A program made the position numbers and the translations under genes. From positions 22,038 through 86,037 of the forward strand of contig JBBUGM010000011.1 of the NCBI GenBank assembly GCA_038077975.1: a stretch of DNA of 64,000 nucleotides. Reading direction: 5' to 3'. Each line of letters begins with the position of its first letter. Position 1 is the stretch's first letter. Shown here piece by piece: positions 1-64,000 of this stretch. This DNA comes from Patescibacteria group bacterium. Lineage in GTDB: Bacteria > Patescibacteriota > Minisyncoccia > UBA6257 > 2-01-FULL-56-20. The notes below the pieces were generated by a model. The model had not been told where the DNA came from, searched no databases, and saw only the letters and a program-made list of their open reading frames with translations.

Positions 1-116
1 GATAGACATATCCCGCCCACATAGCTCCGATTACTAGATGAACTACTATCTGAAGAGTCTCCCAGTCCATGCTGCACCTCGAAGAATTTACTACTATACA
101 TTGTAATCTTAAACAT

Positions 117-875
117 TTATTTTGTCAACACCATCGGGCCTCTCTCCGTTATCGCTACCGTATGCTCAAAATGGACCGCAAGCGAGCCGTCGGTGGTGAC
201 GAAGCTGTCGTCGGCGAGAGTTTTTGTGGCGCCGGAGCCTATGGCGACCATCGGCTCGATTGCGATGACCATTCCGACTTCGAGTTTTTCGCCATCGCCC
301 GCATATCCGAAATTCAGCACTTGGGGATCTTCGTGGAGCTCGCGGCCGATGCCATGGCCGGTTAGAGTTCGCACTACGGAAAAACCATTTTTCTCCACGA
401 ATTTTTGTATCGCGGCTCCGATATCCCCTACCGTCTTCCCGGCCTTAGCTTGCTTTATGCCCACCGCAAGAGATTCTTCGGTCACTTTTATAAGTTTTAG
501 CGCTTCTTGGCTGATCTCGCCCACAGCAACGGTAATTGCAGAGTCGAGATAAAATCCTTTATGCTTCAATCCTAAATCTAGCTTCAAAACATCTCCTTCT
601 TGTAATTTGTACTTAGACGGCCTGCCGTGCACTACACAATCGTTAAGCGATGCGCATAACGTAAATGGATACGCCTCGCGGCTGCCCGTCGGCCGGTAAT
701 TTAAAAAGGCTGGCTCGGCGTCGGCTTCTTTTATAAGCCGATGGGCTAGCTTGTCGAGCTCCAGAGTTTCGATCCCGGGCCGCACCTCGGCTCGCAAAGC
801 ACGCAGAACCTGGGCGAGCATCTTCCCGCCTTCAGCCATGATCGCAATTTCATGCGGTGTTTTAATCGTGGTCAT
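117..875 (-). CDS. map: methionine aminopeptidase, type I
   Basis: 252-aa ORF with the MetAP fold pattern (VVHG, GHGIG, IEPM). It sits after adk at the end of the spc cluster. Confidence 0.9.
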   Translation of the reverse strand: MTTIKTPHEIAIMAEGGKMLAQVLRALRAEVRPGIETLELDKLAHRLIKEADAEPAFLNYRPTGSREAYPFTLCASLNDCVVHGRPSKYKLQEGDVLKLDLGLKHKGFYLDSAITVAVGEISQEALKLIKVTEESLAVGIKQAKAGKTVGDIGAAIQKFVEKNGFSVVRTLTGHGIGRELHEDPQVLNFGYAGDGEKLEVGMVIAIEPMVAIGSGATKTLADDSFVTTDGSLAVHFEHTVAITERGPMVLTK

Positions 876-913
876 TTTCCGTTTACGTTTCTAAGCTAAA
901 CCAAAAAAATATA

Positions 914-949
914 ACTATCATTATACACCATATGGTTTATAATGATAGT
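914..949. repeat. palindrome ACTATCATTATA-N12-TATAATGATAGT, copy 1
   Basis: 36-bp near-perfect palindrome in the adk-map spacer. Confidence 0.85.
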
Positions 950-959
950 ATTTAAATCC

Positions 960-1751
960 TTAGCTGAAAAGTATTCTGTAGAAATCCAAGGTTTGCGCGG
1001 ACGTGGTTGTCGCATAAACCTTTTTCCCTATTCCTTTACTGCGCAACATGATCGTGCCGGCGATTTTGCCCAAAACTTTATACGGCGCGAGCGATGCATT
1101 GATCGGTTCTAAAACATATCTTCTCTTGCGCAAAATGTCGAAAATTGGCTTTGTGCGGTTTTCGTATTCGTGGAGCCGCACCTTGATGACCTCTGGTTTG
1201 TCCAAGGTACGCCTGTAAAGGCGTCCGCCGCAAACAGGGCAATACTTCGCCTTTACCACGTGAGATAACTTTCCGTATCTAACGTGGTGAACTTTCGGAT
1301 AATAGGCCGTTAAAAGTCCATAGCCGCATTCACGGCAAACAAGACGCGCGCTATTGCGCTTGATAGAACCTTTAGCCGGTAATTTGAGCTCAAAAACAAA
1401 AATATTGTTTTTTCCGTAAAGGCGTTCGAGGATCGGCACAAGTCCCTCGGCTTCGTAAATTGTCCGCGGCGAACCGGAAAAGACCATGCCTAATCCGGCT
1501 TTCGCGATCTTGGTTGCCGCTTCCGATACCTCTCGCAAAACAAAGCTCGGCGTGAGCAGTATCCCTTCGTCGAACATCTTGCGCTCGCGCCTGATAAACG
1601 CCTCTTTCTGCCGCCGCGGATCGTGCACGACGGACTCCAAGTACTTCCCCGTATCAAAATGGATCAAGCCCATTTTCTGGGCCAAAAGATTCGCCTGCGT
1701 GCCTTTACCGGAGCCCGGCGGCCCGTAGAGAATAATTACTATTTTTCTCAT
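960..1751 (-). CDS. adk: adenylate kinase with a Zn-finger LID and a C-terminal extension
   Basis: P-loop GPPGSGKGT. The LID has CRECG...CPVCGG. Start chosen at MRKIVII (M4 of the ORF). About 45 aa longer than typical Adk. Confidence 0.85.
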   Translation of the reverse strand: MRKIVIILYGPPGSGKGTQANLLAQKMGLIHFDTGKYLESVVHDPRRQKEAFIRRERKMFDEGILLTPSFVLREVSEAATKIAKAGLGMVFSGSPRTIYEAEGLVPILERLYGKNNIFVFELKLPAKGSIKRNSARLVCRECGYGLLTAYYPKVHHVRYGKLSHVVKAKYCPVCGGRLYRRTLDKPEVIKVRLHEYENRTKPIFDILRKRRYVLEPINASLAPYKVLGKIAGTIMLRSKGIGKKVYATTTSAQTLDFYRILFS

Positions 1752-1931
1752 TTGAAACAATCATAGCAAAAACTAAAAATATCCGCCAACTACCGATCAA
1801 AAAATATCTCTCTCGCATCGCATTGTACCATTCGCGCGAATGGTACAATGCGACTGTCGAACTAACATTGCGACGCAATAATACCTTGTGAAAAAAATAG
1901 CCCCGACAAATGCCGAGGCTAGCAAAAACGC

Positions 1932-2693
1932 TTATTTTTGACACGAAGCCGTCTGGGTTCTGGTATTAAACTTAATTTGCACTCTTTCCAGTTTGCAATC
2001 AAGACCTCGATTACAACGAATCTGCTCTTTTATGTTGTAGAACAGGGTAGGATAACCAAACGTGCTTAACAGGACAGGAATTGCTTTTTCGTCGTCCCTA
2101 AACCACCATGTCGATTCGATTGCATACAGAATGTTCGTTGAATATTTATCGTTGTCCTCATGCAGGACTTCGGGGAAATGAGTCGCCATGGCAATAACTT
2201 CTGCAATGAGCAGCCCTCGACGTTCATTTTTCGCAAAAAACTCTTTAAGTTCTTCGAGTGATTCAAATGAACTTGTCGAGGCAATACCCGTGTCAACATC
2301 GAATATGAGGTAGGGTTTATCCGCCACTTCCACGTCGTCAGTGATAAACCTCGTATCCTCTCTAAATGATTGCGAACCGCGCTTGCCCTTTTCCGTCTCT
2401 AAAAGATCGAATTGGGTACCGAGATTCAAAAAATCTCTCGGGAATACAATGAGAAACGGGATATTGCTCGTATCGGATTTCCTAAGTCGATTATTGAGTT
2501 GCTCGGACAAGGGGTTGATGGCGGTACGGAATTCTGCTTCTGTCATCTTGAGTGCTTGTGGGTATCCCAAATGGACTAATCGATTGACCTGAATTTCAAA
2601 AAGCAGTTTGTTATCGGATAGATCGTCAGCGCTAATCGCTAGTGCTGAAAGCAGGATAAAGACCATCACTCCAATCCAAAGGCAACCCTTCAT
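1932..2693 (-). CDS. hypothetical secreted protein
   Basis: 253-aa ORF with an N-terminal signal-like segment (MKGCLWIGVMVFILLSALAISA). Has its own TTGACA-18-TATTAT promoter-like site upstream. Inserted between secY and adk. Confidence 0.6.
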   Translation of the reverse strand: MKGCLWIGVMVFILLSALAISADDLSDNKLLFEIQVNRLVHLGYPQALKMTEAEFRTAINPLSEQLNNRLRKSDTSNIPFLIVFPRDFLNLGTQFDLLETEKGKRGSQSFREDTRFITDDVEVADKPYLIFDVDTGIASTSSFESLEELKEFFAKNERRGLLIAEVIAMATHFPEVLHEDNDKYSTNILYAIESTWWFRDDEKAIPVLLSTFGYPTLFYNIKEQIRCNRGLDCKLERVQIKFNTRTQTASCQK

Positions 2694-2892
2694 TTCACAA
2701 CCTCGCCAAAATATACTATCACCTATAATAATTTACAAAGGAGGCCTGTGTCAAGAGTCCACCGGCGCAGGAGTATTTCTTTCTCGATGGGGTTATCGGA
2801 GGTGCAAAAGCTCGGTGTCGCATTGCGACTTTTGCGCCGAGATACAGGCCGCCTTGCCGCAGGAGCAAGGCGAGCCGTCCCTCGAGAAAGAA

Positions 2893-4164
2893 TTACTCCA
2901 AGCCCTCGTATTCGCGAACCGTCAGTTGCGAATTCACCTGTCGCATCGTCTCCAAAGCCACGGCGACGACGATGAGCAAAGCAGTTCCGGAGATCGTCAA
3001 AACCTGAACTCCGGTAAGCTGCTGAATTATAATAGGCAGGATGGCGATGAGTCCCAAAAATGTCGCGCCAAAGAAAGTGATGCGATTCACGATGCCGGAG
3101 AAAAATGCAGTGGTTGACTCGCCGGGGCGCACGCCCGGGACAAAACCGCCACTCCTCTGGAGATTTTTTGAAACTTCCTCCGGATTGAAAGTTATCGCGG
3201 TGTAAAAATAGGTAAAAACGAACACAAGGCCAAAGTAAAAAATGCCGTAGAAAAGCTGGTTGTTTAAAAATCGCGTAATAATATCGTTCAGGCGCACGGC
3301 AATGTCCGGAGAAACAACCGACGCCGCCTGAGCGATAAATTGCGGAAATAAAAGCACGGAGATTGCGAAGATAAGGGGTATCATGCCCGCTTGGTTGATC
3401 TTCAAGGGCAAATAACTTTGCGCGCCGCCGTACATTTTCATCCCGCGAACGCGTTTCGCGTAAGCAACAGGAATTTTCCTCTCTCCTTCATTCAAATATA
3501 CGACTCCGGCAATGACTAAAACCGCGATGATAACGAAGCCGATGTAGGTTGGAAGCAAACCTGGCGTGTACGAAGCAAGCGCAAGCCCTACGGCGCCGGG
3601 AATACCCGCAACAATACCAGCCAATATCAAAAGCGAAATGCCGTTGCCTATTTTCTGCTCGCTGATGAGCTCGCCAAGCCACAAGGCAATCATCGAGCCC
3701 GCCGTGATAACGAGAACGTTGCGCACCATATCAAAGAGATCCGGCCGGTCGATAACGCCTTGGGAGATAAGCAACGTGAGGAATCCATAGGCCTGAACGA
3801 AGGCCAGGGGCACGGTTAAAAGACGCGACCATTGGTTGAATTTGGCCTTGCCGCGCTCCCCTTCTTCGTAATACATCTCCTTGAATTTGGGGAAGATGAT
3901 GGTCAAAAGCTGCATGATGATGGTCGCCGTGATATAGGGGCCGACTCCCAGCATAACGACGGACAAATTCGAAAGTCCGCCGCCGGAGAAAAAGTTCAAA
4001 AATCCTAAGAATTGGTTGGAGCCGAAATATTGACTCAAACGGCTTGCGTCGATGTCAGGTATCGGCACCGCGGCCAAAAGACGATAAAAAACCAAAAGCC
4101 CGGCGACAAAAAGAACCTTGTTACGCAGGTCGGGGATTTTGAAAATTTGTAAAAATCTTTGCAT
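2893..4164 (-). CDS. secY: preprotein translocase subunit SecY
   Basis: 423-aa polytopic membrane ORF. Position after rplO is the conserved spc order. Confidence 0.95.
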   Translation of the reverse strand: MQRFLQIFKIPDLRNKVLFVAGLLVFYRLLAAVPIPDIDASRLSQYFGSNQFLGFLNFFSGGGLSNLSVVMLGVGPYITATIIMQLLTIIFPKFKEMYYEEGERGKAKFNQWSRLLTVPLAFVQAYGFLTLLISQGVIDRPDLFDMVRNVLVITAGSMIALWLGELISEQKIGNGISLLILAGIVAGIPGAVGLALASYTPGLLPTYIGFVIIAVLVIAGVVYLNEGERKIPVAYAKRVRGMKMYGGAQSYLPLKINQAGMIPLIFAISVLLFPQFIAQAASVVSPDIAVRLNDIITRFLNNQLFYGIFYFGLVFVFTYFYTAITFNPEEVSKNLQRSGGFVPGVRPGESTTAFFSGIVNRITFFGATFLGLIAILPIIIQQLTGVQVLTISGTALLIVVAVALETMRQVNSQLTVREYEGLE

Positions 4165-4172
4165 GATTTTTT

Positions 4173-4243
4173 ATCAACGAATAGCGAATTTTGTTTCGAA
4201 TTTACGAATTCGTAGATTCGCAGTTTATTCGTTATTCGCTGAT
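4173..4243. repeat. intergenic imperfect palindrome, ACGAAT/ATTCG word family
   Basis: ATCAACGAATAGCGAATT ... ATTCGTTATTCGCTGAT. The right arm overlaps the rplO stop. Confidence 0.8.
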
Positions 4244-4681
4244 GACGCGCCCCCCAGCGCGTTCGATCTTCGCCTTCGCGCTCTTCGACACCTTTAACCC
4301 CTCCACGCGAATCGGCATGCCCATCTCTCCCTCGCCTAAAATTTTAACATCACCGCTAAAGCGGCGCGGCAAAAGCCCCGCCTCGAGAAGGAATTTCTTG
4401 TCGAGCGTAAATTCGCCTTTTTTCGCATGAACTTTTATTACTAAAGACAGGTCCTTCAAATTAAATATCTTCGACGCTGGCGAGGTCGGCTTATTCGGGC
4501 CACTTTTCCCAAGGCCACGTCTCTTCGGAATACGGATGATAAGGTCGCGCTCTGCCGGCCTAATGCGCCTCCCGGAACGCGACTTCTGTCCCTTAGTTCC
4601 TCGGCCCGAGGTCGTACCGCGCTTGCCGCCGCGCCCGACGCGCTGAGCCCGCTTTTGAATTGATGATAGATTGTGCAGCAT
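4232..4681 (-). CDS. rplO: 50S ribosomal protein L15
   Basis: 149 aa with a Gly/Arg/Lys-rich N-terminus (GRGGKRGTTSGRGTKGQK). Follows rpsE directly. Confidence 0.9.
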   Translation of the reverse strand: MLHNLSSIQKRAQRVGRGGKRGTTSGRGTKGQKSRSGRRIRPAERDLIIRIPKRRGLGKSGPNKPTSPASKIFNLKDLSLVIKVHAKKGEFTLDKKFLLEAGLLPRRFSGDVKILGEGEMGMPIRVEGLKVSKSAKAKIERAGGRVISE

Positions 4682-4685
4682 TATA

Positions 4686-4826
4686 AAACTCTAAATTCTA
4701 ATTTCTAAATCCTAAACAAACTCGAAATTCAAATATCTAAATTTTAAACGTTTGTTATCTTGAATTTTGATTATTGGGATTTGTTTCGGATTTCGGATTT
4801 CGTGCTTCGGATTTCAGATTCTTTAG
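4686..4826. repeat. imperfect palindrome, TCTAAAT/ATTTAGA word family
   Basis: The left arm is in the rplO-rpsE spacer. The right arm is the 3' end of rpsE. Confidence 0.7.
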
Positions 4827-5273
4827 GGCTTCGATCGTCGCCAAAGCATTCGTCAGTTTGTTCGGAGTTCGGCCAAGGCATTTTGCCGTGGCATCCTTCA
4901 CGCCGGCAAGAGCGAGCACGAACCTCACTGCGCCTCCAGCCCGAAGCCCGTGGCCGTCCGAGGCGGGCTTGATCAAAACCTTTGCGGCGCTGTATTTCGC
5001 GAAAACCTCATGTGGAATAGTTCGCTGGTCTTTGAGGCCGATCTTGATGATCTTTTTCTTCGCGTCTTCTTTCGCTTTGCCGACCGCCTGGGCAACATCT
5101 ATTCCTTTTGCGATACCCACCCCAACCCTGCCCTTGCCGTCACCCAAAACAATGGTCACCCTGAAACGAAATCTTTTTCCGCCGGCGACAACACGCGTGA
5201 CCCTGCGGAGGTCAAGAACTTTTTCCTTGAATTCTTCTCTTTTGGCCACTCTTGGTGAACGATCTCTTCTCAT
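4755..5273 (-). CDS. rpsE: 30S ribosomal protein S5
   Basis: Core RVTRVVAGGKRFRFRV. Start taken at MRRDRS (M21 of the ORF). The C-terminal tail KSEARNPKSETNPNNQNSR is encoded by repeat words. Confidence 0.9.
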   Translation of the reverse strand: MRRDRSPRVAKREEFKEKVLDLRRVTRVVAGGKRFRFRVTIVLGDGKGRVGVGIAKGIDVAQAVGKAKEDAKKKIIKIGLKDQRTIPHEVFAKYSAAKVLIKPASDGHGLRAGGAVRFVLALAGVKDATAKCLGRTPNKLTNALATIEALKNLKSEARNPKSETNPNNQNSR

Positions 5274-5279
5274 TGTTTT

Positions 5280-5514
5280 ATTATTCACCCGCAAGAATAC
5301 CCGCCCGCTTGCGGGCGGGATGAATTGCGGCACGTGAATAATAACCCCGCCCTATTTGTGGCAGAAATTGAGCAATTGCAATATTAGAGCCGTAAGGCGG
5401 CTTCGCCTTTAAGTGATGCATATGCTTAGATTTTACAGCAAATAGGGCGGGGTGAATAACCGCAAGACCGCAGAGCGGTTTTGGATACCGCACCGCTCTG
5501 CGGTGCGGTTATTC
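5280..5514. repeat. three abutting long hairpins (5280-5342, 5344-5453, 5454-5514)
   Basis: Perfect stems: ATTATTCAC/GTGAATAAT plus CCCGCCCGC/GCGGGCGGG; ACCCCGCCCTATTTG/CAAATAGGGCGGGGT; GAATAACCGCA/TGCGGTTATTC plus CCGCAGAGCGG/CCGCTCTGCGG. Confidence 0.85.
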
Positions 5515-5860
5515 ATATATTTAATCCGCCGCTTCGCGCCCCTTCGGCTAGAGCTCTCACGCGGCCGTGATAACGGTAGTGCCGACGGTCAAAAACCGCT
5601 TGCGAAATTCCGAGTTCTTTCGCTTTTTTGGAGATTGATTCTCCGACTTTGCGCGCCTGGTCCGTTTTCGAACCCTTCACGCCTTTGCTCGAGGCATTGG
5701 CAAGGGTGTGTCCCTTCACATCATCTATCAATTGTACAGAAAGGCCCCTATTGCTCCTCAAAACCGCGAGCCGTGGGCGCACGGCGGAACCAGAAATCCG
5801 CGCCCTTACACGAACGACACGCCTTGCCTTTTTTGCATTAAATGATTTTTTTTGGTTCAT
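5513..5860 (-). CDS. rplR: 50S ribosomal protein L18
   Basis: 115 aa. RPRLAVLRSNRGLSVQLIDD is the typical L18 signature. Operon position fits. Confidence 0.9.
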   Translation of the reverse strand: MNQKKSFNAKKARRVVRVRARISGSAVRPRLAVLRSNRGLSVQLIDDVKGHTLANASSKGVKGSKTDQARKVGESISKKAKELGISQAVFDRRHYRYHGRVRALAEGARSGGLNI

Positions 5861-5977
5861 CCCGTTAGAAGCAGATCGCGATCAAGGAAATCTGCAAAGT
5901 TTTTAATTAGTTATAAAGATTATCACTTTTATGTAATATTTTCTAGCCCGCGCCACGCGATCGCGGCTTCTAACGGG
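5861..5977. repeat. long-range hairpin in the rplF-rplR spacer
   Basis: CCCGTTAGAAGC (5861-5872) pairs with GCTTCTAACGGG (5966-5977). The loop is AT-rich. Confidence 0.8.
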
Positions 5978-5992
5978 ATTCATGTTGCGTTA

Positions 5993-6541
5993 TTAAGCAA
6001 CGGCAGCGGCACCGGCCTTCTTACCCGCCTTCCTTCTCACTATTTCACCGCGATACCTGATGCCTTTGCCCTTGTACGGCTCCGGCTTTTTGTAAGCTCT
6101 AATGTCCGCCGCAACCTGGCCCACAAGCGCCCTGTCAGCTCCGGACACTTTGATCGTGTTCTTTTCGATCTCTACGGCCACGCCTTCGGGTATCGTGAGG
6201 CGCACTGGCACGGCATAGCCCAAATGCAAAACCAAATTCTTCCCCTCCACTTGAGCGCGGAAACCAACTCCTTCGATATCCAACACTTTCAAAAAATTCT
6301 CTTTGGCGCCGCGGATCGCGTTTTGAACCAAAGCCCAAGTCGTTCCCAAGATCGCCTTATCTTGTTTGCGTTTGGCTTCGAACTTAACCCAAACCGAACC
6401 TTTGTCTGCGACAACATCGATGCCAGGAAAGAGTTTTACTTTCCTTTCCGTTTTGGCGCCTTTAACCAGCAAAAAATCTCCATTTTGCGCAATGGTTACG
6501 CCTTCGGGCAATTTGATAGGTTTTCTTGCTAAACGACTCAT
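5993..6541 (-). CDS. rplF: 50S ribosomal protein L6
   Basis: 182 aa starting MSRLARKPIKLPEGV. Operon position fits. Confidence 0.95.
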   Translation of the reverse strand: MSRLARKPIKLPEGVTIAQNGDFLLVKGAKTERKVKLFPGIDVVADKGSVWVKFEAKRKQDKAILGTTWALVQNAIRGAKENFLKVLDIEGVGFRAQVEGKNLVLHLGYAVPVRLTIPEGVAVEIEKNTIKVSGADRALVGQVAADIRAYKKPEPYKGKGIRYRGEIVRRKAGKKAGAAAVA

Positions 6542-6543
6542 GT

Positions 6544-6915
6544 TTACCAGATTTCGAATAAATACTCGCCGCCAATCTTTTGTTTTCTTGCGTCTTTGTT
6601 GCTCAATATACCCTTCGGCGTTGAATAAACTCCCCAGCCATAACCGTTCTTCACCGCTTTGATATTCCGATAATCAACATAGATGTGCCGACCCGGCTTG
6701 CTGACAAGTTTGATGCCTCTTATCTCGTTTTGATTCGGCAGTTTTATCTCCAGAAAATTCTTTTTGCCTACCGTCTTTTTCTGGACGTCTTTGATGTGAC
6801 CGGTCGCCGAAAGCACTTGGGCAATGGCAAAATCCATCTTAGAAAACGGAGCAAGAACGGAACTCTTTCCTGCGGCCTCGGCATTTTTAATTCTTGGTAA
6901 TAGATCGTAGTACAT
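6544..6915 (-). CDS. rpsH: 30S ribosomal protein S8
   Basis: 123 aa ending GGEYLFEIW. Operon position fits. Confidence 0.95.
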   Translation of the reverse strand: MYYDLLPRIKNAEAAGKSSVLAPFSKMDFAIAQVLSATGHIKDVQKKTVGKKNFLEIKLPNQNEIRGIKLVSKPGRHIYVDYRNIKAVKNGYGWGVYSTPKGILSNKDARKQKIGGEYLFEIW

Positions 6916-6921
6916 TGGTTT

Positions 6922-7107
6922 TTACCAGCTTGCTTTTTTTACTCCTGGTATCTGTTGCATGGTCGCCATTTCCCGGAAGCAAATACGGCAGAGATTGAAG
7001 TCCCTCATGTATCCCCTCTTCCTGCCGCAGCGAAAACAGCGCCGCACTATCCGTGTGGAAAATTTTGGTTTCTTTTTACTGCGCGCGATTACAGATTGTT
7101 TTGCCAT
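6922..7107 (-). CDS. rpsN: 30S ribosomal protein S14, type Z (zinc-binding)
   Basis: 61 aa with CFRCG...CRIC cysteine pairs. Confidence 0.9.
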
Positions 7108-7118
7108 ATCAATGTTAA

Positions 7119-7226
7119 AGTTCTAATTTCTAAATTCTAAATTCTAAAAATCCCTTCGGGTTTAAAATTTTGAAATTTGATATTTGTGATTTGTTTAGAA
7201 TTTAGGATTTAGGATTTTTCAGCGGA
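7119..7226. repeat. imperfect palindrome, TCTAAAT word family
   Basis: TCTAAATTCTAAATTCTAAA ... TTTAGAATTTAGGATTTAGG with a central CCCTTCGGG hairpin. The right arm encodes the rplE C-terminus. Confidence 0.8.
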
Positions 7227-7726
7227 ACCCCGAATGATCGATATTTTTCCATCGCCTTTTCTTTATTCTTAACTTTAGGCACAACGGTTACGCCCAAAGA
7301 AAATGTAGTGGGCGATAGCTCGGGACTGACCTCGGAAAAAACAAGTTGTTCCCTGAGTCCGATGTTCAGTGAACCTCCATCGTCTACCGCCGACAGTTTG
7401 ATCCCGCCAAAATCTTTTACCCGCGGCAATACCATTTTAATCATCCGCTCGAAAAAATCAACCATCCTTTTCCCGCGCAGGGTAACTTTAAGGCCGACAA
7501 CTTGCCCCTGCCTGGTTTTGAAGCCGGCAATGGACTTCTTGGCCGGACGTGATGCCGGTTTTTGGCCGGAAATAAGAGCAACGTCGCGCATGACTTGGGG
7601 CAGGATTTTTTCCTCAAAATTCGGCTGAGAACTCAAACGGCCGATGCCAACATCAATAACGATCTTTTCGAAAAAGCTGGCTATGCCCTTACCGTGGTCG
7701 GATGTGTGTTTAGTGGTTTTATGCAC
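7202..7726 (-). CDS. rplE: 50S ribosomal protein L5
   Basis: 174 aa. Operon position fits. The C-terminal codons (KNPKS) are encoded by a repeat arm. Confidence 0.9.
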   Translation of the reverse strand: MHKTTKHTSDHGKGIASFFEKIVIDVGIGRLSSQPNFEEKILPQVMRDVALISGQKPASRPAKKSIAGFKTRQGQVVGLKVTLRGKRMVDFFERMIKMVLPRVKDFGGIKLSAVDDGGSLNIGLREQLVFSEVSPELSPTTFSLGVTVVPKVKNKEKAMEKYRSFGVPLKNPKS

Positions 7727-7826
7727 GTTCGCTGTAGCTCACACACTAATTACCGCTAATATGGAACGAATAAACGCTAACATATTCGTGGTAATTCGTG
7801 TTTGTATTCGTGGTTATTCGTGTGCG
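7727..7826. repeat. imperfect palindrome, CACAC/ATTCGTG word family
   Basis: CACACACTAATTACCGCTAATATG ... CATATTCGTGGTAATTCGTGTTTG. Confidence 0.8.
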
Positions 7827-8132
7827 CTATATATTAGCGCCGCACTTCTTGCAATATCTGACCTTTTTGCCGCCTTCGCTACGAGATCCTACTCGCGCGG
7901 CTTTTTTACAACTCCCGCAAATAAGCATCAATGAAGATGCGTGCACGGGCCGCGGCACGTTAACTACTTCACCTTTCTGCCCCTGCCGCTTTGGCTTGGA
8001 GCGCTTCTTGTAAAGATTCAACCCTTCAACGGTCGCTCTGTCGTCTTCCGGAAAAACGCGCAAAACCTTGCCGACTTTACCGCGGTCCTTACCCGAAAGA
8101 ATTTTTACATTGTCGCCTTTGCGTATTTTCAT
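7827..8132 (-). CDS. rplX: 50S ribosomal protein L24 with a C-terminal Cys4 ribbon
   Basis: KOW motif MKIRKGDNVKILSGKDRGK. CGSC...CKKC at the C-terminus. Confidence 0.9.
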   Translation of the reverse strand: MKIRKGDNVKILSGKDRGKVGKVLRVFPEDDRATVEGLNLYKKRSKPKRQGQKGEVVNVPRPVHASSLMLICGSCKKAARVGSRSEGGKKVRYCKKCGANI

Positions 8133-8217
8133 GGAGTTCGGCTACGAAATACGAATTTCTTACGAATATACTAAATCATTTTCGTATATTCGTACTTTTT
8201 CGTAATTTAGTAGAGAA
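8133..8217. repeat. imperfect palindrome, ACGAAT word family
   Basis: TACGAATATAC-12 nt-GTATATTCGTA core, with imperfect outer arms. Confidence 0.8.
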
Positions 8218-8586
8218 TTACACGATTTCTTCCGCCATCGTCATTAATTTCTCAAAACCTTTTTCTTTGAGCTCGCGCGGCATCGGCCCGAAAACTCTGG
8301 TTGCCATGGGTTCTTTCTTCGCGTCAACAAGAACAACCGCGTTTTCATCAAAACGGATGTACGAGCCGTCTTTTCTCCTCATCGGCGCCCGCCCGCGAAC
8401 CAAGACCGCTTTCACAATGTCCTTTTTCTTCACCGCCTTCCTCGGCTCCGCCACCTGGACGGAAGCAACGATGATATCCCCGATCCTCGCGTACCTGCGC
8501 CTCGTTCCGCCTAAAATCCTAAAACAACGCACTATCTTTGCGCCTGTGTTGTCCGCTACTTTTAATATGGCTCGTTCTTGGATCAT
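8218..8586 (-). CDS. rplN: 50S ribosomal protein L14
   Basis: MIQERAILKVADNTGAK. Start taken at M8 of the ORF. Confidence 0.95.
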   Translation of the reverse strand: MIQERAILKVADNTGAKIVRCFRILGGTRRRYARIGDIIVASVQVAEPRKAVKKKDIVKAVLVRGRAPMRRKDGSYIRFDENAVVLVDAKKEPMATRVFGPMPRELKEKGFEKLMTMAEEIV

Positions 8587-8680
8587 TGCTAACGCGAGCG
8601 ATGCCAAACTACGAATCTCATGCGAATCTACGAATTAATTTTCGAGGCATTCGCATGTATTTGTAGTTTTGAATCGCAAT
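8587..8680. repeat. imperfect palindrome containing a copy of the 32-nt MPR motif (8646-8677)
   Basis: CCAAACTACGAATCTCATGCGAAT ... ATTCGCATGTATTTGTAGTTTTG. Confidence 0.8.
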
Positions 8681-8935
8681 TTACGTTTTCCCCACGATCC
8701 GCCACCGCTTATCTTTCGAAAGCGGCCGCGTTTCCTCAATAACGACTTTCTCGCCGACATGATATTCGTTCTTTTCATCATGGGCTTTGAATTTCTTCGA
8801 TGTCTTAAAATATTTCTGATATTTGGAATGCTTTTTCAAGCGCTCAATCAAAACAACCCTGGTTTTCGCCATTTTTTCGCTAACAACAGTTCCTGTCAAC
8901 CTTCTTTTTTTACTTGTTTCTTTGTTCATGGCCAT
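8681..8935 (-). CDS. rpsQ: 30S ribosomal protein S17
   Basis: 84 aa. [14 protein letters not shown] is the S17 pattern. Operon position fits. Confidence 0.9.
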
Positions 8936-8940
8936 AATTT

Positions 8941-9141
8941 TTATGATCTCGCTGCTTCGTTAATAAAAGTAGATATCCGAGCGATATTTCTTTTCAAGGC
9001 ATGCAATTCCTTTACGTTCTTCACTTTACCAGCCGCCAAATTGAATTTCAGCTCGCGTAAACGTTCACGGCTTTCTTTTGCGAGCTTTTGGAGCTCGGGC
9101 AACGGCTTACTTTTTAATTCTTGTAGCTCGCGTTTTTTCAT
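8941..9141 (-). CDS. rpmC: 50S ribosomal protein L29
   Basis: 66-aa helical ORF between rplP and rpsQ. Confidence 0.85.
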
Positions 9142-9238
9142 ATTTGAATCGCTCGCACACCAAGTACCACTAATATAGAACGAATAAACGCTAATATATT
9201 CGTGGTGCTTCGTGTTTATATTCGTGGTTATTAGTGTG
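9142..9238. repeat. imperfect palindrome, CACAC/ATTCGTG word family
   Basis: CACACCAAGTACCACTAATATA ... TATATTCGTGGTTATTAGTGTG. Confidence 0.8.
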
Positions 9239-9649
9239 TCATTTACTAATGACTATGCTTTTGAACGGTAATTTATGCCCGGCAAGCCGCAGCGCCTCTT
9301 CGGCTATGTTGCGTTCGACGCCGTCGATCTCAAAGATAACTCTCCCCGGACGAACAGGGAAAACATAGTGGTCCACAGAGCCCTTGCCTCCTCCTAGGGT
9401 CTTTTCCGGCGCCTGCTGTGTTATCGGCTTATCGGGGAAAACGCGTATCCAAAGCCGGCCGCTCCTTTTAAGGTGCCCGGTGATGGCGCGGCGCGCCGCC
9501 TCGATTTGGCGGGAGTTTAGCCACGACGCCTCTGTTGCCTTGAGGCCGAACTGGCCGAAGCTGACATTGATCCCTCGGGTCTCAACAAGGCGCCTGCGAC
9601 TTCTACCTTTCTGCCACTTTCTGTGTTTTACTTTCTTTGGTATTAACAT
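9239..9649 (-). CDS. rplP: 50S ribosomal protein L16
   Basis: MLIPKKVKHRKWQKGR start. 136 aa. Confidence 0.95.
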   Translation of the reverse strand: MLIPKKVKHRKWQKGRSRRRLVETRGINVSFGQFGLKATEASWLNSRQIEAARRAITGHLKRSGRLWIRVFPDKPITQQAPEKTLGGGKGSVDHYVFPVRPGRVIFEIDGVERNIAEEALRLAGHKLPFKSIVISK

Positions 9650-9726
9650 GTTCGCTATTGCTCACACACTAAGTATCACGAATATGGGACTAATTACCAC
9701 TAATATTCGTGGTGCTTCGTTTCATA
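9650..9726. repeat. imperfect palindrome, CACAC/ATTCGTG word family
   Basis: CTCACACACTAAGTATCACGAATATG ... AATATTCGTGGTGCTTCG. Confidence 0.75.
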
Positions 9727-10410
9727 TTAGTGATGTTTAGTGTTGTCTTCGCGCGCGAAGACCTCGCCTTTATATATCCAGATCTTGATGCCGATCGTGC
9801 CGTATGTGCAGAATGCCGTAGATTGCCCGTAATCGATGTTTGCCCGCAGCGTTTGCAAGGGCAATGCACCCCTGCTCAACCATTCCCTTCTTGCGATCTC
9901 ACCGCCATCTAACCGGCCGGAAAACCTTATCTTCGCGCCTTTAACTTCCTTGTACTGCATGATCGATTCAAGGTACTTTTTCATTGTTCTTCGAAAGGTC
10001 ATCCTTTTTTCTAGGTCCCAGGCGATCTGCTGAGCGATGTATTGAGCCGAAATTTCCGTGCGCTTGAGCTCTTCGACGTTAACACTGATACTTGCGGCAG
10101 TTTTTGTTTTCCTCAAGCCCTTAAGCACTTCGTTTATCGCTTTGCTTAGGTCTTCAATGCCTTTGCCACCTCGGCCTATGATGAGTCCCGGTTTTGCGGC
10201 CTTGATCAAAATTCTCACACTGCTGGCCGTCCTTTCTATCTCGATCGAAGAAATACCTGCGAGGCCGATCCTCTCGTTGATCACTTTCCTAATTGCCTCG
10301 TCCTCTTCGAGATGCTTGCCAAAAATCTTCCCGCGCGTCGGAAACCAGCGCGAAGCCCACTTCACGTTTATGCCCAACCTAAAAGATTTTGGATTTATTT
10401 TGTGTCCCAT
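9727..10410 (-). CDS. rpsC: 30S ribosomal protein S3
   Basis: MGHKINPKSFRLG start with a KH domain. 227 aa. Confidence 0.95.
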   Translation of the reverse strand: MGHKINPKSFRLGINVKWASRWFPTRGKIFGKHLEEDEAIRKVINERIGLAGISSIEIERTASSVRILIKAAKPGLIIGRGGKGIEDLSKAINEVLKGLRKTKTAASISVNVEELKRTEISAQYIAQQIAWDLEKRMTFRRTMKKYLESIMQYKEVKGAKIRFSGRLDGGEIARREWLSRGALPLQTLRANIDYGQSTAFCTYGTIGIKIWIYKGEVFAREDNTKHH

Positions 10411-10436
10411 CGTTCGCTATAAACTCACTTAACCGA

Positions 10437-10940
10437 CTATACTGCTTTACGCCTAGTGAATAATCTCTTAAAGAACCCTGGCCTTTTCGGTTTTTGTGTT
10501 TCTCTCGCAACTTCAACTTTCTTTTCCTTCCTAGGACGCCTTGCCTCTCCCGGAGGAAGTTTCACTTTCTTAGGCACAACTATCTTAAAGCGCGGCGCTT
10601 TCGGATTCACGTTTTCGGAAAGAACCATTGTTATGTGGCTCATTTTTTTCTGGATCGGGGTCGCCATGCCTTTCGCCCTCGGCAAAAACCGCTTGAGCAT
10701 CGGCCCTTGGTCAACCTCGAGCTTCTCAATGTAAAGCTTCTCGGAATCGAGCTTCTGGTTATTTTTCGCGTTGGCGATCGCCGAACGCAAAAGTTTTAAG
10801 ACCGCCGGAGCCGGGCGCTTTCTCAAAAGCATCAGTTGAGCTTCGGCATCGTTAACGGAGAGGCCCTTCACAAGGTCGGTAACCAGCCGCACTTTACGGG
10901 GTGCGACTCGCAGATAATTAAGTTTTGCGATTTGCTTCAT
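10437..10940 (-). CDS. rplV: 50S ribosomal protein L22 with a basic C-terminal extension
   Basis: Core LRVAPRKVRLVTDLVKG. Start at MKQIAKL. The upstream in-frame extension is repeat-derived. Confidence 0.9.
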   Translation of the reverse strand: MKQIAKLNYLRVAPRKVRLVTDLVKGLSVNDAEAQLMLLRKRPAPAVLKLLRSAIANAKNNQKLDSEKLYIEKLEVDQGPMLKRFLPRAKGMATPIQKKMSHITMVLSENVNPKAPRFKIVVPKKVKLPPGEARRPRKEKKVEVARETQKPKRPGFFKRLFTRRKAV

Positions 10941-11087
10941 GGTGATGATGCTAATTTGCGAATTTATCCTAATAATGCGAATGTCGCCGTAGCTCAATAA
11001 TGCAAATATACGAATGGGTCAATTAGTATATTGGTATGCAGCGCTAAAGCGCCATTAGTATCATTCGCACGCATTTGTATATTGGTA
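10941..11087. repeat. about 140-bp dispersed quasi-palindromic repeat, copy 1
   Basis: Near-identical to 12259-12399. Fills the rpsS-rplV spacer. Confidence 0.9.
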
Positions 11088-11432
11088 TTACGCTTTTTTT
11101 TCTTTTGCCGGTGCAACAGCCGCCGCGGTAGCGGCTCCCGCGCCCTCGGCAGACTTCATTTCGAGTTCCTTTTGCATCTTACCGCCGTGGCGCGTAAATT
11201 TGCGCGTCGGCGAAAACTCTCCCAGGCGATGGCCAACCATGTCCTCTGATACCCTTACATCAACAAAAATTTTGCCATTATGGACCGCGAACGTATACCC
11301 CACCATTTCGGGCGAGATCTCCGACGCGCGCGACCATGTTTTAATGGACGCACCCTCGCCGGGCTTCGCTCTGCCAATCTTTTTTATGATGTCCGGGGCG
11401 ACATAAGGCCCTTTTTTAGAACTGCGCGACAT
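11088..11432 (-). CDS. rpsS: 30S ribosomal protein S19 with an Ala-rich C-terminal tail
   Basis: [11 protein letters not shown] start and HNGKIFV core. 114 aa. Confidence 0.95.
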
Positions 11433-11436
11433 GATT

Positions 11437-12258
11437 TTATTTCCTGCGTTTGATAATTAGGACGCTCGACCACTTTTTCCTGTTTCTCGTCTTGTGTCCG
11501 CCGGTAACTTTGCCCCATTTCGTCTTCGGCTTCCGCGTGCCGCGCTGCGTGCGGCCTTCGCCGCCGCCATAGGGGTGGTCAACCGGGTTCATAACCTTAC
11601 CGCGCACGGTCGGACGCACGCCGAGCCATCTTGAGCGGCCCGCTTTGCCAATCGTCACTAAATTGTGTTCCGGATTCGAAACCTGCCCGATCGAAGCAAA
11701 GCAATCCCAAAGCACGCGGCGCACTTCTCCGGAAGAAAGCTTGATGTCCGTATATCCGTCCGCGTTCGCCAAAACTTCGGCGTAAGAACCGGCGGAGCGT
11801 GCGAGTTTCCCACCCATTTCCGGCGACATTTCTATGTTGTAGACCTGATAACCGATGGGGATGTTCTTCAGGCGCAAGCGATTGCCGACCCTAAGCGGCG
11901 CGGAATCCGCCGAAACCAATTTATCCCCGACCTTAAGTCCATGCGGGGCCAAAATGTAATGCTCTCTTGCGTTCGGATAAAGAACGAGTGCGATGAAAGC
12001 GGTGCGGTAAGGATCATATTCCAAAGTTTTCACGACAGCTTCCTGGTTAAGTTCAAGCTGCTTAAAATCGATGACCCGATAAAGTTTCTTGTTGCCGCCG
12101 CCCTGGTGGCGCATCGTTATCCTGCCCTGGGAATTCCTTCCGGAATTGCTCTTAAGTCGGCGCAAGAGCGACCGCTTCGGCCGCACACCGCTTAAGACGC
12201 CGTAGTCAACTACGGTCATGCTTCGGCGCGATGGAGTTGTTGGGGAAAATTGTTTCAT
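11437..12258 (-). CDS. rplB: 50S ribosomal protein L2
   Basis: Contains [13 protein letters not shown] and [12 protein letters not shown]. Start at MKQFSPT. Confidence 0.95.
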
Positions 12259-12399
12259 AATTCTAATCTGCGAATTTATACTAATACTGCGAATGTCGCT
12301 GTAGCTCAATAATACAAATATACGAATGGGTTAATTAGTTTATTGGTATGCTGCGCTAAAGCGCCATTAGTATCATTCGCGCGCATTAGTATATTGGTA
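12259..12399. repeat. about 140-bp dispersed repeat, copy 2
   Basis: Fills the rplW-rplB spacer. Confidence 0.9.
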
Positions 12400-12669
12400 T
12401 TACGCTATGTCTATCTTCTGCCCTTCCTTTAGTGTCACTATCGCTTTTTTATAACCCGGTTGGCGGCCGCGCACAGATCCCACGCGCTTACGCTTCGAGG
12501 GACGATTCACAATATTCACGTCGACCGGATCAACTTTATAAATGGATTTTATCGCTTTTTTTACTTCCGGTTTGGTCGCGTCGGGCCTCACAATAAAAAC
12601 ATACTTCCTCTCTCCGCTCAAGAAAGAAGATTTTTCCGTAACTAATGGTTTTTTGATGACGTCGTACAT
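12400..12669 (-). CDS. rplW: 50S ribosomal protein L23
   Basis: 89 aa. MYDVIKKPLVTEKS start. Confidence 0.9.
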   Translation of the reverse strand: MYDVIKKPLVTEKSSFLSGERKYVFIVRPDATKPEVKKAIKSIYKVDPVDVNIVNRPSKRKRVGSVRGRQPGYKKAIVTLKEGQKIDIA

Positions 12670-12674
12670 TATTG

Positions 12675-13319
12675 TTAACGATTATAACGTTTGCCGATCG
12701 TCGCGAGCGCCTCTTTTTCAACGAAAACACTTTTGTAATTCGCAGTATCGTAAATGTTAAGAGAATTAGCGTGAACGGCTTTTGTTTTCTGCAAATTGGA
12801 CGCGGCGCGCGTGATCGATCTATTGCCTTCGCCGGCGACCAAAAGCACATCGTATCTTTTGTCTTTTGCCGGCACCGCCAAAATTTTCCGAAGCGCGGCT
12901 GCTAAAATTTTTGTTTTTGGCGTTTCGAGCTCGAGGGAAGAAAATACCTTAACGTTGCCGTCCTTGAATTTCTTCGAAAGAACGCTCGCCAAGGCCTGGT
13001 TCCGCATCTTTTTATTAATTTTCTGCGAATAATCCCTTTCCTTATTAGGACCGTGGGATTTGCCTCCGCCAACCCATAAAGGCGAACGGATCGAGCCGTG
13101 CCGAGCGCGGCCAGTGCCCTTCTGCCTCCATGGTTTTCGGCCTCCGCCGCGGACTTCGGCACGTGTCTTCGCGTGCGCCCATGGACGCCTGCGGTTCGCT
13201 AGCTGTGCTCGCAAAACTTGGGCTACCAAAGCCGGCCTCCACTTCGCGCCGAAAACACCCTCTGGAAGTTCCGTTTTCTCCACAACTTTATTTTCCAAAT
13301 TATAAACGTCGGTTTGCAT
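12675..13319 (-). CDS. rplD: 50S ribosomal protein L4
   Basis: Contains GGGRKPWRQKGTGRARHGS. Start at MQTDVYN (M10 of the ORF). Confidence 0.9.
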   Translation of the reverse strand: MQTDVYNLENKVVEKTELPEGVFGAKWRPALVAQVLRAQLANRRRPWAHAKTRAEVRGGGRKPWRQKGTGRARHGSIRSPLWVGGGKSHGPNKERDYSQKINKKMRNQALASVLSKKFKDGNVKVFSSLELETPKTKILAAALRKILAVPAKDKRYDVLLVAGEGNRSITRAASNLQKTKAVHANSLNIYDTANYKSVFVEKEALATIGKRYNR

Positions 13320-13460
13320 AATGTTTAAATCACAAATTACAAGCACCAGATCACAAACAATATCTAATTTCGAAATTCTAAATTCAAAATGTTTTGGTCA
13401 TTTGGATTTTATATTTTGAATTTGTTTGGGATTTGTTATTTGGAATTTGAAATTTTTGCC
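13320..13460. repeat. imperfect palindrome, AAATTC/GAATTT word family
   Basis: The arm ...CTAAATTCAAAAT pairs with ATTTTGAATTTG.... The right arm encodes the rplC C-terminus ISNSK. Confidence 0.7.
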
Positions 13461-14008
13461 ACCTCTACAATTCCGCCTCTCGCTCCAGGAACGGCTCCGT
13501 GCAAGAACAAAAGATTTTTGTCTTTATCGACACCAACAACTTTCAATCCTTTAATCGTGACCCTTTCAACTCCCATGTGTCCTGCCATCCGCCTTCCCGG
13601 CACGACCCTCTGAAAGGCGGTGCTGCCGATCGAACCAGGCGCCCTGAAACGATTTTTTTGCCCGTGCGTCTTTGGACCGCCGGCGAAACCGTGCCGTTTC
13701 ACGACTCCCTGAAAACCTCTGCCCTTCGAAGTACCGCTCACACGCACAACATCACCTTCCTTAAAGGCCTCGACAGAGATAGCGTCGCCTTTTTTGAACT
13801 GTCCAATATCAAAAGTGGCTGGCCATTTGCTCCTGAATTCTTTTTTGTGCTTGCCGAAAGAAACCCGAACGGCTTCGTAGCCGTCCTTTTCTTTCGTACG
13901 CGAAGCGGAAACTTTGTTCGGCTCGGCTTGAAGCACCGTGACAGGGATCACGTTCTGGTCTTTCCAGACCTGGCTCATCTTTAATTTTTTCGCCAAAATA
14001 AAACTCAT
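13436..14008 (-). CDS. rplC: 50S ribosomal protein L3
   Basis: 190 aa with FQGVVKRHGFAGGPKTHG. The C-terminal ISNSK is encoded by a repeat arm. Confidence 0.9.
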   Translation of the reverse strand: MSFILAKKLKMSQVWKDQNVIPVTVLQAEPNKVSASRTKEKDGYEAVRVSFGKHKKEFRSKWPATFDIGQFKKGDAISVEAFKEGDVVRVSGTSKGRGFQGVVKRHGFAGGPKTHGQKNRFRAPGSIGSTAFQRVVPGRRMAGHMGVERVTIKGLKVVGVDKDKNLLFLHGAVPGARGGIVEVAKISNSK

Positions 14009-14100
14009 GTTTTCTTTTCGCAGACCGACGCGGACTTCACGCAGACTAACGCGGAAAATTTCTGCGTAGTTCTGCGTGCGTTCTGCGTAAGTCTGCGTTT
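14009..14100. repeat. imperfect palindrome, CGCAGA/TCTGCG word family
   Basis: CGCAGACCGACGCGGACTTCACGCAGACTAACGCGGA ... TCTGCGTAGTTCTGCGTGCGTTCTGCGTAAGTCTGCG. Confidence 0.8.
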
Positions 14101-14104
14101 ATGA

Positions 14105-14134
14105 CACAAAAACGACCCGGTCTTAGCCCGGGTC
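14105..14134 (-). terminator. intrinsic terminator
   Basis: 7-bp GC stem plus a T5 run on the minus strand. Confidence 0.65.
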
Positions 14135-14234
14135 GCCTGGCTAACACTCCAAAACCTTTATTCGGTTATCGAAAAATAACCATTATTTAGCTTAGTCCCG
14201 CACCGTCCGCCGTCGGCGGTCTGGTGCGCGGATT
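14105..14234 (-). ncRNA. candidate about 130-nt structured leader or sRNA ending in an intrinsic terminator
   Basis: Starts about 7 nt after the -10. Contains the hairpins CGCACC..CCGCC-GAC-GGCGG..GGTGCG and GGTTAT-TTTTCG-ATAACC. Ends GACCCGG-GCTAAGA-CCGGGTC-GTTTTTG. Confidence 0.45.
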
Positions 14235-14240
14235 ATGTAG

Positions 14241-14269
14241 ATGATAGCAAAACGGCGCAACAAAGTCAA
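14241..14269 (-). promoter_or_regulatory. sigma70-type promoter TTGACT-17-TATCAT between rpsJ and rplC
   Basis: Minus-strand read: TTGACTttgttgcgccgttttgcTATCAT. Confidence 0.6.
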
Positions 14270-14322
14270 TGCGAATAGGGCTGGCGGACACAAAACCAAG
14301 AAATAGTCCTTATTTCCTAAGG

Positions 14323-14352
14323 AAAAACCGTCCTTCTGCGGGGCGGTTTTTT
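14323..14352. terminator. candidate bidirectional terminator immediately after the rpsJ stop
   Basis: AAAAACCGTCC-loop-GGGGCGGTTTTTT. The minus-strand version has one A.C mismatch. Confidence 0.45.
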
Positions 14353-14685
14353 CTAAACCATCTTTATTTCGACATCGACTCCGGCCGGAAGATTTAGATT
14401 GCTCAGTGACTCGATTATCTTCTGCGAGGGATTCAATATCTCGACGAGACGTTTATGGACTCGGAGTTCAAACTGTTCGCGCGAGTCCTTGTCGATAAAG
14501 GCCGAGCGATTCACTGTGTAGCGCTTTATCTCGGTTGGAAGCGGGATCGGACCTGCGATCTTCGCGTCGTTCCTTTCCGCTGCCTCAATTATCTGGCGCG
14601 AAGAAGTGTCGATTAGTTTGTGATCGTACGACTTAATGCGCAAGCGCAATTTCTGCGGAATGTCCGCTTCTTTCTTTTTTGCCAT
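14353..14685 (-). CDS. rpsJ: 30S ribosomal protein S10
   Basis: 110 aa with [14 protein letters not shown]. Directly downstream of tuf. Confidence 0.95.
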
Positions 14686-14757
14686 GGATTACTAAATTAC
14701 GAATTTCTTACGAAAATACGAATTCGTACTATTCGTACTTATTCGTAATTTCGTAAC
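14686..14757. repeat. imperfect palindrome, ACGAAT word family
   Basis: Centre TACGAATTCGTA with imperfect flanking arms. Fills the tuf-rpsJ spacer. Confidence 0.75.
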
Positions 14758-15957
14758 TTACTTCAGTATTTTCGTTACAACTCCAGCGCCAACTGTTTTT
14801 CCGCCTTCGCGGATAGCGAACCTCTGCTTCTCTTCAAGGGCTACCGGGGAGATAAGTTTCACAACAAGTTTAACGGTGTCGCCCGGCATAACCATTTCCA
14901 TGCCTTGCGGCAACGTAACTTCGCCCGTCACGTCCGTCGTTCTGATGTAGAACTGCGGCTTGTATCCGGCAAAGAAAGGTGAGTGTCGGCCTCCTTCCTC
15001 TTTGGAGAGGATGTAGACCTCTGATTCGAATTCCGTGTGCGGCGTAACCGAACCGGGCTTCGCGATAACCTGACCGCGCTCAACGTCTTCTTTCTTCAGG
15101 CCGCGGAGGAGAATTCCGACGTTGTCGCCGGCCATACCTTCGTCCAAAAGCTTGTTGAACATTTCGATTCCCGTAACTACGGTTTTCTGCGTCGCGCGCA
15201 ATCCGATCACTTCAACTTCTTCGTTGACCTTGACCTTGCCGCGCTCAACACGGCCGGTAACCACGGTGCCTCTGCCTTCGATCGAGAAAACGTCTTCAAC
15301 AGGCATAAGGAACGGCCTGTCGAGCTCGCGAACCGGCTCCGGGATGAATTCGTCCAGTGCCTTTACGAGATCGAGGATCGGTTTCGCGTCAGCGTCATCT
15401 GCCGATTTCGCGTTCAAGGCCTTCAAGGCCGAACCGCGGATGATCGGGGTCGTGTCTCCCGGAAATTCATATTTCTTCAAGAGCTCGCGGACTTCGGATT
15501 CGACGAGGTCAATCAATTCCGGATCATCAACTTGGTCAACTTTGTTCAAGAAGACGATGATCGCCGGAACTCCGACCTGACGTGCAAGCAAAATGTGTTC
15601 GCGCGTCTGCGGCATCGGGCCGTCTGCGGCCGAGACAACCAAAACCGCTCCGTCCATCTGCGCCGCACCCGTGATCATGTTCTTGATGTAGTCAGCGTGG
15701 CCCGGAGCGTCGATATGCGCGTAGTGGCGCTTTTCGGATTCGTACTCCGAGTGATGAAGCGCGATAGTAATACCACGCGCTTTTTCTTCGGGAGCATTGT
15801 CAATTTGATCGACATTTTCCTCTTTCTTCGCCCATCCCTTCATGAAGAGGACGTGCGTAATTGCCGCGGTCAAAGTCGTCTTTCCGTGGTCAACGTGACC
15901 AATCGTGCCGACGTTCACGTGCGGCTTACCTCTTGTAAACTTTTCTTTCTCTGCCAT
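14758..15957 (-). CDS. tuf: elongation factor Tu
   Basis: 399 aa. G1 motif GHVDHGKTT, plus DAPGH and NKVD. Confidence 0.97.
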
Positions 15958-16022
15958 TTTTTTATTTTTTTATGTTTGAAACGTTTTTAAACCAACCGCC
16001 TTTCGACTAAGCGTTAGTTTAG

Positions 16023-16050
16023 AGCTTACAGGCGCCATTAAATCTGTCAA
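16023..16050 (-). promoter_or_regulatory. tuf promoter P2, TTGACA-16-TAAGCT
   Basis: A second consensus -35, 53 nt downstream of P1. Confidence 0.45.
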
Positions 16051-16075
16051 GCGGCGCGCGTAAGATATTCTAAAT

Positions 16076-16103
16076 ATTATACCAGATGGAAACATGCTGT
16101 CAA
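16076..16103 (-). promoter_or_regulatory. tuf promoter P1, TTGACA-16-TGgTATAAT
   Basis: Consensus -35 and extended -10 on the minus strand, about 115 nt upstream of the tuf ATG. Confidence 0.7.
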
Positions 16104-16210
16104 CCCCGCACCTTTTCCGGCTGGTGCTACGCGCAGAGTACCGAAAAAGCCGGAAAAGGTGCGGGGTCAAGCGCGCTGTGGAAAAGTATTGAAATGCTCC
16201 TGTTAAGAAC

Positions 16211-16245
16211 AAAAAAGCTCGCCAATCCAAAGGATTTGGCGAGCT
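16211..16245 (-). terminator. intrinsic terminator of the 292-aa gene
   Basis: AGCTCGCCAAATCC-TTT-GGATTGGCGAGCT plus T6. The stem starts at the stop codon. Confidence 0.8.
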
Positions 16246-17122
16246 ATTGCGTTTTTCCTTCATATCTCCGAATCAGTTCATTCTGCGGGTACAAAACTTT
16301 CAGGCGAACGTATAAATCATGGGTTTTAACCTGAAAGATCTCTTCGGCTTTACGCCGATGCTTATCTTTCAGTTTTTTGGTGTCGGTAAGGATCTGAAAC
16401 ATAAGAAGGCGGATGTCGTCCGCGAACGGGCCGGTGTTGTCCATTTCGGCTTCGTGGATCAATTGCAGGCCGTGCTCTCGATCACTCGGAAAGCCGTAAA
16501 ACGGCGCGGCGCGGCGCACTATCCAACCTTTAAGTCCGGGCATAAGACTTAATCCGTATTCCGCAAGACCCAAAAGATACTTCGAGTCCTGATAATCGGA
16601 TGTCTCGGCAAATTCTCTCATTCTTTCTGCGGTATCTACTCCTCCTTTCCAATTATCGTTTGCTTTTTGGAACACTCCTTTGATGCCTAAAGCGTCAGCC
16701 GCGACAAACCTGTAAAATCCGACCTTGTCTTCTTCGAGGATTTTTTCTTGGACTTGTTTTATGGCGGTATCGGCGAGAAGCATAAGCTCGGCATAGTAAA
16801 GGTCGTCAATTTTCTCTGTCTTTTTCCCGCTCGTCTCGTCAGCTTTACGATCGGCCCTGAATTGCATACACCGCGCTTTTAGGTTCATCCACGGCCCCCT
16901 CGGGTCATTCGGCTCACGCAAAGTATATTTCTCGAAACTTTCAACCGCCGCCGCGTAATCACTATTGCGAAATTTCAACAATCCTTCCCTGAAAACATCT
17001 TCCGCGTCGGACCGGCGAATCTCCTTTCTTTCTGCATTGTCATACCCCTCTGCCCCGGAAACCGGGAACGACGCGACAACCAACAAAAAAACGGCTATTA
17101 CAGCTAACCGCTTCAGTTGCAT
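16244..17122 (-). CDS. hypothetical secreted protein, TPR-like helical repeats
   Basis: 292 aa with signal-like N-terminus MQLKRLAVIAVFLLVVASFPVSGA. Has its own terminator at 16211-16245. Inserted between fusA and tuf. Confidence 0.55.
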   Translation of the reverse strand: MQLKRLAVIAVFLLVVASFPVSGAEGYDNAERKEIRRSDAEDVFREGLLKFRNSDYAAAVESFEKYTLREPNDPRGPWMNLKARCMQFRADRKADETSGKKTEKIDDLYYAELMLLADTAIKQVQEKILEEDKVGFYRFVAADALGIKGVFQKANDNWKGGVDTAERMREFAETSDYQDSKYLLGLAEYGLSLMPGLKGWIVRRAAPFYGFPSDREHGLQLIHEAEMDNTGPFADDIRLLMFQILTDTKKLKDKHRRKAEEIFQVKTHDLYVRLKVLYPQNELIRRYEGKTQ

Positions 17123-17273
17123 ACATGCCTTCGATTAAAACAACTCCAAGTAGTATAACACAAGCCGTGAACTAATCAACGAATAACGAATTGGAAACGA
17201 ATCTGCAAATGGTTCGACTCCGCTCACCACAAGAAATTCGTAAATTCGAACAGCATTCGCTATTCGCTGATAG
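17123..17273. repeat. ACGAAT-family palindrome with a GGTTCGAC..GCTCACC insert
   Basis: Same ends as 44784-44870 (ATCAACGAATAACGAATT ... ATTCGCTATTCGCTGAT), plus 21 extra nt in the loop. Confidence 0.8.
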
Positions 17274-19394
17274 CTATCTTCTTTTACCCTCAACAATAAG
17301 TTGGGCTATATTGCCAGGAACTATCTCGTATTTGAAGAATTCCATCACAAACGACCCGCGTCCCTGTGTCATTGAACGCAATTCCGTGGCGTAGCCGAAC
17401 ATTTCGGAGAGCGGCACTAGCGCGTCTATCACTTTTACGCCAATACGGTCGGAAAGCTCTTCGATCCGCGCGCGCTTGGAGTTCAGGTTCCCAGTAACCT
17501 CGCCCAAGAAATCGGGCGGCACGATGACCTGCACTTTCATGATCGGCTCCAGGATTGCGGGTTTCGCGCGCCGCACTGCTTCCTGAAGAGCGATCGAACC
17601 GGCGATTTTGAAAGCCGCCTCCGAAGAGTCAACTTCGTGGAAAGAGCCGTCGTAAAGCGAAACTTCTATGTCGGTCAAGGGGTAGTGCGCAAGGACGCCT
17701 TTGTCCATCGCTTCTTTAACTCCCTTCTCGACTGGAGTAATGAACTCTTGGGGTATGATGCCTCCTTTGATGTCATCGACGAATTCGAATCCTTTGCCGC
17801 GCTCGAGCGGTTTAACCTTAAGCCATACGTGTCCGTACTGCCCGCGACCTCCCGATTGGCGAATGTATTTTCCTTCCGCTTCGGATGTTCCGGTGATCGT
17901 TTCCTTGTAAGCCACCTGCGGCCGGCCAACCGAGGCATCAACGCTAAATTCGCGCTTCATCCTGTCGACGATGATCTCTAGGTGCAATTCACCCATGCCG
18001 GAAATGATGGTCTCTCCGGTGTCGGGGTCACCGGCAACGCGGAATGTCGGGTCTTCCTCTGCTAAGCGGTGCAGAGCCGTACCCATTTTCTCCTGGTCGG
18101 CTTTGGTTTTGGGTTCGATGCGGATGCCGATGACCGGCTCCGGGAACGTGATCTTCTCCAAGACGATCGGATTCGCTGGATCGCAAAGCGTATCCCCTGT
18201 CGTCGTGTTCTTGAGGCCGACTATCGCCGCGATGTCGCCCGCGTAGACCTCTTCAACTTCTTCGCGTTTGTTGGCGTGCATGCGCACAACCCGCCCGATG
18301 CGCTCCTGCTCGCCTTTCGTCGTATTCAAAATATATGAACCGCGCTTCAGCACTCCGGAATAATTTCGGAAAAATGCGAGCGTGCCGACGTACGGGTCCG
18401 TTGCTATCTTGAACGCCAGAGCGGAGAACGGCTGATTGTCGTCCGCGGTACGCGAAAGTTCGGCGCTCGTCTTGGGATCGATGCCTTTAACGGGAGGAAG
18501 ATCTGTTGGAGCCGGAAGATAGTCAACCACGGCATCAAGCACAAGTTGCACTCCCTTGTTTTTCAGAGCCGAACCGCAAAAAACAGGCACGATCTTATTT
18601 TCGAGCACAGCTTTCCGCAAAATTCTTTTCAAATCGTCGAGCGCCGGCTCACTGCCTTCGAGATATTGATGCATTAAGACATCGTCATTTTCGACTATCT
18701 TCTCCAAAAGTTCCCCGTGCCTAAGCTTCACTTCGTCGCTGAATGATTCAGGAATCGGGATTTCAACAATGTGCTCACCGTGTTCGCCCTGAAATTCAAA
18801 TGCTTTCTTTTGAAGCAAGTCGATGACCCCTCTAAAGGCGCCTTCGAGGCCGATCGGGATCTGCACCGGCACAGCATTCGGGGTTAAGCGATCGAGAATG
18901 GATTTATAGCTTTTCTCGAAACTCGCGCCCATGCGGTCGAGCTTGTTGATGAAGCAGATCCTCGGCACAGAGTACTCGTCCGCGTACCTCCAGTTAGTTT
19001 CCGACTGCGGCTCCACCCCGGCGACGCCGTCAAAAACGACAACAGCCCCGTCCAAAACTCGGAGCGAGCGCTTCACTTCAACCGTAAAGTCAATGTGGCC
19101 CGGCGTGTCGATGATATTTATGCGATATTCGTGCTCTTTGCTCTTTGCGCTTTGCTCTTTGCTGAAATATGTCGGCACCCAAAAAGTCGTGGTTGCGGCG
19201 GAGGTGATGGTAATTCCCCTTTCGCGCTCCTGTTCCATCCAGTCCATCACAGTGTCTCCCGTGTGTACTTCACCTATTTTGTGAGAAATTCCTGTATAAA
19301 AAAGCACCCGCTCGGATACGGTGGTTTTTCCGGCATCGATGTGGGCAATGATACCGATATTTCTTACTCTCTCAATTGGATAACTTCTGGGCAT
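17274..19394 (-). CDS. fusA: elongation factor G
   Basis: 706 aa. Motifs [14 protein letters not shown] and NKLDR. Confidence 0.97.
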
Positions 19395-19440
19395 ATTAAC
19401 GAGAATAATAACAGCACAAGGCGTGCTTATGCAAAAAGGC

Positions 19441-19929
19441 CTAAATATTCTTCAAAAGCTTTCCCACGCCCTCTAAATATTTCTTCTTTTCTTCATCTGT
19501 CGCTTTAGGATCCCAGTCGACAAATTGCGCCAATTCTCCTTCTACTTTTGCTTTCCCTGCTTCAAGTTCACGCATAGCTTCTTTCTTCTTAGTGTTGCTG
19601 AGTGGGCCATTCAATATTTCATTCTTTAAATTTTCGTAATCAGCTAATGGCTGGACAAAATTGTCGAAGGCCTGCTTTTGGAAAAAGTCATGAAGTTTGC
19701 GCTTGTCTTCGAGCGGAGGCACAACAAGTGCTTTATCCGGCTGCCTCGCGATCCATTCTTTCTCTTCTTCCAGTGTAAAGGCCTCTCTGTCGAACCGCTT
19801 CAAAAAGTTGGTTTTTTGTTTTCGGGCCTTATCGTACTTCCTTCTCTTTGCGCGTTGCGCCTCTTCCGGACTTAATTCAACCTCTTTGGGAAGTTGTTCC
19901 GCGCCGCTTTGTAGTTCGGGTCTTTCCAT
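19441..19929 (-). CDS. hypothetical charged helical protein
   Basis: 162-aa ORF, 5 nt after the preceding ORF and 46 nt before fusA. I recognise no motif. Confidence 0.5.
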
Positions 19930-19934
19930 AAATA

Positions 19935-20534
19935 TTATTTAAGATTGCTAAGTCGATCCAAAAGATTTTTTACTTTTGCTCCGTGAAGATTATATAGATC
20001 TTTAACCAAGTATTGCGCTGCCGGACCGCCTAAGTGGAGAAAGTGTAAGACGTCGTTAATGAGAATCAATTTTTCTTGCGGTGTTCTTGCTTGGTCTATT
20101 TTTTTTGCATACTGCAGTGTTTCATAGCTACGATCGTGAGCCAATATTGGTTCTTTGGAATCGCCGTAATATTTATCTATAGCCCAAATAATTTTTGATG
20201 CAATTTCTTCAATTTTCTGTTCCGTTTTTTCGCTGTAAACCTGCGGCCCTGGGGCTTTAAATGTTTGGCTGTCGCGCAATTCCATTAAACTCAATTCAAC
20301 AAGGTCCAAAAATTTAATCATGTTGGCCTCTCTTTCTTCCTCTGCCTCCAACCATTCTCTGCGGCCATACCCCCACTCGTTCGGCCCTAATGGTTTCGAT
20401 AATTCTTCCCTTGCTGCGTTAAACACTTCTTTGTCTGAAAGAGCCAATTGTTTTGCTTCTTCTAATAAAATTTGTCTTGGATCCTCGTGACTTGGGCTTT
20501 CTGAATTTTCTTGTTCGATTGCTTCCTTTTTCAT
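19935..20534 (-). CDS. hypothetical acidic protein
   Basis: 199-aa ORF starting 12 nt after the rpsG stop. I recognise no motif. Confidence 0.5.
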   Translation of the reverse strand: MKKEAIEQENSESPSHEDPRQILLEEAKQLALSDKEVFNAAREELSKPLGPNEWGYGRREWLEAEEEREANMIKFLDLVELSLMELRDSQTFKAPGPQVYSEKTEQKIEEIASKIIWAIDKYYGDSKEPILAHDRSYETLQYAKKIDQARTPQEKLILINDVLHFLHLGGPAAQYLVKDLYNLHGAKVKNLLDRLSNLK

Positions 20535-20546
20535 GGCTATACGCGT

Positions 20547-21014
20547 TTATCTAGCGAAATGAGCAAAGGCGCGGTTGGCTTCGGCCATGCGATGCATATC
20601 CTGCTTCTTTTTTATCGCCGCGCCTTCATTCTTTGCCGCCGCGAGGAGTTCCTCGGCCAATTTCTCGGCCATCGGCTTGCCTTTCTTCGCGCGCGCCGCG
20701 CCGATTATCCAGCGCAGAGCAAGCATAAATTTGCGCTCCGGCCGCACTTCGCGTGGGATCTGATAGTTCGCGCCGCCAACACGCCTTGAGGCGACTTCAA
20801 GCATAGGCGAAGCGTTCTCGAGCGCTTTTTCGAAAACTTTGAGCGGCTCTTCTTTCGAAACTTTTTTGATGTGCTCCAAAGCGTCATACACAACTCTTTC
20901 GGCCACGGACTTCTTGCCGTCACGCATTACGTAGTTAATAAGCCGGCCGAGCTCGATGCGGTCGTGAATAATATCTGCTTCGTAATGTTTTCTGTAAACT
21001 CGTTTTTTACGCAT
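20547..21014 (-). CDS. rpsG: 30S ribosomal protein S7
   Basis: 155 aa with GKKSVAERVVYDAL and VEVASRRVGGANYQIP. Confidence 0.95.
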   Translation of the reverse strand: MRKKRVYRKHYEADIIHDRIELGRLINYVMRDGKKSVAERVVYDALEHIKKVSKEEPLKVFEKALENASPMLEVASRRVGGANYQIPREVRPERKFMLALRWIIGAARAKKGKPMAEKLAEELLAAAKNEGAAIKKKQDMHRMAEANRAFAHFAR

Positions 21015-21079
21015 TGCCGTTTTTGTCTAAATTTTAGAGTCCGTTAGTGGCGAATAAAATTTAGCCACAAAAACGAGTA

Positions 21080-21178
21080 CCCCGCCCTCTAGGCACATGG
21101 ACCGAAGGTTAACTGTATTGAAGTTTTGAAAATTTATTTTCATGGATTTCTTTATAAGCGATAGCTTAGAGGGCGGGG
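21080..21178. repeat. long-range hairpin in the rpsL-rpsG spacer
   Basis: CCCCGCCCTCTA (21080-21091) pairs with TAGAGGGCGGGG (21167-21178). Same stem core as 5344-5453. Confidence 0.8.
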
Positions 21179-21225
21179 AACTTCGCCCACGGCAACCGCT
21201 CGCTACTCTCGCGGGCGCGTGGCGG

Positions 21226-21636
21226 TTACTTAGGTCTTTTTGTCCCATACTTCGACCTCTGCTGCTTCCTACCTTCAACCCCTGTCGTATCCATCACGCC
21301 GCGGACGACGTGGTAACGCACGCCCGGAAGGTCTTTAACGCGCCCGCCGCGAATGACAACGATCGAGTGCTCTTGCAAGGCGTGGCCTTCGCCGGGGATA
21401 TAAGCGGTTACCTCCATGCCGTTCGTAAGCCGCACGCGGCAAACTTTGCGGAGCGCGGAGTTCGGCTTCTTCGGAGTCGTGGTAAATACTTTAAGACACA
21501 CTCCTCTTTTAAAGGGCGAAGGCGAATCCACTGGCCGATTTTTGATGGTATTAAAATAGTACGACAAAGCCGGCGATTTCGTTTTCGCCTTAACGACTTT
21601 TCGTCCTTTTTTAATTAACTGACTGACTGTGGGCAT
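21226..21636 (-). CDS. rpsL: 30S ribosomal protein S12
   Basis: [12 protein letters not shown] start (M51 of the listed ORF) and [11 protein letters not shown] core. Confidence 0.95.
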
Positions 21637-21733
21637 ATCGAGAATATAGAATAGAGAATATAGTAGAAACATGCAAGTCGTGCACACTAGATGATACCAA
21701 AGAAAATGCTGGCTGACTAGGTCAGTCGGCGAT

Positions 21734-21765
21734 AAAAAGTGTGGGGGCAGAACGTGTCTGCCCCC
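21734..21765 (-). terminator. intrinsic terminator after the 102-aa ORF
   Basis: GGGGGCAGA-CACGT-TCTGCCCCC then ACACTTTTT. Confidence 0.6.
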
Positions 21766-21772
21766 GTTAGTT

Positions 21773-22081
21773 TCAGCGGTTGGCATACCCCACAGAAGGC
21801 GGGGTATACACTTCTCTTCCTTCGGCCGTGGACTGTTGCACCTCCCGCACTTTCACGCACTCGCCAATGTCGAACGAATACGCGGTACAGGTCGAATGGA
21901 TACAGCCGTGCTCCGTGCTGACTTCTCTTGCCGTGAGCAGGTGCGGACCAGTGTTCCGCTCTGCCACGTAAAGGTCGCCGGACCGGATTTCACCCTCGTC
22001 CATCTCGAGCAAGATGCCGCCGAAGTCGACGACCGCTCCACTCCGAAGGGCTTTCAATGTGCGATACTCTCTTCCGAACAT
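21773..22081 (-). CDS. hypothetical protein
   Basis: 102-aa ORF. Strong RBS AAAGGAGG sits 5 nt before the ATG. A hairpin plus T-run at 21734-21765 follows the stop. Confidence 0.45.
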
Positions 22082-22141
22082 CGGGGCCTCCTTTCCTCGA
22101 ATTTACATCTCTTAAAAGTATAGCACAAAAAAGAATCATTG

Positions 22142-22774
22142 TCAAACATCAAACTGCTGGCCAGTGATGGCAAGAAAAAGCAGGTCAATGATTGGAAGCA
22201 AAAATCGGAAAAATCCGGAGAAAACTAAGAGAAAAACAATGAACATTCCGTACCGCTCGAGCCAGATGAAAGCTCTTATTGTCGATTCCGTTTTGGGCAG
22301 AACCGCGAAAAGAACTTTAGAGCCGTCGAGGGGCGGGATGGGAACAAGATTGAAAATTGCAAGCAAAATATTTATAAAAACTATCATTCCGAAAAGCATG
22401 GCCAAGAAACTGGAAAGTAGGCCCGCGACGGCAAACAGCCGAATGAATGTTCCGAAAACTAGCGCGATGACTAAATTCGAAATCGGCCCGGCCACGGCTA
22501 TCTTCGCTCCCCCGCCGACCGGATCTTTCAAGTTGCGCGGATTGTACGGCACTGGCTTCGCCCAGCCGAAAACGATGCCGGCTGTTAAAGATAGTATGAG
22601 CGGCAAAAGGAACGAGCCGAAAAAATCGAGGTGCTTCAGCGGATTCAAAGTCAGCCGCCCCGCGAGCCGCGCCGTCTGGTCACCTAAATATTCCGCAATA
22701 TAACCGTGCGACACCTCATGAATAACGACTGAAAGAATTAGTATGATGAGTTGAAAAATGAGAAGTTCAGGCAT
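22142..22774 (-). CDS. site-2 protease family (M50) membrane metalloprotease
   Basis: HEVSHG (HExxH) lies in the first TM segment. Multi-TM protein. Start at MPELLIF. Confidence 0.75.
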   Translation of the reverse strand: MPELLIFQLIILILSVVIHEVSHGYIAEYLGDQTARLAGRLTLNPLKHLDFFGSFLLPLILSLTAGIVFGWAKPVPYNPRNLKDPVGGGAKIAVAGPISNLVIALVFGTFIRLFAVAGLLSSFLAMLFGMIVFINILLAIFNLVPIPPLDGSKVLFAVLPKTESTIRAFIWLERYGMFIVFLLVFSGFFRFLLPIIDLLFLAITGQQFDV

Positions 22775-22862
22775 CGATCCTAGTTTAACAACAAATCCAT
22801 TTGACACATAATACAGTACTTTGCTAATCTCTATGCAGGATTCCACTTAAAAAGGAGTTTAA

Positions 22863-23441
22863 ATGAAGCGAATCGTCATTAGCGTATTGCTTGCAATCAG
22901 CTTGCTTCTGTCAACTTGCTTGGTTAACGCGCAAACCACCAAATTGAGAATTCCCCAATATGCGCAAATCAAAAACTCAGTCATTCCGCCAATTGAATCG
23001 TGGCAGTTCAAGAAACGCGGAGAACTCTTCTTTGGATATAAACTTAAGCTTTTCAAATTAATCCCAGTCACGGGGACAAAGAAAGTGGTAACTTTTGGAG
23101 AAATATTGACCTTCAAAGACCCCGCAACGAAACAAAAGGGGCTTATCTTTACCAACGCAGAAGGTATTCCTGTCTTCAAGGTGTGGGGCAAGAAAGGACA
23201 AGAATTCGCCGCGATTCGTATCCGCACTCAAAGAGTCGAAACTGACGGCACTGTGTCTGATACCGAAGACATCTGGCGTTCGGGCAGCTATGCGTTGGTA
23301 ACTGCAGAATACATGCGGGATCCTCTCCGCTACAAGATAACCCTTACCGACAGCGATCTCGGATTTAGATTTTCAGTTGAACTTCCGGGCAAGTGTCTCG
23401 ATTCTCGAATTGTGCATTTTTGCGAATCCGTTCAGCTATAG
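22863..23441 (+). CDS. hypothetical secreted protein
   Basis: 192 aa with signal peptide MKRIVISVLLAISLLLSTCLVNAQ. The terminator overlaps the stop codon. Confidence 0.6.
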   Translation: MKRIVISVLLAISLLLSTCLVNAQTTKLRIPQYAQIKNSVIPPIESWQFKKRGELFFGYKLKLFKLIPVTGTKKVVTFGEILTFKDPATKQKGLIFTNAEGIPVFKVWGKKGQEFAAIRIRTQRVETDGTVSDTEDIWRSGSYALVTAEYMRDPLRYKITLTDSDLGFRFSVELPGKCLDSRIVHFCESVQL

Positions 23442-23457
23442 CTGGACGGATTTTTTT
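23426..23457 (+). terminator. intrinsic terminator
   Basis: ATCCGTTCAGC-TATA-GCTGGACGGAT plus T7. Confidence 0.8.
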
Positions 23458-23613
23458 GCGAAAATTCAAAAATTTATTTACTATAAAAACACAAGCGCCC
23501 TCGTGGTATAATGGACCCCGATAGTAGAAATTGCGAAAGCCTCCGGCTATAGTTATAAGTCGCAATTTCACTACGGGGCAAGTATCACGACCAGGCTTTT
23601 TACCCCGTAAATT

Positions 23614-23685
23614 GCCTCCGTAGTCTAATGGATAAAACGCGAGCCTTCGAAGCTCGATTTGGGGGTTCGAATCCCTCCGGGGGCA
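23614..23685 (+). tRNA. tRNA-Arg (anticodon TCG)
   Basis: Hand-folded cloverleaf. Acceptor GCCTCCG/CGGGGGC, anticodon arm CGAGC-CTTCGAA-GCTCG, T loop TTCGAAT. CCA is encoded at 23686-23688. Confidence 0.9.
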
Positions 23686-23702
23686 CCAAAACAAGGTGAA
23701 AA

Positions 23703-23730
23703 CCAGCGCTACACCATGGTGTAGCGCTGG
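23703..23730. terminator. bidirectional terminator (28-nt perfect palindrome)
   Basis: CCAGCGCTACACCATGGTGTAGCGCTGG, flanked by an A-run and a T-run. Lies between tRNA-Arg and the convergent 607-aa gene. Confidence 0.75.
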
Positions 23731-23767
23731 TAGTTTTGTTGCAAAAGAAGTTTTAAAAGGCGGATTT

Positions 23768-25591
23768 TTAAAACGGCAATAGCGGTCTGAAGACCTCGAG
23801 AAGATTTCCTCCGCCCGACTGGAGCGCATAGCACTTCTTGATCGCCTCGAGCACTTCCGGAGACGGCGGCTGATACTGTAAACTTCTCACCACTTCTTCG
23901 CTTAAAGAATTCTTAAGGCAGGAAATGACTTCGGGCGGAAAGGACGGCAGCGACGCCGGTTCAATGTTTTCCGACTTGCAACCGTAATATACTCCGCATT
24001 CGGGAGATTCGAACACGACAAACTTGTTCTGTCCGGGCGGGCATTCATTTACTGTAGGCATTGCCGGGCAAATACTGCCGGGAGATGGCAGTACACCGCC
24101 GCCGCTTGGCGGTTGAACTCCTGCTCCTGTTCCGGATTCATAGAAACACCGCTTAACCGCCTCGGCGAATTTCTCCCCCGAGATCGTGCCTGCTTTCAGT
24201 TGCTCTAAAACCCCTTCTCCTAAAACACGCTTCGCACAGCTTAAAACATCCGGCGGCAAGTTCTCGAAACCAAACTCTCCCGGTGCGCCGCCAGGCAACA
24301 CGCCACCCTCGCGCGGCGGAGCAAACTGTTCAAAACAAGAGCGGATATTGTCGCCAAGCTCAAGCGTCGGAGCTATTTTGCCCTCGCGAATCGCATCGAA
24401 ATCAACTCCAACCTTCACGCGGATGCAATTTAACACCTCTTGCGGCGCACCTTCAAAAACCTCTCCGGGAATTCCTCCCTGGCCAAACCTTTCGAAACAT
24501 TCGTGAACCTTCGTGCCGATTGCGGGGCCGGGAACAAGCGTACCGGCTTCAATTTCTGTAATGATGTTTGGACCGAGAGAGGATTTAAGGCAAGCGACAA
24601 CTTCTTCCGGCGCCTGCTCTAGTCCAATTCGCAAACTGGCAACCCCTTCTTTGAGGTGACGCAGTTCTTCCTCCGGCACTAAACCGTATTCTTGCGCGAA
24701 TTTGAAACAATCTTCCTGGTGCTCCGGCGTGTTGCAATACGCTTCACATTCGCGCGGACCGCGGCAGCCGCCTGGGCCCATGCCGCCGGTCTTGCGGATC
24801 AATGCCGCCTGTTCCGGAGGAATAAGGCCGACTTTCTCGCCGAAAGAAACACATTCTTCAAAATGATCTGGGTTTTGGCAGTACGACTCACATTCATTCT
24901 TAGATCTGCAACCACCCGGCGTCTCGCCTTTTTTAGCGAGTTCCAAGAACTTCTGGAACTGACCGGGAGGAATGTTCCCCTCTCCGCCATGCGTTATCGC
25001 GAGTCCGGCTTTCTCGGCGAAAGCGAAACACTCTTCGGCATGGTCAAAGTTACTGCAGTACGCTTCACAGGATTCCTTCGAATTACAGCCGCCGGGCATT
25101 TGGCCGCCGGAACGAATGTAGCTCAAAACTTTCCTGCCTTCGGCAACGTTTTCATCCTTTACCCCGTTCTTTTCCGCAAAAGCAATGCATTCTTCGATGT
25201 GTTCGGTATTGGAACAATAAGTATTACATTCGCGCGGAGATCTGCAGCCGCCGGGACCTCCGGCCTCCAGCCGGTCTCTGAACTTCCTTGCGAACCCGGC
25301 TTCTTCTTGACTCATCAAACCGTGCGCTTCGGCAAATGCGATACATGCCTCCATGTTTTCCGGCTGCTCGCAATAGGATTTACATTCGGATTTGTCTCGA
25401 CAGCCGCCAAGCTCAGCGACAGGGAAAACAATGCCGGCTTCGTCGATTTCCGCTTCCGTCGGCTCCGGCCCGCCTTGACTCGCGCTCGGCGAGGCAGGCT
25501 CCTCGGCAAAAGCAACGATGGCAAAACTAATAAGAAGCGCCGCAGTTAAAACGGATGCAACTAAAATAAATTTGGTTTCTATTCGCGGCAT
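23768..25591 (-). CDS. secreted Cys-rich tandem-repeat protein
   Basis: 607 aa with an N-terminal TM/signal segment. Five copies of GGC-x5-C-x3-C-x8-C-x2-FAE. Followed by four copies of a second single/double-Cys module. Confidence 0.7.
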   Translation of the reverse strand: MPRIETKFILVASVLTAALLISFAIVAFAEEPASPSASQGGPEPTEAEIDEAGIVFPVAELGGCRDKSECKSYCEQPENMEACIAFAEAHGLMSQEEAGFARKFRDRLEAGGPGGCRSPRECNTYCSNTEHIEECIAFAEKNGVKDENVAEGRKVLSYIRSGGQMPGGCNSKESCEAYCSNFDHAEECFAFAEKAGLAITHGGEGNIPPGQFQKFLELAKKGETPGGCRSKNECESYCQNPDHFEECVSFGEKVGLIPPEQAALIRKTGGMGPGGCRGPRECEAYCNTPEHQEDCFKFAQEYGLVPEEELRHLKEGVASLRIGLEQAPEEVVACLKSSLGPNIITEIEAGTLVPGPAIGTKVHECFERFGQGGIPGEVFEGAPQEVLNCIRVKVGVDFDAIREGKIAPTLELGDNIRSCFEQFAPPREGGVLPGGAPGEFGFENLPPDVLSCAKRVLGEGVLEQLKAGTISGEKFAEAVKRCFYESGTGAGVQPPSGGGVLPSPGSICPAMPTVNECPPGQNKFVVFESPECGVYYGCKSENIEPASLPSFPPEVISCLKNSLSEEVVRSLQYQPPSPEVLEAIKKCYALQSGGGNLLEVFRPLLPF

Positions 25592-25618
25592 TCGAATGTA
25601 TTTGTAGTTTCGGATCGC
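25587..25618 (-). repeat. 32-nt MPR motif copy (supplies the start codon of the 607-aa gene)
   Basis: GGCATTCGAATGTATTTGTAGTTTCGGATCGC. Compare 8646-8677 and 39163-39194. Confidence 0.8.
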
Positions 25619-25620
25619 GG

Positions 25621-25869
25621 TTACTCGAATGGATTTTTATATAGCCCCTCGATCGGATTCACGTCTGGCGCGACCGCAGGCAATGCATTTTTGAGAGGAT
25701 TTTGTGCTTCCTCCGCAAGTTGCGCGCCCAAGCTCGCCGGCCCATCAAACTCGCCGACCGGAGTTTCAATAACCGGGGAGACACCGCGCAAAACAAAAAA
25801 CCAGTATGCAAAACCGGCTAAGAGAATAAGAACTGCGATCAAGATAATTAAACGTTCTTTGTGCGCCAT
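25621..25869 (-). CDS. small membrane-anchored protein
   Basis: 82 aa with one TM segment (LIILIAVLILLAGFAYWFFVL). Confidence 0.5.
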   Translation of the reverse strand: MAHKERLIILIAVLILLAGFAYWFFVLRGVSPVIETPVGEFDGPASLGAQLAEEAQNPLKNALPAVAPDVNPIEGLYKNPFE

Positions 25870-25944
25870 ACCTTATTGAAATTATAGCAAAATGGCGCTA
25901 AAGTAGTTTGTGAATCCCGCCCATAGCTTCCGCCTTCGCATAAT

Positions 25945-26017
25945 GCCCCGTTAGCTCAGCTGGTAGAGCTGCTCCCTCTTAAGGAGAAGGTCGCAGGTTC
26001 GAATCCTGCACGGGGCA
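25945..26017 (+). tRNA. tRNA-Lys (anticodon CTT)
   Basis: Acceptor GCCCCGT/ACGGGGC, D arm GCTC..GAGC, anticodon loop CTCTTAA, T loop TTCGAAT. CCA is encoded. Confidence 0.9.
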
Positions 26018-26036
26018 CCAAGATTAAACTTTCAGA

Positions 26037-26090
26037 TTTTTGGCCGACGAGATTGGCCGCGCTTCGCGCGGCTGAATCGGTCGGGCAAAA
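26037..26090. terminator. long hairpin after tRNA-Lys, flanked by T5 and A5
   Basis: Core GCCGCGC-TTC-GCGCGGC with imperfect outer pairing. Confidence 0.5.
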
Positions 26091-26109
26091 ATCGGAAAGT
26101 TTGATATTG

Positions 26110-26283
26110 GTGGAATTATACAACTCTGCTCGAACATTTTTTGAACGAAACTGACCGCCTCCGCTTACCGCCTGCGCCGAGGCTTCGGCGGGCAGGCGCT
26201 CCGGCGGAACGCTCGGGCGTGGCGGAATCCCCCCGCCCCCCTTCCGCCGCGCCCTCGCGGGAGGCCAAAATTTTTCGCCGCTA
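26110..26283. repeat. left arm of a long inverted repeat (174 bp)
   Basis: Reverse complement of 27593-27759, with 2 substitutions and one 7-nt indel block. Confidence 0.9.
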
Positions 26284-26308
26284 ATTCAATTAAGAAAAGA
26301 TTTACCAT

Positions 26309-26328
26309 AGTTATATTATAGTATAACT
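26309..26328 (+). promoter_or_regulatory. candidate operator AGTTATA-N6-TATAACT upstream of the XRE gene
   Basis: 7-6-7 inverted repeat, 44 nt before the XRE ATG. Confidence 0.35.
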
Positions 26329-26371
26329 GTTGTCCGACAAAACAACAAGTGGTAAACTGTGAATAAGGAAT

Positions 26372-26578
26372 ATGCAGGAAATATCTAAAAAGTTAGGTGA
26401 GAACTTGAAAAAAGTTCGCGCTAAGAAAAAATTGTCGCAAGGCGCACTGGCACGTCTTTTAGAGGTGGATAAGGGTTATATAAGCAACATTGAGAGCGGA
26501 AATAAGAATCCTACACTTGCGACAATTCAAAGATTGGCGGACGCGCTTGGCGTGTCGGCCGATGAGTTAATAAAATAA
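26372..26578 (+). CDS. XRE-family helix-turn-helix transcriptional regulator
   Basis: 68 aa. LSQGALARLLEVDKGYISNIESGNKNPTLATIQRLADALGV is a classic HTH_3 pattern. Confidence 0.85.
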   Translation: MQEISKKLGENLKKVRAKKKLSQGALARLLEVDKGYISNIESGNKNPTLATIQRLADALGVSADELIK

Positions 26579-26582
26579 ATTT

Positions 26583-27584
26583 ATGTCAAATTTTGAAGAA
26601 CAACCACAATTTACACCGAAGCAAAAACAGAATAGTGTCGAGCACAACATGGGTGGTGTTAGTGTTGAAACATTAACCGAAGAGCTTGAGAAGTTGCGCG
26701 CGCAAGAAAAAATTTCTGAGGTGGAAATTCCTACTCTATTTGAAAAAATAAATAGAAAAATACTTACACAAGTCGGTGAACACCCCGAAGATGAGTTATT
26801 AAGACAGCTTGCTGAACGAAAGGCAGAAATATTTCGATCGATTTTGGAAAGAATGCAAGCGACATGTGGCGACCGTGGCAATTTTGAAGCGTTGGAAGGA
26901 GCAGCAAAAATTATGACGACGGAGGGAAGACATGTATTTGGTGAAGATATAAATCGGCCATATTTTGATGTACGAACACAAAAAATATATATGGGTCCAG
27001 AGGCAACAAGAATACTTGCTAACCCCGATATTCTAATTGCCTTGCTTGCGGCGAAAGGGTCAAGTGGCGCAGCCAATGATTTACACCATGAGTTTATACA
27101 TTCCCATCAAGTTAGAAAAACACAAACAAGTAAGGAAAAGCTCGTGGAAGCATTGAACATTTTTGGAGATAAGAATCTTCTTCTAAAAGAAGTTCATGCT
27201 CTGATAGGCGCAGATAGGAAAGGCAACGGGAAACGAATTGAAATTGGCAAGCTTCACGAAGAATTAAGCAGCGATTCTTACGGGTTAATTTCAACAGAAG
27301 AAGATGTGCGTCGTTTGAAAAATGCCGCGCTAAGAGTAAAGCAGTTGTATGCGCTCGGTTTTTCAGATGAAAGCATTGGGGGGTTGGTGGGCAGGACAAA
27401 ATGGGATAAAAAATCAGGAACTTATAATACTCTTGCATCTGAGGTTGAAAGAGTAATGCGCGACAGAAATTTATCCGAGAACGAAATTGCTAGTTTAGTG
27501 AAAGCGGATGAATTAAAAACTAGATTAAGGATCGAGAAAACGAGAATTGCTGCAAAAGAGGTTGTTGAGGGGTTTTTGAAATAA
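26583..27584 (+). CDS. hypothetical protein with an HExxH motif (putative metallopeptidase partner of the XRE regulator)
   Basis: 333 aa starting 4 nt after the XRE stop. HHEFIH motif mid-protein. The pairing resembles ImmR/ImmA-type modules. Confidence 0.6.
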   Translation: MSNFEEQPQFTPKQKQNSVEHNMGGVSVETLTEELEKLRAQEKISEVEIPTLFEKINRKILTQVGEHPEDELLRQLAERKAEIFRSILERMQATCGDRGNFEALEGAAKIMTTEGRHVFGEDINRPYFDVRTQKIYMGPEATRILANPDILIALLAAKGSSGAANDLHHEFIHSHQVRKTQTSKEKLVEALNIFGDKNLLLKEVHALIGADRKGNGKRIEIGKLHEELSSDSYGLISTEEDVRRLKNAALRVKQLYALGFSDESIGGLVGRTKWDKKSGTYNTLASEVERVMRDRNLSENEIASLVKADELKTRLRIEKTRIAAKEVVEGFLK

Positions 27585-27592
27585 TTTCTTAA

Positions 27593-27759
27593 TAGCGGCG
27601 AAAAATTTTGGCCTCCCGCGAGGGCGCGACGGATGGGGGGATTCCGCCACGCCCGAGCGTTCCGCCGGAGCGCCTGCCCGCCGAAGCCTCGGCGCAGGCG
27701 GGAAGCGGAGGCGGTCAGTTTCGTTCAAAAAATGTTAGAGCAGAGTTGTATAATTCCAC
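27593..27759. repeat. right arm of a long inverted repeat (167 bp)
   Basis: See 26110-26283. The outer end carries an outward-facing TTCAAA-18-TATAAT. Confidence 0.9.
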
Positions 27760-27922
27760 TCGCAAATTTATTTTTTCCTCGCTGCCAATTGTAAGGAGTA
27801 AGGTTCCAGAAATGCCGTAGAGGGGGTCGGGGAGAAATGTAATCTCTCCCCGTGTAGGAATTAGTCCCGCCAGGCGGGACGAGTTCAAAACCGAGGGTTT
27901 TGAAAGCGCAGCGAAGCGAGCA

Positions 27923-28339
27923 GTGAGATGCCTGGTGGGCGGACTAAATTACCCAAATTTATGCCCAAAGAAGAGTTTCAAAAGTGGCAAGAAGATTTGG
28001 ATCGGCGCGCGGAGGAAGCCGTGCAGAAAAACGCCGGCAAAACGCGGCAAGCTGAATCACCGAAAAAATCTCCTAGCGAAGAAAGCGTCCCCGCAGAAAG
28101 CTCAAAGGGGGGCGGCGCAGAAAAAACAAAGGATTGAAGAACGGATAAATAATTTGCGCAAGGATGGTTGGCAAGTCGTCGAGATCCTGCACGGCAAAGC
28201 TAAGGTTGGAGAAGAAAAAGCGGCGCCAGATGAGGAAATTCGCGTAGAAGGATTCGGAACGACTTTTTATATATTAAAAAGAAAAAAGGGTCGGCAACAC
28301 GACGAACCAAACGACGACGATGTGGAGACTGTCTATTGA
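27923..28339 (+). CDS. hypothetical Lys/Glu-rich protein, reading frame ambiguous
   Basis: Two overlapping ORFs (27928-28137 and 27923-28339). Each looks protein-like over a different half. G6 and A6 runs at 28107-28126 lie at the crossover. Confidence 0.35.
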   Translation: MRCLVGGLNYPNLCPKKSFKSGKKIWIGARRKPCRKTPAKRGKLNHRKNLLAKKASPQKAQRGAAQKKQRIEERINNLRKDGWQVVEILHGKAKVGEEKAAPDEEIRVEGFGTTFYILKRKKGRQHDEPNDDDVETVY

Positions 28340-28365
28340 AACGTTTGCTTCTCTGAACAAAATAT

Positions 28366-28393
28366 AAAGGCGGGATATTTCATCTCGCCTTTT
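28366..28393. terminator. bidirectional terminator between convergent genes
   Basis: AAAGGCGGGAT-ATTTC-ATCTCGCCTTTT. Confidence 0.65.
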
Positions 28394-28395
28394 AC

Positions 28396-29037
28396 CTAAA
28401 AATCCACTTCGAAGAAAATCCCGAACATATTAACTCCGTCATTCGGCTTAGGCGTTCCGAATACAGACGCGAAGTTAGAGTAATGGCGGTAGCGGCCTCC
28501 AACGATGATCGCGATGTTTCTGTTCCATCGCGGATAATGTTCAAATCCTACATCTGCGTTTATAGGGAATTGAAATGGTCCGGTTGTACGATCCGAGTGC
28601 GCATGCGGCCCAAAATAACTTCCGCCGACTCCACCGCCAAGAAAAAAAGTTGTGCGATAGAACACGGGGGAATGAATGCGCACGTCCAAAGAATATGCCA
28701 CGATCTTACCGGACGAAAAAGGAAGCGCGGTGCCGATATTCAAATTATGACCAAGCTCAACGCGCTGCAGCAAAGAAGCTTCTCTGACTCGGAATCTGTG
28801 TATCCAACGGTAGCTTGTCGAAACGATATGCAGCGGGTGTTTGTCAATCTTCTCCCGTTTGGTTTCCCATGGCCACTCCTCGCTGAATTGAAATTCTATT
28901 CCTCTCCCTATGTCTTTTCGCATCCAAAATTCTTGAGGCGCGGCCTCCTGCGCAAAGCAATGCGTGGGAAGCAACGTCAAGAAGAATAAGCCGCTAATCA
29001 TCGCGGTTGTCACGAAACGAGCGCTGTGTCTCCTCAC
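28396..29037 (-). CDS. PagL-like lipid A 3-O-deacylase / acyloxyacyl hydrolase family beta-barrel
   Basis: C-terminal VGGRYRHYSNFASVFGTPKPNDGVNMFGIFFEVDF matches the PagL HxSN...PNDG signature and ends in an aromatic residue. GTG start 5 nt after a GGAGG RBS. Signal peptide present. Confidence 0.7.
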   Translation of the reverse strand: MRRHSARFVTTAMISGLFFLTLLPTHCFAQEAAPQEFWMRKDIGRGIEFQFSEEWPWETKREKIDKHPLHIVSTSYRWIHRFRVREASLLQRVELGHNLNIGTALPFSSGKIVAYSLDVRIHSPVFYRTTFFLGGGVGGSYFGPHAHSDRTTGPFQFPINADVGFEHYPRWNRNIAIIVGGRYRHYSNFASVFGTPKPNDGVNMFGIFFEVDF

Positions 29038-29129
29038 AACTGCCTCCGATTTATTGAACTTCTCGCAGTATACGCCATATCGGCTAAAAAGGCAAGGTCT
29101 TTGCCACAATGTGCAATTTGCTATAATAT

Positions 29130-31313
29130 GTGCAACTCCATAACATGCGCATCCCCCTCACAACTCCCCTCTTCGGAATCCACGGAATGGGTCCGGGATT
29201 CGTGAAGCGCCTCGAAACTCTCGGCATCAAAACCGTTCGCGACCTTTTATGGCACTTCCCCGCCCGTTACGAGGACTTCTCCAAGATCTATAAGATCGGC
29301 GAACTCGAACCGGGGCAACACGCGACGATCCAGGGCGTGATCGAAGACGTGAGCGTTCGCAAAACTTGGAAAAAACAGATAACGATAGTCGAAGCGATGA
29401 TCGCGGATGAGTCGGGAACTATCCGCGCCGTCTGGTTCAACCAGCCGTACCTCGCCACGTCCTTGAAACCCGGGAGGCTTGCAAACTTCGCCGGCAAAAC
29501 CTCCGTCTCCGACGAAGGAGAAATATATCTTAATCATCCGGCGCATGAAATTCTCTCGCAGAAAAAACAGGAGACCAGGCACACCGCGCGCCTCGTGCCC
29601 ATTTACCCCGAAACGAAAGGGCTGACTTCGAAAGGCCTGAGATTTTTGGTCCAACCGATAATTAAAAACGTGGAGCTCGTCGCCGAGTGGATCCCGCAGG
29701 AAGTTCTGGCGAAATTCCGTCTTCCGGAAATTAATCTCGCTTTGAACGACATCCATTTCCCAAAGGCGATCGAAGACGCGGCCGTTGCCAAAAAAAGATT
29801 TGGGTTCGAAGATCTCTTTTTACTTCAGCTCTACAACCTTCAGCAAAAGCTCAAACTCAAAGAGCAAAAAGCTCCGGCACTCGCGACGGACATTGAATGG
29901 CTCAAGGCCGTCATCGAAAAATTGCCGTATGAACTCACGCTCTCGCAGAAAAAATCGCTCTGGGAAATGGTCAAGGATGTCGAACATCCGCGGCCGATGA
30001 ACCGCTTGCTCCAAGGGGACGTGGGCTCGGGCAAAACGGTCGTCGCGGCGCTTGTCGCGATCATCGCGGCGAAGAACGGACTCCAGACAGCATTCATGGC
30101 GCCGACGGAAGTTCTCGCGAGACAACACTTTGAAACATTGAAAAAGCTATTCGGCGGAGTAGCGCGCGATGTCCAGCCGATAACGGCGCTTATTACCTCG
30201 AGCGACGCCAAGCTCTTCCGCGAAACCGACACTGTTGCGGACGTCAAAAAAGAAGAATTGAATCAGAAAATAAAAGATGGCGAAATAAGAATTGTGATAG
30301 GCACGCACGCTTTGATACAAGAATCCGTGCGCTTCAAAAACCTCGCGTTCGTGATTGTCGACGAACAGCACCGCTTCGGCGTGAAACAGCGTGCGGCGCT
30401 CGCGCAACAGGACGGAAAAAATATACTTTTGCCGCACTTCTTGAGTATGTCGGCAACCCCTATCCCTCGGACGCTCATGATGACCGTCTTCGGCGACCTC
30501 GACATCTCGCTGATCACGGAGTTGCCTGCCGGAAGAAAAAATATAATAACCGAGATTGTGCCTCCTAAGGGGCGAAGCCGTTCCTACGAATTCATCCGTT
30601 CGGAGGTACAAAAAGGGAGGCAGGTCTTCGTGATCTGCCCGAGAATTGAAGTGGCGGGCAAGGAACCGGCGGCGAAAGGCGCGGACCAGCCATCCCTCAT
30701 ATCGCAAAAACAATCCGCATTGTGGGATGTAAAATCGGTCAAAGAAGAATACGAAAAATTATCGAAAAAGATATTTCCCGATCTTAAGGTAGCAATGCTC
30801 CACGGCAAACTCAAACCGAAAGAAAAAGAAGCGACGATGAAACAATTCAGTAGCGGAGCGGTTAATATTTTGGTTTCCACGTCCGTGATCGAAGTCGGCG
30901 TCGACATCCCCAATGCCACGATCATGATGATTGAAGGCGCGGACCGCTTCGGCTTGGCCCAACTTTACCAGTTCCGCGGACGCGTCGGCCGTAGCGAGCA
31001 CCAATCTTACTGCCTCTTATTCACCGACTCCGATTCGCAAAGCACGAAAGAGCGCCTCAAGGCCCTGCTTGAAGCGAAAAACGGATTTGAACTTGCCGAA
31101 TACGACCTTAAACTGCGCGGCCCGGGAGAGCTCTTAGGCGAAGGACAAGCCGGCATGCCCGACCTTGCCATGCAAGCGCTCCAAGACCCCGTACTTGTAA
31201 AAACCAGCCGCGAAGCCGCCTTGGCGATACTTGAAAGCGATCCCAAACTCAAAAACAGTCCCCCTCTCAAAGAAAAACTGTCGGAGTTCGAAAAAGCGCT
31301 GCATCTGGAATAA
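29130..31313 (+). CDS. recG: ATP-dependent DNA helicase RecG
   Basis: Walker A GDVGSGKT and DEQHRFG box. 727 aa. The true start may be ATG 29145, because an extended -10 (TGcTATAAT) ends at 29127. Confidence 0.9.
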   Translation: MQLHNMRIPLTTPLFGIHGMGPGFVKRLETLGIKTVRDLLWHFPARYEDFSKIYKIGELEPGQHATIQGVIEDVSVRKTWKKQITIVEAMIADESGTIRAVWFNQPYLATSLKPGRLANFAGKTSVSDEGEIYLNHPAHEILSQKKQETRHTARLVPIYPETKGLTSKGLRFLVQPIIKNVELVAEWIPQEVLAKFRLPEINLALNDIHFPKAIEDAAVAKKRFGFEDLFLLQLYNLQQKLKLKEQKAPALATDIEWLKAVIEKLPYELTLSQKKSLWEMVKDVEHPRPMNRLLQGDVGSGKTVVAALVAIIAAKNGLQTAFMAPTEVLARQHFETLKKLFGGVARDVQPITALITSSDAKLFRETDTVADVKKEELNQKIKDGEIRIVIGTHALIQESVRFKNLAFVIVDEQHRFGVKQRAALAQQDGKNILLPHFLSMSATPIPRTLMMTVFGDLDISLITELPAGRKNIITEIVPPKGRSRSYEFIRSEVQKGRQVFVICPRIEVAGKEPAAKGADQPSLISQKQSALWDVKSVKEEYEKLSKKIFPDLKVAMLHGKLKPKEKEATMKQFSSGAVNILVSTSVIEVGVDIPNATIMMIEGADRFGLAQLYQFRGRVGRSEHQSYCLLFTDSDSQSTKERLKALLEAKNGFELAEYDLKLRGPGELLGEGQAGMPDLAMQALQDPVLVKTSREAALAILESDPKLKNSPPLKEKLSEFEKALHLE

Positions 31314-31367
31314 AAAACGAGCACATAAATGTTATGCGCTCGTTTTTATTTATTGGAGTAACAGGCC

Positions 31368-32120
31368 CTACCTCAATTCGTAGGTAATCGAAACAGAAAC
31401 TTGCACTTCCTGACTTCCCGGTTCGATCGTCGGAGCCGCTACCGCGTCTCCTCCAAATCCGGCTTCCAATCCTTTCGCGTAGTAAGGGATCGGAGGATAT
31501 CCTCCCGACTCGCTCACATTTACGACTCGCCCTAACCGCACTCCGCTCGCGCGCGCAATCGACTTGGCTTTCTCTCTCGCCTTATCGAAGGCCTCTTCCC
31601 TCGCCCCGCTCAAATATGCCTCTTGGTCGTCGATCGTGAAGTTGATGCCGCCGATCTGGTTCACGCCCAAAGGCGTAAGCCCGGCAACGATATCCGCGAT
31701 CTTGCCCATCTCGCGCACTTTCACGGTAACTGTTTGCGAAAGCGTGTAGCCGACGATGAAATTCCTCCGGATATTCTCGTCATACCTGTAATCGGGAGAT
31801 AAGTTGTAGGACGTTGTCTTGATGTCCTTCGGATCGACCCCGCTCGACTTAAGGAATTCGATCACAGCCGACATTTTCTCGTTGGAATTATTCGCCAGAG
31901 CTTGCGGATTCTGGCCCTGCACTATCACGGAAAAAGATGATTCGGCGATGTCGGGGATCGCCAAAACTTTTCCGTCGGCAGACACCGTTAATGTTCTCAT
32001 TGCCGGCAAAGAATTGCCGTAACGGGAAATGGCCGGGAAACCGGCGAAAAGCATGCCTAAAACCGCAACAGCGATCCAAGTATCAAGGAGATACCAAAAA
32101 TATTTTTTTGCTTTATCCAT
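31368..32120 (-). CDS. SIMPL / DUF541 family periplasmic protein
   Basis: 250 aa with an N-terminal TM segment. Pattern is typical of 26-kDa periplasmic immunogenic protein homologues. Confidence 0.8.
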   Translation of the reverse strand: MDKAKKYFWYLLDTWIAVAVLGMLFAGFPAISRYGNSLPAMRTLTVSADGKVLAIPDIAESSFSVIVQGQNPQALANNSNEKMSAVIEFLKSSGVDPKDIKTTSYNLSPDYRYDENIRRNFIVGYTLSQTVTVKVREMGKIADIVAGLTPLGVNQIGGINFTIDDQEAYLSGAREEAFDKAREKAKSIARASGVRLGRVVNVSESGGYPPIPYYAKGLEAGFGGDAVAAPTIEPGSQEVQVSVSITYELR

Positions 32121-32166
32121 TGGATTTAATTATTTTTTGATCGACAAATTCACTGCGGGCATTATT

Positions 32167-32185
32167 CCCTGAGCTTGTCGAAGGG
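32167..32185. repeat. CCCTGAGCTTGTCGAAGGG motif, intergenic copy
   Basis: The same 19-mer or near-identical variants occur at 42344-42362, 54962-54978, 59352-59370 and 61097-61115, and inverted at 41411-41429. Confidence 0.85.
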
Positions 32186-32190
32186 TAGAA

Positions 32191-32958
32191 CTAATATCGA
32201 CCTATGTTTATTATTTTAGCAAACTCCCTTGCGTCCAAGCTGGCACCTCCGACAAGCGCGCCGTCGATCTCATTATGCTTTAGAAAGTTAGCAGCGTTTT
32301 TACTCGTAACCGAACCGCCGTATAAAATACGAGAATTTAGAATAGAGAATTTAGAATAGAGGGTTTTTTTAATAAATTTTGCCATCTCGACCGCTTCTTC
32401 CGGTTTATCGGCGCGGCCTGTGCCGATTGCCCAGATGGGCTCATAGGCAACAACTAGACGAGAATTTAGAATGTAGAATTTAGAATGTAGAATTTTTTTG
32501 ATACCTTGCAGATTTTGGCGAAGCTGGTTCCCAACGAATTGCTTCGCGGTGGAGAGACCGTTGCGGCGCACGGCAAGCGGTTCACCGACGCAGAGAATGA
32601 CCCTGAGGTCGGCGGCAAACGCGGCTTTAACTTTTTTATTTATCATTTCGTCGGTTTCGTTAAGCCACCTCCTTCGCTCGGAGTGGCCGATAATTACATA
32701 TGAAGCCCCGAGCGATTTCAACATCACGGGCGAGACCTCTCCTGTATAAGCGCCTTTCTCTTCCCAAAAAACATCTTGGGCACCGAGTCGAGGGTTTAGG
32801 TTTGAGGTTTTAGGTTTTAGTATTTCTAAAACCTGTTTCAAATATGGAAACGGCGGGCAGATAACGACGTCAACGCCTTTTGGCCCGCGAAAATGCCGCC
32901 ACTCGCCGAGAGGCGGCATGTTGAGCTTCCAGTTCGCGACGATAAGCTTCTTCGCCAT
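32191..32958 (-). CDS. tpiA: triosephosphate isomerase
   Basis: Contains ANWKLN, GHSERR, AYEPIWAIGTG and YGGSV. Three surface loops are encoded by repeat words. Confidence 0.9.
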   Translation of the reverse strand: MAKKLIVANWKLNMPPLGEWRHFRGPKGVDVVICPPFPYLKQVLEILKPKTSNLNPRLGAQDVFWEEKGAYTGEVSPVMLKSLGASYVIIGHSERRRWLNETDEMINKKVKAAFAADLRVILCVGEPLAVRRNGLSTAKQFVGNQLRQNLQGIKKILHSKFYILNSRLVVAYEPIWAIGTGRADKPEEAVEMAKFIKKTLYSKFSILNSRILYGGSVTSKNAANFLKHNEIDGALVGGASLDAREFAKIINIGRY

Positions 32959-33056
32959 ATCAATAAGTAAATTCTAACATATCCCCCGCGCTCGCTTGAC
33001 GCATAAGCGGGCAAACCTTAAATTTAATTTAGAACTTTCGAAAACAGGAGTGCGTT

Positions 33057-33917
33057 ATGAAAAGAGCAATTTGCTCCGTTTTGTTTTTTCTGACTATCTT
33101 GTTTTGCGGATACAGTTCCGCTTACGCAGGCAATGACAATGAGTTCGCCCGCTGGAACGAGCTTCAAACAGGACAAGTCGGCTACATGGACACGGTTTTT
33201 CAGGGCACCGTCATCCAAAGAATGAAAGTTATCTATGTGGGCACAACGCCGCATCCCGTCGGACAATCCGAAGCGGACCGGGCTATCGTTATCGCCTTGA
33301 TCGACAAGGAACTTGCCCCGAAAATGGCAACTGCTGTCGCCGGCACAAGCGGTTCCCCCGTGTATTTCAAAGTGCGTAAGAAGTTGCGCCTCGTCGGAGC
33401 CGCCGCTTTCATGTTCAGCGCCTTTCCTGTCAAAGGAACTATCATGGGAGTAACGCCGATCGAAATGATGATCGCCGGTACCGGAACGCCTCTCACCGAA
33501 CTGCCGCGAACGCTCAAGATCGAGAATTTCGGCGAATTTGGAATCAGGTGGTTGCCGATCTATCTCGACCAGCAAAAACTGCGCGCGAGTGCTGCGGTTG
33601 GAGCGACACCCGCTTCACGCCGGCCAGTACAGGGTGATTCCGTCACTGTCCATTTCCCAAGCGGCGGTGGCGGCATTTGCACCGTAACCTACGTTCACGA
33701 CGACCGCTTTTGGGCATGCGGCCACAGCATACTTAGGGAAAACGGCGAAAAATCGGTTGCTTTCCCCTCGTACCGCACGCAGATCACAATAACCGTCTAC
33801 AGCGCCGAAAGTTCTTATAAAATGTACGACCGCGACCTGGAATTCTTCGGAACGATCACAAGAAACACCTCTTTCAGCATCGAAGGCAAGGTCCACGCAT
33901 ACGGCCAAAATCCGTAA
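33057..33917 (+). CDS. putative secreted serine peptidase (SpoIVB/S55-like)
   Basis: Signal peptide present. GTSGSPVY followed by LVGAAAF resembles the S55 active-site region. Assignment is tentative. Confidence 0.45.
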   Translation: MKRAICSVLFFLTILFCGYSSAYAGNDNEFARWNELQTGQVGYMDTVFQGTVIQRMKVIYVGTTPHPVGQSEADRAIVIALIDKELAPKMATAVAGTSGSPVYFKVRKKLRLVGAAAFMFSAFPVKGTIMGVTPIEMMIAGTGTPLTELPRTLKIENFGEFGIRWLPIYLDQQKLRASAAVGATPASRRPVQGDSVTVHFPSGGGGICTVTYVHDDRFWACGHSILRENGEKSVAFPSYRTQITITVYSAESSYKMYDRDLEFFGTITRNTSFSIEGKVHAYGQNP

Positions 33918-33929
33918 TCGCATAATTCA

Positions 33930-33960
33930 AAGCTCCGCTTATAAGCGGAGCTTTTCGTTT
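33930..33960 (+). terminator. intrinsic terminator
   Basis: AAGCTCCGCTTATAAGCGGAGCTT plus TTCGTTT. Confidence 0.75.
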
Positions 33961-33962
33961 GG

Positions 33963-34033
33963 TGGACCTACGGGGAATTGAACCCCGACCTCCTCCATGC
34001 CATGGAGGCGTAATGCCGTTTTACTATAGGCCC
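33963..34033 (-). tRNA. tRNA-Ala (anticodon GGC)
   Basis: Acceptor GGGCCTA/TAGGTCC with G3:U70. Anticodon arm CCTCC-ATGGCAT-GGAGG. CCA encoded (33960-33962). Confidence 0.9.
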
Positions 34034-34034
34034 G

Positions 34035-34107
34035 TACCCCCAGCAGGAATCGAACCCGCATCTTTCCCTTAGGACGGGATTGCTCTTATCCATTGAGCTA
34101 TGGGGGC
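34035..34107 (-). tRNA. tRNA-Arg (anticodon CCT)
   Basis: Acceptor GCCCCCA/TGGGGGT, D arm GCTC..GAGC, loop GTCCTAA, T arm GCGGG-TTCGATT-CCTGC. Only 1 nt separates it from tRNA-Ala(GGC). Confidence 0.8.
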
Positions 34108-34727
34108 ATATTAACTTCTGAGGAAACACTTTTTATTATAGACTGTATAACGTTAAGCAAGTGACCACCCTTTTTGACTGCAATCCTGCATATTCCATAA
34201 GTTGTTTTCCCTCTTTTGCCGCCATCGTTATAGTACGCCCGAATTTTGTTTTTGTTAACACCGGTACATCTTGACCAATATTTTACGCATCGGTTACGAT
34301 TCATCCCGGTGAAGTATCTCACGGTAATTGATAGCGCGTTTCTATTTACGCCGTAACGCGCGCGCAAAAGTTTTATATACATTTTCACCATTTCGCCATT
34401 TGTATTGGTGAAAATACATCCTCTTTTTGAATTGCCCTCTGCCCAATATAGCATCGCGAGAATGACACAATAGTATTTGTTGGGGCCAGCCATAATTTTA
34501 TCTGCTTCTAAGGCCGCTTTTTCTCTTTCAGCTTGAGCACGCTTACGACTTCCCCCTTGTTTTCCTTTTAAAATCTTGCTATATTTTGGAGAAATCTTGA
34601 GTCGGTGGACATGGTGCCAAACTGTTGTTTTTGGAACAGAAAACATTTTGACCAACTCGTTGATACTGTAACCGCGCCTCCGCAATCTCTTTAGAGATTC
34701 TACCTTTTGCCTTGAGTGTATATGCAT
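34098..34727 (-). CDS. HTH domain protein with a LAGLIDADG-like core (putative homing endonuclease)
   Basis: 209 aa. N-terminal HTH (GYSINELVKMFSVPKTTVWHHV). A single LYWAEGN motif followed by an alpha/beta core. The last 10 nt overlap tRNA-Arg(CCT). Confidence 0.55.
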   Translation of the reverse strand: MHIHSRQKVESLKRLRRRGYSINELVKMFSVPKTTVWHHVHRLKISPKYSKILKGKQGGSRKRAQAEREKAALEADKIMAGPNKYYCVILAMLYWAEGNSKRGCIFTNTNGEMVKMYIKLLRARYGVNRNALSITVRYFTGMNRNRCVKYWSRCTGVNKNKIRAYYNDGGKRGKTTYGICRIAVKKGGHLLNVIQSIIKSVSSEVNMPP

Positions 34728-34835
34728 TATTGTTGTATAATTATATCAATATCCTAGAAACAGCAAATACGTCCTTGTCATCACTTGGGGTTTCTAATGT
34801 AGGGCCTATAGTTAAATGGCATAACACCTCATTTG

Positions 34836-34978
34836 TCCCGACTCGACATTTTTAATATGAACGAAGTCGAGGATTCTCGATAGTTCAGGTGGGCCCATAG
34901 CTCATCTGGTAGAGCGCCACATTTGCAATGTGGAGGTGACCGGTTCGAGTCCGGTTGGGTCCACCTGAACTATCGGAA
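34836..34978 (+). mobile_element. 143-nt insertion inside the outer tRNA-Ala, carrying a complete tRNA-Ala(TGC)
   Basis: Bounded by the outer tRNA halves. Contains a 6-bp hairpin. A 13-bp perfect helix flanks the inner tRNA. Confidence 0.5.
34891..34963 (+). tRNA. tRNA-Ala (anticodon TGC)
   Basis: Acceptor GGGCCCA/TGGGTCC with G3:U70, D arm GCTC-ATCTGGTA-GAGC, anticodon arm CCACA-TTTGCAA-TGTGG, T arm ACCGG-TTCGAGT-CCGGT. No encoded CCA. Confidence 0.9.
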
Positions 34979-35000
34979 CAATGAGGAATTGGCAGTTCGA

Positions 35001-35019
35001 TTCTGCCTAGGTCCACCAA
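35001..35019 (+). repeat. direct repeat copy 1 (TTCTGCCTAGGTCCACCAA, the tRNA 3' end)
   Basis: Identical 19-mer recurs at 35173-35191. Confidence 0.85.
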
Positions 35020-35172
35020 CTAAATTTATCCAACTTCTCGGTAGGTAAATTTAGTTTTATGATTTTGCAGAATCGAACGGGAAAGGGGTCGGGAAAACGG
35101 AAGTTTTCCCGTGGTGGAAGACTTGAAACCGCTGGGTTTCAAAAAATTTTGCATCCGCAAAATTTTGTGAGC

Positions 35173-35191
35173 TTCTGCCTAGGTCCACCAA
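35173..35191 (+). repeat. direct repeat copy 2 (orphan tRNA 3' end)
   Basis: Identical to 35001-35019. No tRNA body precedes it. Confidence 0.85.
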
Positions 35192-35220
35192 TGTGCTAAA
35201 TTAAAAGCATTACAAAATAA

Positions 35221-35538
35221 ATGAAAAAATCCGATTATTTCTTAAAAAGCTTGATAAATGCCGCTGGTGTTTTTGTTTATGTTTTCGGAGTAGTGTGGCT
35301 GATCTCGAACGCAAAAATTATCTTTGGCGAACAGGAACCGGAAGGCCCGATCATTCCCCTTTTCATGCTGCTCTTATTCATTGTCTCGGCAACGATCACC
35401 GTACTTTTGGTGTTCGGAAAACCGGTTTATATGTACCTCGACGGTTTGAAAAGAGAGGCTATCATTTTACTCCTCTCAACGCTCGCGTGGCTTATACTTT
35501 TGCTCGCTGTGGTTGCCGGAGTTATTATTGCGCAATAA
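35221..35538 (+). CDS. small integral membrane protein (3 TM)
   Basis: 105-aa hydrophobic ORF. Confidence 0.55.
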   Translation: MKKSDYFLKSLINAAGVFVYVFGVVWLISNAKIIFGEQEPEGPIIPLFMLLLFIVSATITVLLVFGKPVYMYLDGLKREAIILLLSTLAWLILLLAVVAGVIIAQ

Positions 35539-35545
35539 GGCGGGA

Positions 35546-35575
35546 TTGACTTTTCCCCAAGTTCCGTGCTATAAT
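35546..35575 (+). promoter_or_regulatory. sigma70-type promoter TTGACT-18-TGcTATAAT
   Basis: -35 at 35546-35551. Extended -10 at 35567-35575. Located 40 nt upstream of the small ORF. Confidence 0.7.
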
Positions 35576-35615
35576 AGACTCAGTTCGGCCGATCTCTAAC
35601 CCTTAAGGAGGGTTT

Positions 35616-35792
35616 ATGGCAACAACCATGGTTGAATCTCGGCAGCAGCCACATCTCTTCCGCTTCAAGCCGGAAGTTCCGACGAGCTACAGCTTCGGAG
35701 CTCCCTGCGAAGGCTGCGGATTGCTGATGGGCTCCGCCGAGCATCGATTCCCCTTGGAGAGCGGCGGCACGGGCCACAAGACGTGCAAGTAG
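35616..35792 (+). CDS. 58-aa Cys/His small protein, not in the ORF track (MATTMVESRQQPHLFRFKPEVPTSYSFGAPCEGCGLLMGSAEHRFPLESGGTGHKTCK)
   Basis: RBS AAGGAGG at 35605-35611 lies 4 nt before the ATG. Consensus promoter upstream and perfect terminator downstream. CxxC...HxxC spacing. Confidence 0.6.
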   Translation: MATTMVESRQQPHLFRFKPEVPTSYSFGAPCEGCGLLMGSAEHRFPLESGGTGHKTCK

Positions 35793-35807
35793 CTTCTCCA
35801 GCTTTTC

Positions 35808-35839
35808 AGAGTGTCCCCCTTGGGACACTCTTCTTTTTT
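35808..35839 (+). terminator. intrinsic terminator
   Basis: AGAGTGTCCC-CCTT-GGGACACTCT followed by TCTTTTTT. Confidence 0.85.
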
Positions 35840-35851
35840 GACGCGAAATTT

Positions 35852-36091
35852 TTAACGATGAGGGCAACCGGCCCAACAGCAAGGCCGGCGCTTTCCTTCT
35901 GCAAGCTCTGCGATTGTCCGCTTAACATGATTTTTCCTTGTCTTTGGAGTTTTAACGGAGATAATCCAGCAGATCCATTCGTTGCGCGCGAGTGGCGTAA
36001 TATCCTCCCATGCTGCTCGTGCCGCTGGGTGAGATGTAAGGGCTTTTCTTAAATCCGCTGGCATTTTGTGCGCCGATTCTTTTTCTGTCAT
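35852..36091 (-). CDS. YdeI/OmpD-associated family protein
   Basis: 79 aa. ITPLARNEWICWI and GKRRPCCWAGCPHR are typical of this family. Confidence 0.75.
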   Translation of the reverse strand: MTEKESAHKMPADLRKALTSHPAARAAWEDITPLARNEWICWIISVKTPKTRKNHVKRTIAELAEGKRRPCCWAGCPHR

Positions 36092-36182
36092 AAGATTATT
36101 TTATCAAAAAGAGGCGGTGAAGCCCGCCGTCGCGTTCTTTTTGCGAACTGTGTCCGCCGAAGCCCGCTATGGCGGGCGAAAG

Positions 36183-36269
36183 CGGAGGCGGGAGGATTCG
36201 AACCTCCGAGGGGATTTCTCCCCAACCGCATTTCGAGTGCGGCGCGTTAGACCACTCTGCCACGCCTCC
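36183..36269 (-). tRNA. tRNA-Ser (anticodon CGA)
   Basis: Acceptor GGAGGCG/CGCCTCC, anticodon arm CCGCA-CTCGAAA-TGCGG, long variable arm, T loop TTCGAAT. Confidence 0.9.
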
Positions 36270-36475
36270 ATGCCGCTAATAATAAAACGCCGCAATGCGA
36301 TTGTCGAGAACCAATTTTTTAAAAGAAAAATTGGGGATTAAAATCCCGTGTTGGAAGGCGCCCCGACCAGTTGGTCGGGGCGATGTGGGAAACCGAGGGT
36401 GTCCCAGATGGGGGTCGGGGTTTTAATTTGGACATGCTATACTTGGTCCAGGACTTTTGAAACGGAGAGTGGAAA

Positions 36476-37084
36476 ATGTCCACCTGGGCAGAACGGCTCG
36501 GCTTCTCCAAGTGGGTCGACTTTGACCACACACATTCTTTCGCGGGAAAACTCAAAAACGTTTTCGTTGTGCACGTCGTGAACTTCGCTTGGGTCATCAT
36601 GGCGCTTTTCATTTTGACCCAACTTACTGGCAAAACTTCTCAAGAGATCACCTCTATCCTCGCCGCCAGTCCTTTCATCGGCTCCGGAATACTCCTCAAG
36701 CTCTATCCCGCTCTGGCCGTAAGCGTGCCGCTCTTGTTTTTCCTCGCAGGTATCCTCGCTCCCTATTGGGAAGAAAGGGTATTCCGTGTTCTCGTGAATA
36801 AATACGGTCGGAAACATGAACCCGACTTCAACCCGAAAAAATGGGGATTCACATGGGAACTGATGCTCTGTTCTTCTATCATCTTCGGCATCATGCATGG
36901 CTCGCCACTCAACATTCTCTTTCAGGGAGTTGGCGGGTTCCTCTATTCTTATCTCTACGTCAAGAACAACAATTCCTACTGGTCCATTGTGCTCGCGCAC
37001 GCGATGTGGAACGTTTCTGTCATTTTCCTGCTTCCTTGGTTCGTGAACGGACAACTTTTTATGTTTCTCACCTCCGCATTCTAA
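36476..37084 (+). CDS. CPBP family intramembrane glutamic endopeptidase (CAAX protease-like)
   Basis: EERVFR, FGIMHG and HAMWN motifs in a multi-TM ORF. Confidence 0.8.
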   Translation: MSTWAERLGFSKWVDFDHTHSFAGKLKNVFVVHVVNFAWVIMALFILTQLTGKTSQEITSILAASPFIGSGILLKLYPALAVSVPLLFFLAGILAPYWEERVFRVLVNKYGRKHEPDFNPKKWGFTWELMLCSSIIFGIMHGSPLNILFQGVGGFLYSYLYVKNNNSYWSIVLAHAMWNVSVIFLLPWFVNGQLFMFLTSAF

Positions 37085-37097
37085 CGGAGGTGTTTTT

Positions 37098-38174
37098 TTG
37101 TATGCTACAATTATTCCAATGGCCCAATCCCCAATCATATCTACAATAAAAAAGGTGATGCCGGCGGTCGTCTCCATCGTCATCTCGAAACATCTTGAGG
37201 ATGTGGAAAAGGAACTACCCAAGGATCTTTTCGTTCCCGGGAAGGATGGCGAGAGCGCCCAAAAATTTCACATTCCGGAAATGCTCGTCGACAAGCGCGG
37301 TATGGTGCAGGTCGGCGGCGGCTCCGGGTTCGTGGTGGAGTCGGGCGGCCTTATTCTCACGAACAAGCACGTCATCGGCGACCCCAAGGCGGAATACACC
37401 GTCGTTTTGAACGATGACCGTAAATTCTCCGCAAAAATTTTAAGCCGCGATCCGATAAACGACGTTGCAATCGTGAAGATCGAAACAAAAGGACTGCCCG
37501 TAGTAAAATTGGGTGACGCGACAAAACTCGAACTTGGCGAACAGGTTGTCGCGATTGGGAACGCACTTGGAATATTCAAAAACACCGTCTCGGCGGGCAT
37601 CATCTCCGGCCTATCACGCGCCATCATGGCGCAGGCGGAACCGGACGCGCCGCCGCAGGAAATGCGCGGGCTGATACAGACGGATGCCGCCATCAACGTC
37701 GGCAATTCCGGCGGGCCGCTCGTCAATTTGAACGGTGAGGCGGTGGGTGTGAACGCCGCCATCGTTTTCGGCGCGCAGAACATCGGTTTCGCCATCCCGA
37801 TCAACGCCGCAGGTCGCGATCTCGACGACATAAAAAAATTCGGCCGGATAAAGCGGCCCTTCCTTGGCGTGCGCTACATGATGATCGATGACAACCTTTC
37901 CCAAAAAATGAATTTGTCTGTAAGCTACGGCGCTTTGGTGATGCCAGAGGGGCCGCAAGATATGGGGCACGGCATAGTTCCCGGAAGCCCAGCCGCAAAA
38001 GCGGGCATAAAAGAAAAAGATATTGTGCTCGAATTCGCGGGGCAAAAACTGGACCGCAATCACCCGATCCAGGATTTTTTGGAAAACATGAACGTCGGTG
38101 ACGAAGTCGAAATGCTAGTTCTGCGGAACGGCAAGCAGTTCAGAACGAAGGCGAAACTCTCGGAACGGACGTAG
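37098..38174 (+). CDS. htrA: HtrA/DegP family serine protease with a PDZ domain
   Basis: GNSGGPLVN active site and C-terminal PDZ-like region. TTG start 5 nt after GGAGGTG. Confidence 0.9.
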   Translation: MYATIIPMAQSPIISTIKKVMPAVVSIVISKHLEDVEKELPKDLFVPGKDGESAQKFHIPEMLVDKRGMVQVGGGSGFVVESGGLILTNKHVIGDPKAEYTVVLNDDRKFSAKILSRDPINDVAIVKIETKGLPVVKLGDATKLELGEQVVAIGNALGIFKNTVSAGIISGLSRAIMAQAEPDAPPQEMRGLIQTDAAINVGNSGGPLVNLNGEAVGVNAAIVFGAQNIGFAIPINAAGRDLDDIKKFGRIKRPFLGVRYMMIDDNLSQKMNLSVSYGALVMPEGPQDMGHGIVPGSPAAKAGIKEKDIVLEFAGQKLDRNHPIQDFLENMNVGDEVEMLVLRNGKQFRTKAKLSERT

Positions 38175-38258
38175 GCACCGGCACATTTGCCCTATATTTA
38201 AATATAGGGCAACACGAATGACGACTTCTCTTGTTCGCCAGATTCTAAAAAAGTAAAT

Positions 38259-38280
38259 GGCCGCTTCCGAAGAAGCGGCC
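38259..38280. terminator. hairpin between convergent htrA and the 147-aa gene
   Basis: GGCCGCTTC-CGAA-GAAGCGGCC. A T-run follows on the minus-strand side. Confidence 0.6.
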
Positions 38281-38290
38281 CTATGTGTAT

Positions 38291-38734
38291 TTAGGATGAA
38301 GAAGCGGTCCTGCAAATATCTTGAGCTTTTAGCTTCAAGACGGAGGCTCTACCGTCAAGTTCTCTCGCGTATTTCAAAATGGCATCGCGAACGACATCTT
38401 TCAATAAATCCACCGCCACAACCTTATTCACGGTAATCAGACTGCGAGTGTGATTAGCGGTGTCGAGGACAAAATCAACCTCAAACTTGCCCCTATCCTC
38501 TTTGTCAACAAGAACCACTTTAAAAATAGCGTTGGGACGCGTGGTTTCCTGCCCATATTTGTCGAAAAAGCAGAAGCTCACGGTTACCACCTCGACCATC
38601 TCCGACAAAACTCCCATCGCTTGTTCGAAGAGGAGGCAGATCTCGTAGACATTCCTGCGTTCGTCGTATCCTGGTTGAACAATACACAATTCTCCGCGAG
38701 CATCGCGGGCCACCGTGTTCACGCTAATCTTCAT
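38291..38734 (-). CDS. hypothetical protein
   Basis: 147 aa counting from MKISVN, which has the RBS GGAAGGTG. Confidence 0.5.
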   Translation of the reverse strand: MKISVNTVARDARGELCIVQPGYDERRNVYEICLLFEQAMGVLSEMVEVVTVSFCFFDKYGQETTRPNAIFKVVLVDKEDRGKFEVDFVLDTANHTRSLITVNKVVAVDLLKDVVRDAILKYARELDGRASVLKLKAQDICRTASSS

Positions 38735-38811
38735 CCTGCACCTTCCTTGAGCTCTCAAAGAGCTTTTAATTTCCGGCAAGCAAAGCTGTACCGGATATGC
38801 GCATTATAGCA

Positions 38812-39126
38812 TCATCCGAGCCAAAGCGCAACGATGCCGAATTTTCTAATTTTTTCTTTATAGCCGGGGTAGCCACCATAAACCTTTCTCACCTCACCCG
38901 AAGAACCTGCCAATGGCATAACTTTTTTGTAGTTTAGGGCGCGGAACATCATACCGATATTTCTAAAATGACTTACGCGTTTAACTTTCTTCGTCAGCCG
39001 CAATGTGCTGCAGCTAAAAACCAGCCGGTCGCCAGCTTCAATTTTTCTATAGCGCTCCGTAACTGCGCGAGTTTCGACGGTTTTTAACCCCCGCCTGATT
39101 GCATCGAAATTCTTTCTATCGCTCAT
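38812..39126 (-). CDS. ASCH domain protein
   Basis: FDAIRRGLKTVETRA...GDRLVF is an ASCH/PUA-like pattern. Start at MSDRK. Preceded by a 14-codon uORF that ends in an ATGA overlap. Confidence 0.7.
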   Translation of the reverse strand: MSDRKNFDAIRRGLKTVETRAVTERYRKIEAGDRLVFSCSTLRLTKKVKRVSHFRNIGMMFRALNYKKVMPLAGSSGEVRKVYGGYPGYKEKIRKFGIVALWLG

Positions 39127-39162
39127 TCTAAACCGCAATGTCCATTCTCGTCTCGTTTTCGC

Positions 39163-39194
39163 GGCATTCGCATGTATTCGTAGTTTGGAATCGC
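39163..39194 (-). repeat. 32-nt MPR motif copy (opens the 14-codon uORF 39123-39167)
   Basis: GGCATTCGCATGTATTCGTAGTTTGGAATCGC. Confidence 0.8.
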
Positions 39195-39196
39195 GG

Positions 39197-40102
39197 CTAG
39201 TATTCATATACATCCACCAGCTTCCCCGCTTTGTCGAATAAGAGAACTCTGTCGTGGTCGGGGTCGAGGAACGTGTTCCTCGTCCATGCGCGGAATTCGT
39301 GCGAAAGGAAATCCGAGTCGAACCTGTGGCGGGAATAACAGCCGCTCAAATTTATTTCGTCCAAATAATCCGGGCAAACATAATCCGTTTCCGGCACGGG
39401 AGGATTTGAACTCGGCAATTTACAGGAACGTAGCGAATCAATATAATCCTCGCAGGCGCCCATCACGCGGCTCATATCGAAGTCGTTAACGGGGTTGGGA
39501 CAGCTTAATGGCAGTGACGGAACAAATTTATTTCTTGCCTGGAGATACCCTGTGCATTTGTTGAGCCGCAAATTAAGGCCGATGGCGCTTTGGCCATAGT
39601 AAATATTCAAATAGCCGCCGCTCTCAAGCTGTATATCCGATTCCGCGGCAAGCCCGGACGGCTCATAAATGTTCACCGCGCGCGGAATAATAAAACTGCC
39701 CCTCCTTCCCTGCATCACCCAGCCGGAAATATTTATCGTGCCAGTTCCTTTAAAACTCGCTTTAAGCGCCGTGCGGCTTGATGTAAAAGACATTCTCACC
39801 TCGCGGAAATATATAGAAAGGTCCTCCGCCGTAAACCCCGACGGAATAAGCCGCGGATCTATCGCCGGCTTAATTTCTTCTTCTGTTGGAACAGACGTTT
39901 TAACGCCGGTTTGTCCGGGATATATTGAAGTGGAACCTGTCCTCGGCACCCTCTCCGAACTTAAACGCGGCGTGCTCGTACTACTCAAAGAGAACCCTTT
40001 CACAAAATCACTGATGCCGCCGGGAGCGCCGGAGGTAAAAAAGAAAACTATGCCGCCCAAGACAACCACAAAAATTAGAACTGTTAGTATTTTGCCGCCC
40101 AT
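39197..40102 (-). CDS. hypothetical membrane-anchored extracytoplasmic protein
   Basis: 301 aa with an N-terminal TM segment. Possible lamin-tail-like beta domain (weak). Confidence 0.5.
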   Translation of the reverse strand: MGGKILTVLIFVVVLGGIVFFFTSGAPGGISDFVKGFSLSSTSTPRLSSERVPRTGSTSIYPGQTGVKTSVPTEEEIKPAIDPRLIPSGFTAEDLSIYFREVRMSFTSSRTALKASFKGTGTINISGWVMQGRRGSFIIPRAVNIYEPSGLAAESDIQLESGGYLNIYYGQSAIGLNLRLNKCTGYLQARNKFVPSLPLSCPNPVNDFDMSRVMGACEDYIDSLRSCKLPSSNPPVPETDYVCPDYLDEINLSGCYSRHRFDSDFLSHEFRAWTRNTFLDPDHDRVLLFDKAGKLVDVYEY

Positions 40103-40186
40103 AATGGTGAATAAAATCCTAAACTCTAAATTCTAAATCCTAAACAATCTCAAAATCGCAAACGGCTTAATTACCAAATAGCATAA
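40103..40186. repeat. TCTAAAT word-family spacer
   Basis: ATCCTAAACTCTAAATTCTAAATCCTAAAC. I found only one arm. Confidence 0.5.
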
Positions 40187-43100
40187 TTACTCAATTACAA
40201 TGTTTACCAGTTTGCCCCTTACATAAACCACCTTTTTTATGGTGAGCGGAGTCGAACCATTCGGAGATTTCCCTTCCAAGTATCTTTGCACCTTTTCGCT
40301 TCGGAGCGCAATGTTCTTCGCATCTTCTTCGGTAATGTTAGCATCCACCTCGAAGGTGTCGCGCACTTTGCCATTCACCTGCACGACAAGCGTAATTTTT
40401 TCCTCTTGGATAAGTTTTTCGTCATACTCCGGCCATTTTTCGAAATCAAGATAGGTCTTGTTGCCAAGTTGAGACCAAAGTTCTTGAGCAAGGTGAGGGG
40501 CGAAAGGATGAAGCAGTTTTATAAATTTCTCTAATTGATGGGTTTTAAAAGCAGTGTTGGATAACTGCCCCGTTGCTCCAGGCAATAAAGGACCCGCTTC
40601 TTCCTCTTCGTGTATTTCGTTAAAAAATATCATCAACGACGATATTGCCGTATTAAATTTAAAAGATTGAATATCATCCCCAACTTTTTTAATTGTTTTG
40701 TGCAAAAACGTGTCTATGACTCTACTTTTTTTGTTCTCTGGAGCATTGTCTACATTTTCTCTGTTTTTTCTTTCGCTCCAGCGCTCAAAATATCTTCTGA
40801 TCTTTCCCAGAAATCTTTCCATCCCCAAAACGCCTTTCGGGTCCCACGGCTGGCCCTGCTCAAAGGGGCCCATGAACATTTCGTAAAGGCGCACGGTGTC
40901 CGCGCCGAACTCACCGACAATTTCGTCTGGATTAACAACATTGCCCTTCGATTTCGACATCTTCTGTCCGTCTTCGCCCAAAATTAGGCCTTGGTGGCGC
41001 AACTTCAAAAACGGCTCTGAAAAATTTAGATAGCCGATATCATGCAAAAATTTTGTAATGAAGCGCGCGTAAAGAAGGTGGAGCGTCGTGTGCTCTGCGC
41101 CGATGACGTATAAGTCCACCGGAAGCCACTCTTTCGCTTTTTTCTTATCAAAAATTTCTTTCTCGTTCGCCGGGTCCGTATAACGCAAGAAGTACCACGA
41201 GGAATCAACAAACGTGTCGAGAGTTTCGGGGTCGCGTTTGGCATCGCCGCCGCACTTAGGGCACACCACGCTCATAAATTCTTTGGAGCTCGCCAAAGGC
41301 GGCACACCTTTGGGGCGATAATTTTTGAGGGGCGGAAGCATTACCGGCAAATCTTTCTCCGGCACGGGAACAATTGCGTGTTTAACGCCGTCGATGATTG
41401 TTGTTCGTTGCCCTTCGACAAGCTCAGGGGATAAACTTTTTGATTTAGAAGATATACTTGGTGAGCCTGTCGAACCATTTCCAATTTCCCAGCATTTATG
41501 GCAATAAATGATGGGTATCGGCACTCCCCAGTAGCGCTGGCGGGAAACGGACCAATCGCGCAAACGGTATTGCACTTTCCGCCCTCCTCCCGCAAATTCC
41601 GTTATCTCCCATTTCGCTGTCTCCGATGTCCTGCCGTCGAACTTGCCGGAATTAATGAGCAGTCCTTCGCCCGTATATACGGATCCCGAATTCAGCTTTT
41701 CATTCCAAAGCTCAACTTCCGCATGCGTCATGTTCTCGTAATTCAACTTCGATTTGTCGAGCCAAATTACGTCATGAGATTCCCTCTCTTCTTTGCCTAT
41801 CTCCACTTGCTTATGGTCTACAAGCTCGAAAACTACCGCTGTTGTGTATGAAACTCTATTTTCGTCCTTGTGTGCGGCAAAATATTCGGCTCTGGCTTGA
41901 CCATCCAGAACTTTGACCAATTTTAGATTCACGAATCCGGTTTCTTCCTCCACTTCCCGTTTTGCGGCTTCGACAACGCTCTCGCCGTCTTGTATCCCGC
42001 CCATCGGAAATGTGGTCCAGTTGAACTTTCTCCATTTAAGCCCGAGGTATTTGCCCGTTTTAGGGTCCTTCACTATCGCATGGACATTCTTCCTTTCGAC
42101 GAATTTTTTGCCGTCAACCGGAGGATTGCGCTTGTCGATAATGTTCGGAACAACCACTTCTTTTATCGGCAATTCAAATTTTTTTGCGAACTCGAAGTCG
42201 CGCCCATCATGCGCCGGGACGGCCATGATCGCCCCCGTGCCATAACCCATCAAAACGTAATCCGCGATCCACACCGGAATTTCTTCCTTCGTCGCCGGAT
42301 TTATCGCTTTCACGCCTTTGAGCTCAACGCCTGTCTTACTATGCCCTGAACCAGTCGAAGGGTCATTCTCTCGCATCCTTTGCAGTTCGGTCTTATGTTT
42401 TGCCTTCTCGACATATTTCTCTACCTCTTTGAAATTTGTAATTTGGTGCTTGAAATTTTCGATGAGCTGGTGCTCGGGAGCGAGAACCATATAAGTTGCA
42501 CCAAAAAGCGTATCCGGTCGAGTGGTGAAAACTGTTATAACCTCCAAAAGGTTTCGCAAAACTTCCGGCTCTTCGGCGGCACAAGCGTGAGGTTTTTCCG
42601 CAACGAAATCCACCAACCGCCCACCAAAAAGTTCAGTAAGTTTTGCCGGTTGGTATTGCGGCACTGCGTCGTCCGTGAGATCCCTGAGCGATAAAAGTGA
42701 GCCAACGTTTTTGCTTATCTTCTTAATGTCGAACTTCCAGTCGAAAGTTTGTGGCTCAAAATTATCGTCGTCGACAAATTTATTCTCGGTAAACCCTCCC
42801 ACCAAAATCGTTTTTCTGACCGGCCGTTTTACCCTCTCAAGCACCTTTAAGGCCACGACTGTTCCCAAACTGTGTCCCAAAATCACGCTGTTCTCATCGA
42901 AAGAAACTGTTTTTAATGCGTGCTCCACCTGATCGTAAACTCTCGGATCGCCAGAATTTGGCAATTCTGGCGCCTGAACTTTATAGCCGCGGTTTGCTAA
43001 CTCTTTTTTGAGCCACGGGAAAAAGTTTTTCTCCGGCGACCCCCTATATCCATGTAGTAAAACAAAATTCGGTTTTTTTGAAAATTGTGAATTGGAAATT

Positions 43101-43795
43101 GGAAATTCTATAATCGCTCCCTCTGACTTCCCTATCCAGTCCTTCTGGCGCTTCGCGGATGATTCAGGCCAATCAAGTCCGTTTAAGTCCGCGAGCAGTT
43201 TGTCCGCGTAGTCCGTTATCCTCAAGAACCACTGCTCCATTTCCTTCTGCTCCACCTCCGCGCCACAACGCTCACAGCAACCGTTCACGACCTGCTCGTT
43301 TGCCAAAACCGTTTGGTCCTTGGGGCACCAATTAACCGTCGCCTTCTTGCGGTAAGCCAATCCTTTTTCGAAAAGTTTTATAAAAAGCCATTGTGTCCAT
43401 TTGTAGTAATCGGGACTTGAAGTGTTTATCTCGCGATCCCAGTCGTAGGAAAGGCCGAACATCCGCACTTGCCGTTTGAAATTTTTGATATTCTCTGCGG
43501 CAACTTCCTGCGGCGCTTTTCCGACTTTGATGGCATAATTTTCCGTTGGAAGCCCGAAGGCGTCCCAGCCCATCGTATAGAGCACGTCATGCCCATTCAT
43601 ACGCATAAAGCGCGCGTGAATGTCCTCTGCGATATAGCCCTTGGGGTGCCCGACGTGCAGGCCAGCCGCCGAAGGATACGGAAACGTTTCAAGTTGATAG
43701 TATTTCTTCTTCGGCTTATCGCTCGCCTTGAAAACTTTCTCCTTTAACCAGCGTTCCTGCCACCTTTTTTCTATTTTGCGAAAATCATATTTCAT
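40187..43795 (-). CDS. leuS: leucyl-tRNA synthetase with inserted serine-hydrolase and NUDIX domains
   Basis: HVGH (HIGH), KMSKS, the editing-domain motifs TTRPDT and GTGAIMAVPAHD. 1202 aa versus about 800-860 typical. Confidence 0.95.
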   Translation of the reverse strand: MKYDFRKIEKRWQERWLKEKVFKASDKPKKKYYQLETFPYPSAAGLHVGHPKGYIAEDIHARFMRMNGHDVLYTMGWDAFGLPTENYAIKVGKAPQEVAAENIKNFKRQVRMFGLSYDWDREINTSSPDYYKWTQWLFIKLFEKGLAYRKKATVNWCPKDQTVLANEQVVNGCCERCGAEVEQKEMEQWFLRITDYADKLLADLNGLDWPESSAKRQKDWIGKSEGAIIEFPISNSQFSKKPNFVLLHGYRGSPEKNFFPWLKKELANRGYKVQAPELPNSGDPRVYDQVEHALKTVSFDENSVILGHSLGTVVALKVLERVKRPVRKTILVGGFTENKFVDDDNFEPQTFDWKFDIKKISKNVGSLLSLRDLTDDAVPQYQPAKLTELFGGRLVDFVAEKPHACAAEEPEVLRNLLEVITVFTTRPDTLFGATYMVLAPEHQLIENFKHQITNFKEVEKYVEKAKHKTELQRMRENDPSTGSGHSKTGVELKGVKAINPATKEEIPVWIADYVLMGYGTGAIMAVPAHDGRDFEFAKKFELPIKEVVVPNIIDKRNPPVDGKKFVERKNVHAIVKDPKTGKYLGLKWRKFNWTTFPMGGIQDGESVVEAAKREVEEETGFVNLKLVKVLDGQARAEYFAAHKDENRVSYTTAVVFELVDHKQVEIGKEERESHDVIWLDKSKLNYENMTHAEVELWNEKLNSGSVYTGEGLLINSGKFDGRTSETAKWEITEFAGGGRKVQYRLRDWSVSRQRYWGVPIPIIYCHKCWEIGNGSTGSPSISSKSKSLSPELVEGQRTTIIDGVKHAIVPVPEKDLPVMLPPLKNYRPKGVPPLASSKEFMSVVCPKCGGDAKRDPETLDTFVDSSWYFLRYTDPANEKEIFDKKKAKEWLPVDLYVIGAEHTTLHLLYARFITKFLHDIGYLNFSEPFLKLRHQGLILGEDGQKMSKSKGNVVNPDEIVGEFGADTVRLYEMFMGPFEQGQPWDPKGVLGMERFLGKIRRYFERWSERKNRENVDNAPENKKSRVIDTFLHKTIKKVGDDIQSFKFNTAISSLMIFFNEIHEEEEAGPLLPGATGQLSNTAFKTHQLEKFIKLLHPFAPHLAQELWSQLGNKTYLDFEKWPEYDEKLIQEEKITLVVQVNGKVRDTFEVDANITEEDAKNIALRSEKVQRYLEGKSPNGSTPLTIKKVVYVRGKLVNIVIE
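41411..41476. repeat. hairpin-forming element inside leuS (TTCGACAAGCTCA ... TGAGCCTGTCGAA)
   Basis: 13-nt arms with one mismatch and a 35-nt loop. Translated in frame as GSTGSPSISSKSKSLSPELVEG. Confidence 0.8.
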
Positions 43796-43872
43796 AATTT
43801 TGTCCCGATTCGTGTAGCGAATCGCGGATCCTCGATTTTGTCACTGCGCGTAGCGCAAACAAAATCGGGACC
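43796..43872. repeat. palindromic spacer upstream of leuS
   Basis: GTCCCGATT...AATCGGGAC and CGATTTTGT...ACAAAATCG nested stems. Confidence 0.7.
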
Positions 43873-43908
43873 ATTTTTTTCGATCTTCTTTGGGTCGTAT
43901 TTAGCCAT
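43873..43908 (-). pseudogene. displaced leuS 5' end (MAKYDPKKIEKN)
   Basis: Resembles the functional start MKYDFRKIEKRW 113 nt downstream. It opens a 38-codon ORF (43792-43908) that runs through a palindromic repeat. Confidence 0.5.
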
Positions 43909-43928
43909 ATTCTCAATTCTATCGCGAT

Positions 43929-44783
43929 TTAGACCTCTACGCCAAAAACATTTTTCGCGTTTCGGGCGATAGCTTCTGCCATTTTTTCGACAGAAACATT
44001 CTTAAGTTCCGCAAGTTTTTTTACAACTTCCGTTACATATGCCGGTTCATTGCGCTTGCCGCGATACGGAACTGGTGCGACATACGGCGCGTCGGTTTCG
44101 GACAGTATCGCCTCAAGCGGGAGCATCTTTATTACTTCGTCGTAGTCACGGGCGAAGGTGATTACGCCGCCGAAGGTGAAAGCGAATCCGAGATCGAGCA
44201 ATTTTTTCGCTTCGTCTTTTCTGCCGGAGAAGAAATGAATTATTCCAGGAGCAGTAGGTAGTAGGTAGTGAGTAGTATGTAGTAGTTCTATCAAATCGGG
44301 AAATGCCGCGCGGCAGTGGATCATCAATGGCTTTTTAACTTCGTGCGCAAGTTCAATCTGCGCCGAAAACCCTTCTTGTTGTTTTTCTACCGTTTTTTTG
44401 TCCGCGTCAGTCAGCGTTCGGTCAGCGTTAGTCCGCGACTGAAGGCGAAAGTAGTCCAATCCGCATTCCCCAAGTGCCACCACTTCCGGTTCACCTGCCA
44501 GCTTGCGCAATGCATCAACGTCCAATCTCTCCCGCTCTTTCTCCGCCTGCTCGTTCTTATCGTGATACCAATTTTCCGAAAAATGAGCGGGGTGAAAACC
44601 GACTGTGGCCCAAACATCTCCTTTATGCGTTTTTGCGTAATTCACGGCGCTCTCGGAACTAGTATATTGCGTGCCCACGGTTATCATTTTTACGCCGGCT
44701 TTTTTTGCTCGCGCGAAAACATTCTCGCGGTCGTCATCATAGGCGGGAAAGTGTATGTGCGTGTGGGCGTCTAAAAAAGTCAT
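43929..44783 (-). CDS. tatD: TatD family metal-dependent hydrolase
   Basis: DAHTHIHF start, GECGLDYF and IHCR motifs. Two low-complexity inserts. Confidence 0.9.
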   Translation of the reverse strand: MTFLDAHTHIHFPAYDDDRENVFARAKKAGVKMITVGTQYTSSESAVNYAKTHKGDVWATVGFHPAHFSENWYHDKNEQAEKERERLDVDALRKLAGEPEVVALGECGLDYFRLQSRTNADRTLTDADKKTVEKQQEGFSAQIELAHEVKKPLMIHCRAAFPDLIELLHTTHYLLPTAPGIIHFFSGRKDEAKKLLDLGFAFTFGGVITFARDYDEVIKMLPLEAILSETDAPYVAPVPYRGKRNEPAYVTEVVKKLAELKNVSVEKMAEAIARNAKNVFGVEV

Positions 44784-44870
44784 GTACCATCAACGAATAA
44801 CGAATTAAAAAACGAATCTGCGAATGGAAATTCGTAAATTCGCAACTAGATTCGCTATTCGCTGATTACT
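44784..44870. repeat. imperfect palindrome, ACGAAT word family
   Basis: ATCAACGAATAACGAATT ... ATTCGCTATTCGCTGAT. Confidence 0.8.
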
Positions 44871-44936
44871 TTAGTTGCGTTTTCTTTGAAGATATGTTAG
44901 CATAAAAGTAGAATTTTGACTTGAGAGGATCGAACA

Positions 44937-45584
44937 GTGCGTTTCCGACTGGCAATTTTCGACTGGAATGGCACGCTTCTGAACGACTTACCTGCCGCTT
45001 ATGGCGCAGTCGTACATATTTTCCAAACCGTATCTCCCAACCTTGAACCGCCGACTCTTGAGGAATATTGCAACGAAATAACTTCAAAATTCATGGATTT
45101 CTACTATGCCCACGGAATACCGACTAGCGTAAGCGGCGATGATCTAAACAATATAAGAAAGCCGTATTATGAAGAACATTCCCGAACGGCCAAGCTTAAC
45201 GACGGCGCGCGAGAATTTCTTGCAAGATGCCAGGAACTCGGACTCAAAAACGCGATGGTAAGCGCTTCTCCCGAAGATGTCGAAAAAACGCTGGCCGAAT
45301 TCGGCGTAGCGAACCTTTTCGACAAAATCCGACTCAAGGCATGGCCCAAAGACGCTGCGCTCAGGGAAACGGTCGAGTATTTTGGCATCCGGCCCGAAGA
45401 AGCTTTTTATGTCGATGACACGTTCGACGGCATAACCTCCGCGAAAAATCTTGGCCTCTGGACGATCGGCTTTACGGGTGGTTATAACACGCGGGAAAGA
45501 ATCCTTGCGGCTCGGCCGAATTACGCGGTTGATTCCTTGAGGCACGCAATAGCAATTCTGAATTCGTGGGAGGTGAAGCCATGA
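44937..45584 (+). CDS. HAD superfamily hydrolase (phosphoglycolate phosphatase-like)
   Basis: Motif I FDWNGTL, later SASP and DDTFDG. Confidence 0.8.
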   Translation: MRFRLAIFDWNGTLLNDLPAAYGAVVHIFQTVSPNLEPPTLEEYCNEITSKFMDFYYAHGIPTSVSGDDLNNIRKPYYEEHSRTAKLNDGAREFLARCQELGLKNAMVSASPEDVEKTLAEFGVANLFDKIRLKAWPKDAALRETVEYFGIRPEEAFYVDDTFDGITSAKNLGLWTIGFTGGYNTRERILAARPNYAVDSLRHAIAILNSWEVKP

Positions 45585-46366
45585 GAATTATCCTCGGACA
45601 CGTCGGCGAGATACGCGCAGGCAAAGGCACTGTCGGCGATCTAATCGATCTATGGCTCAAAGAAAACGGATTTACCGGCGCGAGAGAAAGTTTCGGAGGA
45701 ATCCTCCGCGAAACACTGGGGCGGCTGCAAATGCTTCGCCAAAACGGCTGGACGGCGAACGGCGGGCTTGGGCTCTGCATACTGCGGGAAATACTTTCGA
45801 TCTGGAGCATAGAAAACACCGACTCCAACCTTTTCCTTCTGGCAAAAACTCTTTTCTCTGATAAAGGTTACGGCTACGGCCATGTGGAGACGAACCGGCA
45901 CAATCTGCAAAAACTGGCCCAGATCATGGTCGAACCGGATGCTTTCGGTCCATATGCCCTTGCGCATGCTGTTGCACAAAGAGCCATCAAGAGACCCGTG
46001 CAAGTCATCCAACTCGACGGAGTGCGATGGCTGGAAGACGAAGAAACTATCAGAACTTTTACTGGATACAGAAACGAAGAGCATCCCGACATCTTCGGCA
46101 TCATCCTCTACACAACGGCCGACTTTTACGTGCGTTTGAAACGCGCCAACGAAAGGAAAAGAGAGGGCGAGGCCGGCCTCACCGAAGAACAGGCGCGGCG
46201 CGACGAAGAGCAAAAGAACGAGATTTATATCCCGCAAATCGGCTCCCGCGCCGACTGGAAGATCGTGAATAACTACGACACGCTTGAACCACTCAAAGAA
46301 GATGTTTACAAATTCTGCGAGATGTTCATCCGCACCGTCCTTGAACCGAACGATTCGTACATATAA
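45581..46366 (+). CDS. P-loop kinase-like protein (dNMP-kinase-like)
   Basis: GEIRAGKGT P-loop and LDGVRWLEDEE. ATGA overlap with the HAD gene stop. Confidence 0.5.
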   Translation: MRIILGHVGEIRAGKGTVGDLIDLWLKENGFTGARESFGGILRETLGRLQMLRQNGWTANGGLGLCILREILSIWSIENTDSNLFLLAKTLFSDKGYGYGHVETNRHNLQKLAQIMVEPDAFGPYALAHAVAQRAIKRPVQVIQLDGVRWLEDEETIRTFTGYRNEEHPDIFGIILYTTADFYVRLKRANERKREGEAGLTEEQARRDEEQKNEIYIPQIGSRADWKIVNNYDTLEPLKEDVYKFCEMFIRTVLEPNDSYI

Positions 46367-46528
46367 AAACCCGAACGGCGAGGTTAATACCCTCGCCGTT
46401 TTTCTTTATACATATGCACTTGACACTGAATTGCAGGGGGGGGTAAAATGCCCTTAGGTAATTTAATCTCAATAGAGGTGATAGCATGAAAGTTCTTCGG
46501 GGGTCTTGCTTCCTGCGCAGTCGCAGTT

Positions 46529-46990
46529 TTGATTGCTGTTTCGCTGTATGCACCAATCTTCTTCGTTGTCGTAATTGCCACATCTCAACCAGCGCAAACC
46601 CTCCAAGACAACTTCCATGTCCGTGCTAGTTTCGGAGGCTCTTTGGGCGGTCCGGTGCTCGCCATCAGATCAATGAATCGACGGGTGGTTGAGGGAAAAA
46701 TCATTTCTGTAGAAACTCGCTCTCCCGAGATGCTGACGAACACGATACCAAGTTCATGGTCGGATACTACCGTTCTACGCATCCAGCTTGGCTATGGTCT
46801 GGGCGACGTCGACCGCCGCATTGAATACAAAGCTCCACGGACAATCGATTATACAATGAGTGGGCACGCGGAATACCGACGGGGGCAATTGGTCTGGTTG
46901 GAAATACAACCCGTATTAACGACTTACCTACTCGACAATCATCTCACCCTACATGAACTTCGGGTCACAAAAATTGAGCCGAAACGCTAA
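46529..46990 (+). CDS. hypothetical exported protein, 5' end uncertain
   Basis: Hydrophobic N-terminus. A good RBS plus ATG at 46486 is one nucleotide out of frame. Confidence 0.45.
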   Translation: MIAVSLYAPIFFVVVIATSQPAQTLQDNFHVRASFGGSLGGPVLAIRSMNRRVVEGKIISVETRSPEMLTNTIPSSWSDTTVLRIQLGYGLGDVDRRIEYKAPRTIDYTMSGHAEYRRGQLVWLEIQPVLTTYLLDNHLTLHELRVTKIEPKR

Positions 46991-47001
46991 ACAAAAACGT
47001 G

Positions 47002-47035
47002 CGGCAGGACAGAACGTCCTGCCGTTTTTCTTTTT
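47002..47035 (+). terminator. intrinsic terminator
   Basis: CGGCAGGAC-AGAAC-GTCCTGCCG plus TTTTTCTTTTT. Confidence 0.8.
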
Positions 47036-47060
47036 ATGAAATTTAATGATCAAAAAAAAC

Positions 47061-47100
47061 TTACTATCATTATATAACAATTGTTATATAATGATAGTAA
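47061..47100. repeat. palindrome ACTATCATTATA-N12-TATAATGATAGT, copy 2 (40-bp perfect)
   Basis: TTACTATCATTATATAACAA followed by its exact reverse complement. Confidence 0.9.
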
Positions 47101-47154
47101 TGCTTTCCCGATCAACGGGCACACAAAGATGGGGCTAAATGAGTCGAGGACTCG

Positions 47155-48636
47155 TCAAACGAGTCGGGGAAAAAGCGGCTCGATTTTTTTGACGTGCAAG
47201 TTGTTCCCTTCCCAAATTATGCTTTTGGTTATTTTCTCCGCCGTTTCGGGCAAGAAAGGCAAAAGTAAGGCGGCAACATTGTCGAGCAGAACCACGAGGT
47301 CTGAAACAACACAAATCTTGTCCTCTTCGTGCTCGATGTCCCATGGTTTTTTCTTATTGATATAGCCGTCGCCGAACTGAATAAGTTTCCAAATCTCGGC
47401 GAGCGCTTCGTGCAGTTTAAATTCGGCGATCTTCACTTCCACCATTTTCTTCGCGGCCTCGATTTGCTTCGCCACAACTGCGGACGGGCCGATACACCCT
47501 CTTAGATTTTCTAGCGTCGCTCCTAGTGTCATAACACGCGATGCGAAATTGCCGAGCCCGTTCGCGAGATCGCCGTTGTAGCGCTCGCGGAACTTCTTCT
47601 CGCCCCAATCGCCGTCTTCATGCGACGGAATTTCGCGCAAAAGATAGTAGCGGACCGCATCGGTGCCATATTGCTTCACGAGTGCGAAGGGATCGACAAC
47701 GTTCCCAAGCGTCTTAGACATTTTCTTGCCTTCGACGCCGACAAAACCGTGGACGAAAATGTTATTCGGCAGAGGCAAACCGGCAGACAAAAGCATCCCC
47801 GGCCAGATAGCGGCATGAAAGCGCAAAATGTCTTTGCCGATAAGGTGGACGTCCGCCGGCCACCATTTTTGAAAATTCTTGCCACTTGTCTCTTGTCTCT
47901 TGTCGCTTGTCTCCAATCCAAATCCTATTGCCGAGAGATAGTTCGTCAAAGCATCGCACCAAACATATATTATCTGTGAGTCGTCCCCGGGCACGGGAAT
48001 TCCCCACTCCAAGTCCTTCCTCGGGCGCGAGAAACTCACGTCTTCGAGTCCCGATCTGATAAGCGACATTATTTCGTTCTTACGGCTGTAGGGAAGTATG
48101 CGCAATTCATCGTTCTTGATCATCTCCCCTATATTCTTGCCGTACTTCGACAGCCGGAAAAAATAATTCTCTTCTTCGATAACTTCCGGCTCCGCGCCGT
48201 GGTCGGAACATTTTCCCTGCGCAAGGTCTTTCTCCGTCACAAATGATTCATGGCCAACGCAGTAAAGGCCTTTGTAGGCCTTTTTATAGATATCACCGGC
48301 CTCGACCAACTTATTCCACATCATCTCGACACCGGGCCAATGGCGAGTTTTGTCCGTCGTTCTTATGAAGTCGTCTGGAGATAAGTTGAGCGCGTCTTTT
48401 AACGCCTTAAATTTTTCGACCAGCTCGTCGACGAATTTCTGCGGCTCCATTTTTGCCGCCTGGGCCGCGCGCGCGATCTTCGCGCCGTGTTCGTCCGAAC
48501 CGGTCAAGAAAAAAACATCGTCTCCGCGGAGGCGATGGTATCGCGCGAGAACGTCTGCCTGGACTTTCTCAAGCGCGTGGCCTATGTGAGGCGGCGCGTT
48601 CAAATAATCAATGGCGGTTGTGATGTAAAACTTCAT
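47155..48636 (-). CDS. metG: methionyl-tRNA synthetase (short form)
   Basis: PPHIGHA and KMSKTLGN motifs. 493 aa. Confidence 0.95.
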   Translation of the reverse strand: MKFYITTAIDYLNAPPHIGHALEKVQADVLARYHRLRGDDVFFLTGSDEHGAKIARAAQAAKMEPQKFVDELVEKFKALKDALNLSPDDFIRTTDKTRHWPGVEMMWNKLVEAGDIYKKAYKGLYCVGHESFVTEKDLAQGKCSDHGAEPEVIEEENYFFRLSKYGKNIGEMIKNDELRILPYSRKNEIMSLIRSGLEDVSFSRPRKDLEWGIPVPGDDSQIIYVWCDALTNYLSAIGFGLETSDKRQETSGKNFQKWWPADVHLIGKDILRFHAAIWPGMLLSAGLPLPNNIFVHGFVGVEGKKMSKTLGNVVDPFALVKQYGTDAVRYYLLREIPSHEDGDWGEKKFRERYNGDLANGLGNFASRVMTLGATLENLRGCIGPSAVVAKQIEAAKKMVEVKIAEFKLHEALAEIWKLIQFGDGYINKKKPWDIEHEEDKICVVSDLVVLLDNVAALLLPFLPETAEKITKSIIWEGNNLHVKKIEPLFPRLV

Positions 48637-48736
48637 AAATGTAATGCTAATCTACGAATCCATTCGAATGCAACGAATAATACTAATTCGCATTATTAGC
48701 AGCATTCGCACGCCATTTGCAGATTGGCATTGCGCA
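48637..48736. repeat. imperfect palindrome, GCGAAT/ATTCGC word family
   Basis: AATGCTAATCTACGAATCCATTCGAATGC ... GCATTCGCACGCCATTTGCAGATTGGCATT. Confidence 0.7.
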
Positions 48737-49732
48737 CTATGCCACCGCGGGTTTCTTTCTGCTTACCGACCACTCGTCGATCACTTCTTCAAAAACCGCC
48801 GCGGCCGGCACGGCGATAAGTAATCCAAGCAAGCCCCACACTTCGGCGCCAATAAGCATGGCCGTAATAACGACGACGGGGTGAAGTCCGACTACTTTGC
48901 GGGTTAGGATCGGCACGAAGACGTGCGACTCAAGCTGGTGCAGTCCCAAAAATACCACAAGCGTATAGAGCGCAAGCGTCGGTGAAGTCGCAAAGGCCAT
49001 AAGCGTTGCCGCAGCACCCGAAAGTATCGGGCCGACATAGGGCACAAGCTCGAAAAGTCCTGCGAGTACGCCGAGAAGGAACGCATGCTTTACGCCCAAA
49101 ATTGCGAGCGCACCCCAAACCAATGACCCTATAAGTATGCTCAAAACTATCTGCATGCGGAACCAAGCGCCGATCTTTTTTCGCGATCTCTCGTAAATTC
49201 GCAACCCTTGCTTTTCGTAATCGGACGGCAGAACGACACGAAGGAATCTTTCCACTCCGTCCCTGCTCAAACTTAAGTAAAATGATGTCACGAGGACGGC
49301 AACCGCGAGCCCGACGCCGCCCAACGCCCGCGAGAATATCCCCAAGGGAGAAATATTCCCCGTAAAGAATTCCGCCGATAATTTATGGACAAAATCGCCG
49401 AAAATCTGCGATGTTCTTGAGTCGATGAAGGGCACTACCTTGCTGAAGCTGGAATCGTCGAGGCCCGCGCGTATCGCGTTCAACTCGACGATGATACGCG
49501 GCACTAAAGTGTAAATAACGGCTATCAAAAGGAGCAGGGTTAAAAAGAAGATCAGTACAACTCCAAGCGTGCGCGGTACCCCTTTTTGCTCCAGAAAATT
49601 AACAATAATTTCAAGGCCGGAAGAAACGACTATGGCCAAAAAAAGTCCGACCAAAACCTGTCTGCCCTGGAAAAGCACGACAACGAAAAGCGCGAAAAAC
49701 AATATTCTCCATAAACTTGCCCAGGAAATCAT
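48737..49732 (-). CDS. AI-2E family transporter (PerM/UPF0118)
   Basis: 331-aa polytopic protein with the typical family layout. Confidence 0.8.
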   Translation of the reverse strand: MISWASLWRILFFALFVVVLFQGRQVLVGLFLAIVVSSGLEIIVNFLEQKGVPRTLGVVLIFFLTLLLLIAVIYTLVPRIIVELNAIRAGLDDSSFSKVVPFIDSRTSQIFGDFVHKLSAEFFTGNISPLGIFSRALGGVGLAVAVLVTSFYLSLSRDGVERFLRVVLPSDYEKQGLRIYERSRKKIGAWFRMQIVLSILIGSLVWGALAILGVKHAFLLGVLAGLFELVPYVGPILSGAAATLMAFATSPTLALYTLVVFLGLHQLESHVFVPILTRKVVGLHPVVVITAMLIGAEVWGLLGLLIAVPAAAVFEEVIDEWSVSRKKPAVA

Positions 49733-49734
49733 GT

Positions 49735-51003
49735 CTATAATCTTAAAATTTTCTTGAAAGAGCCGGTATGTTTATACGGCCCAATAACAGCAAGATTCAG
49801 GTTTTTGTCCTTGAAGATCGCCCGAGCCACAGCCCGCACCTCTTCTGCTTTTATGTTTTGTATTTTATCAACTAATCCTTGCGGATGCAATGTTTTTCTG
49901 GCCAAAATTTCCTGCGAACCGTAGTACGAAGCAAGTTCGTCGGAGGTCTCGAGTTCCAGCATTAGGTTGCCGATAAGATGGTCTTTGGATTTCTGGAGCT
50001 CCTTCGCCGGCACGAGTTCCTTGGAAATCCGCCTAAATTCTTCAATTATCGCCTCGATAACGGCGGATGCCTTCAAGTGATCCACGCCGGCTGATACCGC
50101 CAAATAACCATGGTCAAGGTAAAGGTCGGGGCTCGCCGAAACGTAGTAAGCCGCCCCCATTTGCTCCCTGATGCGTTTAAAGAGCCGCGAGCTCATCCCG
50201 CCTCCAATGACGTCGGCAAGAACTTGAATGGCATACCTTCTCTTGTCGAAGAGGTCGAACGCGCGCACGCCCAAAACCAAGTGGCTCTGATCAGATTCTT
50301 TGAATTTGACCATGAGCTCGGGCCTTGCTTGCCTTTCCTTGGTTCTGAATCTCGGAGTGCGCGTGCCTTTTTTGACGTTCTCGAAATATCCACGAACCTG
50401 GGCTTCGGTACGCTTCGGGTCAAAATTGCCGGCGACGACAACAAGCGTTTTTTGCGGAACATAATGCTTACTCCTGTATGTGACGAAGTCGTCGCGTGAA
50501 AGTTTCTTGATTATCTCCTTATGCCCGGCTACATCCCACCCGGCCGGCTGGTCGCCGTAAAGAAGCGAGGTCAGAAGATCGTGAACTTTACGCATCGGCA
50601 TATCCTCATACATATTTATCTCTTCAATGATCACGCCCCTTTCCTTATCGATCTCCGTGGGATTAAAAAGCGGGTTGAGGTAAAGATCGGAAACGATCTC
50701 CATGATTTTCGGTAATTTGCGGTATTCCACCTTCGCCCAATAACCGGTGTATTCGTAGGAAGTGAAGGCATTGGACTGCGCGCCCAGGGCCGCGAGCTCT
50801 TCCGCAATCTGCCCCGGCTCGGGACGCTTCGAAGTGCCCTTAAATGTCATGTGCTCCAAAAAATGCGAAAGGCCGTTTATATTTTTCGTTTCATATTCCG
50901 CGCCGGCTTCGACCAATATCAAAACCGTCGCCGCAACGCTTTTTGGGCGCGGAATAAGGATCGCGCGCAGACCGTTTTTTAGCGTAAGTTTTTTAAATTC
51001 CAT
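49735..51003 (-). CDS. M16 family zinc peptidase (pitrilysin-like)
   Basis: HFLEH inverted zinc motif. 422 aa. Confidence 0.85.
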   Translation of the reverse strand: MEFKKLTLKNGLRAILIPRPKSVAATVLILVEAGAEYETKNINGLSHFLEHMTFKGTSKRPEPGQIAEELAALGAQSNAFTSYEYTGYWAKVEYRKLPKIMEIVSDLYLNPLFNPTEIDKERGVIIEEINMYEDMPMRKVHDLLTSLLYGDQPAGWDVAGHKEIIKKLSRDDFVTYRSKHYVPQKTLVVVAGNFDPKRTEAQVRGYFENVKKGTRTPRFRTKERQARPELMVKFKESDQSHLVLGVRAFDLFDKRRYAIQVLADVIGGGMSSRLFKRIREQMGAAYYVSASPDLYLDHGYLAVSAGVDHLKASAVIEAIIEEFRRISKELVPAKELQKSKDHLIGNLMLELETSDELASYYGSQEILARKTLHPQGLVDKIQNIKAEEVRAVARAIFKDKNLNLAVIGPYKHTGSFKKILRL

Positions 51004-51115
51004 TTGCGGTAAAAACTCTAAATTCTAATCTCTAAACTCTAAACAAATTCAAATATCTAATTTCAAAACCCGAAGGGTCGTTTAGGATTTAGTGTTTAGA
51101 ATTTAGGATTTGCAA
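51004..51115. repeat. imperfect palindrome, TCTAAAT word family
   Basis: CTCTAAATTCTAATCTCTAAACTCTAAAC ... GTTTAGGATTTAGTGTTTAGAATTTAGGA with a central CCCGAAGGG hairpin. Confidence 0.8.
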
Positions 51116-52612
51116 TCACGAAGTGATTGTTGCTATATCTTCCTCGAACCTTGCGGCGTGGACGATGACCGCCTCGCCATATGTCCATCGGTAACTGTAC
51201 CAGCGGCTACCGGCATAATATTTCGCCGCCGCACAGCGCTCCAAAAGTAGCTGTGCCTGGCTCGGTATCTCCCTGCTATATGCCACACAAGAACTCGACT
51301 TCAACATATCATTCAAATAAAGCGCCGTACCCGTAAAAGCATCCGCGTGATTCCATGGAGACGGTGGATTATTGCCTGTTATCTTCGATATCCTATCGCT
51401 ATAGAGCTTCCAAGTGGAAGGAATGAACTGCGCCGGGCCCATTGCGCCGCCGTAAGCTCCGTCACGCCGAATCGGACAAGAAACGGTGATGGAATCCGGG
51501 TTAATGCCGAGCGAGTTTACGATCTCCAAAAATATCGGGATATCGCGCGTAGGATGCATCGCTTCCTTATAACTGCAACGCCCGACGTTCTGCCCGAGGG
51601 CTGATTCACGATCCAGCACCGCAAGTATCAAAGCCGGGCGAACGCCCGTCGCTCCGCTCGCGAGCTTCGCAAAATTATAGGCCTCTTCAAAACTAAGCTC
51701 GCCGCCGCCTAAAAGTTTGAATATCCTTTTTCTGATCTCGGAAGCCGTTGCTTTTGTCTGCTTCAGGAGCTCCTGGTATTTTGACTCCTGCCCCTTGGTT
51801 ATCGCAAGTAGCTCGTTCGTCTTCGCTTTTGTTGTGGCAATTTCCTGCTTCTGCACTTGCTGATAATTCTTGTTGCTTTCCGCATCCGCCTTCGCCAAAG
51901 ACAATTGTTCTTTCTGATCGCTCAACTGATCACGGAGATCTATTACCTGCTCGATCTCGATGCGTAAATTATTTTGCAAAAGTACGATGCTTTGGACATT
52001 ACCGAAGAAGTCCGACAGCTTAGGATTCTTTAAAAACACCTCGACGAGCGTTGCCGTATCGTTCTCGTAGAGATCCTGGAACAAGCGGCTTAAGGCGTCT
52101 TTATGCGATTCTATTGTATCCTCCGTAATCACGATTTTGGACCTCGTGTCGTCTATCTTTTTGTCCAATTCGCGGATACTGAACGTTATGGCCTGGATCT
52201 GTAAATTGAGCTTGGCAATCTTGTCGTTAAGCCGATTCACCTCTCCTTTCAGGGTACTGCCCTGCTTCTGGTAGCTAACAACTTGTCCCTCATATTCGCC
52301 GATCTGCTTCTCGAGATCCGCGAGCTGCGCTTCTAGCGCGCGTCTTTCTTCATCACTCGATTGACCGGAGGCCCTGTTCAAATTGGTTGGGGCGGAAACG
52401 GAACCGAAAACGAGAATAGCGACGGCTACCGCAGAAACCAATGTTTTCAACGTGTTCGAAAGCGGTATGCGCAGGGTCCTTCCCTGCTCGAGATTCACGC
52501 GCTTCACTGAAAACGAAAAAGCGTCGCGATTGCGGCCGCGATTTGAAAAAATGTCACCTAAAATTCTGGGCCTTAAAAGTTTAAATTGGCCCGCTTTTTT
52601 GGGCTTCGTCAC
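51116..52612 (-). CDS. coiled-coil protein with a C-terminal lytic transglycosylase-like domain
   Basis: TM anchor, about 250 aa of coiled coil, then DRESALGQ...[13 protein letters not shown]. Confidence 0.7.
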
Positions 52613-52777
52613 TTAATAAGTATAACGCAGGCGTCGGGCGGCGAGTTACCCGCGCACCAGAAAACCGCAACGACAGCGTAAAATTTGTGGTTAAGTCTGG
52701 ATGGTTTTCGGTGCGGGGTTTCGCTTCACGAAACCACAAAGTAGCGGTTAGTGCCGCAACTGTAGAGCCGTGAAGAT

Positions 52778-53455
52778 TCACTTCCCGGGCTTTTCTTCAA
52801 CCTTCTCCGTAGCTTTTTCGGCTACCCGTTCCGCTTTTTTCTCTTCCGTTTCAACTTTGACCTCACTGACATCAACTGTGGGGGCGGGCGCTACAACTTC
52901 CTCTACCCGTGGCTCGGTCACGGTAACGATCGGTGTCTCCGGATCGATCAACACCTTCACCTTGTGGGGTATATTAATATCTTTAACGTAGATGCTTTGG
53001 TTCAATTCCGCGAGTACGGCAAGGTCCACTTTGAAATTGTGCGGCAGGTCCGCGGGCAGGGCCTCTACTTCGATCTCGGAAATACTTTTGTTCAAAATTC
53101 CTCCTTTGTCCTTTACCGCCGGCGAAATACCCAAAAACTCTACCGGGATCTTCGCCTTGATCGCTTCGTCCATACGCACCTGGTAAAAATCCACGTGGTC
53201 AACTTCGCTCGTAAGATAGTTTTTGCCGACTTCATAAATAATGACTGAGCGCTTTTCCGAGCCGATCATCAAATTAATAACCGTGTTCGTTCCGGCTTCC
53301 TTAAAAATGCGCAGGAAATCCTTCGCGGGAACGGAAAGATGTAAATTCTCTATGCCGCGCCCATAAAGTTCGGCTGGAACAAGCCCTTCTCTGCGCAGGG
53401 AATTTACGGATTTACCCAACTTTTCGCGTTTTTGAACAGCTAAATCAATTGCCAT
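52778..53455 (-). CDS. rplY: 50S ribosomal protein L25/Ctc
   Basis: 225 aa. LRREGLVPAELYG start with an acidic/Lys tail. Confidence 0.9.
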   Translation of the reverse strand: MAIDLAVQKREKLGKSVNSLRREGLVPAELYGRGIENLHLSVPAKDFLRIFKEAGTNTVINLMIGSEKRSVIIYEVGKNYLTSEVDHVDFYQVRMDEAIKAKIPVEFLGISPAVKDKGGILNKSISEIEVEALPADLPHNFKVDLAVLAELNQSIYVKDINIPHKVKVLIDPETPIVTVTEPRVEEVVAPAPTVDVSEVKVETEEKKAERVAEKATEKVEEKPGK

Positions 53456-53497
53456 TGTTAGTTAGAATAGCAAAACAGCGCCAACCGCGCAAGCAAG

Positions 53498-54289
53498 TTA
53501 TTTGCCATTATCCTTGCCGAACCTATCCGCCACGTTTATCGCAAGTTCCGCCAATAATCTTCTCGCTTTCCTCTTTTCCTCTTTCTGCTTTTTCGTGGCG
53601 TCCGGCAAGAGTTTGCCGCCGCCAACGTGGTCCGAGTGGTGCAATATCGCCGCCGCCTTGAACCCAAACTTTTTAGCCGCCGAGAAGATCACGCCGCTCT
53701 CAAGGTCCACACCCGTAAACCCCGCCCGCTTCCATTCGTCGATCATCTCTTTCGTCTGACCGACCATCGTTGAAACGGTTTTCATGATACCGCTCTGGTA
53801 TGGGATCTTCCGCTCACGCAAATGATTCTTGACCCACTCCTCAACTTCTTCGGTTGGATACACGAACCTGTCCTCTTTCCCTAAGAGGTGAAAACTCGCT
53901 CCGTCGGAACGATATGCGGCAGAAGGAATAAAAATCTCTCCAACAGTCAGACCGTCTTTAAGCCCGCCGAAATGCCCAACTAGGATAATAAGTTTCGCGC
54001 CGAGCTTCGCGTGCTGGATGGCTTGGTCCAAACTGAATGCTCCGCCGTAAGCGTGGCTCACTGCGATCTTGAGCCCATTCCTTTCTCCGATCCAAGTATG
54101 CGGCAGGGTGTGCTGGCGGATGTTCGTAAGATACGGTTCGAACTGCGCCTTCAAAAACTCCGGGACGCTCCAATATCCCTCCTCGGCAATGCTCTTAAAA
54201 ATACCCCAGAGTATCAAAACGTCCGGCTTATTCGCCTTATCGATATTCCACCACTTTTTCCATAAACGCTTTGGAAGGTCGCGGTACAT
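53498..54289 (-). CDS. nucleoside phosphorylase family (PNP_UDP_1-like) protein
   Basis: Start taken at MYRDLPK. GHFGGL...GEIFIPSAA and VDLESG patterns. Confidence 0.55.
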   Translation of the reverse strand: MYRDLPKRLWKKWWNIDKANKPDVLILWGIFKSIAEEGYWSVPEFLKAQFEPYLTNIRQHTLPHTWIGERNGLKIAVSHAYGGAFSLDQAIQHAKLGAKLIILVGHFGGLKDGLTVGEIFIPSAAYRSDGASFHLLGKEDRFVYPTEEVEEWVKNHLRERKIPYQSGIMKTVSTMVGQTKEMIDEWKRAGFTGVDLESGVIFSAAKKFGFKAAAILHHSDHVGGGKLLPDATKKQKEEKRKARRLLAELAINVADRFGKDNGK

Positions 54290-54377
54290 AACTATATTAA
54301 ACAAAAATCTATTTGCTTTGACAATGTCGCAATACTTTACTACGCTATACAATAGTAATATCGAGGGAGAAAATCTG

Positions 54378-54650
54378 ATGAGCAGAAAAGTTGTTGGGTA
54401 TACCGTCGAACTCAAAAAGCTTGGGCCGCCGCACGTTTCGCTCAATAATATTGGCGTCGTTCTTTTTCGACGCGGCAAGTTTGATCTGGCAGCCGAAGCG
54501 TTCCGCAAAGCCATTAAACTCCATCCTGGTTGCGCGACGCTTTTCTACAATCTCGGGATGGTGTTAACGAAGCTTGGTCGGCACAGAGCGGCGGAAATCG
54601 CATTGAAACGCGCGGGAGAACTGGATCCGAACTTCAAAATATCCATTTAA
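54378..54650 (+). CDS. small TPR-repeat protein
   Basis: 90 aa counting from MSRKVV, with the RBS GAGGGAG. Two TPR-like units (AAEAFRKAIKLHPG...). Confidence 0.6.
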   Translation: MSRKVVGYTVELKKLGPPHVSLNNIGVVLFRRGKFDLAAEAFRKAIKLHPGCATLFYNLGMVLTKLGRHRAAEIALKRAGELDPNFKISI

Positions 54651-54708
54651 GGGGGTCGGACTTCCTCACGGAAGTCCGACCTCAAAAACATTAAATTACA
54701 CTTAATTT

Positions 54709-55674
54709 CTATCGCTCACTCTCAAACAATTCCACAAACCCCTTATAATTTTTCGCAATCCTCTCCGCCGCTGCCGAGCGGCTGATCTTTTTTGCGGCAA
54801 AATCCGAGAGCGGCCTACTCCAAATTGTGCGCCCGACTGCCATGCCGATAACTCCGGGAATTCCTGCCGCAACTTCAAGCCAGTGGCGAACTTTTTGGTC
54901 GCTCTCGCCGCGTCCGAGAACTATTACACTGATCTCTTTACCTTTCGATTTAAAATTATTGCCTGAGCTTGTCGAAGGCCTATTATTCATGAACCCCTCG
55001 ACTCCGCTCGGTGAATAATCGTTCTTTCTGGCTTCCTCGACGACGGTAGCGAATTGTTTTTCATCATTCAACCCTTCGAGTTTCCAAATATCCGGTTCAA
55101 CGCCGGCGCACTTGAGCTCTCGGATGGCGCCTATCATCACCTTCCAGCGACCTCCGTCGTCGTAATTTTCCTTGCCGCCACACTCGTTGATATCCTTTTC
55201 GGTCGGCGTGGCCAGCAATTCGAATAAAAATTTATATCCGTTTTTTACGCAAAAATCACCTAGTTTTTTGAGACGCACGGCCTGGCGTTTGTTCATCTCC
55301 ACGTCTCCGCGCGGATTGTATCGCACAAGCGCCTTAACATAATTCGGTTGAAGTTTTTTGATGTGCGCGCCGAACGCATCGCCGTATTCGAAATCGAACT
55401 CATCTTGGCCGGATTTTTCGACGGTCAGGATCCTTGTGATGCCTGCCACCTGCGCCTCCTTATGAATTTCCGTGCCCAATTCTTCGTCAACCAAAATCGC
55501 GCCGTCTTCTTTTGATATTCCCATATTTAACGCCGCCAAAAACCCCTCGTAAATTACGTGCTTATAATCCTTTAAAACAATAACTTGCTCCGCGGTTAAA
55601 GAACCGTGTTTCATGCCAAACATCTTGGCGAACGAACCGCGGTGGTCGAAAGGAAGAACGTATAATTTGCGCAT
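54709..55674 (-). CDS. DUF2090 / class I aldolase-like protein (IolC C-terminal-like)
   Basis: YVLPFDHRGSF start pattern. Neighbour of a PfkB kinase. Confidence 0.6.
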   Translation of the reverse strand: MRKLYVLPFDHRGSFAKMFGMKHGSLTAEQVIVLKDYKHVIYEGFLAALNMGISKEDGAILVDEELGTEIHKEAQVAGITRILTVEKSGQDEFDFEYGDAFGAHIKKLQPNYVKALVRYNPRGDVEMNKRQAVRLKKLGDFCVKNGYKFLFELLATPTEKDINECGGKENYDDGGRWKVMIGAIRELKCAGVEPDIWKLEGLNDEKQFATVVEEARKNDYSPSGVEGFMNNRPSTSSGNNFKSKGKEISVIVLGRGESDQKVRHWLEVAAGIPGVIGMAVGRTIWSRPLSDFAAKKISRSAAAERIAKNYKGFVELFESER

Positions 55675-55918
55675 AACGCTTGAAAAATTGATTTAATTAT
55701 TCTAATTGACCTAATTTCTAATCAATGACAAAAACTTATAAATTCCAAATTACAAGCGCCAAATTACAAACAAATCCAAATGAACAAAATCAAAAATTAC
55801 AAACCTTTTGAATTTCGAGCTTGTAATTTTGATATTGTTTGTAATTTGTAATTTGTGATTTATTATTTTTGCAGATTGGGATTTGATTAGATCAATTAGA
55901 GCAATTAGAAATTAGTAA
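55675..55918. repeat. 244-bp nested imperfect palindrome (CTAATT / AAATTACAA words)
   Basis: Outer arms TTCTAATTGACCTAATTTCTAATCA / TGATTAGATCAATTAGAGCAATTAGAAATTAG. Inner arms AAATTACAA / TTGTAATTT. Confidence 0.8.
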
Positions 55919-57172
55919 TTAAATCTCAAAGTATCCCGTCAGCAAATATTTCCTTGAATATTCCTCAAGCTTTTCGCGCCCAAAATATTCGATGAAAATT
56001 TTGTTCCATAAGGCCTCCTGTTGGTGGTAAAGATATTTCACCATTTCTTTTTCCTTGACCAAGCTCATCACGGTGTCCACAAGGTCAAAACTCACCAAAA
56101 CTTCCACGCCGCTCTCATCCCTGAAATAGTGGCCCACCCAGTCGATGTCCTTCCAAAATGCGAGTTCTTTGCTGAAATGATTGAGTTGATCACCCACGGA
56201 AGCAAGGTGCTCCTCTGCTCGAAGCCAGTGGAGCGCTTCGGGATTGATGCGCGGAACGAAAAGTCGCCAGTCGTTCTCATCGTCCTTTGCCAAATAACGC
56301 TGAACGACGAGCCAGATTGATTTATCATTCTCCATAGGGATCTTCTTTTCTAAAACGTCGCCGCGCAAAAGCGAAGTAAAGTTCGCCGTGAAGGTTTTTC
56401 TCTCGCCGCCGAGCTCGCGGAAGATCGAGGAATAAAATGGCACTTCGTTTAAATAGTGGAGGATGAGCGAAAACATCCTCAAAAGTTCTCCGGAAATTCC
56501 CAAGAGCGCCGGGATAATGAAAACCACGCCAAGTTCTTTAAGGTGGCTGATGTTGTGGTGTTTCTTCAAAAGGAACTTCTGCGTCGCCTTGTTCCATTTT
56601 TCGTTGAGCGCCAGCACTCTTACTTCACGCTCTTCGAAATCATCCGGCGTAAGCTTTTCGTATTGCTTGAAAAACACGGTGTTCAGCCAGTCGCTGCCCT
56701 CGATAAACCGGAGAGAACACATAATCTCCACTAGATCCTCTTTCGCAAGCATGCTTTCTACGGATGAGTACCCCAAAAATTCCATTACCTGCCTGGGTGG
56801 TTCTTTCATCAAAAATTCCTTCGCTTTGTCGAGTTTCATGAAAAAGCCCTTCGGCTTTCCCGAGACCCTGAAGGCCATATCGGCTACTTTCTGGCAATCG
56901 CAAGCAAGTCTCGAATTCGGACTTTTCAGGGCTTTGAACAGGTGGTTGTCGTCCGACTCGATCTTGGAGATCAGGGCGTCATAAACGTCTTTCGCATTCG
57001 CGTCGCGCGGCACTCCCATAGTCGAGAGCCGTTCCATAATAAGAGCATCGTTTTCTACGACTATCTTTTTGAACACGTCTTTCTTTCCCGTAGCCGCGGA
57101 AAGGCGCGCCTCAAGGCGTTCCATCATGTGCTTATCAGCGCGCAAAATTTTCGCTACTATTCCTATCGGCAT
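55919..57172 (-). CDS. hypothetical protein
   Basis: 417 aa counting from MPIGIV. TAATG overlap with the PfkB stop implies one operon. Confidence 0.5.
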   Translation of the reverse strand: MPIGIVAKILRADKHMMERLEARLSAATGKKDVFKKIVVENDALIMERLSTMGVPRDANAKDVYDALISKIESDDNHLFKALKSPNSRLACDCQKVADMAFRVSGKPKGFFMKLDKAKEFLMKEPPRQVMEFLGYSSVESMLAKEDLVEIMCSLRFIEGSDWLNTVFFKQYEKLTPDDFEEREVRVLALNEKWNKATQKFLLKKHHNISHLKELGVVFIIPALLGISGELLRMFSLILHYLNEVPFYSSIFRELGGERKTFTANFTSLLRGDVLEKKIPMENDKSIWLVVQRYLAKDDENDWRLFVPRINPEALHWLRAEEHLASVGDQLNHFSKELAFWKDIDWVGHYFRDESGVEVLVSFDLVDTVMSLVKEKEMVKYLYHQQEALWNKIFIEYFGREKLEEYSRKYLLTGYFEI

Positions 57173-58191
57173 TAGATTTTTCTTATTTTTATTTTTAAAT
57201 TTTTCCACCGACTGTCATCGAAACCGCTTTTTGTGAGCGTTCCTTCCGTCGCGCCGATGTGTTCGACAACGGAAGTCGCGTTCGCGGTAGCGAGCCGGAT
57301 GGCATAAACGATATCCGCGGGTTTTGCCTCGTGAATATTTTTCGAAGTTATCCCCCGCCGCATGAGCCCTGCGGTAAATCCGGAGCCGAATGCGTCTCCG
57401 GCGCCCGTGCGGTCAACGAGCTTTTTCTCTTTGAAAATACCGGCTTTATAAATATATTTGCCGTCGGAGACCGTGACCCCGCCGCGGCCTCCGGTCACGG
57501 CGAGTATGCCGGGCACCAGCTTATCGAGTTTTTTGAAAACCGCTTTTTCCCGCGACCATGGAATACCCGTCACAAGCGCGGCCTCTTCGTCGTTCATCAC
57601 TAAGAACGAAAAATCCTTGAGTGATCTCAAAATATTTCTGCGCCGATGACGCAGGTGGTGCCCACTTGGATTAAAGGCGACGGCTATGTTGTTCTTGCGC
57701 GCGAAACGCAAAAGCGGGAAAAGCATCCTGTCCGACTCTCCCGCTAAAGACAGATACCACCATCGGCTTTTCATTCGGTTTAGTTTCAGGTCTGGCAGCC
57801 GGAACGTGTCGGAGGCGCCATGGTAGCCCAAAATCGTGCGCTCACCGCCCTGGAGTAAAAGTACGGAATAGGCGGTCGCGCGGTCGGGCGTGCAAACCAT
57901 AAGATCGGTTTTCACTTTTTCCTGTTTCAATTTCTGGAGCACGCCTTCCCCGGCAAAATCACAGCCAATCTTGCCCACGGCCGCGGTCTTAAATCCTTGC
58001 CGCGCGAAAGTAACGGAGGCATTCGCCGCGTTCCCGCCGATAGTGAAATAAATATCCTGCACTTCAAGCTTCTCGCCCAAGGACAGCGCGTACGCCTTGC
58101 GCGACGGCGTTTTCGGCCATTTGATGACCGGAAAATTAACTTTGTAGAACGCGTCGCGGGTCGTGGAACCGATGGTTATAACGTCTAACAT
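57172..58191 (-). CDS. PfkB family carbohydrate kinase
   Basis: GGNAANAS and DRTGAGDAFGSGF motifs. Confidence 0.85.
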   Translation of the reverse strand: MLDVITIGSTTRDAFYKVNFPVIKWPKTPSRKAYALSLGEKLEVQDIYFTIGGNAANASVTFARQGFKTAAVGKIGCDFAGEGVLQKLKQEKVKTDLMVCTPDRATAYSVLLLQGGERTILGYHGASDTFRLPDLKLNRMKSRWWYLSLAGESDRMLFPLLRFARKNNIAVAFNPSGHHLRHRRRNILRSLKDFSFLVMNDEEAALVTGIPWSREKAVFKKLDKLVPGILAVTGGRGGVTVSDGKYIYKAGIFKEKKLVDRTGAGDAFGSGFTAGLMRRGITSKNIHEAKPADIVYAIRLATANATSVVEHIGATEGTLTKSGFDDSRWKNLKIKIRKI

Positions 58192-58327
58192 AATTTTATT
58201 CCCCGAGTTTACTCGCCTCGCTATCGCTCCGGCGAAGTGGGTCGGTAGGGAGTATCGTACGCTTGACTAAATTATAGCAAAAGTTTACCATTGTATCAGT
58301 TGTTTATCCCAAAAGAAGCGGGGAACG

Positions 58328-58543
58328 ATGTCCCAGACAAATCCAACAGATCCAAGAAATTTTGGGTTATTTACGAAAATCTTCTTAAGCTTGGTTTTTG
58401 CCTTATTTGTTACGGGCTGTGCTTATGTGACTTGCATATTCGCCGATGCAGGTGGAGTTCTAGCTCTTGTGGCAATATTCTCCGGTAGTGCGACTATTTG
58501 TGCAACCTGGCTTGTCTGTGGTCTTTGGTTCAAGTGTACCTAG
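58328..58543 (+). CDS. small membrane protein
   Basis: 71 aa with 2 TM segments. TTGACT-17-TACCAT upstream. Confidence 0.4.
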   Translation: MSQTNPTDPRNFGLFTKIFLSLVFALFVTGCAYVTCIFADAGGVLALVAIFSGSATICATWLVCGLWFKCT

Positions 58544-58648
58544 TAAAACGGCCGTTCTAATGGAGCGGCCTTTCGATTGCATCGGTTTGACAGCTCATAC
58601 GAGGAAGCGCAGGATGAAGGTAGAAACTTGAACGAATGAGGTGCTCCA

Positions 58649-58885
58649 GTGAACATTATCTTGTTTTGGATTTACATCATAAGCGAACGCGCAGTGGAAC
58701 TCGTGCGCTTACAAACCTATCGCGATCAACTCGGCGGCATTTTGAACGGCCTTTCCAATAATTTTGTAATTCTATTTCTGATCGTTGTACTTCTTTATGG
58801 TTTGCTTTTCCTCGGTATGCACCGCGGAGCAAGAAAAGAGCGTAAGATGCTTGACGGGATCAGGCACAAAAATTTCAATAATTAA
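58649..58885 (+). CDS. small membrane protein
   Basis: 78 aa. GTG start 5 nt after GAGGTG. Confidence 0.4.
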   Translation: MNIILFWIYIISERAVELVRLQTYRDQLGGILNGLSNNFVILFLIVVLLYGLLFLGMHRGARKERKMLDGIRHKNFNN

Positions 58886-58957
58886 TCAAGGCAACGCTTT
58901 ACGCGCTGCCCTATTTTTAAAAAATTTGCACCCGAGCTCTTAAACTTTTTATAATTT

Positions 58958-58993
58958 ACTATCATTATAGCACAATTGTGTTATAATGATAGT
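58958..58993. repeat. palindrome ACTATCATTATA-N12-TATAATGATAGT, copy 3
   Basis: One mismatch in the inner part. Confidence 0.85.
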
Positions 58994-59022
58994 GATCGAT
59001 CTCTGCCAATTCAAAACAGAAC

Positions 59023-59045
59023 TATCTATCTATCTATCTATTTAT
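59023..59045. repeat. tetranucleotide microsatellite (CTAT)5 plus TTAT
   Basis: CTATCTATCTATCTATCTATTTA directly abuts the transketolase stop codon. Confidence 0.9.
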
Positions 59046-60071
59046 TTACTTCTTCCTCTTCAAAACTTTTTTCACCGCGTGCTTGATATCTTGAACGCCC
59101 ATTCCGTATTTCTCGATTAAAGCCGCTGGCGGGCCGGATTCGCCATAGGTGTCGTGGAGACCGACGAATTCCATGGGAGTAGGCGCGTGCTTTGCCAAGA
59201 CCTCGGCGCCCGCACCGCCCAAGCCGCCGTGAATTTGGTGCTCCTCGACCGTCACGACCGCGCCGCATTTTTTGGCTAGCTCAATAATTTTTTTATCATC
59301 GATCGGCTTAATGGTGTGGCAGTTCAACACTATCGTGCCGATTTTGCCCTGCCCTGAGCCTGTCGAAGGGTTTTTCTCCAATTCCCGCGCCGCAACCAAA
59401 GCATTATAGAGCACGCCGCCGCAGCCGATGATAAGCACATCCGCACCGCGGGATTGCCAGAAAATTTCGGCTTTCCCGGGCGTAAAAGGCGTCTGGTCGG
59501 TGGTCATCACGGGCGTTTTCTCGCGCTGGAAACGGAGGTATACCGGGCCCCACATTTGCGCCGCGGCCATCGTAGCTTTCCTTCCCTCAACGGCGTCGCA
59601 GGGAACAAAAACTTTCATGTTCGGCAAGACGCGCATCATGGCTATGTCTTCTGTTGCCTGGTGCGTCGCGCCGTCCGGCCCCACGGAAATCCCGGCATGA
59701 TGCCCCGCTACTTTCACGTTCGAGTCGTTGTAAGCGATCGTCGTACGGATTTGCTCCCAGTTCCGGCCCGGCGAAAAAGTCGCATAAGAAGATATGAACG
59801 GGATCTTGCCCGAGACGCCCAATCCGGCCGCGATCGTCGCCATATTCTGCTCGGCGACGCCGCATTCGAAAGACCGCTCTGGAAATTTCTTGAAAAACGC
59901 TTCCGCGCGAGTGGACTCGATAAGGTCCGCGCAAAGCGCGACCACGGCCTTGTTCTCGTCCCCTGCGATGATCAATCCCTCGCCATAACCATCTCTAGTT
60001 GGCGCCATTTTTAACTTATCGCTGTCAAAAATATCAATATTAAGTTGTGCTTCGGGATTGATCATGAACAA
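59046..60071 (-). CDS. transketolase, C-terminal subunit (pyrimidine-binding plus C-terminal domains)
   Basis: PTRDGYG, GVAEQNM and GPDGATHQ motifs. The RBS lies inside the 3' end of the GIY-YIG ORF. Confidence 0.9.
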   Translation of the reverse strand: MFMINPEAQLNIDIFDSDKLKMAPTRDGYGEGLIIAGDENKAVVALCADLIESTRAEAFFKKFPERSFECGVAEQNMATIAAGLGVSGKIPFISSYATFSPGRNWEQIRTTIAYNDSNVKVAGHHAGISVGPDGATHQATEDIAMMRVLPNMKVFVPCDAVEGRKATMAAAQMWGPVYLRFQREKTPVMTTDQTPFTPGKAEIFWQSRGADVLIIGCGGVLYNALVAARELEKNPSTGSGQGKIGTIVLNCHTIKPIDDKKIIELAKKCGAVVTVEEHQIHGGLGGAGAEVLAKHAPTPMEFVGLHDTYGESGPPAALIEKYGMGVQDIKHAVKKVLKRKK

Positions 60072-60362
60072 AACTTCACCCTCCTAACTTTTTATACCAA
60101 TTTTTTAAAATTTTAGCTAAGTGCCGCTTACCCCATCCAGACTTCAAAAACTTTTCTCTTACCGCTGCATCATGTTGATCCAAGTAAGACTCAATGTAAA
60201 TTGGGTAAAGCGGCACTCGATCTCGCGTGGCATAAACTTTGCCAGAATTATGCATTCCTAATCTCCGCTTTAAATCGTTGGTCATGCCGACATATTTATT
60301 ACCGTCAACTCTGCTTAGCAGAACATATACATGCCACATGGTATAAAAAGTTTGGAGGGCAA
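60066..60362 (-). mobile_element. GIY-YIG ORF cassette between the old and new transketolase 5' ends
   Basis: Bounded by the two homologous 5' coding segments. Confidence 0.45.
60076..60339 (-). CDS. GIY-YIG nuclease family protein
   Basis: 87 aa. VYVLLS...KYVGMTNDLKRRLGMHN, plus the conserved E in REKFLK. Confidence 0.85.
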   Translation of the reverse strand: MWHVYVLLSRVDGNKYVGMTNDLKRRLGMHNSGKVYATRDRVPLYPIYIESYLDQHDAAVREKFLKSGWGKRHLAKILKNWYKKLGG

Positions 60363-60443
60363 GCCGTACCCATCCCGGGTCGGTTTCTGCTCCACGTCCG
60401 GCTCAAAAATTTTTTCCGATAAATGTGCTTCCTGATTAAGCAT
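60363..60443 (-). pseudogene. displaced transketolase 5' end (MLNQEAHLSEKIFEPDVEQKPTRDGYG)
   Basis: Homologous to codons 1-28 of the functional gene (MINPEAQLNIDIFDSDKLKMAPTRDGYG). Differs at almost every synonymous site. Reading frame is lost after GYG. Confidence 0.6.
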
Positions 60444-60598
60444 AAGCGTAATACCAATATACTAATGCGTGCGAATAATACTAATGGCGCTTTAGCGCAG
60501 CATACAAATATACTAATTAACCCATTCGTATATTTGTATTATTGAGCTACAGCGATATTCGCAGTATTGGTATGAATTCGCAGATTAGCATTACATTA
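60444..60598. repeat. about 140-bp dispersed repeat, copy 3 (inverted orientation)
   Basis: Its reverse complement aligns with copies 1 and 2 over about 140 nt. Confidence 0.9.
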
Positions 60599-62005
60599 TT
60601 ATTGTAGCCCTTGCACGTTAAACGTGAAACTCTTAAAAACCATGTCTAGAAGCGCGCTTGATTTCGCTTGCGTTATAACTATCAAATAATTCCCGGGTTT
60701 TACGACAACCAACTTGTACGGCGATTCGCCGCTACCGGTGCCCACAACTTCAACTGCCGCCTTCCCGGAAATCGTGATGTCTCGCCGCGAACGTATCTCG
60801 GAGGATGGAATCAATCCCGAAAGGTTAACGGAAAGCCAAGAGTTGATACCGACATCTTCACTCACAACCTCGAAGCTCAATACGTTCGGATTGGCGGGGA
60901 CTTTGAAAAGTTCTTTTTCGTCTTCCGCCACCGTCGCGCGCTTGCTTTGCGAAGTTGCCCCAACCACGGCGTTTAATTCTGGTTTAATATCTTCAAAAAC
61001 TACATGGCTCCGCGGATATTTGAACCCGAAAAGATAAGAGGTGTTGACGTAGGCAATCCAGTTCGAGGTGTCGATTGCGACGGGCGTACTGTTATTCCCT
61101 GAGCTTGTCGAAGGGCTAGTCGCATCCAAAAACCTGAACGTGGAGAGAATTTGGTTGCTGATTTCTCTCGACTTTTCTAGATTTTTCCGGCATTTCCCCG
61201 CAACCACAGATAAACAGTCGGGTTCTATGGCAAGTTGAAAAAACACTTTATCCCGCTCTCGTGTAAATAAAATGGTATCACCGTAAAAATCTGGGGCGCG
61301 AACATCTAAAATTCTCAGCGCGCTTAAATCGTTAAGTGTAAAATATTCACTCACTGGATCGTTGTTCCCAGTAATTTCAAAAATAGTTTCTAGGTCTGCC
61401 AAATTAAACCTATCTTTTCTATAAACTTCGATATAAAAATATTCTAGATAAAATCCGGCTCCAACGTCATCCGACACGTCGACAAACGATAAACTCAGCA
61501 ACAGATCGTTATCTTTTATCTTCCACGAGTAAACGCTTTCTAAATGGCTACTGGTATCATCCCCGTATCTAAAATTGGCCGGATACTTCACCTCAAACCC
61601 AAACTCCTCGTTGCGGTAGGTACTCCAACCCTCCGTTGAAGACGTGGTATCCGTTGCAGACGTTGAAATCGTTAAAGTCTTCGGCGATGTAAATGGGTAA
61701 CAATTCCATTTTTGATCTTTTCTCTTACACCCTAAACGCATACCCATTCCGCATTCTGCTGGTGGTTCATGTCCACAGAAGCCTTGTGCCTCCACACCAT
61801 AAATAATGGGGCACTTTTCGAACTCGCAGTTCGGCCCGGTGCGGCCGACAGCGCTCCCGTCGGGACAGATTTTTGCTTCCTGCGTGCAGGCGGTGCGGCC
61901 AACTTCCTTAGGCGCAGGCAGACCAAAATACCCAACCACCCCCACGGCAACCGCGGCGAGGAAGATGAGGATGGGGAGGGCGATGAAGCCGTTGTTCGAT
62001 TTCAT
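60599..62005 (-). CDS. hypothetical secreted protein (Cys-rich N-domain, two beta-rich modules)
   Basis: 468 aa with a TM/signal segment FIALPILIFLAAVAVGVVGYF. Its ATG overlaps the RelE-like stop (ATGA). Confidence 0.6.
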   Translation of the reverse strand: MKSNNGFIALPILIFLAAVAVGVVGYFGLPAPKEVGRTACTQEAKICPDGSAVGRTGPNCEFEKCPIIYGVEAQGFCGHEPPAECGMGMRLGCKRKDQKWNCYPFTSPKTLTISTSATDTTSSTEGWSTYRNEEFGFEVKYPANFRYGDDTSSHLESVYSWKIKDNDLLLSLSFVDVSDDVGAGFYLEYFYIEVYRKDRFNLADLETIFEITGNNDPVSEYFTLNDLSALRILDVRAPDFYGDTILFTRERDKVFFQLAIEPDCLSVVAGKCRKNLEKSREISNQILSTFRFLDATSPSTSSGNNSTPVAIDTSNWIAYVNTSYLFGFKYPRSHVVFEDIKPELNAVVGATSQSKRATVAEDEKELFKVPANPNVLSFEVVSEDVGINSWLSVNLSGLIPSSEIRSRRDITISGKAAVEVVGTGSGESPYKLVVVKPGNYLIVITQAKSSALLDMVFKSFTFNVQGLQ

Positions 62006-62268
62006 TTATAAATATCGTGGGTTCCGATCTCTAAAAATAAAATGCTACCGTTTTCCAGAAGAGCGAATTTAATGCGGTAAGCGCGGTTAATCCAAAATGC
62101 CCAAAGTTCTTTTTCTCTGCCATGCAGTTTGTGAGTGCCAAGACGAGAATCGAACGGGTTGTTTCTGAAAATCCGCTCCCTCGCTTTCGCTAAGTCCTTA
62201 ATAGCGTCCGATAATTTCTTGTATTGCTTTTCGAATCTGGACGAAGTTCTGATTTCCGTTACGCGCAT
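62002..62268 (-). CDS. RelE/ParE (YafQ-like) type II toxin
   Basis: 88 aa. FEKQYKKL...THKLHG...WAFWINRAYRIKF...LEIGTHD pattern. Confidence 0.8.
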   Translation of the reverse strand: MRVTEIRTSSRFEKQYKKLSDAIKDLAKARERIFRNNPFDSRLGTHKLHGREKELWAFWINRAYRIKFALLENGSILFLEIGTHDIYK

Positions 62269-62570
62269 CGTCGGCTAATCTAGATCGCTAAGCGACTTAA
62301 TTCTTCTTGTTTTTCCAGCGCGGTACTCTCTCAATCCTTCCTCAACGAGTTTGTCCGCTCTCTCCGCCGCTTTTCCGCTCAAATAAAAAGTCGGCACCGC
62401 ACGCGCCAAAAGTTTCTTATATTCCTCAACCGGCAAAACAACGACCCCTTTCTCTTCCTTGATTCTCGATTTTTGGATAGTGATGTTGTTCATTGTTAAT
62501 AGCATAACACATAACCGTATAAAATGCATCGCTCATTTGGCGATTGTAGCTTTTTTAGCTACAATGTCTC
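62006..62570 (-). mobile_element. toxin-antitoxin cassette bracketed by about 85-bp direct repeats
   Basis: The repeats are 61921-62005 and 62571-62655. Both are copies of the 5' end of the secreted-protein gene. Confidence 0.45.
62275..62493 (-). CDS. putative antitoxin of the RelE-like toxin
   Basis: 72 aa counting from MNNITIQ. Sits 6 nt upstream of the toxin. Confidence 0.6.
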   Translation of the reverse strand: MNNITIQKSRIKEEKGVVVLPVEEYKKLLARAVPTFYLSGKAAERADKLVEEGLREYRAGKTRRIKSLSDLD

Positions 62571-62655
62571 GGCCACCAAAATACCCAACCGCCCCCACGG
62601 CAACCGCGGCGAGGAAGATAAGAATGGGGAGAGCAATGAATCCTTGGCGGTGCAT
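62533..62655 (-). pseudogene. orphan 5' fragment of the 60599-62005 gene (MHRQGFIALPILIFLAAVAVGAVGYFGG...)
   Basis: 47 of 48 nt are identical across ATCTTCCTCGCC...TATTTTGGT. Reaches a stop after 40 codons. Confidence 0.55.
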
Positions 62656-62670
62656 AAGAACTTTAAAATT

Positions 62671-62883
62671 TTATTCGAATTCTCCCTTCGGAATCTTCGA
62701 TTGCTTCACTATTGCAAGAAACGTCCCGATCGGGATCGGCTTTGCTCCGCCATGAAGCGGAACCGGCACCATTGTGCCGGATACTTTGTGGCGATAAATT
62801 TGGTGGCTGCCTTTCTGTCGAGCCAAAACAAATTCGTGTTTGGTCAAAATTTTCACGAGTTCCTTGGCGGAAAGCGGCTTCAT
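62671..62883 (-). CDS. hicA: HicA family toxin
   Basis: 70 aa. LVKILTKHEFVLARQKGSHQIYRH pattern. Confidence 0.85.
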   Translation of the reverse strand: MKPLSAKELVKILTKHEFVLARQKGSHQIYRHKVSGTMVPVPLHGGAKPIPIGTFLAIVKQSKIPKGEFE

Positions 62884-63128
62884 TACTTTGCCGGAACTGC
62901 CACCTCAACCTCGTCAACGATCGGACGAGATTTTCTGATAGGAATTCTTTCTCGATGCGCAACGAGTTCTTCGATCCACAATTCCAGGACTTCTTTGGCT
63001 TTTTCTTTTGCTTCCTCAAACGTCCTGCCGAAAGTGGCACAACCGGGAAATGCCGGGAAAGAAACGTTAAAGCCGCCTTCCTCCGCAGGATCAAAAATCG
63101 CAGTGTAATTGTAGATTTTCTGCTTCAT
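62883..63128 (-). CDS. hicB: HicB family antitoxin
   Basis: 81 aa. YTAIFDPAEEGGFNVSFPAFPGCATFGRTFEEA pattern. TAATG overlap with hicA. Confidence 0.85.
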   Translation of the reverse strand: MKQKIYNYTAIFDPAEEGGFNVSFPAFPGCATFGRTFEEAKEKAKEVLELWIEELVAHRERIPIRKSRPIVDEVEVAVPAK

Positions 63129-63323
63129 TATTTATCACTATAATGCAGAGCCGCTCGAAATGCAATTCCAATTACCAAATTGCTCAATTACCTAATTATT
63201 ATTGGCCATCTATAAATCTGAACGTTGAGAGAATTTGGTTGGGATTTTTCTTTATAAAACTAGAAGTGGGCGTAACGAGAAACTGTCGAAAGGATTGAAT
63301 TCTTAGTTAGCGCCCAGCAATCC

Positions 63324-63995
63324 CTAGACATCAAACGTTATGTACTCGTTTAAAAACGGCGTGACCAAAACGTCATTTTTCTCCAGATTTTTTATCTTAC
63401 ATACATACTCAATCTCACGCCCCCTCGGTACATTGAGCACAAACATTCCCGTGACGGGAAGAAAATTCTCGTCCCGCTCGTAATTTAAATACGCCTTATA
63501 GTATTGATCAACTCCTTCTGGAAAACGATCTTCTACCTTCATTATCGTGTCCAACGCAGACGATGCATCGACTGGATTATCAAACACGATTTCAAGAGAT
63601 TCTTTTCCGAAATACGATTTCTTGGCTGACTTTACTTGAGGATACAAGCTTTCGATTTTTTGGCCCAGTTCGTCTATGAACGCTTTAATTTCAGCAGCGC
63701 TAAATGTCCCGTCGGATCGTAGGAAAGAGCGATATTCTGGATATAAGTGTGCAGATAAAACTTTTACCGGGGGAATATATTGTCCAAGTCCGATTTTTTC
63801 TAAGAAAATGTTGGCTCGTTCGATTGAGTCGGGAGAGCCAAGTGCTGCAATTTCATGAAATATCAACGTTACACGCCCTGGCTCGAAATTGTCCTCGGAT
63901 CTGAGACTGCCGTAAAAATTAATTTCTTCTTCATAACATTTACTCAAGCCGTTTTCGTTAATCGAAAATTCGCCAAGCGGAGAAAAATCCTGCAA
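63324..63995 (-). CDS. hypothetical protein (may continue beyond the window)
   Basis: 223-aa ORF. I recognise no motif. Confidence 0.45.
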   Translation of the reverse strand: MQDFSPLGEFSINENGLSKCYEEEINFYGSLRSEDNFEPGRVTLIFHEIAALGSPDSIERANIFLEKIGLGQYIPPVKVLSAHLYPEYRSFLRSDGTFSAAEIKAFIDELGQKIESLYPQVKSAKKSYFGKESLEIVFDNPVDASSALDTIMKVEDRFPEGVDQYYKAYLNYERDENFLPVTGMFVLNVPRGREIEYVCKIKNLEKNDVLVTPFLNEYITFDV

Positions 63996-64000
63996 AGAAG

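Follow-up and report, generated by a model that had tools for sequence, protein, structure and literature searches.

The wide junctions between the S10/spc ribosomal-protein genes of this Patescibacteria genome are probably insertions of non-autonomous, fold-back DNA repeats similar to MITEs and REPINs. Families of these repeats have spread into the very short stop–start junctions of co-directional genes within one Paceibacteria clade, most densely in the S10/spc cluster, and some copies have replaced the final codons and stop of the upstream gene, thereby giving its protein a new tail.

Expanded junctions in the S10/spc cluster

The sequence comes from a Paceibacteria-like metagenome-assembled genome (MAG) of the Patescibacteria, a groundwater bacterium with a tiny genome. 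All S10/spc genes of the window (the whole 64,000-nt stretch analysed) are on the minus strand. Their order on that strand, with the intervening spacers in nt, is:

EF-Tu (72) S10 (344) L3 (116) L4 (5) L23 (141) L2 (4) S19 (147) L22 (26) S3 (77) L16 (97) L29 (5) S17 (94) L14 (85) L24 (100) L5 (94) S14 (6) S8 (2) L6 (132) L18 (239) S5 (73) L15 (67) SecY

Fifteen of the 21 junctions of this ordinarily compact operon are expanded, to 67–344 nt, confirming an earlier note on this DNA that had described them as unusually wide. The same junctions measure 1–40 nt in the relatives L007, L011, L013, L015, L016, L019 and L021, and the spacers from L3 to SecY total 1510 nt in the window versus 223 nt in one relative. 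The expansion is patchy, being found in the window and in L009, L014, L017, L018 and L020. The S3 protein of L007 is 74% identical to that of the window, yet its junctions are short.

The idea that the contig is chimeric, or that assembly or binning created the spacers, has nothing in its favour except the risk that any repeats bring to MAGs, and its probability is negligible: five independent assemblies from different samples match the window at 99.98–100% identity over 1.2–8.3 kb, spacers included, and the same families occur in unrelated studies. The spacers are real, and not the assembly artefacts that, according to the earlier note, would have refuted it. Since these five assemblies were all identical and displayed no insertion polymorphism within the species, mobility is deduced only from comparison between genera.

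Architecture of the palindromes

Each sequence was compared with its own reverse complement, using 100 dinucleotide shuffles as a control. Thirteen of the 15 expanded spacers had palindrome z scores of 4–14, with none of the 100 shuffles scoring as well, so that the palindromic character previously claimed for the spacers survived the comparison. Of the 52 intergenic regions in the whole window, 58% exceeded z = 3, versus 1% of coding controls. Each word element is a single long imperfect inverted repeat, the arms of which consist of three to five tandem copies of a 5–8-nt core word, spaced 7–12 nt apart; TRF detected arm periods of 7, 9 and 10. Arm mismatches, which had been described as mostly transitions, are transitions in about half of the cases (315 transition-type versus 327 transversion-type, with a scoring scheme biased towards transitions). 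The base of the hairpin is close to both genes: relative to the upstream stop it is found at about −25 to +15 nt, and relative to the downstream start at −5 to +17 nt, in most of the 47 significant cases. The elements in the ribosomal-protein cluster are listed below (no strand is assigned unless given):

4171–4245: family A word palindrome, L15–SecY junction; words RCGAAT/ATTCGY; ends ATCARCGAATARCGAAT ... ATTCGYTATTCGYTGAT
4686–4826: family B palindrome, S5–L15 junction; TCTAAAT/ATTTRGA heptamers
5274–5512, minus strand: three consecutive GC-rich hairpins filling the L18–S5 spacer; not word-built, a different kind of element
7119–7226: family B palindrome, L5–S14 junction; palindrome z = 5.5; encodes the L5 tail (NPKS)
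7737–7826: family C palindrome, L24–L5 junction; CACGAAT words versus ATTAGTG; palindrome z = 5.2
8133–8217: family A2 palindrome, L14–L24 junction; CTACGAAATACGAAT ... ATTCGTATTTCGTAG; sense RNA z = −4.4
8587–8680: family F CGAAT-word palindrome, S17–L14 junction; single copy in the data examined
9151–9238: family C palindrome, L16–L29 junction; palindrome z = 6.4
9657–9743: family C palindrome, S3–L16 junction; 5' arm overlaps the S3 end
10945–11109: family D element of CGAAT and CTAAT words, about 150–165 nt, S19–L22 junction
12257–12422: family D element, L23–L2 junction; palindrome z = 8.6
13320–13460: family B2 palindrome, L3–L4 junction; ACAAAT/CAAAT-type heptamers; encodes the L3 tail
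14009–14100: family E palindrome, L3-operon 5' leader; ACGCAGA/TCTGCGT, period 10
14686–14757: family A2 palindrome, EF-Tu–S10 junction; sense RNA z = −5.8

Palindrome z scores for other word elements of the list are 8.8 (4171–4245), 6.0 (8587–8680), 13.7 (9657–9743), 8.6 (10945–11109), 7.4 (13320–13460) and 6.3 (14009–14100). Not every spacer is of the word type: two contain instead the terminal inverted repeat (TIR) element at 5861–5977, described below, and the hairpins at 5274–5512 (MFE −120 kcal/mol, z = −11.6), in which inverted repeats were also detected and the middle hairpin (ACCCCGCCC...GGGCGGGGT) resembles 21076–21182. The family E element had been counted as a spacer inside an operon; it belongs instead to the L3-operon 5' leader, preceded by a terminator and a promoter (a hairpin plus T-run after S10 and a promoter-like site at 14269–14241). 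Words similar to those of family E follow S10 in L009.

Several arms enter coding sequence, as the earlier note had said. The 5' arm of 4171–4245 supplies the final L15 codons (ISE) and stop, and 4686–4826, which has a TRF period of 7 in both arms, encodes the S5 C-terminal extension SEARNPKSETNPNNQNSR. This S5 tail of 15–17 aa is absent from 10 relatives, and is the substantial case; the L5, L3 and L15 tails amount to just 2–4 aa. At the other end, the 3' tail of 7737–7826, GAGCTACAGCGAAC, finishes at the L5 start codon.

Further elements are located outside the cluster, again with no strand assigned:

17175–17271: family A copy separating EF-G from the gene that follows; tRNA 3'-end fragment in the loop
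44788–44866: family A copy; palindrome z = 6.9
48634–48741: family G CGAAT/CTAAT-word palindrome; palindrome z = 9.9; homologues in L017, L020 and L062
51003–51122: family B copy; palindrome z = 8.0
55676–55934: composite palindrome of 259 nt with an inner core of family B2 flanked by outer CTAATT words; 124 paired positions, palindrome z = 10.2
60444–60597: family D copy, inverted relative to 12257–12422; palindrome z = 8.2

Nesting or loop insertions are seen at 17175–17271 and 55676–55934. The sequence at 40103–40186, previously listed as a palindrome, comprises a single arm only (palindrome z = 0.2).

Dispersed families and their placement

The window contains at least eight families of dispersed repeats, with homology between distant sites extending over whole elements. 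Identity between copies in the window is 90–95% for family D, 79–89% for C, 71–80% for A, 82% for A2 and 72–87% for B/B2. Thus, 10945–11109 is 90% identical to 12257–12422 and 91% to 60444–60591, and 12257–12422 is 95% identical, in inverted orientation, to 60445–60593; this 150–165-nt family D (10945–11109, 12257–12422, 60444–60593) was missing from the earlier list of families. In family C, 7737–7826 is 89% identical to 9151–9238, and 9657–9743 is 79% identical to 9148–9237. In family B, 4686–4826 is homologous to 51012–51069, 40111–40156 and 7160–7217, and 7119–7226 is 77% identical to 51020–51106; the B2 element at 13320–13460 is 74% identical to 55740–55862 and has homologues in L044 and L046. 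The A2 element at 8133–8217 is 82% identical to 14690–14755.

Other genera (S3 60–74% identical to that of the window) also harbour these families, mostly at other junctions. The family A element at 4171–4245 is homologous to 44788–44866 and 17175–17271, as well as to sequences in L014, L018, L032 and L291; family A is found at L22–S3 in L014 and at L14–L24 in L018. Family A2 occupies L23–L2, L2–S19 and S8–L6 in L014 and S3–L16 in L017, with 8133–8217 85% identical to L014 13988–14060 and 14686–14757 92% identical over 61 nt to L014 8830–8887. Elements like D are present in L014, L017 and L020, and L014 has a family B element at the same L5–S14 junction as the window. A single junction can hold different families in different genomes, and both orientations relative to transcription occur: the D copy at 60445 is inverted relative to that at 12258, and family A is opposite in the window versus L014 and L018. 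This combination of families 71–95% identical, recurrence at different junctions in other genera, empty junctions in some close relatives and both orientations favours the REP/MITE-like reading that the earlier note had offered among others.

We considered the possibility that the spacers were generated in place, independently at each junction and without mobility, with slippage expanding the tandem repeats, on the pattern of cyanobacterial STRR heptamers, and template switching making the palindromes. The tandem arms with periods of 7–10 nt and the differing numbers of words among copies are consistent with such a process, and longer copies resemble internal duplications (L020 L6–L18 versus L14–L24). 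However, loops, linkers and non-palindromic tails are common to distant sites and genera. Independent local expansion cannot yield such whole-element identity, which largely refutes generation in place and leaves it very improbable.

In the window, every palindrome assigned to a word family is located between co-directional genes, and none was found in its divergent or convergent spacers, which hold perfect terminator-like hairpins or promoter-like palindromes. In a wider set of 438 spacers, long hairpins are present at 82 of 320 co-directional junctions versus 13 of 118 others (p = 0.001). Occupancy is denser in the ribosomal-protein cluster (15/21) than at the window's remaining co-directional junctions (9/38; p = 7e-4). 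Such dense occupancy, together with the absence from divergent and convergent spacers, is not predicted for a purely neutral parasite. In family A, fixed A/G mismatches are kept across genera at 13 of 14 positions; host function could also explain the conservation of words and mismatches.

One such function, in line with the protein-binding reading of the earlier note, would be the binding of a sequence-specific DNA- or RNA-binding protein to the words, arranged as inverted arrays of sites, in nucleoid organisation or regulation. The three to five copies of one core word per arm at 7–12-nt spacing would suit an array, and the conservation of the words across genera beyond mere pairing, with the fixed mismatches, suggests that the arms are read as sequence. 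Nevertheless, we regard this as improbable: at least eight unrelated vocabularies of like architecture would each require a protein of their own, no candidate emerged, and positions differ between genomes.

Sense-strand RNA

A functional RNA role is the most substantial of the alternatives, although still an unlikely one: the hairpins would be processing sites (RNase III being one example), mRNA stabilisers or translational-coupling devices for adjacent ribosomal-protein genes, kept by selection in this clade, possibly as domesticated mobile repeats. The confinement of the window's word palindromes to transcription units, between co-directional genes and most densely in the ribosomal-protein operon, the stop and start codons closely flanking the hairpin base, and the conservation across genera are all consistent with such a role. 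Several hairpins are also very stable as sense RNA, with z of −4 to −7 (4173–4243, 8133–8217, 8587–8680, 9650–9743, 14009–14100 and 14686–14757). Among the listed elements, 4171–4245 folds at −25.3 kcal/mol (z = −6.4), 8587–8680 at −33.1 kcal/mol (z = −4.8) and 14009–14100 at −44.3 kcal/mol (z = −6.8), and 9657–9743 has z = −5.6.

However, occupied junctions and families vary among genomes, close relatives lack the elements altogether, and copies occur in both orientations. The A/T-rich families reach a sense RNA z of only −0.7 to −3.5; families B (4686–4826 is weak as RNA) and B2 are marginal or not significant, as is one D copy (10945–11109, z = −1.05). On the sense strand of six operons there are 101 G.U pairs versus 214 A.C mismatches, and in a wider set of 68 elements 240 versus 343 (p = 2e-5), with 42 elements leaning to A.C versus 18. 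The elements thus pair worse as sense RNA than as antisense, and no selection for sense-RNA pairing is visible. The RNA processing or stability reading of the earlier note is weakened by these counts and by the several elements that are not significantly stable, while keeping a minor share of the probability.

No Rfam family was matched by the elements, and the searches as a whole agree with the earlier failure to recognise any published repeat class. The word elements lack terminator features, and terminators were rejected, as were CRISPR or TIGR arrays; the note was right that these are not CRISPR.

Returning to mobile fold-back repeats, the lack of terminator features suggests that the elements would be transcribed within the operon mRNA. 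They may be tolerated there because Shine-Dalgarno sites are rarely used in these genomes and because self-pairing would hold the upstream stop and downstream start about 0–25 nt apart at the hairpin base; we infer that tolerance arises through this compaction. If the elements are thus co-transcribed and tolerated, the palindrome and conserved words are most likely requirements of a putative mobilising machinery, and probably not needed for mRNA function. A search of 84 kb of the source contig and roughly 2 Mb from related loci revealed no transposase, no RAYT and no longer element sharing these ends, and no target-site duplication was visible for the word palindromes.

The start-codon element

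The L6–L18 junction holds an element of another kind:

5861–5977, minus strand: start-codon element (SCE), CCCGTTAGAAGCCGCGATCGC ... GATCGCGATCTGCTTCTAACGGG (termini also given as CCCGTTAGAAGC...GCTTCTAACGGG), with an A-rich variable interior

The SCE abuts the L18 ATG (5860–5858), with a duplicated ATGAA(T) on its 5' side (5983–5978). An ATG directly follows 77 of 84 metagenomic copies, always in the same orientation, and 60 of the 84 have a duplicated ATGN(N), usually the start codon plus two bases. Removal of the SCE and duplication leaves sequence collinear with orthologous empty sites. The SCE is a classical element with TIRs and a target duplication, separate from the word palindromes. 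It would insert at ATGRA-like sites and survive only where the site is a start codon.

Comparison with known systems

Integron attC sites are imperfect palindromes of 57–141 nt that follow each gene. The SCE shares their conserved ends, variable interior and fixed polarity; unlike attC, it has the core motifs in inverted order (GTTAGAA at the 5' end, TTCTAAC at the 3' end), no integrase was seen, and the genes beside it keep the universal ribosomal-protein order. Cyanobacterial STRR heptamers and small dispersed repeats are intergenic tandem heptamers and tiny nested repeats. Tandem heptamers in intergenic DNA and very small repeats nested in one another are found here as well, but in another phylum, with other sequences, and as inverted pairs of arrays that spread as whole elements. 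Drosophila foldback (FB) transposons have long inverted terminal repeats built of short tandem subrepeats, and the whole element can fold back, as here; the resemblance is in form only. FB elements belong to eukaryotes, measure kilobases and carry target duplications.

Some repeats enter or extend ORFs, such as the Rickettsia palindromic elements (Delihas 2011, PMC3184786). In both cases palindromic repeats provide coding sequence, here the S5 tail and the short L5, L3 and L15 tails, but only C-terminal ends are affected here and no internal in-frame insertion was seen.

REPs and REPINs, associated with RAYT transposases (Bertels & Rainey 2011, PMC3116915; Di Nocera et al. 2013, PMC3733652), are likewise extragenic hairpin repeats, about 100 nt long and free of target duplication. 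A genome has several families of them, located mainly between ORFs transcribed in one direction, and they show long evolutionary persistence. Unlike them, the elements described here have no unpaired GTAG or CGTC tag, their arms are tandem words rather than 20–40-bp palindromes, and no RAYT was seen in the 84 kb of contig sequence. To our knowledge, REPs filling ribosomal-protein operon junctions have not been reported.

Correia/NEMIS, ERIC and RUP elements are examples of MITEs. The word palindromes depart from bacterial MITEs (definition of Delihas 2011, PMC3184786) in several ways: they show no target duplication, tandem words make up the inverted repeat that spans the entire element, the search revealed no parent IS, and the S10/spc operon of a genome of roughly the 1-Mb class is saturated. 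The likeness lies in a length below about 300 bp without an ORF, in terminal inverted repeats, in dispersed intergenic multi-copy families and in long stem-loops formed upon transcription, some MITEs also being fused to gene 3' ends (PMC3184786); the SCE, like MITEs, is flanked by direct repeats.

Expanded Spacers in the Ribosomal-Protein Cluster

Patescibacteria are considered to be extremely streamlined, and few bacterial gene arrays are as tightly packed and conserved as S10/spc. Translation of the long minus-strand ORFs gave a complete S10/spc cluster, the order of which was confirmed by the Pfam domains that the public record assigns to its genes: EF-G, a 292-aa protein, EF-Tu, S10, L3, L4, L23, L2, S19, L22, S3, L16, L29, S17, L14, L24, L5, S14, S8, L6, L18, S5, L15 and SecY. 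L30 is missing from the S5–L15 interval. From EF-Tu to SecY the spacers measure 72, 344, 116, 5, 141, 4, 147, 26, 77, 97, 5, 94, 85, 100, 94, 6, 2, 132, 239, 73 and 67 nt. Their sum from L3 to SecY is 1510 nt, compared to 223 nt in L007, one of the numbered loci from relatives, a roughly seven-fold difference. Hairpin repeats fill 15 of the 21 junctions. Most genes, in the whole window as in the relatives L007, L014 and L015, have no Shine-Dalgarno motif upstream, and in all four ACC or CACC often closes a short spacer just before the ATG.

The earlier note had described palindromic spacers throughout these operons, and this was borne out by local alignment of each spacer with its own reverse complement, using 100 dinucleotide-preserving shuffles as the control. 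The palindromes reached z = 4–14 in 13 of the 15 expanded spacers, with no shuffle as good, and z exceeded 3 in 58% of the 52 intergenic regions of the window, compared to 1% of coding controls. The spacers are not assembly artefacts, since the window is matched at 99.98–100% identity over 1.2–8.3 kb by five further assemblies made from different samples. Most spacers are indeed word palindromes, that is, long imperfect inverted repeats with arms of tandem short words, but those at 5861–5992 and 5274–5512 carry other kinds of element. The supposed palindrome at 40103–40186 is a lone arm, and 14009–14100, previously placed inside the operon, is part of the L3 operon leader, 3' of the post-S10 hairpin with its T-run and of a promoter-like site (TTGACT-17-TATCAT).

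Anatomy of the Word Palindromes

Each element is one long imperfect inverted repeat, in which an arm consists of 3–5 copies of a core word with short linkers between them. Tandem Repeats Finder (TRF) gave arm periods of 7, 9 and 10. Sensitive self-BLAST of the window showed that copies are homologous over the whole element and do not just have words in common. One family, D, had been missed before.

Families of word palindromes (core word; spacing; identity between copies in the window)
Family A: RCGAAT; 7–12 nt; 71–80%
Family A2: TACGAA; 8–12 nt; 82%
Families B and B2: TCTAAAT and ACAAAT-type; 7 nt; 72–87%
Family C: CACGAAT, paired with ATTAGTG; ~10 nt; 79–89%
Family E: ACGCAGA; ~10 nt
Family D: 150–165 nt at 10945–11109, 12257–12422 and, inverted, 60444–60593; 90–95% over ~150 nt

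The family ends read ATCARCGAAT..., CACACGAAT... and TACCAATATAC..., and family C has a non-palindromic tail, GAGCWAYAGCGAAC, which abuts the start codon in three cases. Nesting or loop insertions are seen at 17175–17271 and 55676–55934; the loop of the former, a family A hairpin, contains a tRNA 3'-end fragment, GGTTCGACTCCGCTCACCA (T-arm, acceptor and CCA; 17211–17229, plus strand). No ORF fits inside the word palindromes. Some arms had been thought to encode protein tails. This is true of S5, which has a real extension of 15–17 aa that is lacking in 10 relatives, but the tails of L5, L3 and L15 amount to only 2–4 aa. The family D copies appear to provide the final GCG codon of S19 and L23 as well as their TAA stop. 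A motif of ~40 nt, 88–92% identical, is common to 8639–8677 (overlapping the palindrome 8587–8680), 25582–25623 and 39156–39194, all at or near gene ends.

Within the window, word palindromes were found only between co-directional genes, whereas divergent and convergent spacers have perfect terminator-like hairpins or promoter-like palindromes instead. In the wider set of 438 spacers, long hairpins occurred at 82 of 320 co-directional junctions and 13 of 118 others (p = 0.001). Occupancy was also higher in the ribosomal-protein cluster (15/21 junctions) than elsewhere in the window (9/38; p = 7e-4). The base of the hairpin mostly lies between about -25 and +15 nt from the upstream stop, and between -5 and +17 nt from the downstream start.

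Distribution among Relatives

The S3 protein of the window is 100% identical to that of the Patescibacteria group bacterium MAG GCA_964361345.1 (CAYIAC010000001.1) from Hainich groundwater. The runner-up among 5.8 billion proteins was 74% identical, no relative above that S3 identity being present in the protein database, and the named matches were Minisyncoccia, Paceibacterota or Liptonbacteria. Genes in the ribosomal-protein loci of relatives were mapped with the proteins of the window, and their junctions were tabulated. Expanded junctions were found in the window's own genome and in L009, L014 (Ca. Liptonbacteria), L017, L018 and L020 (S3 60–74% identical); L007 (S3 74% identical), L011, L013, L015, L016, L019 and L021 had no expansion.

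Which junctions are occupied varies between genomes, and one junction may bear different families in different genomes. Family A2 (CTACGAAATACGAAT...ATTCGTATTTCGTAG) has three copies in L014 and one in L017, with one pair 92% identical to 14686–14757 of the window. Family A also occurs in L014, L018, L032 and L291, families B/B2 in L014, L044, L046 and L328, and D-like elements in L014, L017 and L020. Alignment showed that the elements of the window occupy junctions that are spacers of 1–20 nt in tight relatives, in places replacing the last codons and the stop codon; empty junctions were seen in L007, L011 and L015. Insertion polymorphism, for which the earlier note had proposed looking, was not seen within the species, where the five other assemblies are identical to the window. 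Because presence is patchy, the junctions differ and the families are shared, this distribution means that the elements would have arisen by insertion and spread, and not as a local expansion or an ancient fixed structure.

The Start-Codon Element

A separate element with terminal inverted repeats (TIRs), here called the start-codon element (SCE), lies in the L6–L18 spacer.

Start-codon element in the window
5861–5977, minus strand: CCCGTTAGAAGCCGCGATCGC at the 5' end, GATCGCGATCTGCTTCTAACGGG at the 3' end, ~70 variable A-rich bases between

Its terminal stems are 12 + 7 bp, with a variable interior in which no ORF fits. The 3' end falls exactly at the L18 ATG, and ATGAAT on the 5' side (to 5983) duplicates the start codon and two bases. 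All 12 complete copies with both ends in the window's genome, L009, L017 and L018 have the same arrangement; other genes preceded by the SCE in these genomes are L2, S19, S3, L29, S8, SecY, L4 and L23. In L018 and L044 there are also variants whose stems differ. The first seven copies are 100, 101, 100, 122, 114, 117 and 117 nt long.

A 21-mer from the SCE was found in at least 120 metagenomic stretches. Among the matches listed, 77 of 84 two-ended copies directly precede an ATG, mostly one that opens an ORF of >50 codons; 60 of the 84 have the ATGN(N)+T duplication, and several of the remainder carry a decayed upstream duplicate (AAGAAT or ATAAAT, for example). Relative to the gene, and again among the matches listed, 77 copies were forward and 2 clearly reverse. 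Removal of the SCE and its duplication from L009 leaves a sequence collinear with the empty S14–S8 junction of the window and L007, and the same operation likewise restores collinearity between L216 and L316, two metagenomic stretches.

Several other identities for the SCE were rejected. The best sigma-70-like scores were 8.19 on the sense and 8.23 on the antisense strand, with the -10 box at no fixed position, which argues against an outward promoter. A uORF ending at the TAA of TTCTAACGGG, as in termination–reinitiation, is in frame in only two of the first seven copies. A viral origin was discarded on the 21-mer, which had no match in IMG/VR; the IMG/VR matches of a 14-mer, TACGAATATACGAA, look like chance among those listed. 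An integron attC site opens with RYYYAAC, closes with GTTRRRY and has an integrase in its neighbourhood. The SCE has the opposite order (GTTAGAA 5', TTCTAAC 3'), and there is no integrase in 84 kb, so that an attC or cassette site was also rejected. We read the SCE as a TIR element that would duplicate 4–5 bp of its target at ATGRA-like sites; purifying selection would then have removed all insertions but those at start codons.

DNA-Level Repeat or RNA Structure

Families A and D occur in both orientations relative to transcription. In 47 significant hairpins from six ribosomal-protein operons, the sense strand had 101 G.U pairs and 214 A.C mismatches. The wider set, comprising 68 non-SCE hairpins between co-directional genes from the window's genome, L009, L014, L017, L018, L020 and the metagenomic stretches L213–L332, gave 240 G.U and 343 A.C (p = 2e-5), A.C predominating in 42 elements and G.U in 18. 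The antisense strand would therefore fold better, matching a slight sense-strand excess of A over T and C over G. Transitions make up only about half of the arm mismatches, and not most of them, as had been stated. Within the window, the ribosomal-protein cluster shows this A.C excess, and elements outside it lean the other way; candidate causes are a skewed composition, a bias of insertion, and selection against strong hairpins in the mRNA.

Stability as sense RNA varies: it is very high for some elements (z = -4 to -7), in line with a functional RNA, but not for families B and B2 or for one D copy (z = -0.7 to -2.7), despite highly significant symmetry of the DNA. Across genera, two fixed positions in the terminal stems of family A carry an A/G mismatch in 13 of 14 cases, which suggests that each arm may be kept as a sequence, much as the two ends of a mobile element are. 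An intrinsic terminator would show, on the sense strand, a GC-rich stem with a U-run behind it. This identity was rejected for the word palindromes, which had no U-runs after the hairpins and no terminator calls on the sense (minus) strand; terminator-like sites overall numbered 29, compared to 20.6 +/- 4.4 in shuffles, and were not enriched. Known RNA families were rejected as well: in Rfam, tRNAs alone reached gathering scores, and at E <= 1 the region 4000–17400 gave one chance miRNA-like match (29.9 bits against a threshold of 100). Taken together, the two orientations, the A.C excess, the uneven RNA stability, the lack of likeness to terminators or Rfam families and the fixed mismatches speak for a repeat at the DNA level more than for an mRNA structure under selection. 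A functional RNA role, perhaps gained at a later stage, is a less likely but serious rival.

Other Elements in the Window

The remaining elements, listed below, are of other kinds.

5274–5512 and 21076–21182: GC-rich, non-word hairpins (ACCCCGCCC...GGGCGGGGT)
34878–34975: tRNA-Ala(TGC) inside a 20-bp inverted repeat, CGATAGTTCAGGTGGGCCCA / TGGGTCCACCTGAACTATCG
26110–26303 and 27579–27759: 190-nt GC-rich inverted repeat, 90% identical
26016–26112: hairpin with 47-bp arms
914–949, 47061–47100 and 58958–58993: near-perfect palindromes ACTATCATTATA-N-TATAATGATAGT, TATAAT on both strands
15970–16263: 97-aa ORF between the 292-aa gene and EF-Tu
16103–16076, minus strand: perfect TTGACA-16-TATAAT
16103–16167: perfect 20-bp hairpin

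Three GC-rich hairpins in a row fill the L18–S5 spacer (-120 kcal/mol, z = -11.6), inside which the public record calls a 70-aa ORF with no Pfam match; L017, L018 and L020 have related hairpins tailed by GGTGCTCAA. The repeat around tRNA-Ala(TGC) adds ~13 bp to the acceptor stem and resembles a processing stem. The 190-nt repeat brackets two genes, one for an XRE-type HTH protein (68 aa) and one for a 333-aa protein without a Pfam match, and adjoins tRNA-Lys and the 47-bp-arm hairpin; this may be an integrated element. The near-perfect palindromes may be bidirectional promoters or operator sites. The 97-aa ORF lies in an interval uncalled in the public record and is probably not a gene; with its perfect promoter motif and perfect hairpin, the region is probably the tuf promoter and leader.

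Discussion

On balance, we think that fold-back, non-autonomous DNA repeats of several families have colonised the operon junctions. Folding would bring the stop and the next start back into proximity, and weak dependence on Shine-Dalgarno sequences would make the insertions tolerable. The co-directional bias, the density in ribosomal-protein genes and the position of the hairpin base are none of them predicted by a purely neutral parasite. The elements could conceivably do more than be tolerated as parasites. If, in these Patescibacteria poor in Shine-Dalgarno sites, the base that joins a stop to the next start acted as a coupling or shunting device, allowing terminating ribosomes to re-initiate across a folded spacer of 70–250 nt, the concentration inside operons, and in the ribosomal-protein operon above all, would be explained; the 77:2 orientation of the SCE suggests a mechanism that senses the direction of transcription or translation and not a plain DNA target. 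Such a device, together with CCCGTTAGAAGC...GCTTCTAACGGG being a true start-codon-homing element, strikes us as quite improbable.

An autonomous partner for the fold-back repeats was sought but not found: there were no long-range pairs of family ends in ~2 Mb of loci, a Pfam scan of 10 unannotated ORFs gave no transposase domains, and the annotated genes in 84 kb of the 267-kb source contig included no transposase domain and no RAYT (Y1 transposase) gene.

Filling of S10/spc junctions recurs in several genera. Either tight stop–start coupling is unneeded for ribosomal-protein stoichiometry here, or the folded spacers preserve it, and the genomes with and without elements constitute a natural experiment on translation initiation in a hard-to-culture phylum. 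The repeats create new protein tails and may mislead gene callers, as perhaps with the 70-aa ORF. The SCE, compact, abundant and unusually precise in insertion position and polarity, could mark true start codons in these genomes and lead to a new insertion mechanism.

Comparison with Known Systems

Literature searches on repeats in Patescibacteria/CPR gave nothing relevant, in keeping with the earlier note, which had recognised no published class; nothing was found on the sequence of the SCE either, which is apparently undescribed. The tandem-word inverted arms are reminiscent of eukaryotic foldback elements and cyanobacterial heptamer repeats. That the palindromes are not CRISPR stands: instead of one invariant direct repeat with a unique spacer after each copy, they have 7–12-nt tandem words in inverted arms. 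TIGR arrays, which are present in parasitic bacteria, have two alternating 8–12-nt repeats and 9-nt spacers in a ~36-nt unit, and adjoin a Nop-domain Tas gene (PMC12045711). A TIGR-Tas array was rejected, as the TRF periods are 7–10 with no 36-nt unit, and the neighbours are ribosomal-protein genes.

The closest kinds are MITEs (PMC3184786) and REP/REPINs (PMC3116915, PMC3733652). Like MITEs, the elements have TIRs and a short core without a transposase gene, the word palindromes being inverted over their whole length, and they are dispersed in multiple copies, orthologous sites being filled in some genomes and empty in others, precisely empty in the case of the SCE. The flanking target duplication of MITEs is seen as ATGN(N) in the SCE (60/84 among the matches listed); flank comparison of families A and A2 showed none, as in REP/REPIN or other single-strand transposition. 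An autonomous IS with the same ends was not found in ~2 Mb of loci or 84 kb of the source contig. REPs are 20–40-bp imperfect palindromes, one end of which carries an unpaired tag, GTAG or CGTC; the word palindromes have neither the tag nor the REP unit structure, and the CTAC...GTAG of A2 and of 8587–8680 consists of two parts that pair with each other. REPs lie mainly between unidirectional and convergent ORFs (PMC3733652), so the location of the word palindromes fits an element of REP type, although their density in the S10/spc operon is unusual. What makes the system notable is the site of its elements and the start-codon-specific element that accompanies them.

Follow-up and report, generated by a model that had tools for sequence, protein, structure and literature searches.

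A putative ribosome-dependent transcription attenuator ahead of the rplC operon in a Paceibacteria genome, with two families of related leaders in its lineage

The analysis of the spacer between rpsJ and rplC in a 64,000-nt window (by which we mean the whole stretch of DNA analysed), taken from a Paceibacteria (CPR) MAG, leads us to read this spacer as the 5' leader of the rplC-rplD-rplW-rplB-rpsS... operon and as a transcription attenuator, perhaps a ribosome-dependent one, with a probability that we put at roughly 0.6. An attenuator-type leader before rplC had been proposed in the original prediction, and it is upheld by the lack of a promoter between its second terminator (T2) and rplC, by a predicted antiterminator that competes with T2 and by the recurrence of the same layout in almost every relative. 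The comparison with relatives also yielded two new RNA/uORF motifs, family A (39 loci) and family B (~64 loci), both of which are well supported.

The genes follow one another on the minus strand in the order tuf (14758-15957), rpsJ, spacer, rplC, rplD, rplW, rplB and rpsS. A distance of 344 nt between rpsJ and rplC had been noted from the sequence, and the gene calls bear it out (spacer 14009-14352). The accompanying remark that these two genes are normally adjacent holds for most bacteria but not for this lineage, where the gap ranges from 75 nt to >3 kb. All the elements listed in the original prediction were found on the minus strand by direct reading and from their folding energies. The features of the locus, in the direction of transcription, are given below.

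14353-14685, minus strand: rpsJ (S10/NusE), the upstream gene, called as an ORF and from Pfam Ribosomal_S10 on an identical public contig.
~14351-14323, minus strand: T1, a weak, imperfect (bulged) terminator-like hairpin AAAAACCGCC..GGACGGUUUUU with a U-run, flanked by an A-run (-10.1 kcal/mol).
14241-14269, minus strand: predicted promoter, TTGACT (14269-14264), 17 nt, TATCAT (14246-14241), scoring 10/12 in the consensus scan.
14231-14197, minus strand: H1, a stable hairpin CCGCGCACC..GGUGCGGG (-22.1 kcal/mol).
14193-14189, minus strand: AAGCU, 5' strand of a predicted helix with GGUUU (14156-14152), from nascent-transcript folds at 87-119 nt.
14183-14166, minus strand: candidate mini upstream ORF AUG GUU AUU UUU CGA UAA (MVIFR*), from reading the sequence and by analogy to the uORFs of families A and B.
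14181-14164, minus strand: H2, a hairpin GGUUAU-UUUUCG-AUAACC (-6.1 kcal/mol).
14182-14177, minus strand: putative anti-antiterminator UGGUUA, pairing with UAGCCA (14143-14138) in the predicted full-length minimum-energy fold.
14147-14136, minus strand: putative antiterminator 5' strand GUGUUAGCCAGG, pairing with CCGGGCUAAGAC (14131-14120), from an inverted repeat of 12 nt, 83%.
14106-14135, minus strand: T2, intrinsic terminator CGACCCGG-GCUAAGA-CCGGGUCG followed by UUUUUGU (-18.5 kcal/mol).
14100-14009, minus strand: word-type palindrome of 92 nt, ACGCAGA words followed by their reverse complements (-44.3 kcal/mol).
13436-14008, minus strand: rplC (L3), first gene of the rplC-rplD-rplW-rplB-rpsS-rplV... 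operon, called as an ORF and from the annotation of the identical contig.

T1 lies directly 3' of the rpsJ stop codon and forms an inverted repeat with 14-nt arms that are 86% complementary. T2 has the build of a Rho-independent terminator, a G+C-rich stem-loop (14135-14113) directly before a U-run (14112-14108). Both are called from folding energies and direct reading, a simple consensus terminator scan having listed neither. The promoter carries an extended -10 TG at 14249-14248, and the predicted transcription start is at ~14234-14236. Its match alone is not above chance, with 10 such sites in 10 kb against 8.3 expected; among the relatives, an equivalent promoter stands at a fixed distance ahead of 38/39 leaders of family A and 32/33 of family B.

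In the consensus scan, a promoter thus stands before T2 (14269-14241) and no promoter-like site was found on the minus strand between T2 and the rplC ATG (14105-14009, palindrome included). The operon must therefore be transcribed through T2, which indicates a leader or attenuator and not a free-standing small RNA. The original prediction had offered an independent small RNA as its alternative. We considered this as a trans-acting gene of ~125-130 nt that would have a promoter and a terminator of its own. The consensus-like promoter and the strong terminator do flank a stable fold (-58.2 kcal/mol for the 141-nt RNA, z = -5.0, with 0/200 shuffles as good), and terminated attenuator RNAs that work in trans are known from other bacteria, e.g. 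rnTrpL (PMC7968998). Such a gene would, however, leave rplC and the downstream cluster promoterless, as no other rplC promoter was found. Furthermore, the RNAs of the relatives occupy a fixed slot: they always lie in sense upstream of rplC, whatever gene is found further upstream, and the equivalents of the window RNA stop 3-20 nt short of its ATG. These loci offer neither space for a further promoter nor a match to one. The Rfam sRNA families give no match either, and we consider an independent sRNA highly improbable.

Folding of the nascent window transcript predicts H2, the closing helix AAGCU/GGUUU and the antiterminator at 115-119 nt, all of which are replaced in the full-length fold by the terminator and the UGGUUA/UAGCCA helix. 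The predicted closing helix surrounds the mini-ORF hairpin and is analogous to helix P0 of family A (see below). As in an attenuator, the predicted alternative pairing (14147-14136 with 14131-14120) excludes the terminator. The antiterminator duplex comes to -14.0 kcal/mol (p = 0.01 against shuffles), a value equalled by 7% of genomic 25-mers. From these modelled folds, together with the arrangement of promoter and terminator, we consider it likely that T2 serves as an attenuator for the rplC operon. Upon read-through of T2, the word palindrome is part of the 5' UTR. H2 encloses the stop codon of the mini-ORF and the G of its start codon, whose context AAAUAAUGG is similar to UUUAAUGG, which is invariant in family A. 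A 5-codon ORF such as this one is expected by chance alone, and the MVIFR peptide holds no recognisable regulatory codons or arrest signal.

H1 probably lies outside the regulatory core. Hairpins of the type CGCACC..GGTGCG occur four times in the window against ~0.2 expected, and the H1-type hairpins share their extended ends CCCCGCACC..GGUGCGGGG with hairpins of three related loci (L019, L080 and L160). We believe that H1 is probably a dispersed hairpin element inserted in the leader, outside its sensor.

The relatives were collected by L3-based genome and metagenome scans, which gave 160 loci from Paceibacteria/Parcubacteria MAGs and metagenomes at L3 identities of 60-76%. Upstream of rplC, almost all non-redundant loci among the 160 have a sense-strand hairpin with a U-run, often no more than 3-20 nt from the ATG, and nearly every one of the 160 carries a promoter, followed by a structured leader with a terminator, ahead of the gene. 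The order T1, promoter, leader, terminator and rplC is the same as in the window at L033, L127 and L072 (family A) and at L043, L082 and L102 (family B).

The family A motif runs from UCUCUUUAAUGG through a hairpin, P1, and UUUCACAAGGAUAGCC to the terminator, and RNAalifold predicts P1 together with a closing helix, P0 (UC.CUU with AAGGA). A search with its covariance model, R1, returned the 39 loci at E < 3e-5, all in sense and 3-200 nt upstream of rplC. In the alignment 93% of cells are paired and 14/20 pairs show double (compensatory) changes, values that 0/500 shuffles reach. The strand CAAGGAUAGCC is complementary to GGCUA..CCUUG within the terminator and is the predicted antiterminator of the family: pairing of each strand with the terminator of its own sequence gives -11.4 kcal/mol, against -10.1 kcal/mol with the terminators of other members (0/5000 permutations; mean z = -2.2 against shuffles). 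A uORF starting at the invariant AUG most often has 7 codons (range 6-19 and longer). In 31/38 members its in-frame stop begins between -8 and +4 nt relative to the P1 3' arm, while each of the other frames has such a stop in 5/38; TAA and TAG are used 13 times each and TGA five times, and the stop mostly ends 9-16 nt before AAGG. The distance from AUG to arm shows no modulo-3 constraint, and the peptides are not conserved past MD[VAI]. The anti-antiterminator strand adjoins the start codon of the uORF.

Family B comprises ~64 loci, variants included, and its leader opens with CAAGGUUUCCUCGGAAGUUUUAUGC and closes in the terminator. Here, the 5' segment that contains the invariant AUG pairs with a segment overlapping the 5' arm of the terminator, as tested with duplexes for each sequence (RNAalifold on a MAFFT alignment gave one hairpin only). 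The energies are -16.6 kcal/mol for own and -14.6 kcal/mol for cross pairings (0/5000 permutations; mean z = -3.8), and we take the helix that holds the start codon as the predicted antiterminator. The uORFs mostly have ~12-32 codons and encode a conserved peptide, MxIxT..G[RK]R..F[SL]L...P x stop. Two conserved landmarks lie at a distance from the AUG that is divisible by 3 in 49/54 and 47/56 cases, respectively (e.g. 30, 33, 54, 75). Judged from sequence conservation, the uORF patterns of both families are coding signatures, and in both the predicted uORF is physically coupled to the switch.

Where does the leader of the window belong? Within the 64-kb window R1 scores best at 14185-14106, which is the right place and strand. 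This hit lacks the P0 pairs and reaches 15.7 bits (E = 0.42), about the score that a plain terminator elsewhere obtains (15.4 bits), so that membership of family A is not demonstrable. The window leader and family A have in common the genomic slot and order of elements, a UAAUGG whose AUG opens a mini-ORF within a hairpin, an (A)AAGG block, an antiterminator core of UAGCC/GGCUA and a terminator with CCGGGCUA. On the other hand, the window has neither the UCUCUU 5' block nor the CACAAGGA block of family A, and it has the additional 5' hairpin H1 and an insertion of ~8 nt before UAGCC. The window leader is a third, idiosyncratic variant of the lineage-wide system, clearly in neither family A nor family B.

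The switch strands of the window, GUGUUAGCC..GGCUAAGAC, recur without compensatory changes at L054 (identical to L131 and L136) and L073, where the spacer is only 75-81 nt long and has no promoter. The rpsJ stop codon of these loci lies ~11-12 nt upstream of the antiterminator strand, just before the switch, which places the end of a translated ORF there too. Indeed, their rpsJ end occupies the position of the window's mini-ORF. The latter starts with AAAUAAUGGUU, and rpsJ of the window ends in AAAUAAAGAUGGUUUAG (...AUG GUU UAG). This resemblance would be in keeping with an origin of the mini-ORF (AUG GUU ...) in a duplicated rpsJ terminus.

The same comparisons bear on a constitutive role, in which T1 and T2 would be leaky terminators, the hairpins would act as 5'-UTR stabilisers or insulators, and T2 would simply fix the ratio of short to long transcripts. 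In some relatives (L112, L114) all that precedes rplC is a promoter, a plain hairpin with U-run and a word palindrome. The genome of the window is also rich in intergenic hairpins, and the window's own antiterminator is of moderate significance only. In contrast, families A and B show co-varying antiterminator pairings, their uORFs are conserved and stand at fixed distances from the switch, and the switch strands of the window are kept at L054 and L073 at merely ~61-66% L3 identity. We find it hard to reconcile a purely constitutive role with these patterns and rate it as quite unlikely.

Searches of databases and of the literature agree that these leaders are undescribed. Against Rfam 15, cmscan at the gathering threshold returned only tRNAs in the 64-kb window as well as in 20 related loci, and at E <= 10 there was no relevant match in the spacer, LSU rRNA models included, but only chance terminator-like hits. 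SRP RNA, 6S RNA, tmRNA, RNase P RNA and curated r-protein leaders are ruled out as the identity of the leader by this absence; the first four had already failed to match by eye, and the Rfam scan agrees, with no family matched. Using blastn and nhmmer, matches of the spacer among 80 loci were confined to the word palindrome and the terminator. The sole closer relative is a contig (CAYIAC010000001.1, in GCA_964361345.1) whose spacer is 100% identical to that of the window, and the genome scan, the metagenome scan and a protein search gave no relative with informative variation in the window's own leader. With the only close relative identical, covariation lends no support to H1, H2 or the mini-ORF. 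Our literature search for CPR r-protein leaders, or for leader peptides ahead of r-protein operons, found nothing relevant. Neither Rfam 15 nor the literature searched contains these leaders; attenuators, r-protein leaders and leader peptides are themselves known kinds of element.

Could the input be an r-protein? In such an autogenous feedback, free L4 (or L3) would bind the leader or the terminator hairpin and cause termination at T2 (the L4 mechanism is reviewed in PMC10931766). The location directly ahead of rplC-rplD fits, and a candidate L4 r-leader upstream of rplC-rplD has been reported from Archaeoglobi (Eckert & Weinberg 2020, PMC7247131, where no CPR leaders are listed). Furthermore, UAGCC/GGCUA of the terminator loop and antiterminator is conserved in family A, in two other loci (L138 and L042) and in the window type, a pattern uncommon among plain terminators that would fit a protein site. 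Of E. coli 23S rRNA 598-617, a presumed L4 contact site, UAACCGAAUA is an exact 10-mer, and CAAGGUUAACC there resembles CAAGGAUAGCC of family A. However, chance alone would give ~0.35 exact 10-mer matches to 23S rRNA, the hairpin concerned varies in the bacterial LSU consensus and the spacer has no match to the LSU rRNA models; we therefore do not count these rRNA resemblances as evidence. Feedback by L4 or L3 also does not explain the conserved uORFs of the relatives, and we regard it as unlikely, although somewhat less so than a constitutive role.

Another candidate input is the Nus machinery, given that the leader adjoins rpsJ. NusB-S10(NusE) bound to a BoxA-like 5' end of the leader would modify RNA polymerase or block translation of the uORF, which would link the output of rpsJ to the operon of rplC. 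In family A, the invariant 5' end, UCUCUUUAAUG, lies where the transcript is predicted to start and agrees with the BoxA consensus GYTCTTTAANA at 9/11 positions; C4 and T6, both required in E. coli suhB (PMC5725501), are among them. The consensus scored may differ from the rrn BoxA of this lineage. At the same place the window has GCUAAAUAAUG, with 7/11 positions and the CUUU core lost, so that BoxA cannot be the main mechanism there, and we reject a BoxA in the window leader; family B has no BoxA-like block at all. Nus complexes, moreover, mainly counter Rho-dependent and not intrinsic termination. As a general explanation, we give a Nus-based input very little credence.

Under the attenuator reading that we favour, transcripts of tuf-rpsJ would end at T1 and a fresh transcript would begin at the TTGACT/TATCAT promoter. 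The polymerase would then either stop at T2, releasing an RNA of ~125-130 nt, or cross the word palindrome into rplC. Of the antiterminator (14147-14136/14131-14120) and the terminator (14135-14113), whichever forms first would set the outcome. As input, we consider a ribosome on the 5-codon ORF at 14183-14166 to be the likeliest candidate: the stop codon of this ORF lies ~14 nt upstream of the antiterminator strand, and its start region, UGGUUA, is predicted to pair with UAGCCA, the core of that strand. We infer translation of the window's mini-ORF, and a choice set by the ribosome, from families A and B, and by this analogy we propose only tentatively that ribosome occupancy of the mini-ORF is the input.

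The simple models give opposite signs, with translation favouring termination in family B and read-through in the window and in family A. For family B, initiation at the uORF should block the antiterminator and so lead to termination, a reasonable way of restraining ribosome supply by negative feedback. Opposite regulatory signs between the classes mean that the wiring of at least one of them is misread or incompletely understood.

A still more speculative synthesis, in which our confidence is lower again, would see at least three undescribed classes of rplC leaders as ribosome-sensing attenuators on the main r-protein operon of Paceibacteria (CPR), with a conserved uORF wired to the switch. 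The 3' end of rpsJ would act as the uORF in the simplest genomes, the mini-ORF of the window would perhaps be an rpsJ relic, and the BoxA-like 5' end of family A could admit S10/NusB.

To our knowledge, little is known about how r-protein synthesis is balanced outside Gammaproteobacteria and Bacilli, and CPR bacteria are not amenable to pure culture. A terminator-gated leader ahead of an r-protein cluster of more than 20 genes would be the main control point of that cluster. If its input is the translating ribosome, via conserved uORFs, the leader would provide a direct feedback at the level of transcription by which ribosomes count ribosomes, different from the classical binding of an r-protein to its own mRNA. 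On a practical matter, the family A and family B motifs could be added to Rfam.

The comparison made in the original prediction was with the L4-controlled S10 leader of E. coli, an L4- and NusA-dependent attenuator. This analogy is one of layout and position: in both cases a structured leader close to the promoter, ending in an intrinsic terminator, gates the operon of rplC and rplD. It does not extend to homology: the E. coli leader lies upstream of rpsJ and that of the window between rpsJ and rplC, no similarity of sequence or structure was detected in the Rfam 15 scans, and the E. coli leader has no leader ORF. With the L4 r-leader candidate of Archaeoglobi, the window leader shares the arrangement of a structured RNA directly before rplC-rplD-rplW-rplB, but the former is archaeal and unrelated in sequence, and the latter has no match in the Rfam 15 cmscan. 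Attenuators of the trp, his, pyrBI and erm/Term-seq types have in common with the leaders described here a short ORF, antiterminator and terminator hairpins that exclude each other, and a fixed spacing between stop codon and switch, a likeness that is strongly supported in families A and B. They differ in that here r-protein genes would be controlled, that there is no run of regulatory codons and that the candidate ORF of the window has 5 codons; for this kind of control, an r-protein operon attenuated through a uORF would be an uncommon case.

In this lineage, the rpsJ-rplC junction looks like a hotspot for insertions. Among 160 related rplC loci (L001-L160, retrieved by L3 from Paceibacteria/Parcubacteria MAGs and metagenomes), many carry unrelated genes between rpsJ and rplC, with gaps of 0.6-3 kb; the gap in L001, for instance, holds an opposite-strand ORF of 310 aa (L001:1814-2746, minus strand of the locus). 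On the minus strand of the window, three spacers at or near the leader, the predicted attenuator-type RNA before rplC, are occupied by word-type palindromes, in which 7-10-nt words in tandem are followed by their reverse complements:

14009-14100, minus strand, filling the leader-rplC spacer (fold of -44.3 kcal/mol)
14689-14756, minus strand, filling the tuf-rpsJ spacer
13327-13455, minus strand, filling the rplC-rplD spacer

The same type of element, built from other words, lies between leader terminator and rplC in relatives (e.g. L018, L020, L024, L059, L076, L091, L114, L122, L138 and L142). A dispersed hairpin family, whose ends (CCCCGCACC ... GGUGCGGGG) are conserved and whose interiors, 7-115 nt long, vary, was observed four times in the window versus ~0.2 expected, and also in relatives:

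window 5489-5507, dispersed hairpin
window 14199-14228, dispersed hairpin (H1, a stable hairpin of the leader)
window 16107-16163, dispersed hairpin
window 52653-52715, dispersed hairpin
L019:1761-1865, dispersed hairpin of a relative
L080:460-585, dispersed hairpin of a relative
L160:48-149, dispersed hairpin of a relative

The tuf upstream region (15958-16103, minus strand) provides tuf with its own perfect promoter, TTGACA-16-TATAAT (16103-16076, minus strand), and a leader of ~115 nt. This leader carries UAGUCGAAAGGCGGUUGG as well as an ORF of 22 codons, which opens at UUUAAUGG and stops 12 nt upstream of the tuf ATG. A GGUCGAUUGG / AGGUCGAAA motif is common to the tuf upstream regions of relatives (L004, L006, L015, L016, L022, L026, L030, L043 and L082).

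No Shine-Dalgarno-like sequence precedes the window genes rpsJ, rplC, rplD and tuf (minus-strand start codons at 14685, 14008, about 13319 and 15957, respectively) or the short upstream ORFs (uORFs). This absence, together with the A/U-rich context around these starts, suggests from sequence that initiation in this organism is SD-independent.

Two leader classes, families A and B, were defined upstream of rplC in the related loci. Family B (~64 loci; e.g. L004:2850-3000, L081:2346-2483 and L021/L022) has a conserved uORF, mostly of ~12-32 codons, encoding the peptide MxIxT..G[RK]R..F[SL]L...P x stop, in which indels keep the frame. Its start codon falls within a predicted antiterminator helix overlapping the terminator; its stop codon is in the loop of a predicted hairpin. 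A third conserved block, termed 'family C', runs from CUGGAUUYCC through a hairpin to GGRACGAUCAAGAnnAUG. It sits right against the rplC start codon in many family B loci, in the last ~70 nt before the ATG (e.g. L006:2925-3003, L021, L025 and L028), and may be a translational operator.

The family A leader, which covaries across 39 of the loci (e.g. L018:2814-2898 and L011:2905-2990, upstream of rplC), is a new RNA motif. Its uORF is also conserved, with a modal length of 7 codons. The 5' end of the motif, UCUCUUUAAUG, coincides with the predicted transcription start, and agrees with 9 of the 11 positions of the BoxA consensus GYTCTTTAANA.

Follow-up and report, generated by a model that had tools for sequence, protein, structure and literature searches.

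In-frame heptanucleotide repeat arrays at three fixed loop positions of triosephosphate isomerase in Patescibacteria

Tandem repeats whose unit is not a multiple of three are normally purged from essential coding sequences, one slipped unit being enough to destroy the reading frame. In the 64-kb stretch of a streamlined groundwater Patescibacteria genome analysed here (henceforth the window), non-triplet arrays lie inside tpiA, fusA, metG, leuS and tatD, and in tpiA their positions are constant between relatives while their sequence turns over. This raises the question of what such arrays are doing in a core metabolic enzyme, and whether it is the protein or the DNA that is being shaped.

Three in-frame arrays in tpiA

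The tpiA gene (32191..32958, minus strand) encodes a product of 255 residues, which profile, PDB and model matches identify as triosephosphate isomerase (TIM). Residues 5-251 align with positions 2-243 of the 245 in the Pfam TIM family profile PF00121 (E = 1.7e-74), and 186 PDB TIM sequences match at E <= 0.001, the best being that of the T. maritima enzyme (E = 8e-54). An AF2 model (pLDDT 90.1, pTM 0.90) has eight strand/helix pairs and is superimposed by Foldseek on solved TIMs with TM 0.83-0.88 and rmsd 2.3-2.9; the product is thus confidently modelled as a (beta/alpha)8 barrel. A preliminary description of this DNA had stated that all catalytic motifs are kept, and this holds: N9/K11 (in NWK), H92 (GHSERR) and E173 (YEPIWAIGTG) are present together with the phosphate-binding loops YGGS and GGAS, and K11, H92, E173, G181, S216 and G237 are invariant in 35 homologues. 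When viewed codon by codon, none of the arrays overlaps a catalytic or phosphate-binding residue, and the array-bearing protein is predicted to be an active enzyme.

Three segments of the gene are head-to-tail direct repeats of 7-nt units in at least 3-4 copies (TRF and lag-7 scan), all given here on the minus strand. Site 1 (about 32787..32835, codons 47-57) consists of CCTAAAA-type units read as LKPKTSNLNPR; TRF reports a period of 7 in 4.3 copies with 86% matches at 32791-32820, and the period-7 array itself spans 32787-32827. Site 2 (32458..32497, codons 156-167; TRF, lag-7 scan) is (ATTCTAC ATTCTAA)x2 + ATTCTCG, read as ILHSKFYILNSR, while site 3 (32326..32361, codons 200-210; TRF, codon view) is (CTCTATT CTAAATT)x2 + CTCG, read as LYSKFSILNSR. 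For both of these TRF finds a period of 14 in 2.5 copies, with 100% matches at 32461-32495 and 95% at 32326-32361, respectively; each 14-nt unit resolves into two 7-nt units, TCTAAAT plus TCTACAT or TCTCTAT. The tpiA units TTCTAAA and CCTAAAA are the same as those of the intergenic spacers in the window. Hence, the earlier account of these segments as tandem or palindromic arrays of the spacer word family, read in frame and lying in loops, is upheld, its coordinates included (the third to within 1 nt by TRF).

In the AF2 model, site 1 is the alpha2-beta3 loop, between the helix at 37-47 and the strand at 57-61; site 2 is the alpha5-beta6 junction, between the helix at 135-149 and the strand at 168-172, where model confidence drops to pLDDT 74-76; and site 3 comprises the end of helix alpha6 (186-204) and the loop before beta7 (210-213). 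All three arrays thus sit in surface loops that lead from a helix into a strand, on the barrel's non-catalytic face. At site 1 an inverted arm within the alpha2 codons forms a hairpin with the first unit (GGTTTTAG ... CTAAAACC; -9.9 kcal/mol, z = -3.6), in keeping with the hairpin that had been noted beside the LKPKTSNLNPR segment, and the closest relative (L001) has an equivalent hairpin with a different left arm (z = -3.25). Sites 2 and 3 lack inverted ends and are completely unstructured as RNA (MFE 0; 200/200 shuffles fold at least as well). The array codons are atypical for the genome (RSCU 0.82 versus 1.10 elsewhere, p = 1.5e-4), with the rare Leu codon CTA occurring four times. Stop triplets that an ideal repeat would contain are kept at 0 of 16 in-frame positions as against 21 of 32 out-of-frame positions: they are patched only where they are in frame.

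Period-7 arrays across the window

A scan of the window with a threshold of at least 16/21 self-matches, comparing periods 4 to 15, yielded 17 period-7 arrays versus 0-1 for each other period except 14, and the block-shuffled window gave a mean of 0.04. TIM site 3, taken from TRF, brings the total to 18, about half of which lie in or straddle spacers though the window is mostly coding; several come within a few to ~20 nt of a start codon or extend across a stop codon. The YYCTAAA family dominates the spacers and tpiA, and at least 8 other unit types occur in these 64 kb of the genome. The sequence AATTTAGAAT, with at most one mismatch, occurs 24 times against 9.4 +/- 3.0 expected, a count reached by 0 of 100 shuffles.

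Spacers with the TCTAAAT word family are found at 4685-4718, 7114-7152, 13358-13391, 40113-40148 and 51012-51111. The array at 4685..4718 (lag-7 scan) lies directly upstream of the L15 gene start, and that at 40113..40148 (CCTAAAC/TCTAAAT) upstream of the gene at 39197..40102. The spacer at 7114..7222 holds two opposed arrays (TCTAAAT ... TTTAGGA) around the centre CCCTTCGGG, the right one entering the last L5 codons; at 13358..13455 the spacer arrays are TCTAAAT and TTTGGAA, of which the right-hand one encodes the L3 end ISNSK*; and at 51012..51111 both arms of an intergenic hairpin (-29.3 kcal/mol, z = -4.6) are opposed heptamer arrays. A further intergenic array is of the TTTGTAA type (55832..55871; TRF, lag-7 scan). 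Directly 5' of the rpsL (S12) start codon, the lag-7 scan detected a minus-strand array (21636..21669) whose sequence is shared with tpiA: it has TTCTCTATTCTA[T/A]ATTCTCG in common with TIM site 3, of which it is therefore a paralogous copy, and its ATTCTATATTCTCGA has 2 mismatches to a 15-mer found exactly twice, both times in tpiA.

Several generic roles were considered and discarded. The spacer arrays as a class are not stable hairpins or terminators, only one of six spacers (51004-51120, z = -4.6) beating its shuffles; a known RNA family was likewise rejected, the Rfam matches in the window being six tRNAs only. Rho-utilisation-like YC periodicity was set aside, the EF-G AGCAAAG and MetRS GAGACAA arrays being without YC dimers as judged by eye, and pairing with the 3' tail of 16S rRNA was dropped, the genome-specific units speaking against it; the window itself holds no rRNA.

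The other in-frame arrays of the window fall in loops or termini of EF-G, MetRS, TatD, LeuRS, S5, L3 and L5. On the minus strand, a GAAATCC-type array encodes the C-terminal tail of ribosomal protein S5 (4782..4811; lag-7 scan); four copies of AGCAAAG read as 11 residues of an EF-G G-domain loop (19127..19166); five of GAGACAA as ETSDKRQETSGK in MetRS (47875..47918); a CTACTAC-type array as HTTHYLLPT in TatD, between a helix and the GIIHFFSG strand (44249..44285); and a CAATTTC-type array as PISNSQFSKK in LeuRS, at the junction before an inserted alpha/beta-hydrolase domain (43077..43112). The peptide word (I/F)(L/S)NS(R/K/Q) had been said to recur in L3 and LeuRS. It does so, and AATTTCN-type heptamer arrays underlie both the L3 C-terminus (...AKISNSK*) and the LeuRS peptide FPISNSQFSKK (43077-43112).

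The EF-G case differs from that of TIM. Among the 53 readable of 80 related loci, the EF-G loop is mostly 13 residues long with no periodicity above 0.5, and an array occupies it in only about 1-2 of the 53, L107 having its own. The AGCAAAG array resembles a local CAAAGAG word of relatives such as L132 and looks locally derived, which points to a de novo birth specific to the window genome. Conservation of array position as a rule for all genes was accordingly rejected; strong positional conservation is so far seen in TIM only.

Fixed sites and changing units among TIM genes

Period-7 arrays occupy the same three TIM positions in ~16 Patescibacteria genomes, each with its own units, as against zero arrays in ~45 TIM genes from other phyla. 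In the TIM genes compared at the DNA level, 24 of the 26 arrays detected map to reference residues 39-60, 150-170 and 195-212, other variable loops are never hit, and arrays at sites 2 and 3 stop 2-4 codons before the AYEP or YGGS anchors; L171-L173 add nine further arrays at the same three sites. The units among relatives include CGCTTCA, AACCTAA, ATGTCAA, TATCACG and CAGCTGC. For instance, TTCTAAA and CCTAAAA are the TIM units of the window and L001, AACCTAA that of L003 and ATGTCAA that of L010 and L044, while L004 has CGCTTCA/CGCTCCA at all three sites, L015 a GGCTAGT+CCCTAAA composite, and L173 CTCAATY, which is one base off TTCTAAA in all copies. In L172, six arrays within 4 kb have six different units, and 96 arrays counted comprise roughly 70 different units. 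The peptides at the same site are unrelated across genomes (KFYILNSR, KPKTYNL, RFTLHASR, SGYTLNP, SVISHQSS, YKLKTKS). What is invariant is thus the 7-nt period and the position, and neither the TCTAAAT word nor the (I/F)(L/S)NS(R/K/Q) peptide; the phenomenon extends beyond one gene copy and one word, a point that the preliminary description missed: relatives fill the same junctions with quite different units. The near-universal occupancy of the same two or three sites in array-rich genomes may mean that more than being any tolerant loop defines them.

The period-7 excess extends to relatives (41 arrays in 417 kb of related metagenome loci versus 1-16 for each other period). The flanks of array-bearing TIM genes carry 1.56 arrays/10 kb versus 0.27 for the rest (Fisher p = 1.2e-5), a contrast that has p = 0.015 within Patescibacteria only. 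Decayed arrays were not apparent at site 3 of the array-free relatives L005, L009, L011, L012, L018, L019, L020 and L028, where the lag-7 signal is 0.18-0.37.

It had been proposed from the normal total length of the protein that native loops were replaced rather than extended. This is only partly borne out: it fits site 3, which is near the usual length (3 residues shorter than in T. maritima TIM), whereas site 1 and site 2 exceed canonical TIMs by 4 and 7 residues. The nearest array-free orthologue (L090/P0005) is 75% identical to L001. In comparison with it, site 1 has gained 5 codons, and at site 2 the window and L001 have a clean 30-nt insertion, flanked by AAAAAA and TC(G/T); at site 3 an array is already present. 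As array-free Patescibacteria TIMs have 232-239 residues, the "normal" 255 is a coincidence of three additions with a short loop1/alpha1 region.

Between genomes, a TIM array is either better conserved than the gene around it or swapped outright. L172 and L173 have 70% nucleotide identity outside the sites (45% at third codon positions), and their site 1 arrays are identical at 30/30 bases. L171 and L172 are 86% identical outside the sites and 29-41% inside. The window and L001 agree at 35/36 array bases, with identical synonymous codons at 28/34 positions in arrays versus 79/154 elsewhere (p = 0.001). Gradual neutral drift as the sole cause of the unit differences was rejected because it is inconsistent with complete identity at saturated divergence together with random-level identity between close relatives. 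Within genomes, arrays share sequence: window sites 2 and 3 have an exact 15-mer in common (ATTCTAAATTCTCGT), which recurs 5' of rpsL with 2 mismatches, L015 sites 2 and 3 share an identical 28-mer, and the TIM units of L004, L044 and L016 recur in other arrays of the same locus. The longest shared substring between arrays is longer within than between genomes (p = 8e-4 and 1e-5). Copying mainly between neighbouring sites of the gene was discounted, as TIM-TIM sharing does not significantly exceed sharing of TIM with other arrays of the locus (p = 0.15).

Origin of the arrays and relation to known repeats

Taken together, the sequence patterns suggest that a DNA-level repeat process, and not selection on the protein, shapes the three TIM loops. 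The reading that we favour, at a probability of roughly 0.55, sees the arrays as heptanucleotide repeat cassettes that are translated and tolerated, and that owe their origin and homogeneity to a DNA-level process acting throughout the genome. Shown by the analysis itself are the periodicity and its genome-wide excess, the in-frame status, the structural location, the fixed position with unit turnover, the intragenome sharing and the conserved-or-replaced pattern. The three tpiA segments would be in-frame arrays of 4-5 units, part of a period-7 class that pervades spacers and genes of a Patescibacteria (Paceibacteria-type) lineage, and three fixed cassette positions in TIM, each just upstream of a beta-strand, would tolerate 7-12 extra or altered residues. 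Such arrays would be transcribed and translated like ordinary codons, each unit being read in all three frames with a 7-residue peptide period because 7 is not a multiple of 3, and the one copy in which a TAA or TAG would come into frame carries a single-base patch. The process may create, homogenise and occasionally overwrite arrays. Candidate mechanisms are slippage of replication or tandem duplication in steps of 7 nt, conversion out of register inside one array, and copying from one array to another within a genome; purifying selection would act only against frameshifts, in-frame stops and damage to the fold. We infer slippage, conversion or copying as the molecular mechanism, and the array peptides probably have no function of their own.

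Certain observations sit uneasily with this tolerated-cassette reading. A purely neutral by-product does not predict the 30/30 and 35/36 conservation in L172/L173 and window/L001, which calls for direct selection on the nucleic acid or else for frequent homogenisation without change of length, coupled to selection on a unit read in three frames. As slippage by a single unit shifts the frame of an essential gene, ordinary slippage cannot account for perfect coding arrays, and how these would be homogenised is a matter of hypothesis. Five independent assemblies from separate Hainich groundwater samples (GCA_964361345.1, ERZ1292640, ERZ1292638, ERR3858118 and ERR3858135) align with tpiA of the window without a gap, at 99.98-100% identity. 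No indel in these five points to copy-number or length polymorphism of the arrays, albeit in consensus assemblies that would hide minority variants, and high slippage rates are thus no more than hypothetical; nor is the frame switched by repeat number, being intact in all 16 array-bearing genomes. Moreover, site occupancy in TIM is stronger than the about 1-2 in 53 of EF-G, and no candidate enzyme or donor mechanism was identified in this analysis.

Since the arrays are conserved beyond saturated synonymous sites or replaced wholesale while their codon-level positions stay constant, it is tentatively conceivable that they are fixed cassettes in core genes, either actively maintained and overwritten by a dedicated lineage-specific DNA system or selected as DNA/mRNA cis-elements, with the nucleotide periodicity itself selected or enforced. 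As directly selected elements, for which we see a possible but unlikely case, the spacer arrays beside start codons and the coding arrays would form one regulatory system: a factor recognising the 7-nt periodicity would bind them on DNA or RNA or use them as unstructured landing pads, or they would slow translation in a programmed way just before beta-strands. Identity of 30/30 against 45% at third positions, the excess of identical synonymous codons (p = 0.001), the retention of rare codons such as CTA, the full lack of RNA structure at sites 2 and 3 (MFE 0) and the fixed positions across many genomes are in line with this, as are the spacer arrays ending a few to ~20 nt from start codons, like the Beggiatoaceae TAACTGA repeats (PMC4679880). 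However, a single genome has many unrelated units (six in 4 kb of L172, at least 8 types in the window), which makes a sequence-specific factor unlikely, and close relatives (86% nucleotide identity) have unrelated arrays at all three sites. Further, many sister lineages are array-free with shorter loops, significant folding is limited to 1 of 6 spacer regions, and no conserved motif, Rfam family or partner was found.

Quite unlikely, in our estimate, is an origin of the arrays as footprints of small mobile repeats, similar to MITEs or Rickettsia palindromic elements (RPEs), that inserted repeatedly and independently into the few TIM loops that permit it, with a different family in each genome. 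The clean 30-nt presence or absence at site 2 (L001 versus L090) would be expected of insertion, and RPEs likewise insert in frame into surface loops (PMC10969869). Identical 15- to 28-mers occur at separate loci of one genome, including the non-periodic end CTCG(T/A); the inverted arm of site 1 resembles spacer palindromes, and spacers with opposed-array hairpins occur in the window (51012-51111) and in L111, L143 and L144. Yet terminal inverted repeats, target-site duplications and defined ends are absent at sites 2 and 3: the filled site 2 of the window and L001 reads AAAAAA, 30 nt, TC(G/T), without a target-site duplication relative to the empty site of L090. The elements are just 21-45 nt long, with shared stretches of 15-28 nt and dozens of unrelated sequences per lineage, and they fill the same three sites in nearly every array-rich genome and never the other variable TIM loops. 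The EF-G array appears locally derived, the CTCAATY unit of L173 is a concerted change within an array and not a new insertion, and no transposase is linked to the arrays.

It is very improbable that the loop peptides themselves are selected, as stabilisers of strands or helices or as an interaction surface, with the DNA repeats being secondary. Many homologues of just ~60% identity do have peptides like SKF(Y/S/H)ILNS(R/K) at sites 2 and 3, and the model has short helices at site 2 and a longer alpha6 at site 3 with fair confidence. Against this, same-site peptides are unrelated between genomes while the DNA invariably keeps its 7-nt period, non-optimal codons persist, array-free orthologues exist, and the same peptide words turn up in unrelated proteins and untranslated spacers. 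Finally, all sequences here are metagenomic and short repeats can lead an assembler astray, but the probability that collapsed or chimeric repeats were placed in the gene by faulty assembly or binning is negligible: the agreement of the five independent assemblies through tpiA means that the arrays are not the assembly collapse that the preliminary description had allowed for, MAGs of unrelated studies have arrays at the same TIM sites, the frame is unbroken and in-frame stops are avoided by precise patches.

Among known repeats, the TAACTGA heptamer direct repeats of marine Beggiatoaceae, some Cyanobacteria and Bacteroidetes are intergenic and occur genome-wide in 2-6 tandem copies, mostly a few nt upstream of start codons, including those of ribosomal-protein operons, with a proposed role in translational regulation (MacGregor 2015, PMC4679880). 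One orientation has stops in all frames and overlaps ORF ends only, and a few reverse copies are translated (PMC4679880). The arrays described here are similarly abundant 7-nt tandem arrays, often near start codons. However, TAACTGA is a single dominant unit across phyla, as opposed to dozens of largely genome-specific units here, and its ORF-internal copies lie in protein termini or hypothetical proteins rather than inside the folded products of tpiA, fusA, metG, leuS and tatD. Unlike those copies, the arrays keep their positions across species (shown for TIM), and neither stop-patching nor a conserved-or-replaced pattern is described for TAACTGA repeats.

Heptameric SSRs include GGGAATC in Xanthomonas and GGGGAYT in Nostoc (Rehm et al., 2015, PMC4692102), alongside the STRR heptanucleotide repeats of heterocystous cyanobacteria and a general excess in bacteria, as reported in that paper from Mrazek 2007 and Mazel 1990. 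They are mostly intergenic near ORF ends, sometimes in inverted pairs, persist at orthologous loci of related species with varying length and sequence, and have been hypothesised to originate by polymerase slippage tied to a 7-nt footprint (PMC4692102). The specific excess of period 7 over other long periods is common to both; however, the GGGAATC and GGGGAYT units are G-rich and quadruplex-forming whereas most of ours are rich in A/T/C and poor in G on the coding strand, the SSR hosts have large genomes whereas these Patescibacteria are streamlined, and conserved in-frame cassettes in housekeeping enzymes are unreported in the heptameric SSR literature. RPEs, which are palindromic and ~100-150 bp long, fall into about ten defined families each encoding a conserved peptide (reviewed in PMC10969869). 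Like RPEs and MITEs, the arrays are non-coding-type repeats in frame in unrelated housekeeping genes, translated at fold-compatible positions; unlike RPEs, they comprise 21-45 nt of 7-nt tandem units without defined ends or TIRs (an inverted arm occurs only at site 1), and they change sequence completely between close relatives while keeping their position. Phase-variable contingency loci, at least in the accounts cited here (PMC3315296, PMC11868660), also have non-triplet SSRs in coding regions, such that slippage by one unit would switch the gene off. In those accounts they are surface or restriction-modification genes, in contrast to essential housekeeping genes with 4-5 interrupted copies and no copy-number variation among five assemblies. 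We found no description of heptamer arrays in the literature on Patescibacteria/CPR.

If the arrays are a mutational by-product, they would imply an unusual regime of replication, repair or recombination with a 7-nt step in Patescibacteria; if they are kept for a nucleic-acid function, core genes would harbour a cis-element of a new kind. In either case CPR proteins acquire lineage-specific "insertions" from them, with a risk of errors in alignment, phylogeny and domain annotation, and the low-complexity peptides that keep recurring (ILNSR, KPKTYNL and others) do not share homology as usually understood. A mutational by-product would also serve as a natural experiment, telling which loops of a TIM barrel can take up arbitrary sequence. 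The array site in TatD, like the three in TIM, is an alpha-to-beta junction on the non-catalytic face.

Heptanucleotide arrays in tpiA and neighboring genes

The product of tpiA (ORF 32191..32958, minus strand) is a triosephosphate isomerase of 255 aa (TIM; Pfam PF00121, E = 1.7e-74; E = 8e-54 against the T. maritima enzyme), which is identical to a recorded protein of a 'Patescibacteria group bacterium' MAG and has its nearest relatives in Liptonbacteria, Wolfebacteria and Paceibacterota. The preliminary description had reported that its catalytic motifs are retained and that three segments of the gene are repeat arrays, read in frame, of the TCTAAAT-type words that fill the intergenic spacers. 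Both claims hold: the catalytic and phosphate-binding residues are complete and invariant across 35 homologues, and TRF together with the codon view recovers tandem arrays at site 1 (32791-32820, reading LKPKTSNLNPR), site 2 (32461-32495, reading ILHSKFYILNSR) and site 3 (32326-32361, reading LYSKFSILNSR). The 14-nt units originally proposed each comprise two 7-nt units, and arrays of the TCTAAAT/CCTAAAC family do fill several spacers, often reaching the start codon.

At a self-match threshold of at least 16/21, the window has 17 arrays of period 7, with 0-1 for each other period from 4 to 15 save the multiple 14; block-shuffled sequence yields 0.04 period-7 arrays. About half are intragenic, being found in TIM (three), a G-domain loop of EF-G, MetRS, TatD, LeuRS and the C-terminal tails of S5, L3 and L5. 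The recurrent peptides noticed earlier in L3 (ISNSK) and LeuRS (ISNSQFSKK) are indeed encoded by such arrays. That of LeuRS (43077-43112, minus strand) lies at the junction just before an α/β-hydrolase insert; the 1202-aa protein (40187-43795, minus strand) has inserted Pfam α/β-hydrolase (aa 242-348) and NUDIX (aa 569-688) domains. In EF-G, four copies of AGCAAAG (19127-19166, minus strand) are read in frame within a loop of 18 aa. Among the 53 of 80 related loci with a readable loop, most have 13 aa, none has the AGCAAAG array and only one (L107) has a heptamer array of its own (GGAAGCT). The EF-G array is similar to a CAAAGAG word of the relatives, suggesting that new arrays may originate in local sequence.

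Position in the fold and occupancy of the sites

An AlphaFold model of the window TIM (pLDDT 90.1, pTM 0.90; TM 0.83-0.88 to solved TIMs) places site 1 between helix 37-47 and strand 57-61, site 2 between helix 135-149 and strand 168-172, where model confidence is lowest (74-76), and site 3 at the end of helix 186-204 and in the loop preceding strand 210-213. The loop location suggested in the preliminary description is thus predicted to be, in all three cases, an α-to-β connection. In the TIM-barrel topology these connections lie on the face opposite the catalytic β-to-α loops. The array of TatD, another enzyme with this fold, is likewise between a helix and a strand.

TIM gene DNA collected by exact-protein look-ups and a scan of species-representative genomes revealed internal period-7 arrays in about 16 Patescibacteria genomes; the roughly 45 TIM genes taken from other phyla had none. 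The same three positions hold 24 of the 26 arrays in the first set and nine further arrays in the relatives L171-L173; at sites 2 and 3 the array ends 2-4 codons ahead of the AYEP or YGGS anchor. The units are TTCTAAA and CCTAAAA in the window and its relative L001, AACCTAA in L003, CGCTTCA/CGCTCCA at all three sites of L004 (Liptonbacteria), ATGTCAA in L010 and L044, ATTCCCA and CTACTTG in L013, a GGCTAGT+CCCTAAA composite in L015, TCATNAG and CTTGTNN in L171, and TATCACG, CTAAAAG and CAGCTGC in L172. As the units change from one genome to the next, the encoded peptides are likewise unrelated. What is conserved in these arrays is their position and 7-nt period.

The preliminary description had further proposed that native loops were replaced rather than extended. 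Relative to T. maritima TIM, sites 1, 2 and 3 differ by +4, +7 and -3 residues, and array-free Patescibacteria orthologues are 232-239 aa long, each window site being about 5-10 residues longer. The cleanest comparison is with L090 (TIM P0005), 75% identical to L001: site 2 shows a 30-nt presence/absence difference bounded by AAAAAA and TC(G/T), site 1 of L090 has 5 codons fewer and an unrelated sequence, and its site 3 already has the array. Replacement fits site 3 only; that the total length comes out normal is coincidental, three additions being offset by a short loop1/α1 region.

Turnover of the arrays and competing explanations

Several observations indicate that the array sequence is set at the DNA level. 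Arrays of one genome have longer substrings in common than arrays of different genomes (p = 8e-4 and 1e-5). An identical 28-mer is common to sites 2 and 3 of L015, and the same two sites of the window have in common the exact 15-mer ATTCTAAATTCTCGT, non-periodic end included. A version of this 15-mer with two mismatches sits immediately 5' of the start codon of S12, in a heptamer array that is a near copy of site 3 (21636-21669, minus strand). The longest rpsL ORF (21226-21786, minus strand) over-extends, the canonical S12 N-terminus beginning at about 21633. The TIM units of L004, L044 and L016 reappear in other arrays of their own locus. A link to a genome-wide propensity is seen in the flanks, where array density per 10 kb is 1.56 for TIM genes with arrays and 0.27 for the others (p = 1.2e-5; p = 0.015 within Patescibacteria alone), and a GC-richer subclade has arrays neither in TIM nor in its flanks.

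The array codons of tpiA have an RSCU of 0.82 versus 1.10 (p = 1.5e-4), with CTA, the rarest Leu codon, used four times. Stop triplets predicted by the perfect repeat are kept in 21/32 cases out of frame and 0/16 in frame, the latter mostly lying one base off the repeat (e.g. TAA to TAC, TAT or TCA). As the ORF is intact, in-frame stops are necessarily absent; the informative part is that breaks in periodicity cluster exactly at these positions, a pattern that translation and purifying selection acting on non-coding-type DNA would produce.

Arrays are either conserved or replaced. L171 and L172 share 86% nucleotide identity outside the three sites (72% at third codon positions) versus 29-41%, about random, inside them, both having good, mutually unrelated arrays at all three. 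L172 and L173 are 70% identical outside (45% at third positions, near saturation), while their site-1 arrays agree at 30/30 bases (p ~ 2e-5). Between the window and L001, identical synonymous codons number 79/154 outside and 28/34 inside (p = 0.001). In L173 the site-2 unit CTCAATY is one base off TTCTAAA in all four copies, a concerted change within the array that also removes the stop. Simple neutral decay does not predict the conserved-or-replaced pattern, which requires length-neutral homogenisation with occasional wholesale overwriting, or else direct nucleotide-level selection. In an array read in three frames, successive copies would put each unit position at codon positions 1, 2 and 3 in turn; once homogenised, the unit should then lack silent sites, which may be one non-adaptive contributor to conservation.

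We favor, with a probability of roughly 0.55, the reading that the tpiA segments are heptanucleotide repeat cassettes that are translated and that the protein structure tolerates. They would be made, kept periodic and at times rewritten by a process acting on DNA throughout the genome, for which 7-nt slippage, out-of-register conversion and inter-array template switching are candidates, while selection would only screen for frame, stops and fold. Three points count against a purely passive version: some arrays are extremely conserved, array-rich genomes have the same TIM sites filled almost universally, and the Hainich population shows no length polymorphism at the consensus level. Four features would also suit a nucleic-acid-level function, such as a binding platform or translational pause: the conservation, the rare codons, spacer arrays positioned at start codons, and the fact that sites 2 and 3 are devoid of any RNA structure. 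This is less likely, with the many unrelated units of one genome and the existence of array-free sister lineages counting against it. Repeated insertion of small RPE- or MITE-like mobile elements is rather unlikely: the clean indel at site 2, the 15- to 28-mers shared within genomes, the inverted arm at site 1 and the spacer hairpins of opposed arrays in the window and relatives fit it, but no element ends, TIRs or target duplications were found. Selection on the loop peptides is contradicted by their diversity and is very improbable. An artefact is for practical purposes excluded, assembly collapse being eliminated by the identity of tpiA in five assemblies made independently from different samples of Hainich groundwater.

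Known repeat systems and further features

Heptameric SSRs are an established though poorly understood class, over-represented in many bacteria, with GGGAATC and GGGGAYT in Xanthomonas and Nostoc and the cyanobacterial STRR repeats as members (PMC4692102); in Beggiatoaceae, TAACTGA repeats lie just upstream of start codons (PMC4679880). Unlike in tpiA, ORF-internal copies are peripheral in those systems. Rickettsia palindromic elements are a known case of repeats inserted in frame into housekeeping genes (PMC10969869). In the literature searched, we found no description of heptamer arrays in Patescibacteria, of fixed cassette positions in a core enzyme over many species, or of conserved-or-replaced turnover with genome-specific units.

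Across 4.1 kb, L172 carries six period-7 arrays, each with a unit of its own; two of the arrays lie inside recG. In L015 and L016 there are four period-8 arrays each, 7 not being the sole favored period in every genome. Spacers of relatives contain pairs of opposed heptamer arrays, i.e. hairpins of repeats with genome-specific units: GGCGCTA (L111, 2923-2998), CCATTGA (L143, 2312-2388), GTATTTA (L144, 698-785) and GTAGTTT (L101, 5556-5634). One of these terminates just upstream of the EF-G match.

Around tpiA lies a region of ribosomal-protein, EF-G and aminoacyl-tRNA-synthetase genes, mostly on the minus strand; with negative GC skew over nearly all of 1-64000, this is consistent with a single replichore that has the minus strand as its leading strand. 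A second repeat family, of TTCGTG/TTCGTA words about 10-12 nt apart, occupies ribosomal-protein operon spacers (7765-7825 and 9180-9240; also 8189-8208, 14722-14775 and 24496-24515), with two nearly identical copies of about 60 nt starting ACGAATAAACGCTAA. Inverted repeats of 174 nt, 93.7% identical (26110-26283 and 27593-27759), flank a 333-aa ORF (26583..27584) with no Pfam match and could delimit a mobile or invertible segment. Finally, tRNA-Ala(GGC) and tRNA-Arg(CCT) adjoin without a spacer (33960-34107, minus strand), and an ORF of 209 aa that matches an HTH domain weakly (34098-34727, minus strand) extends with its own 3' end about 10 nt into tRNA-Arg.
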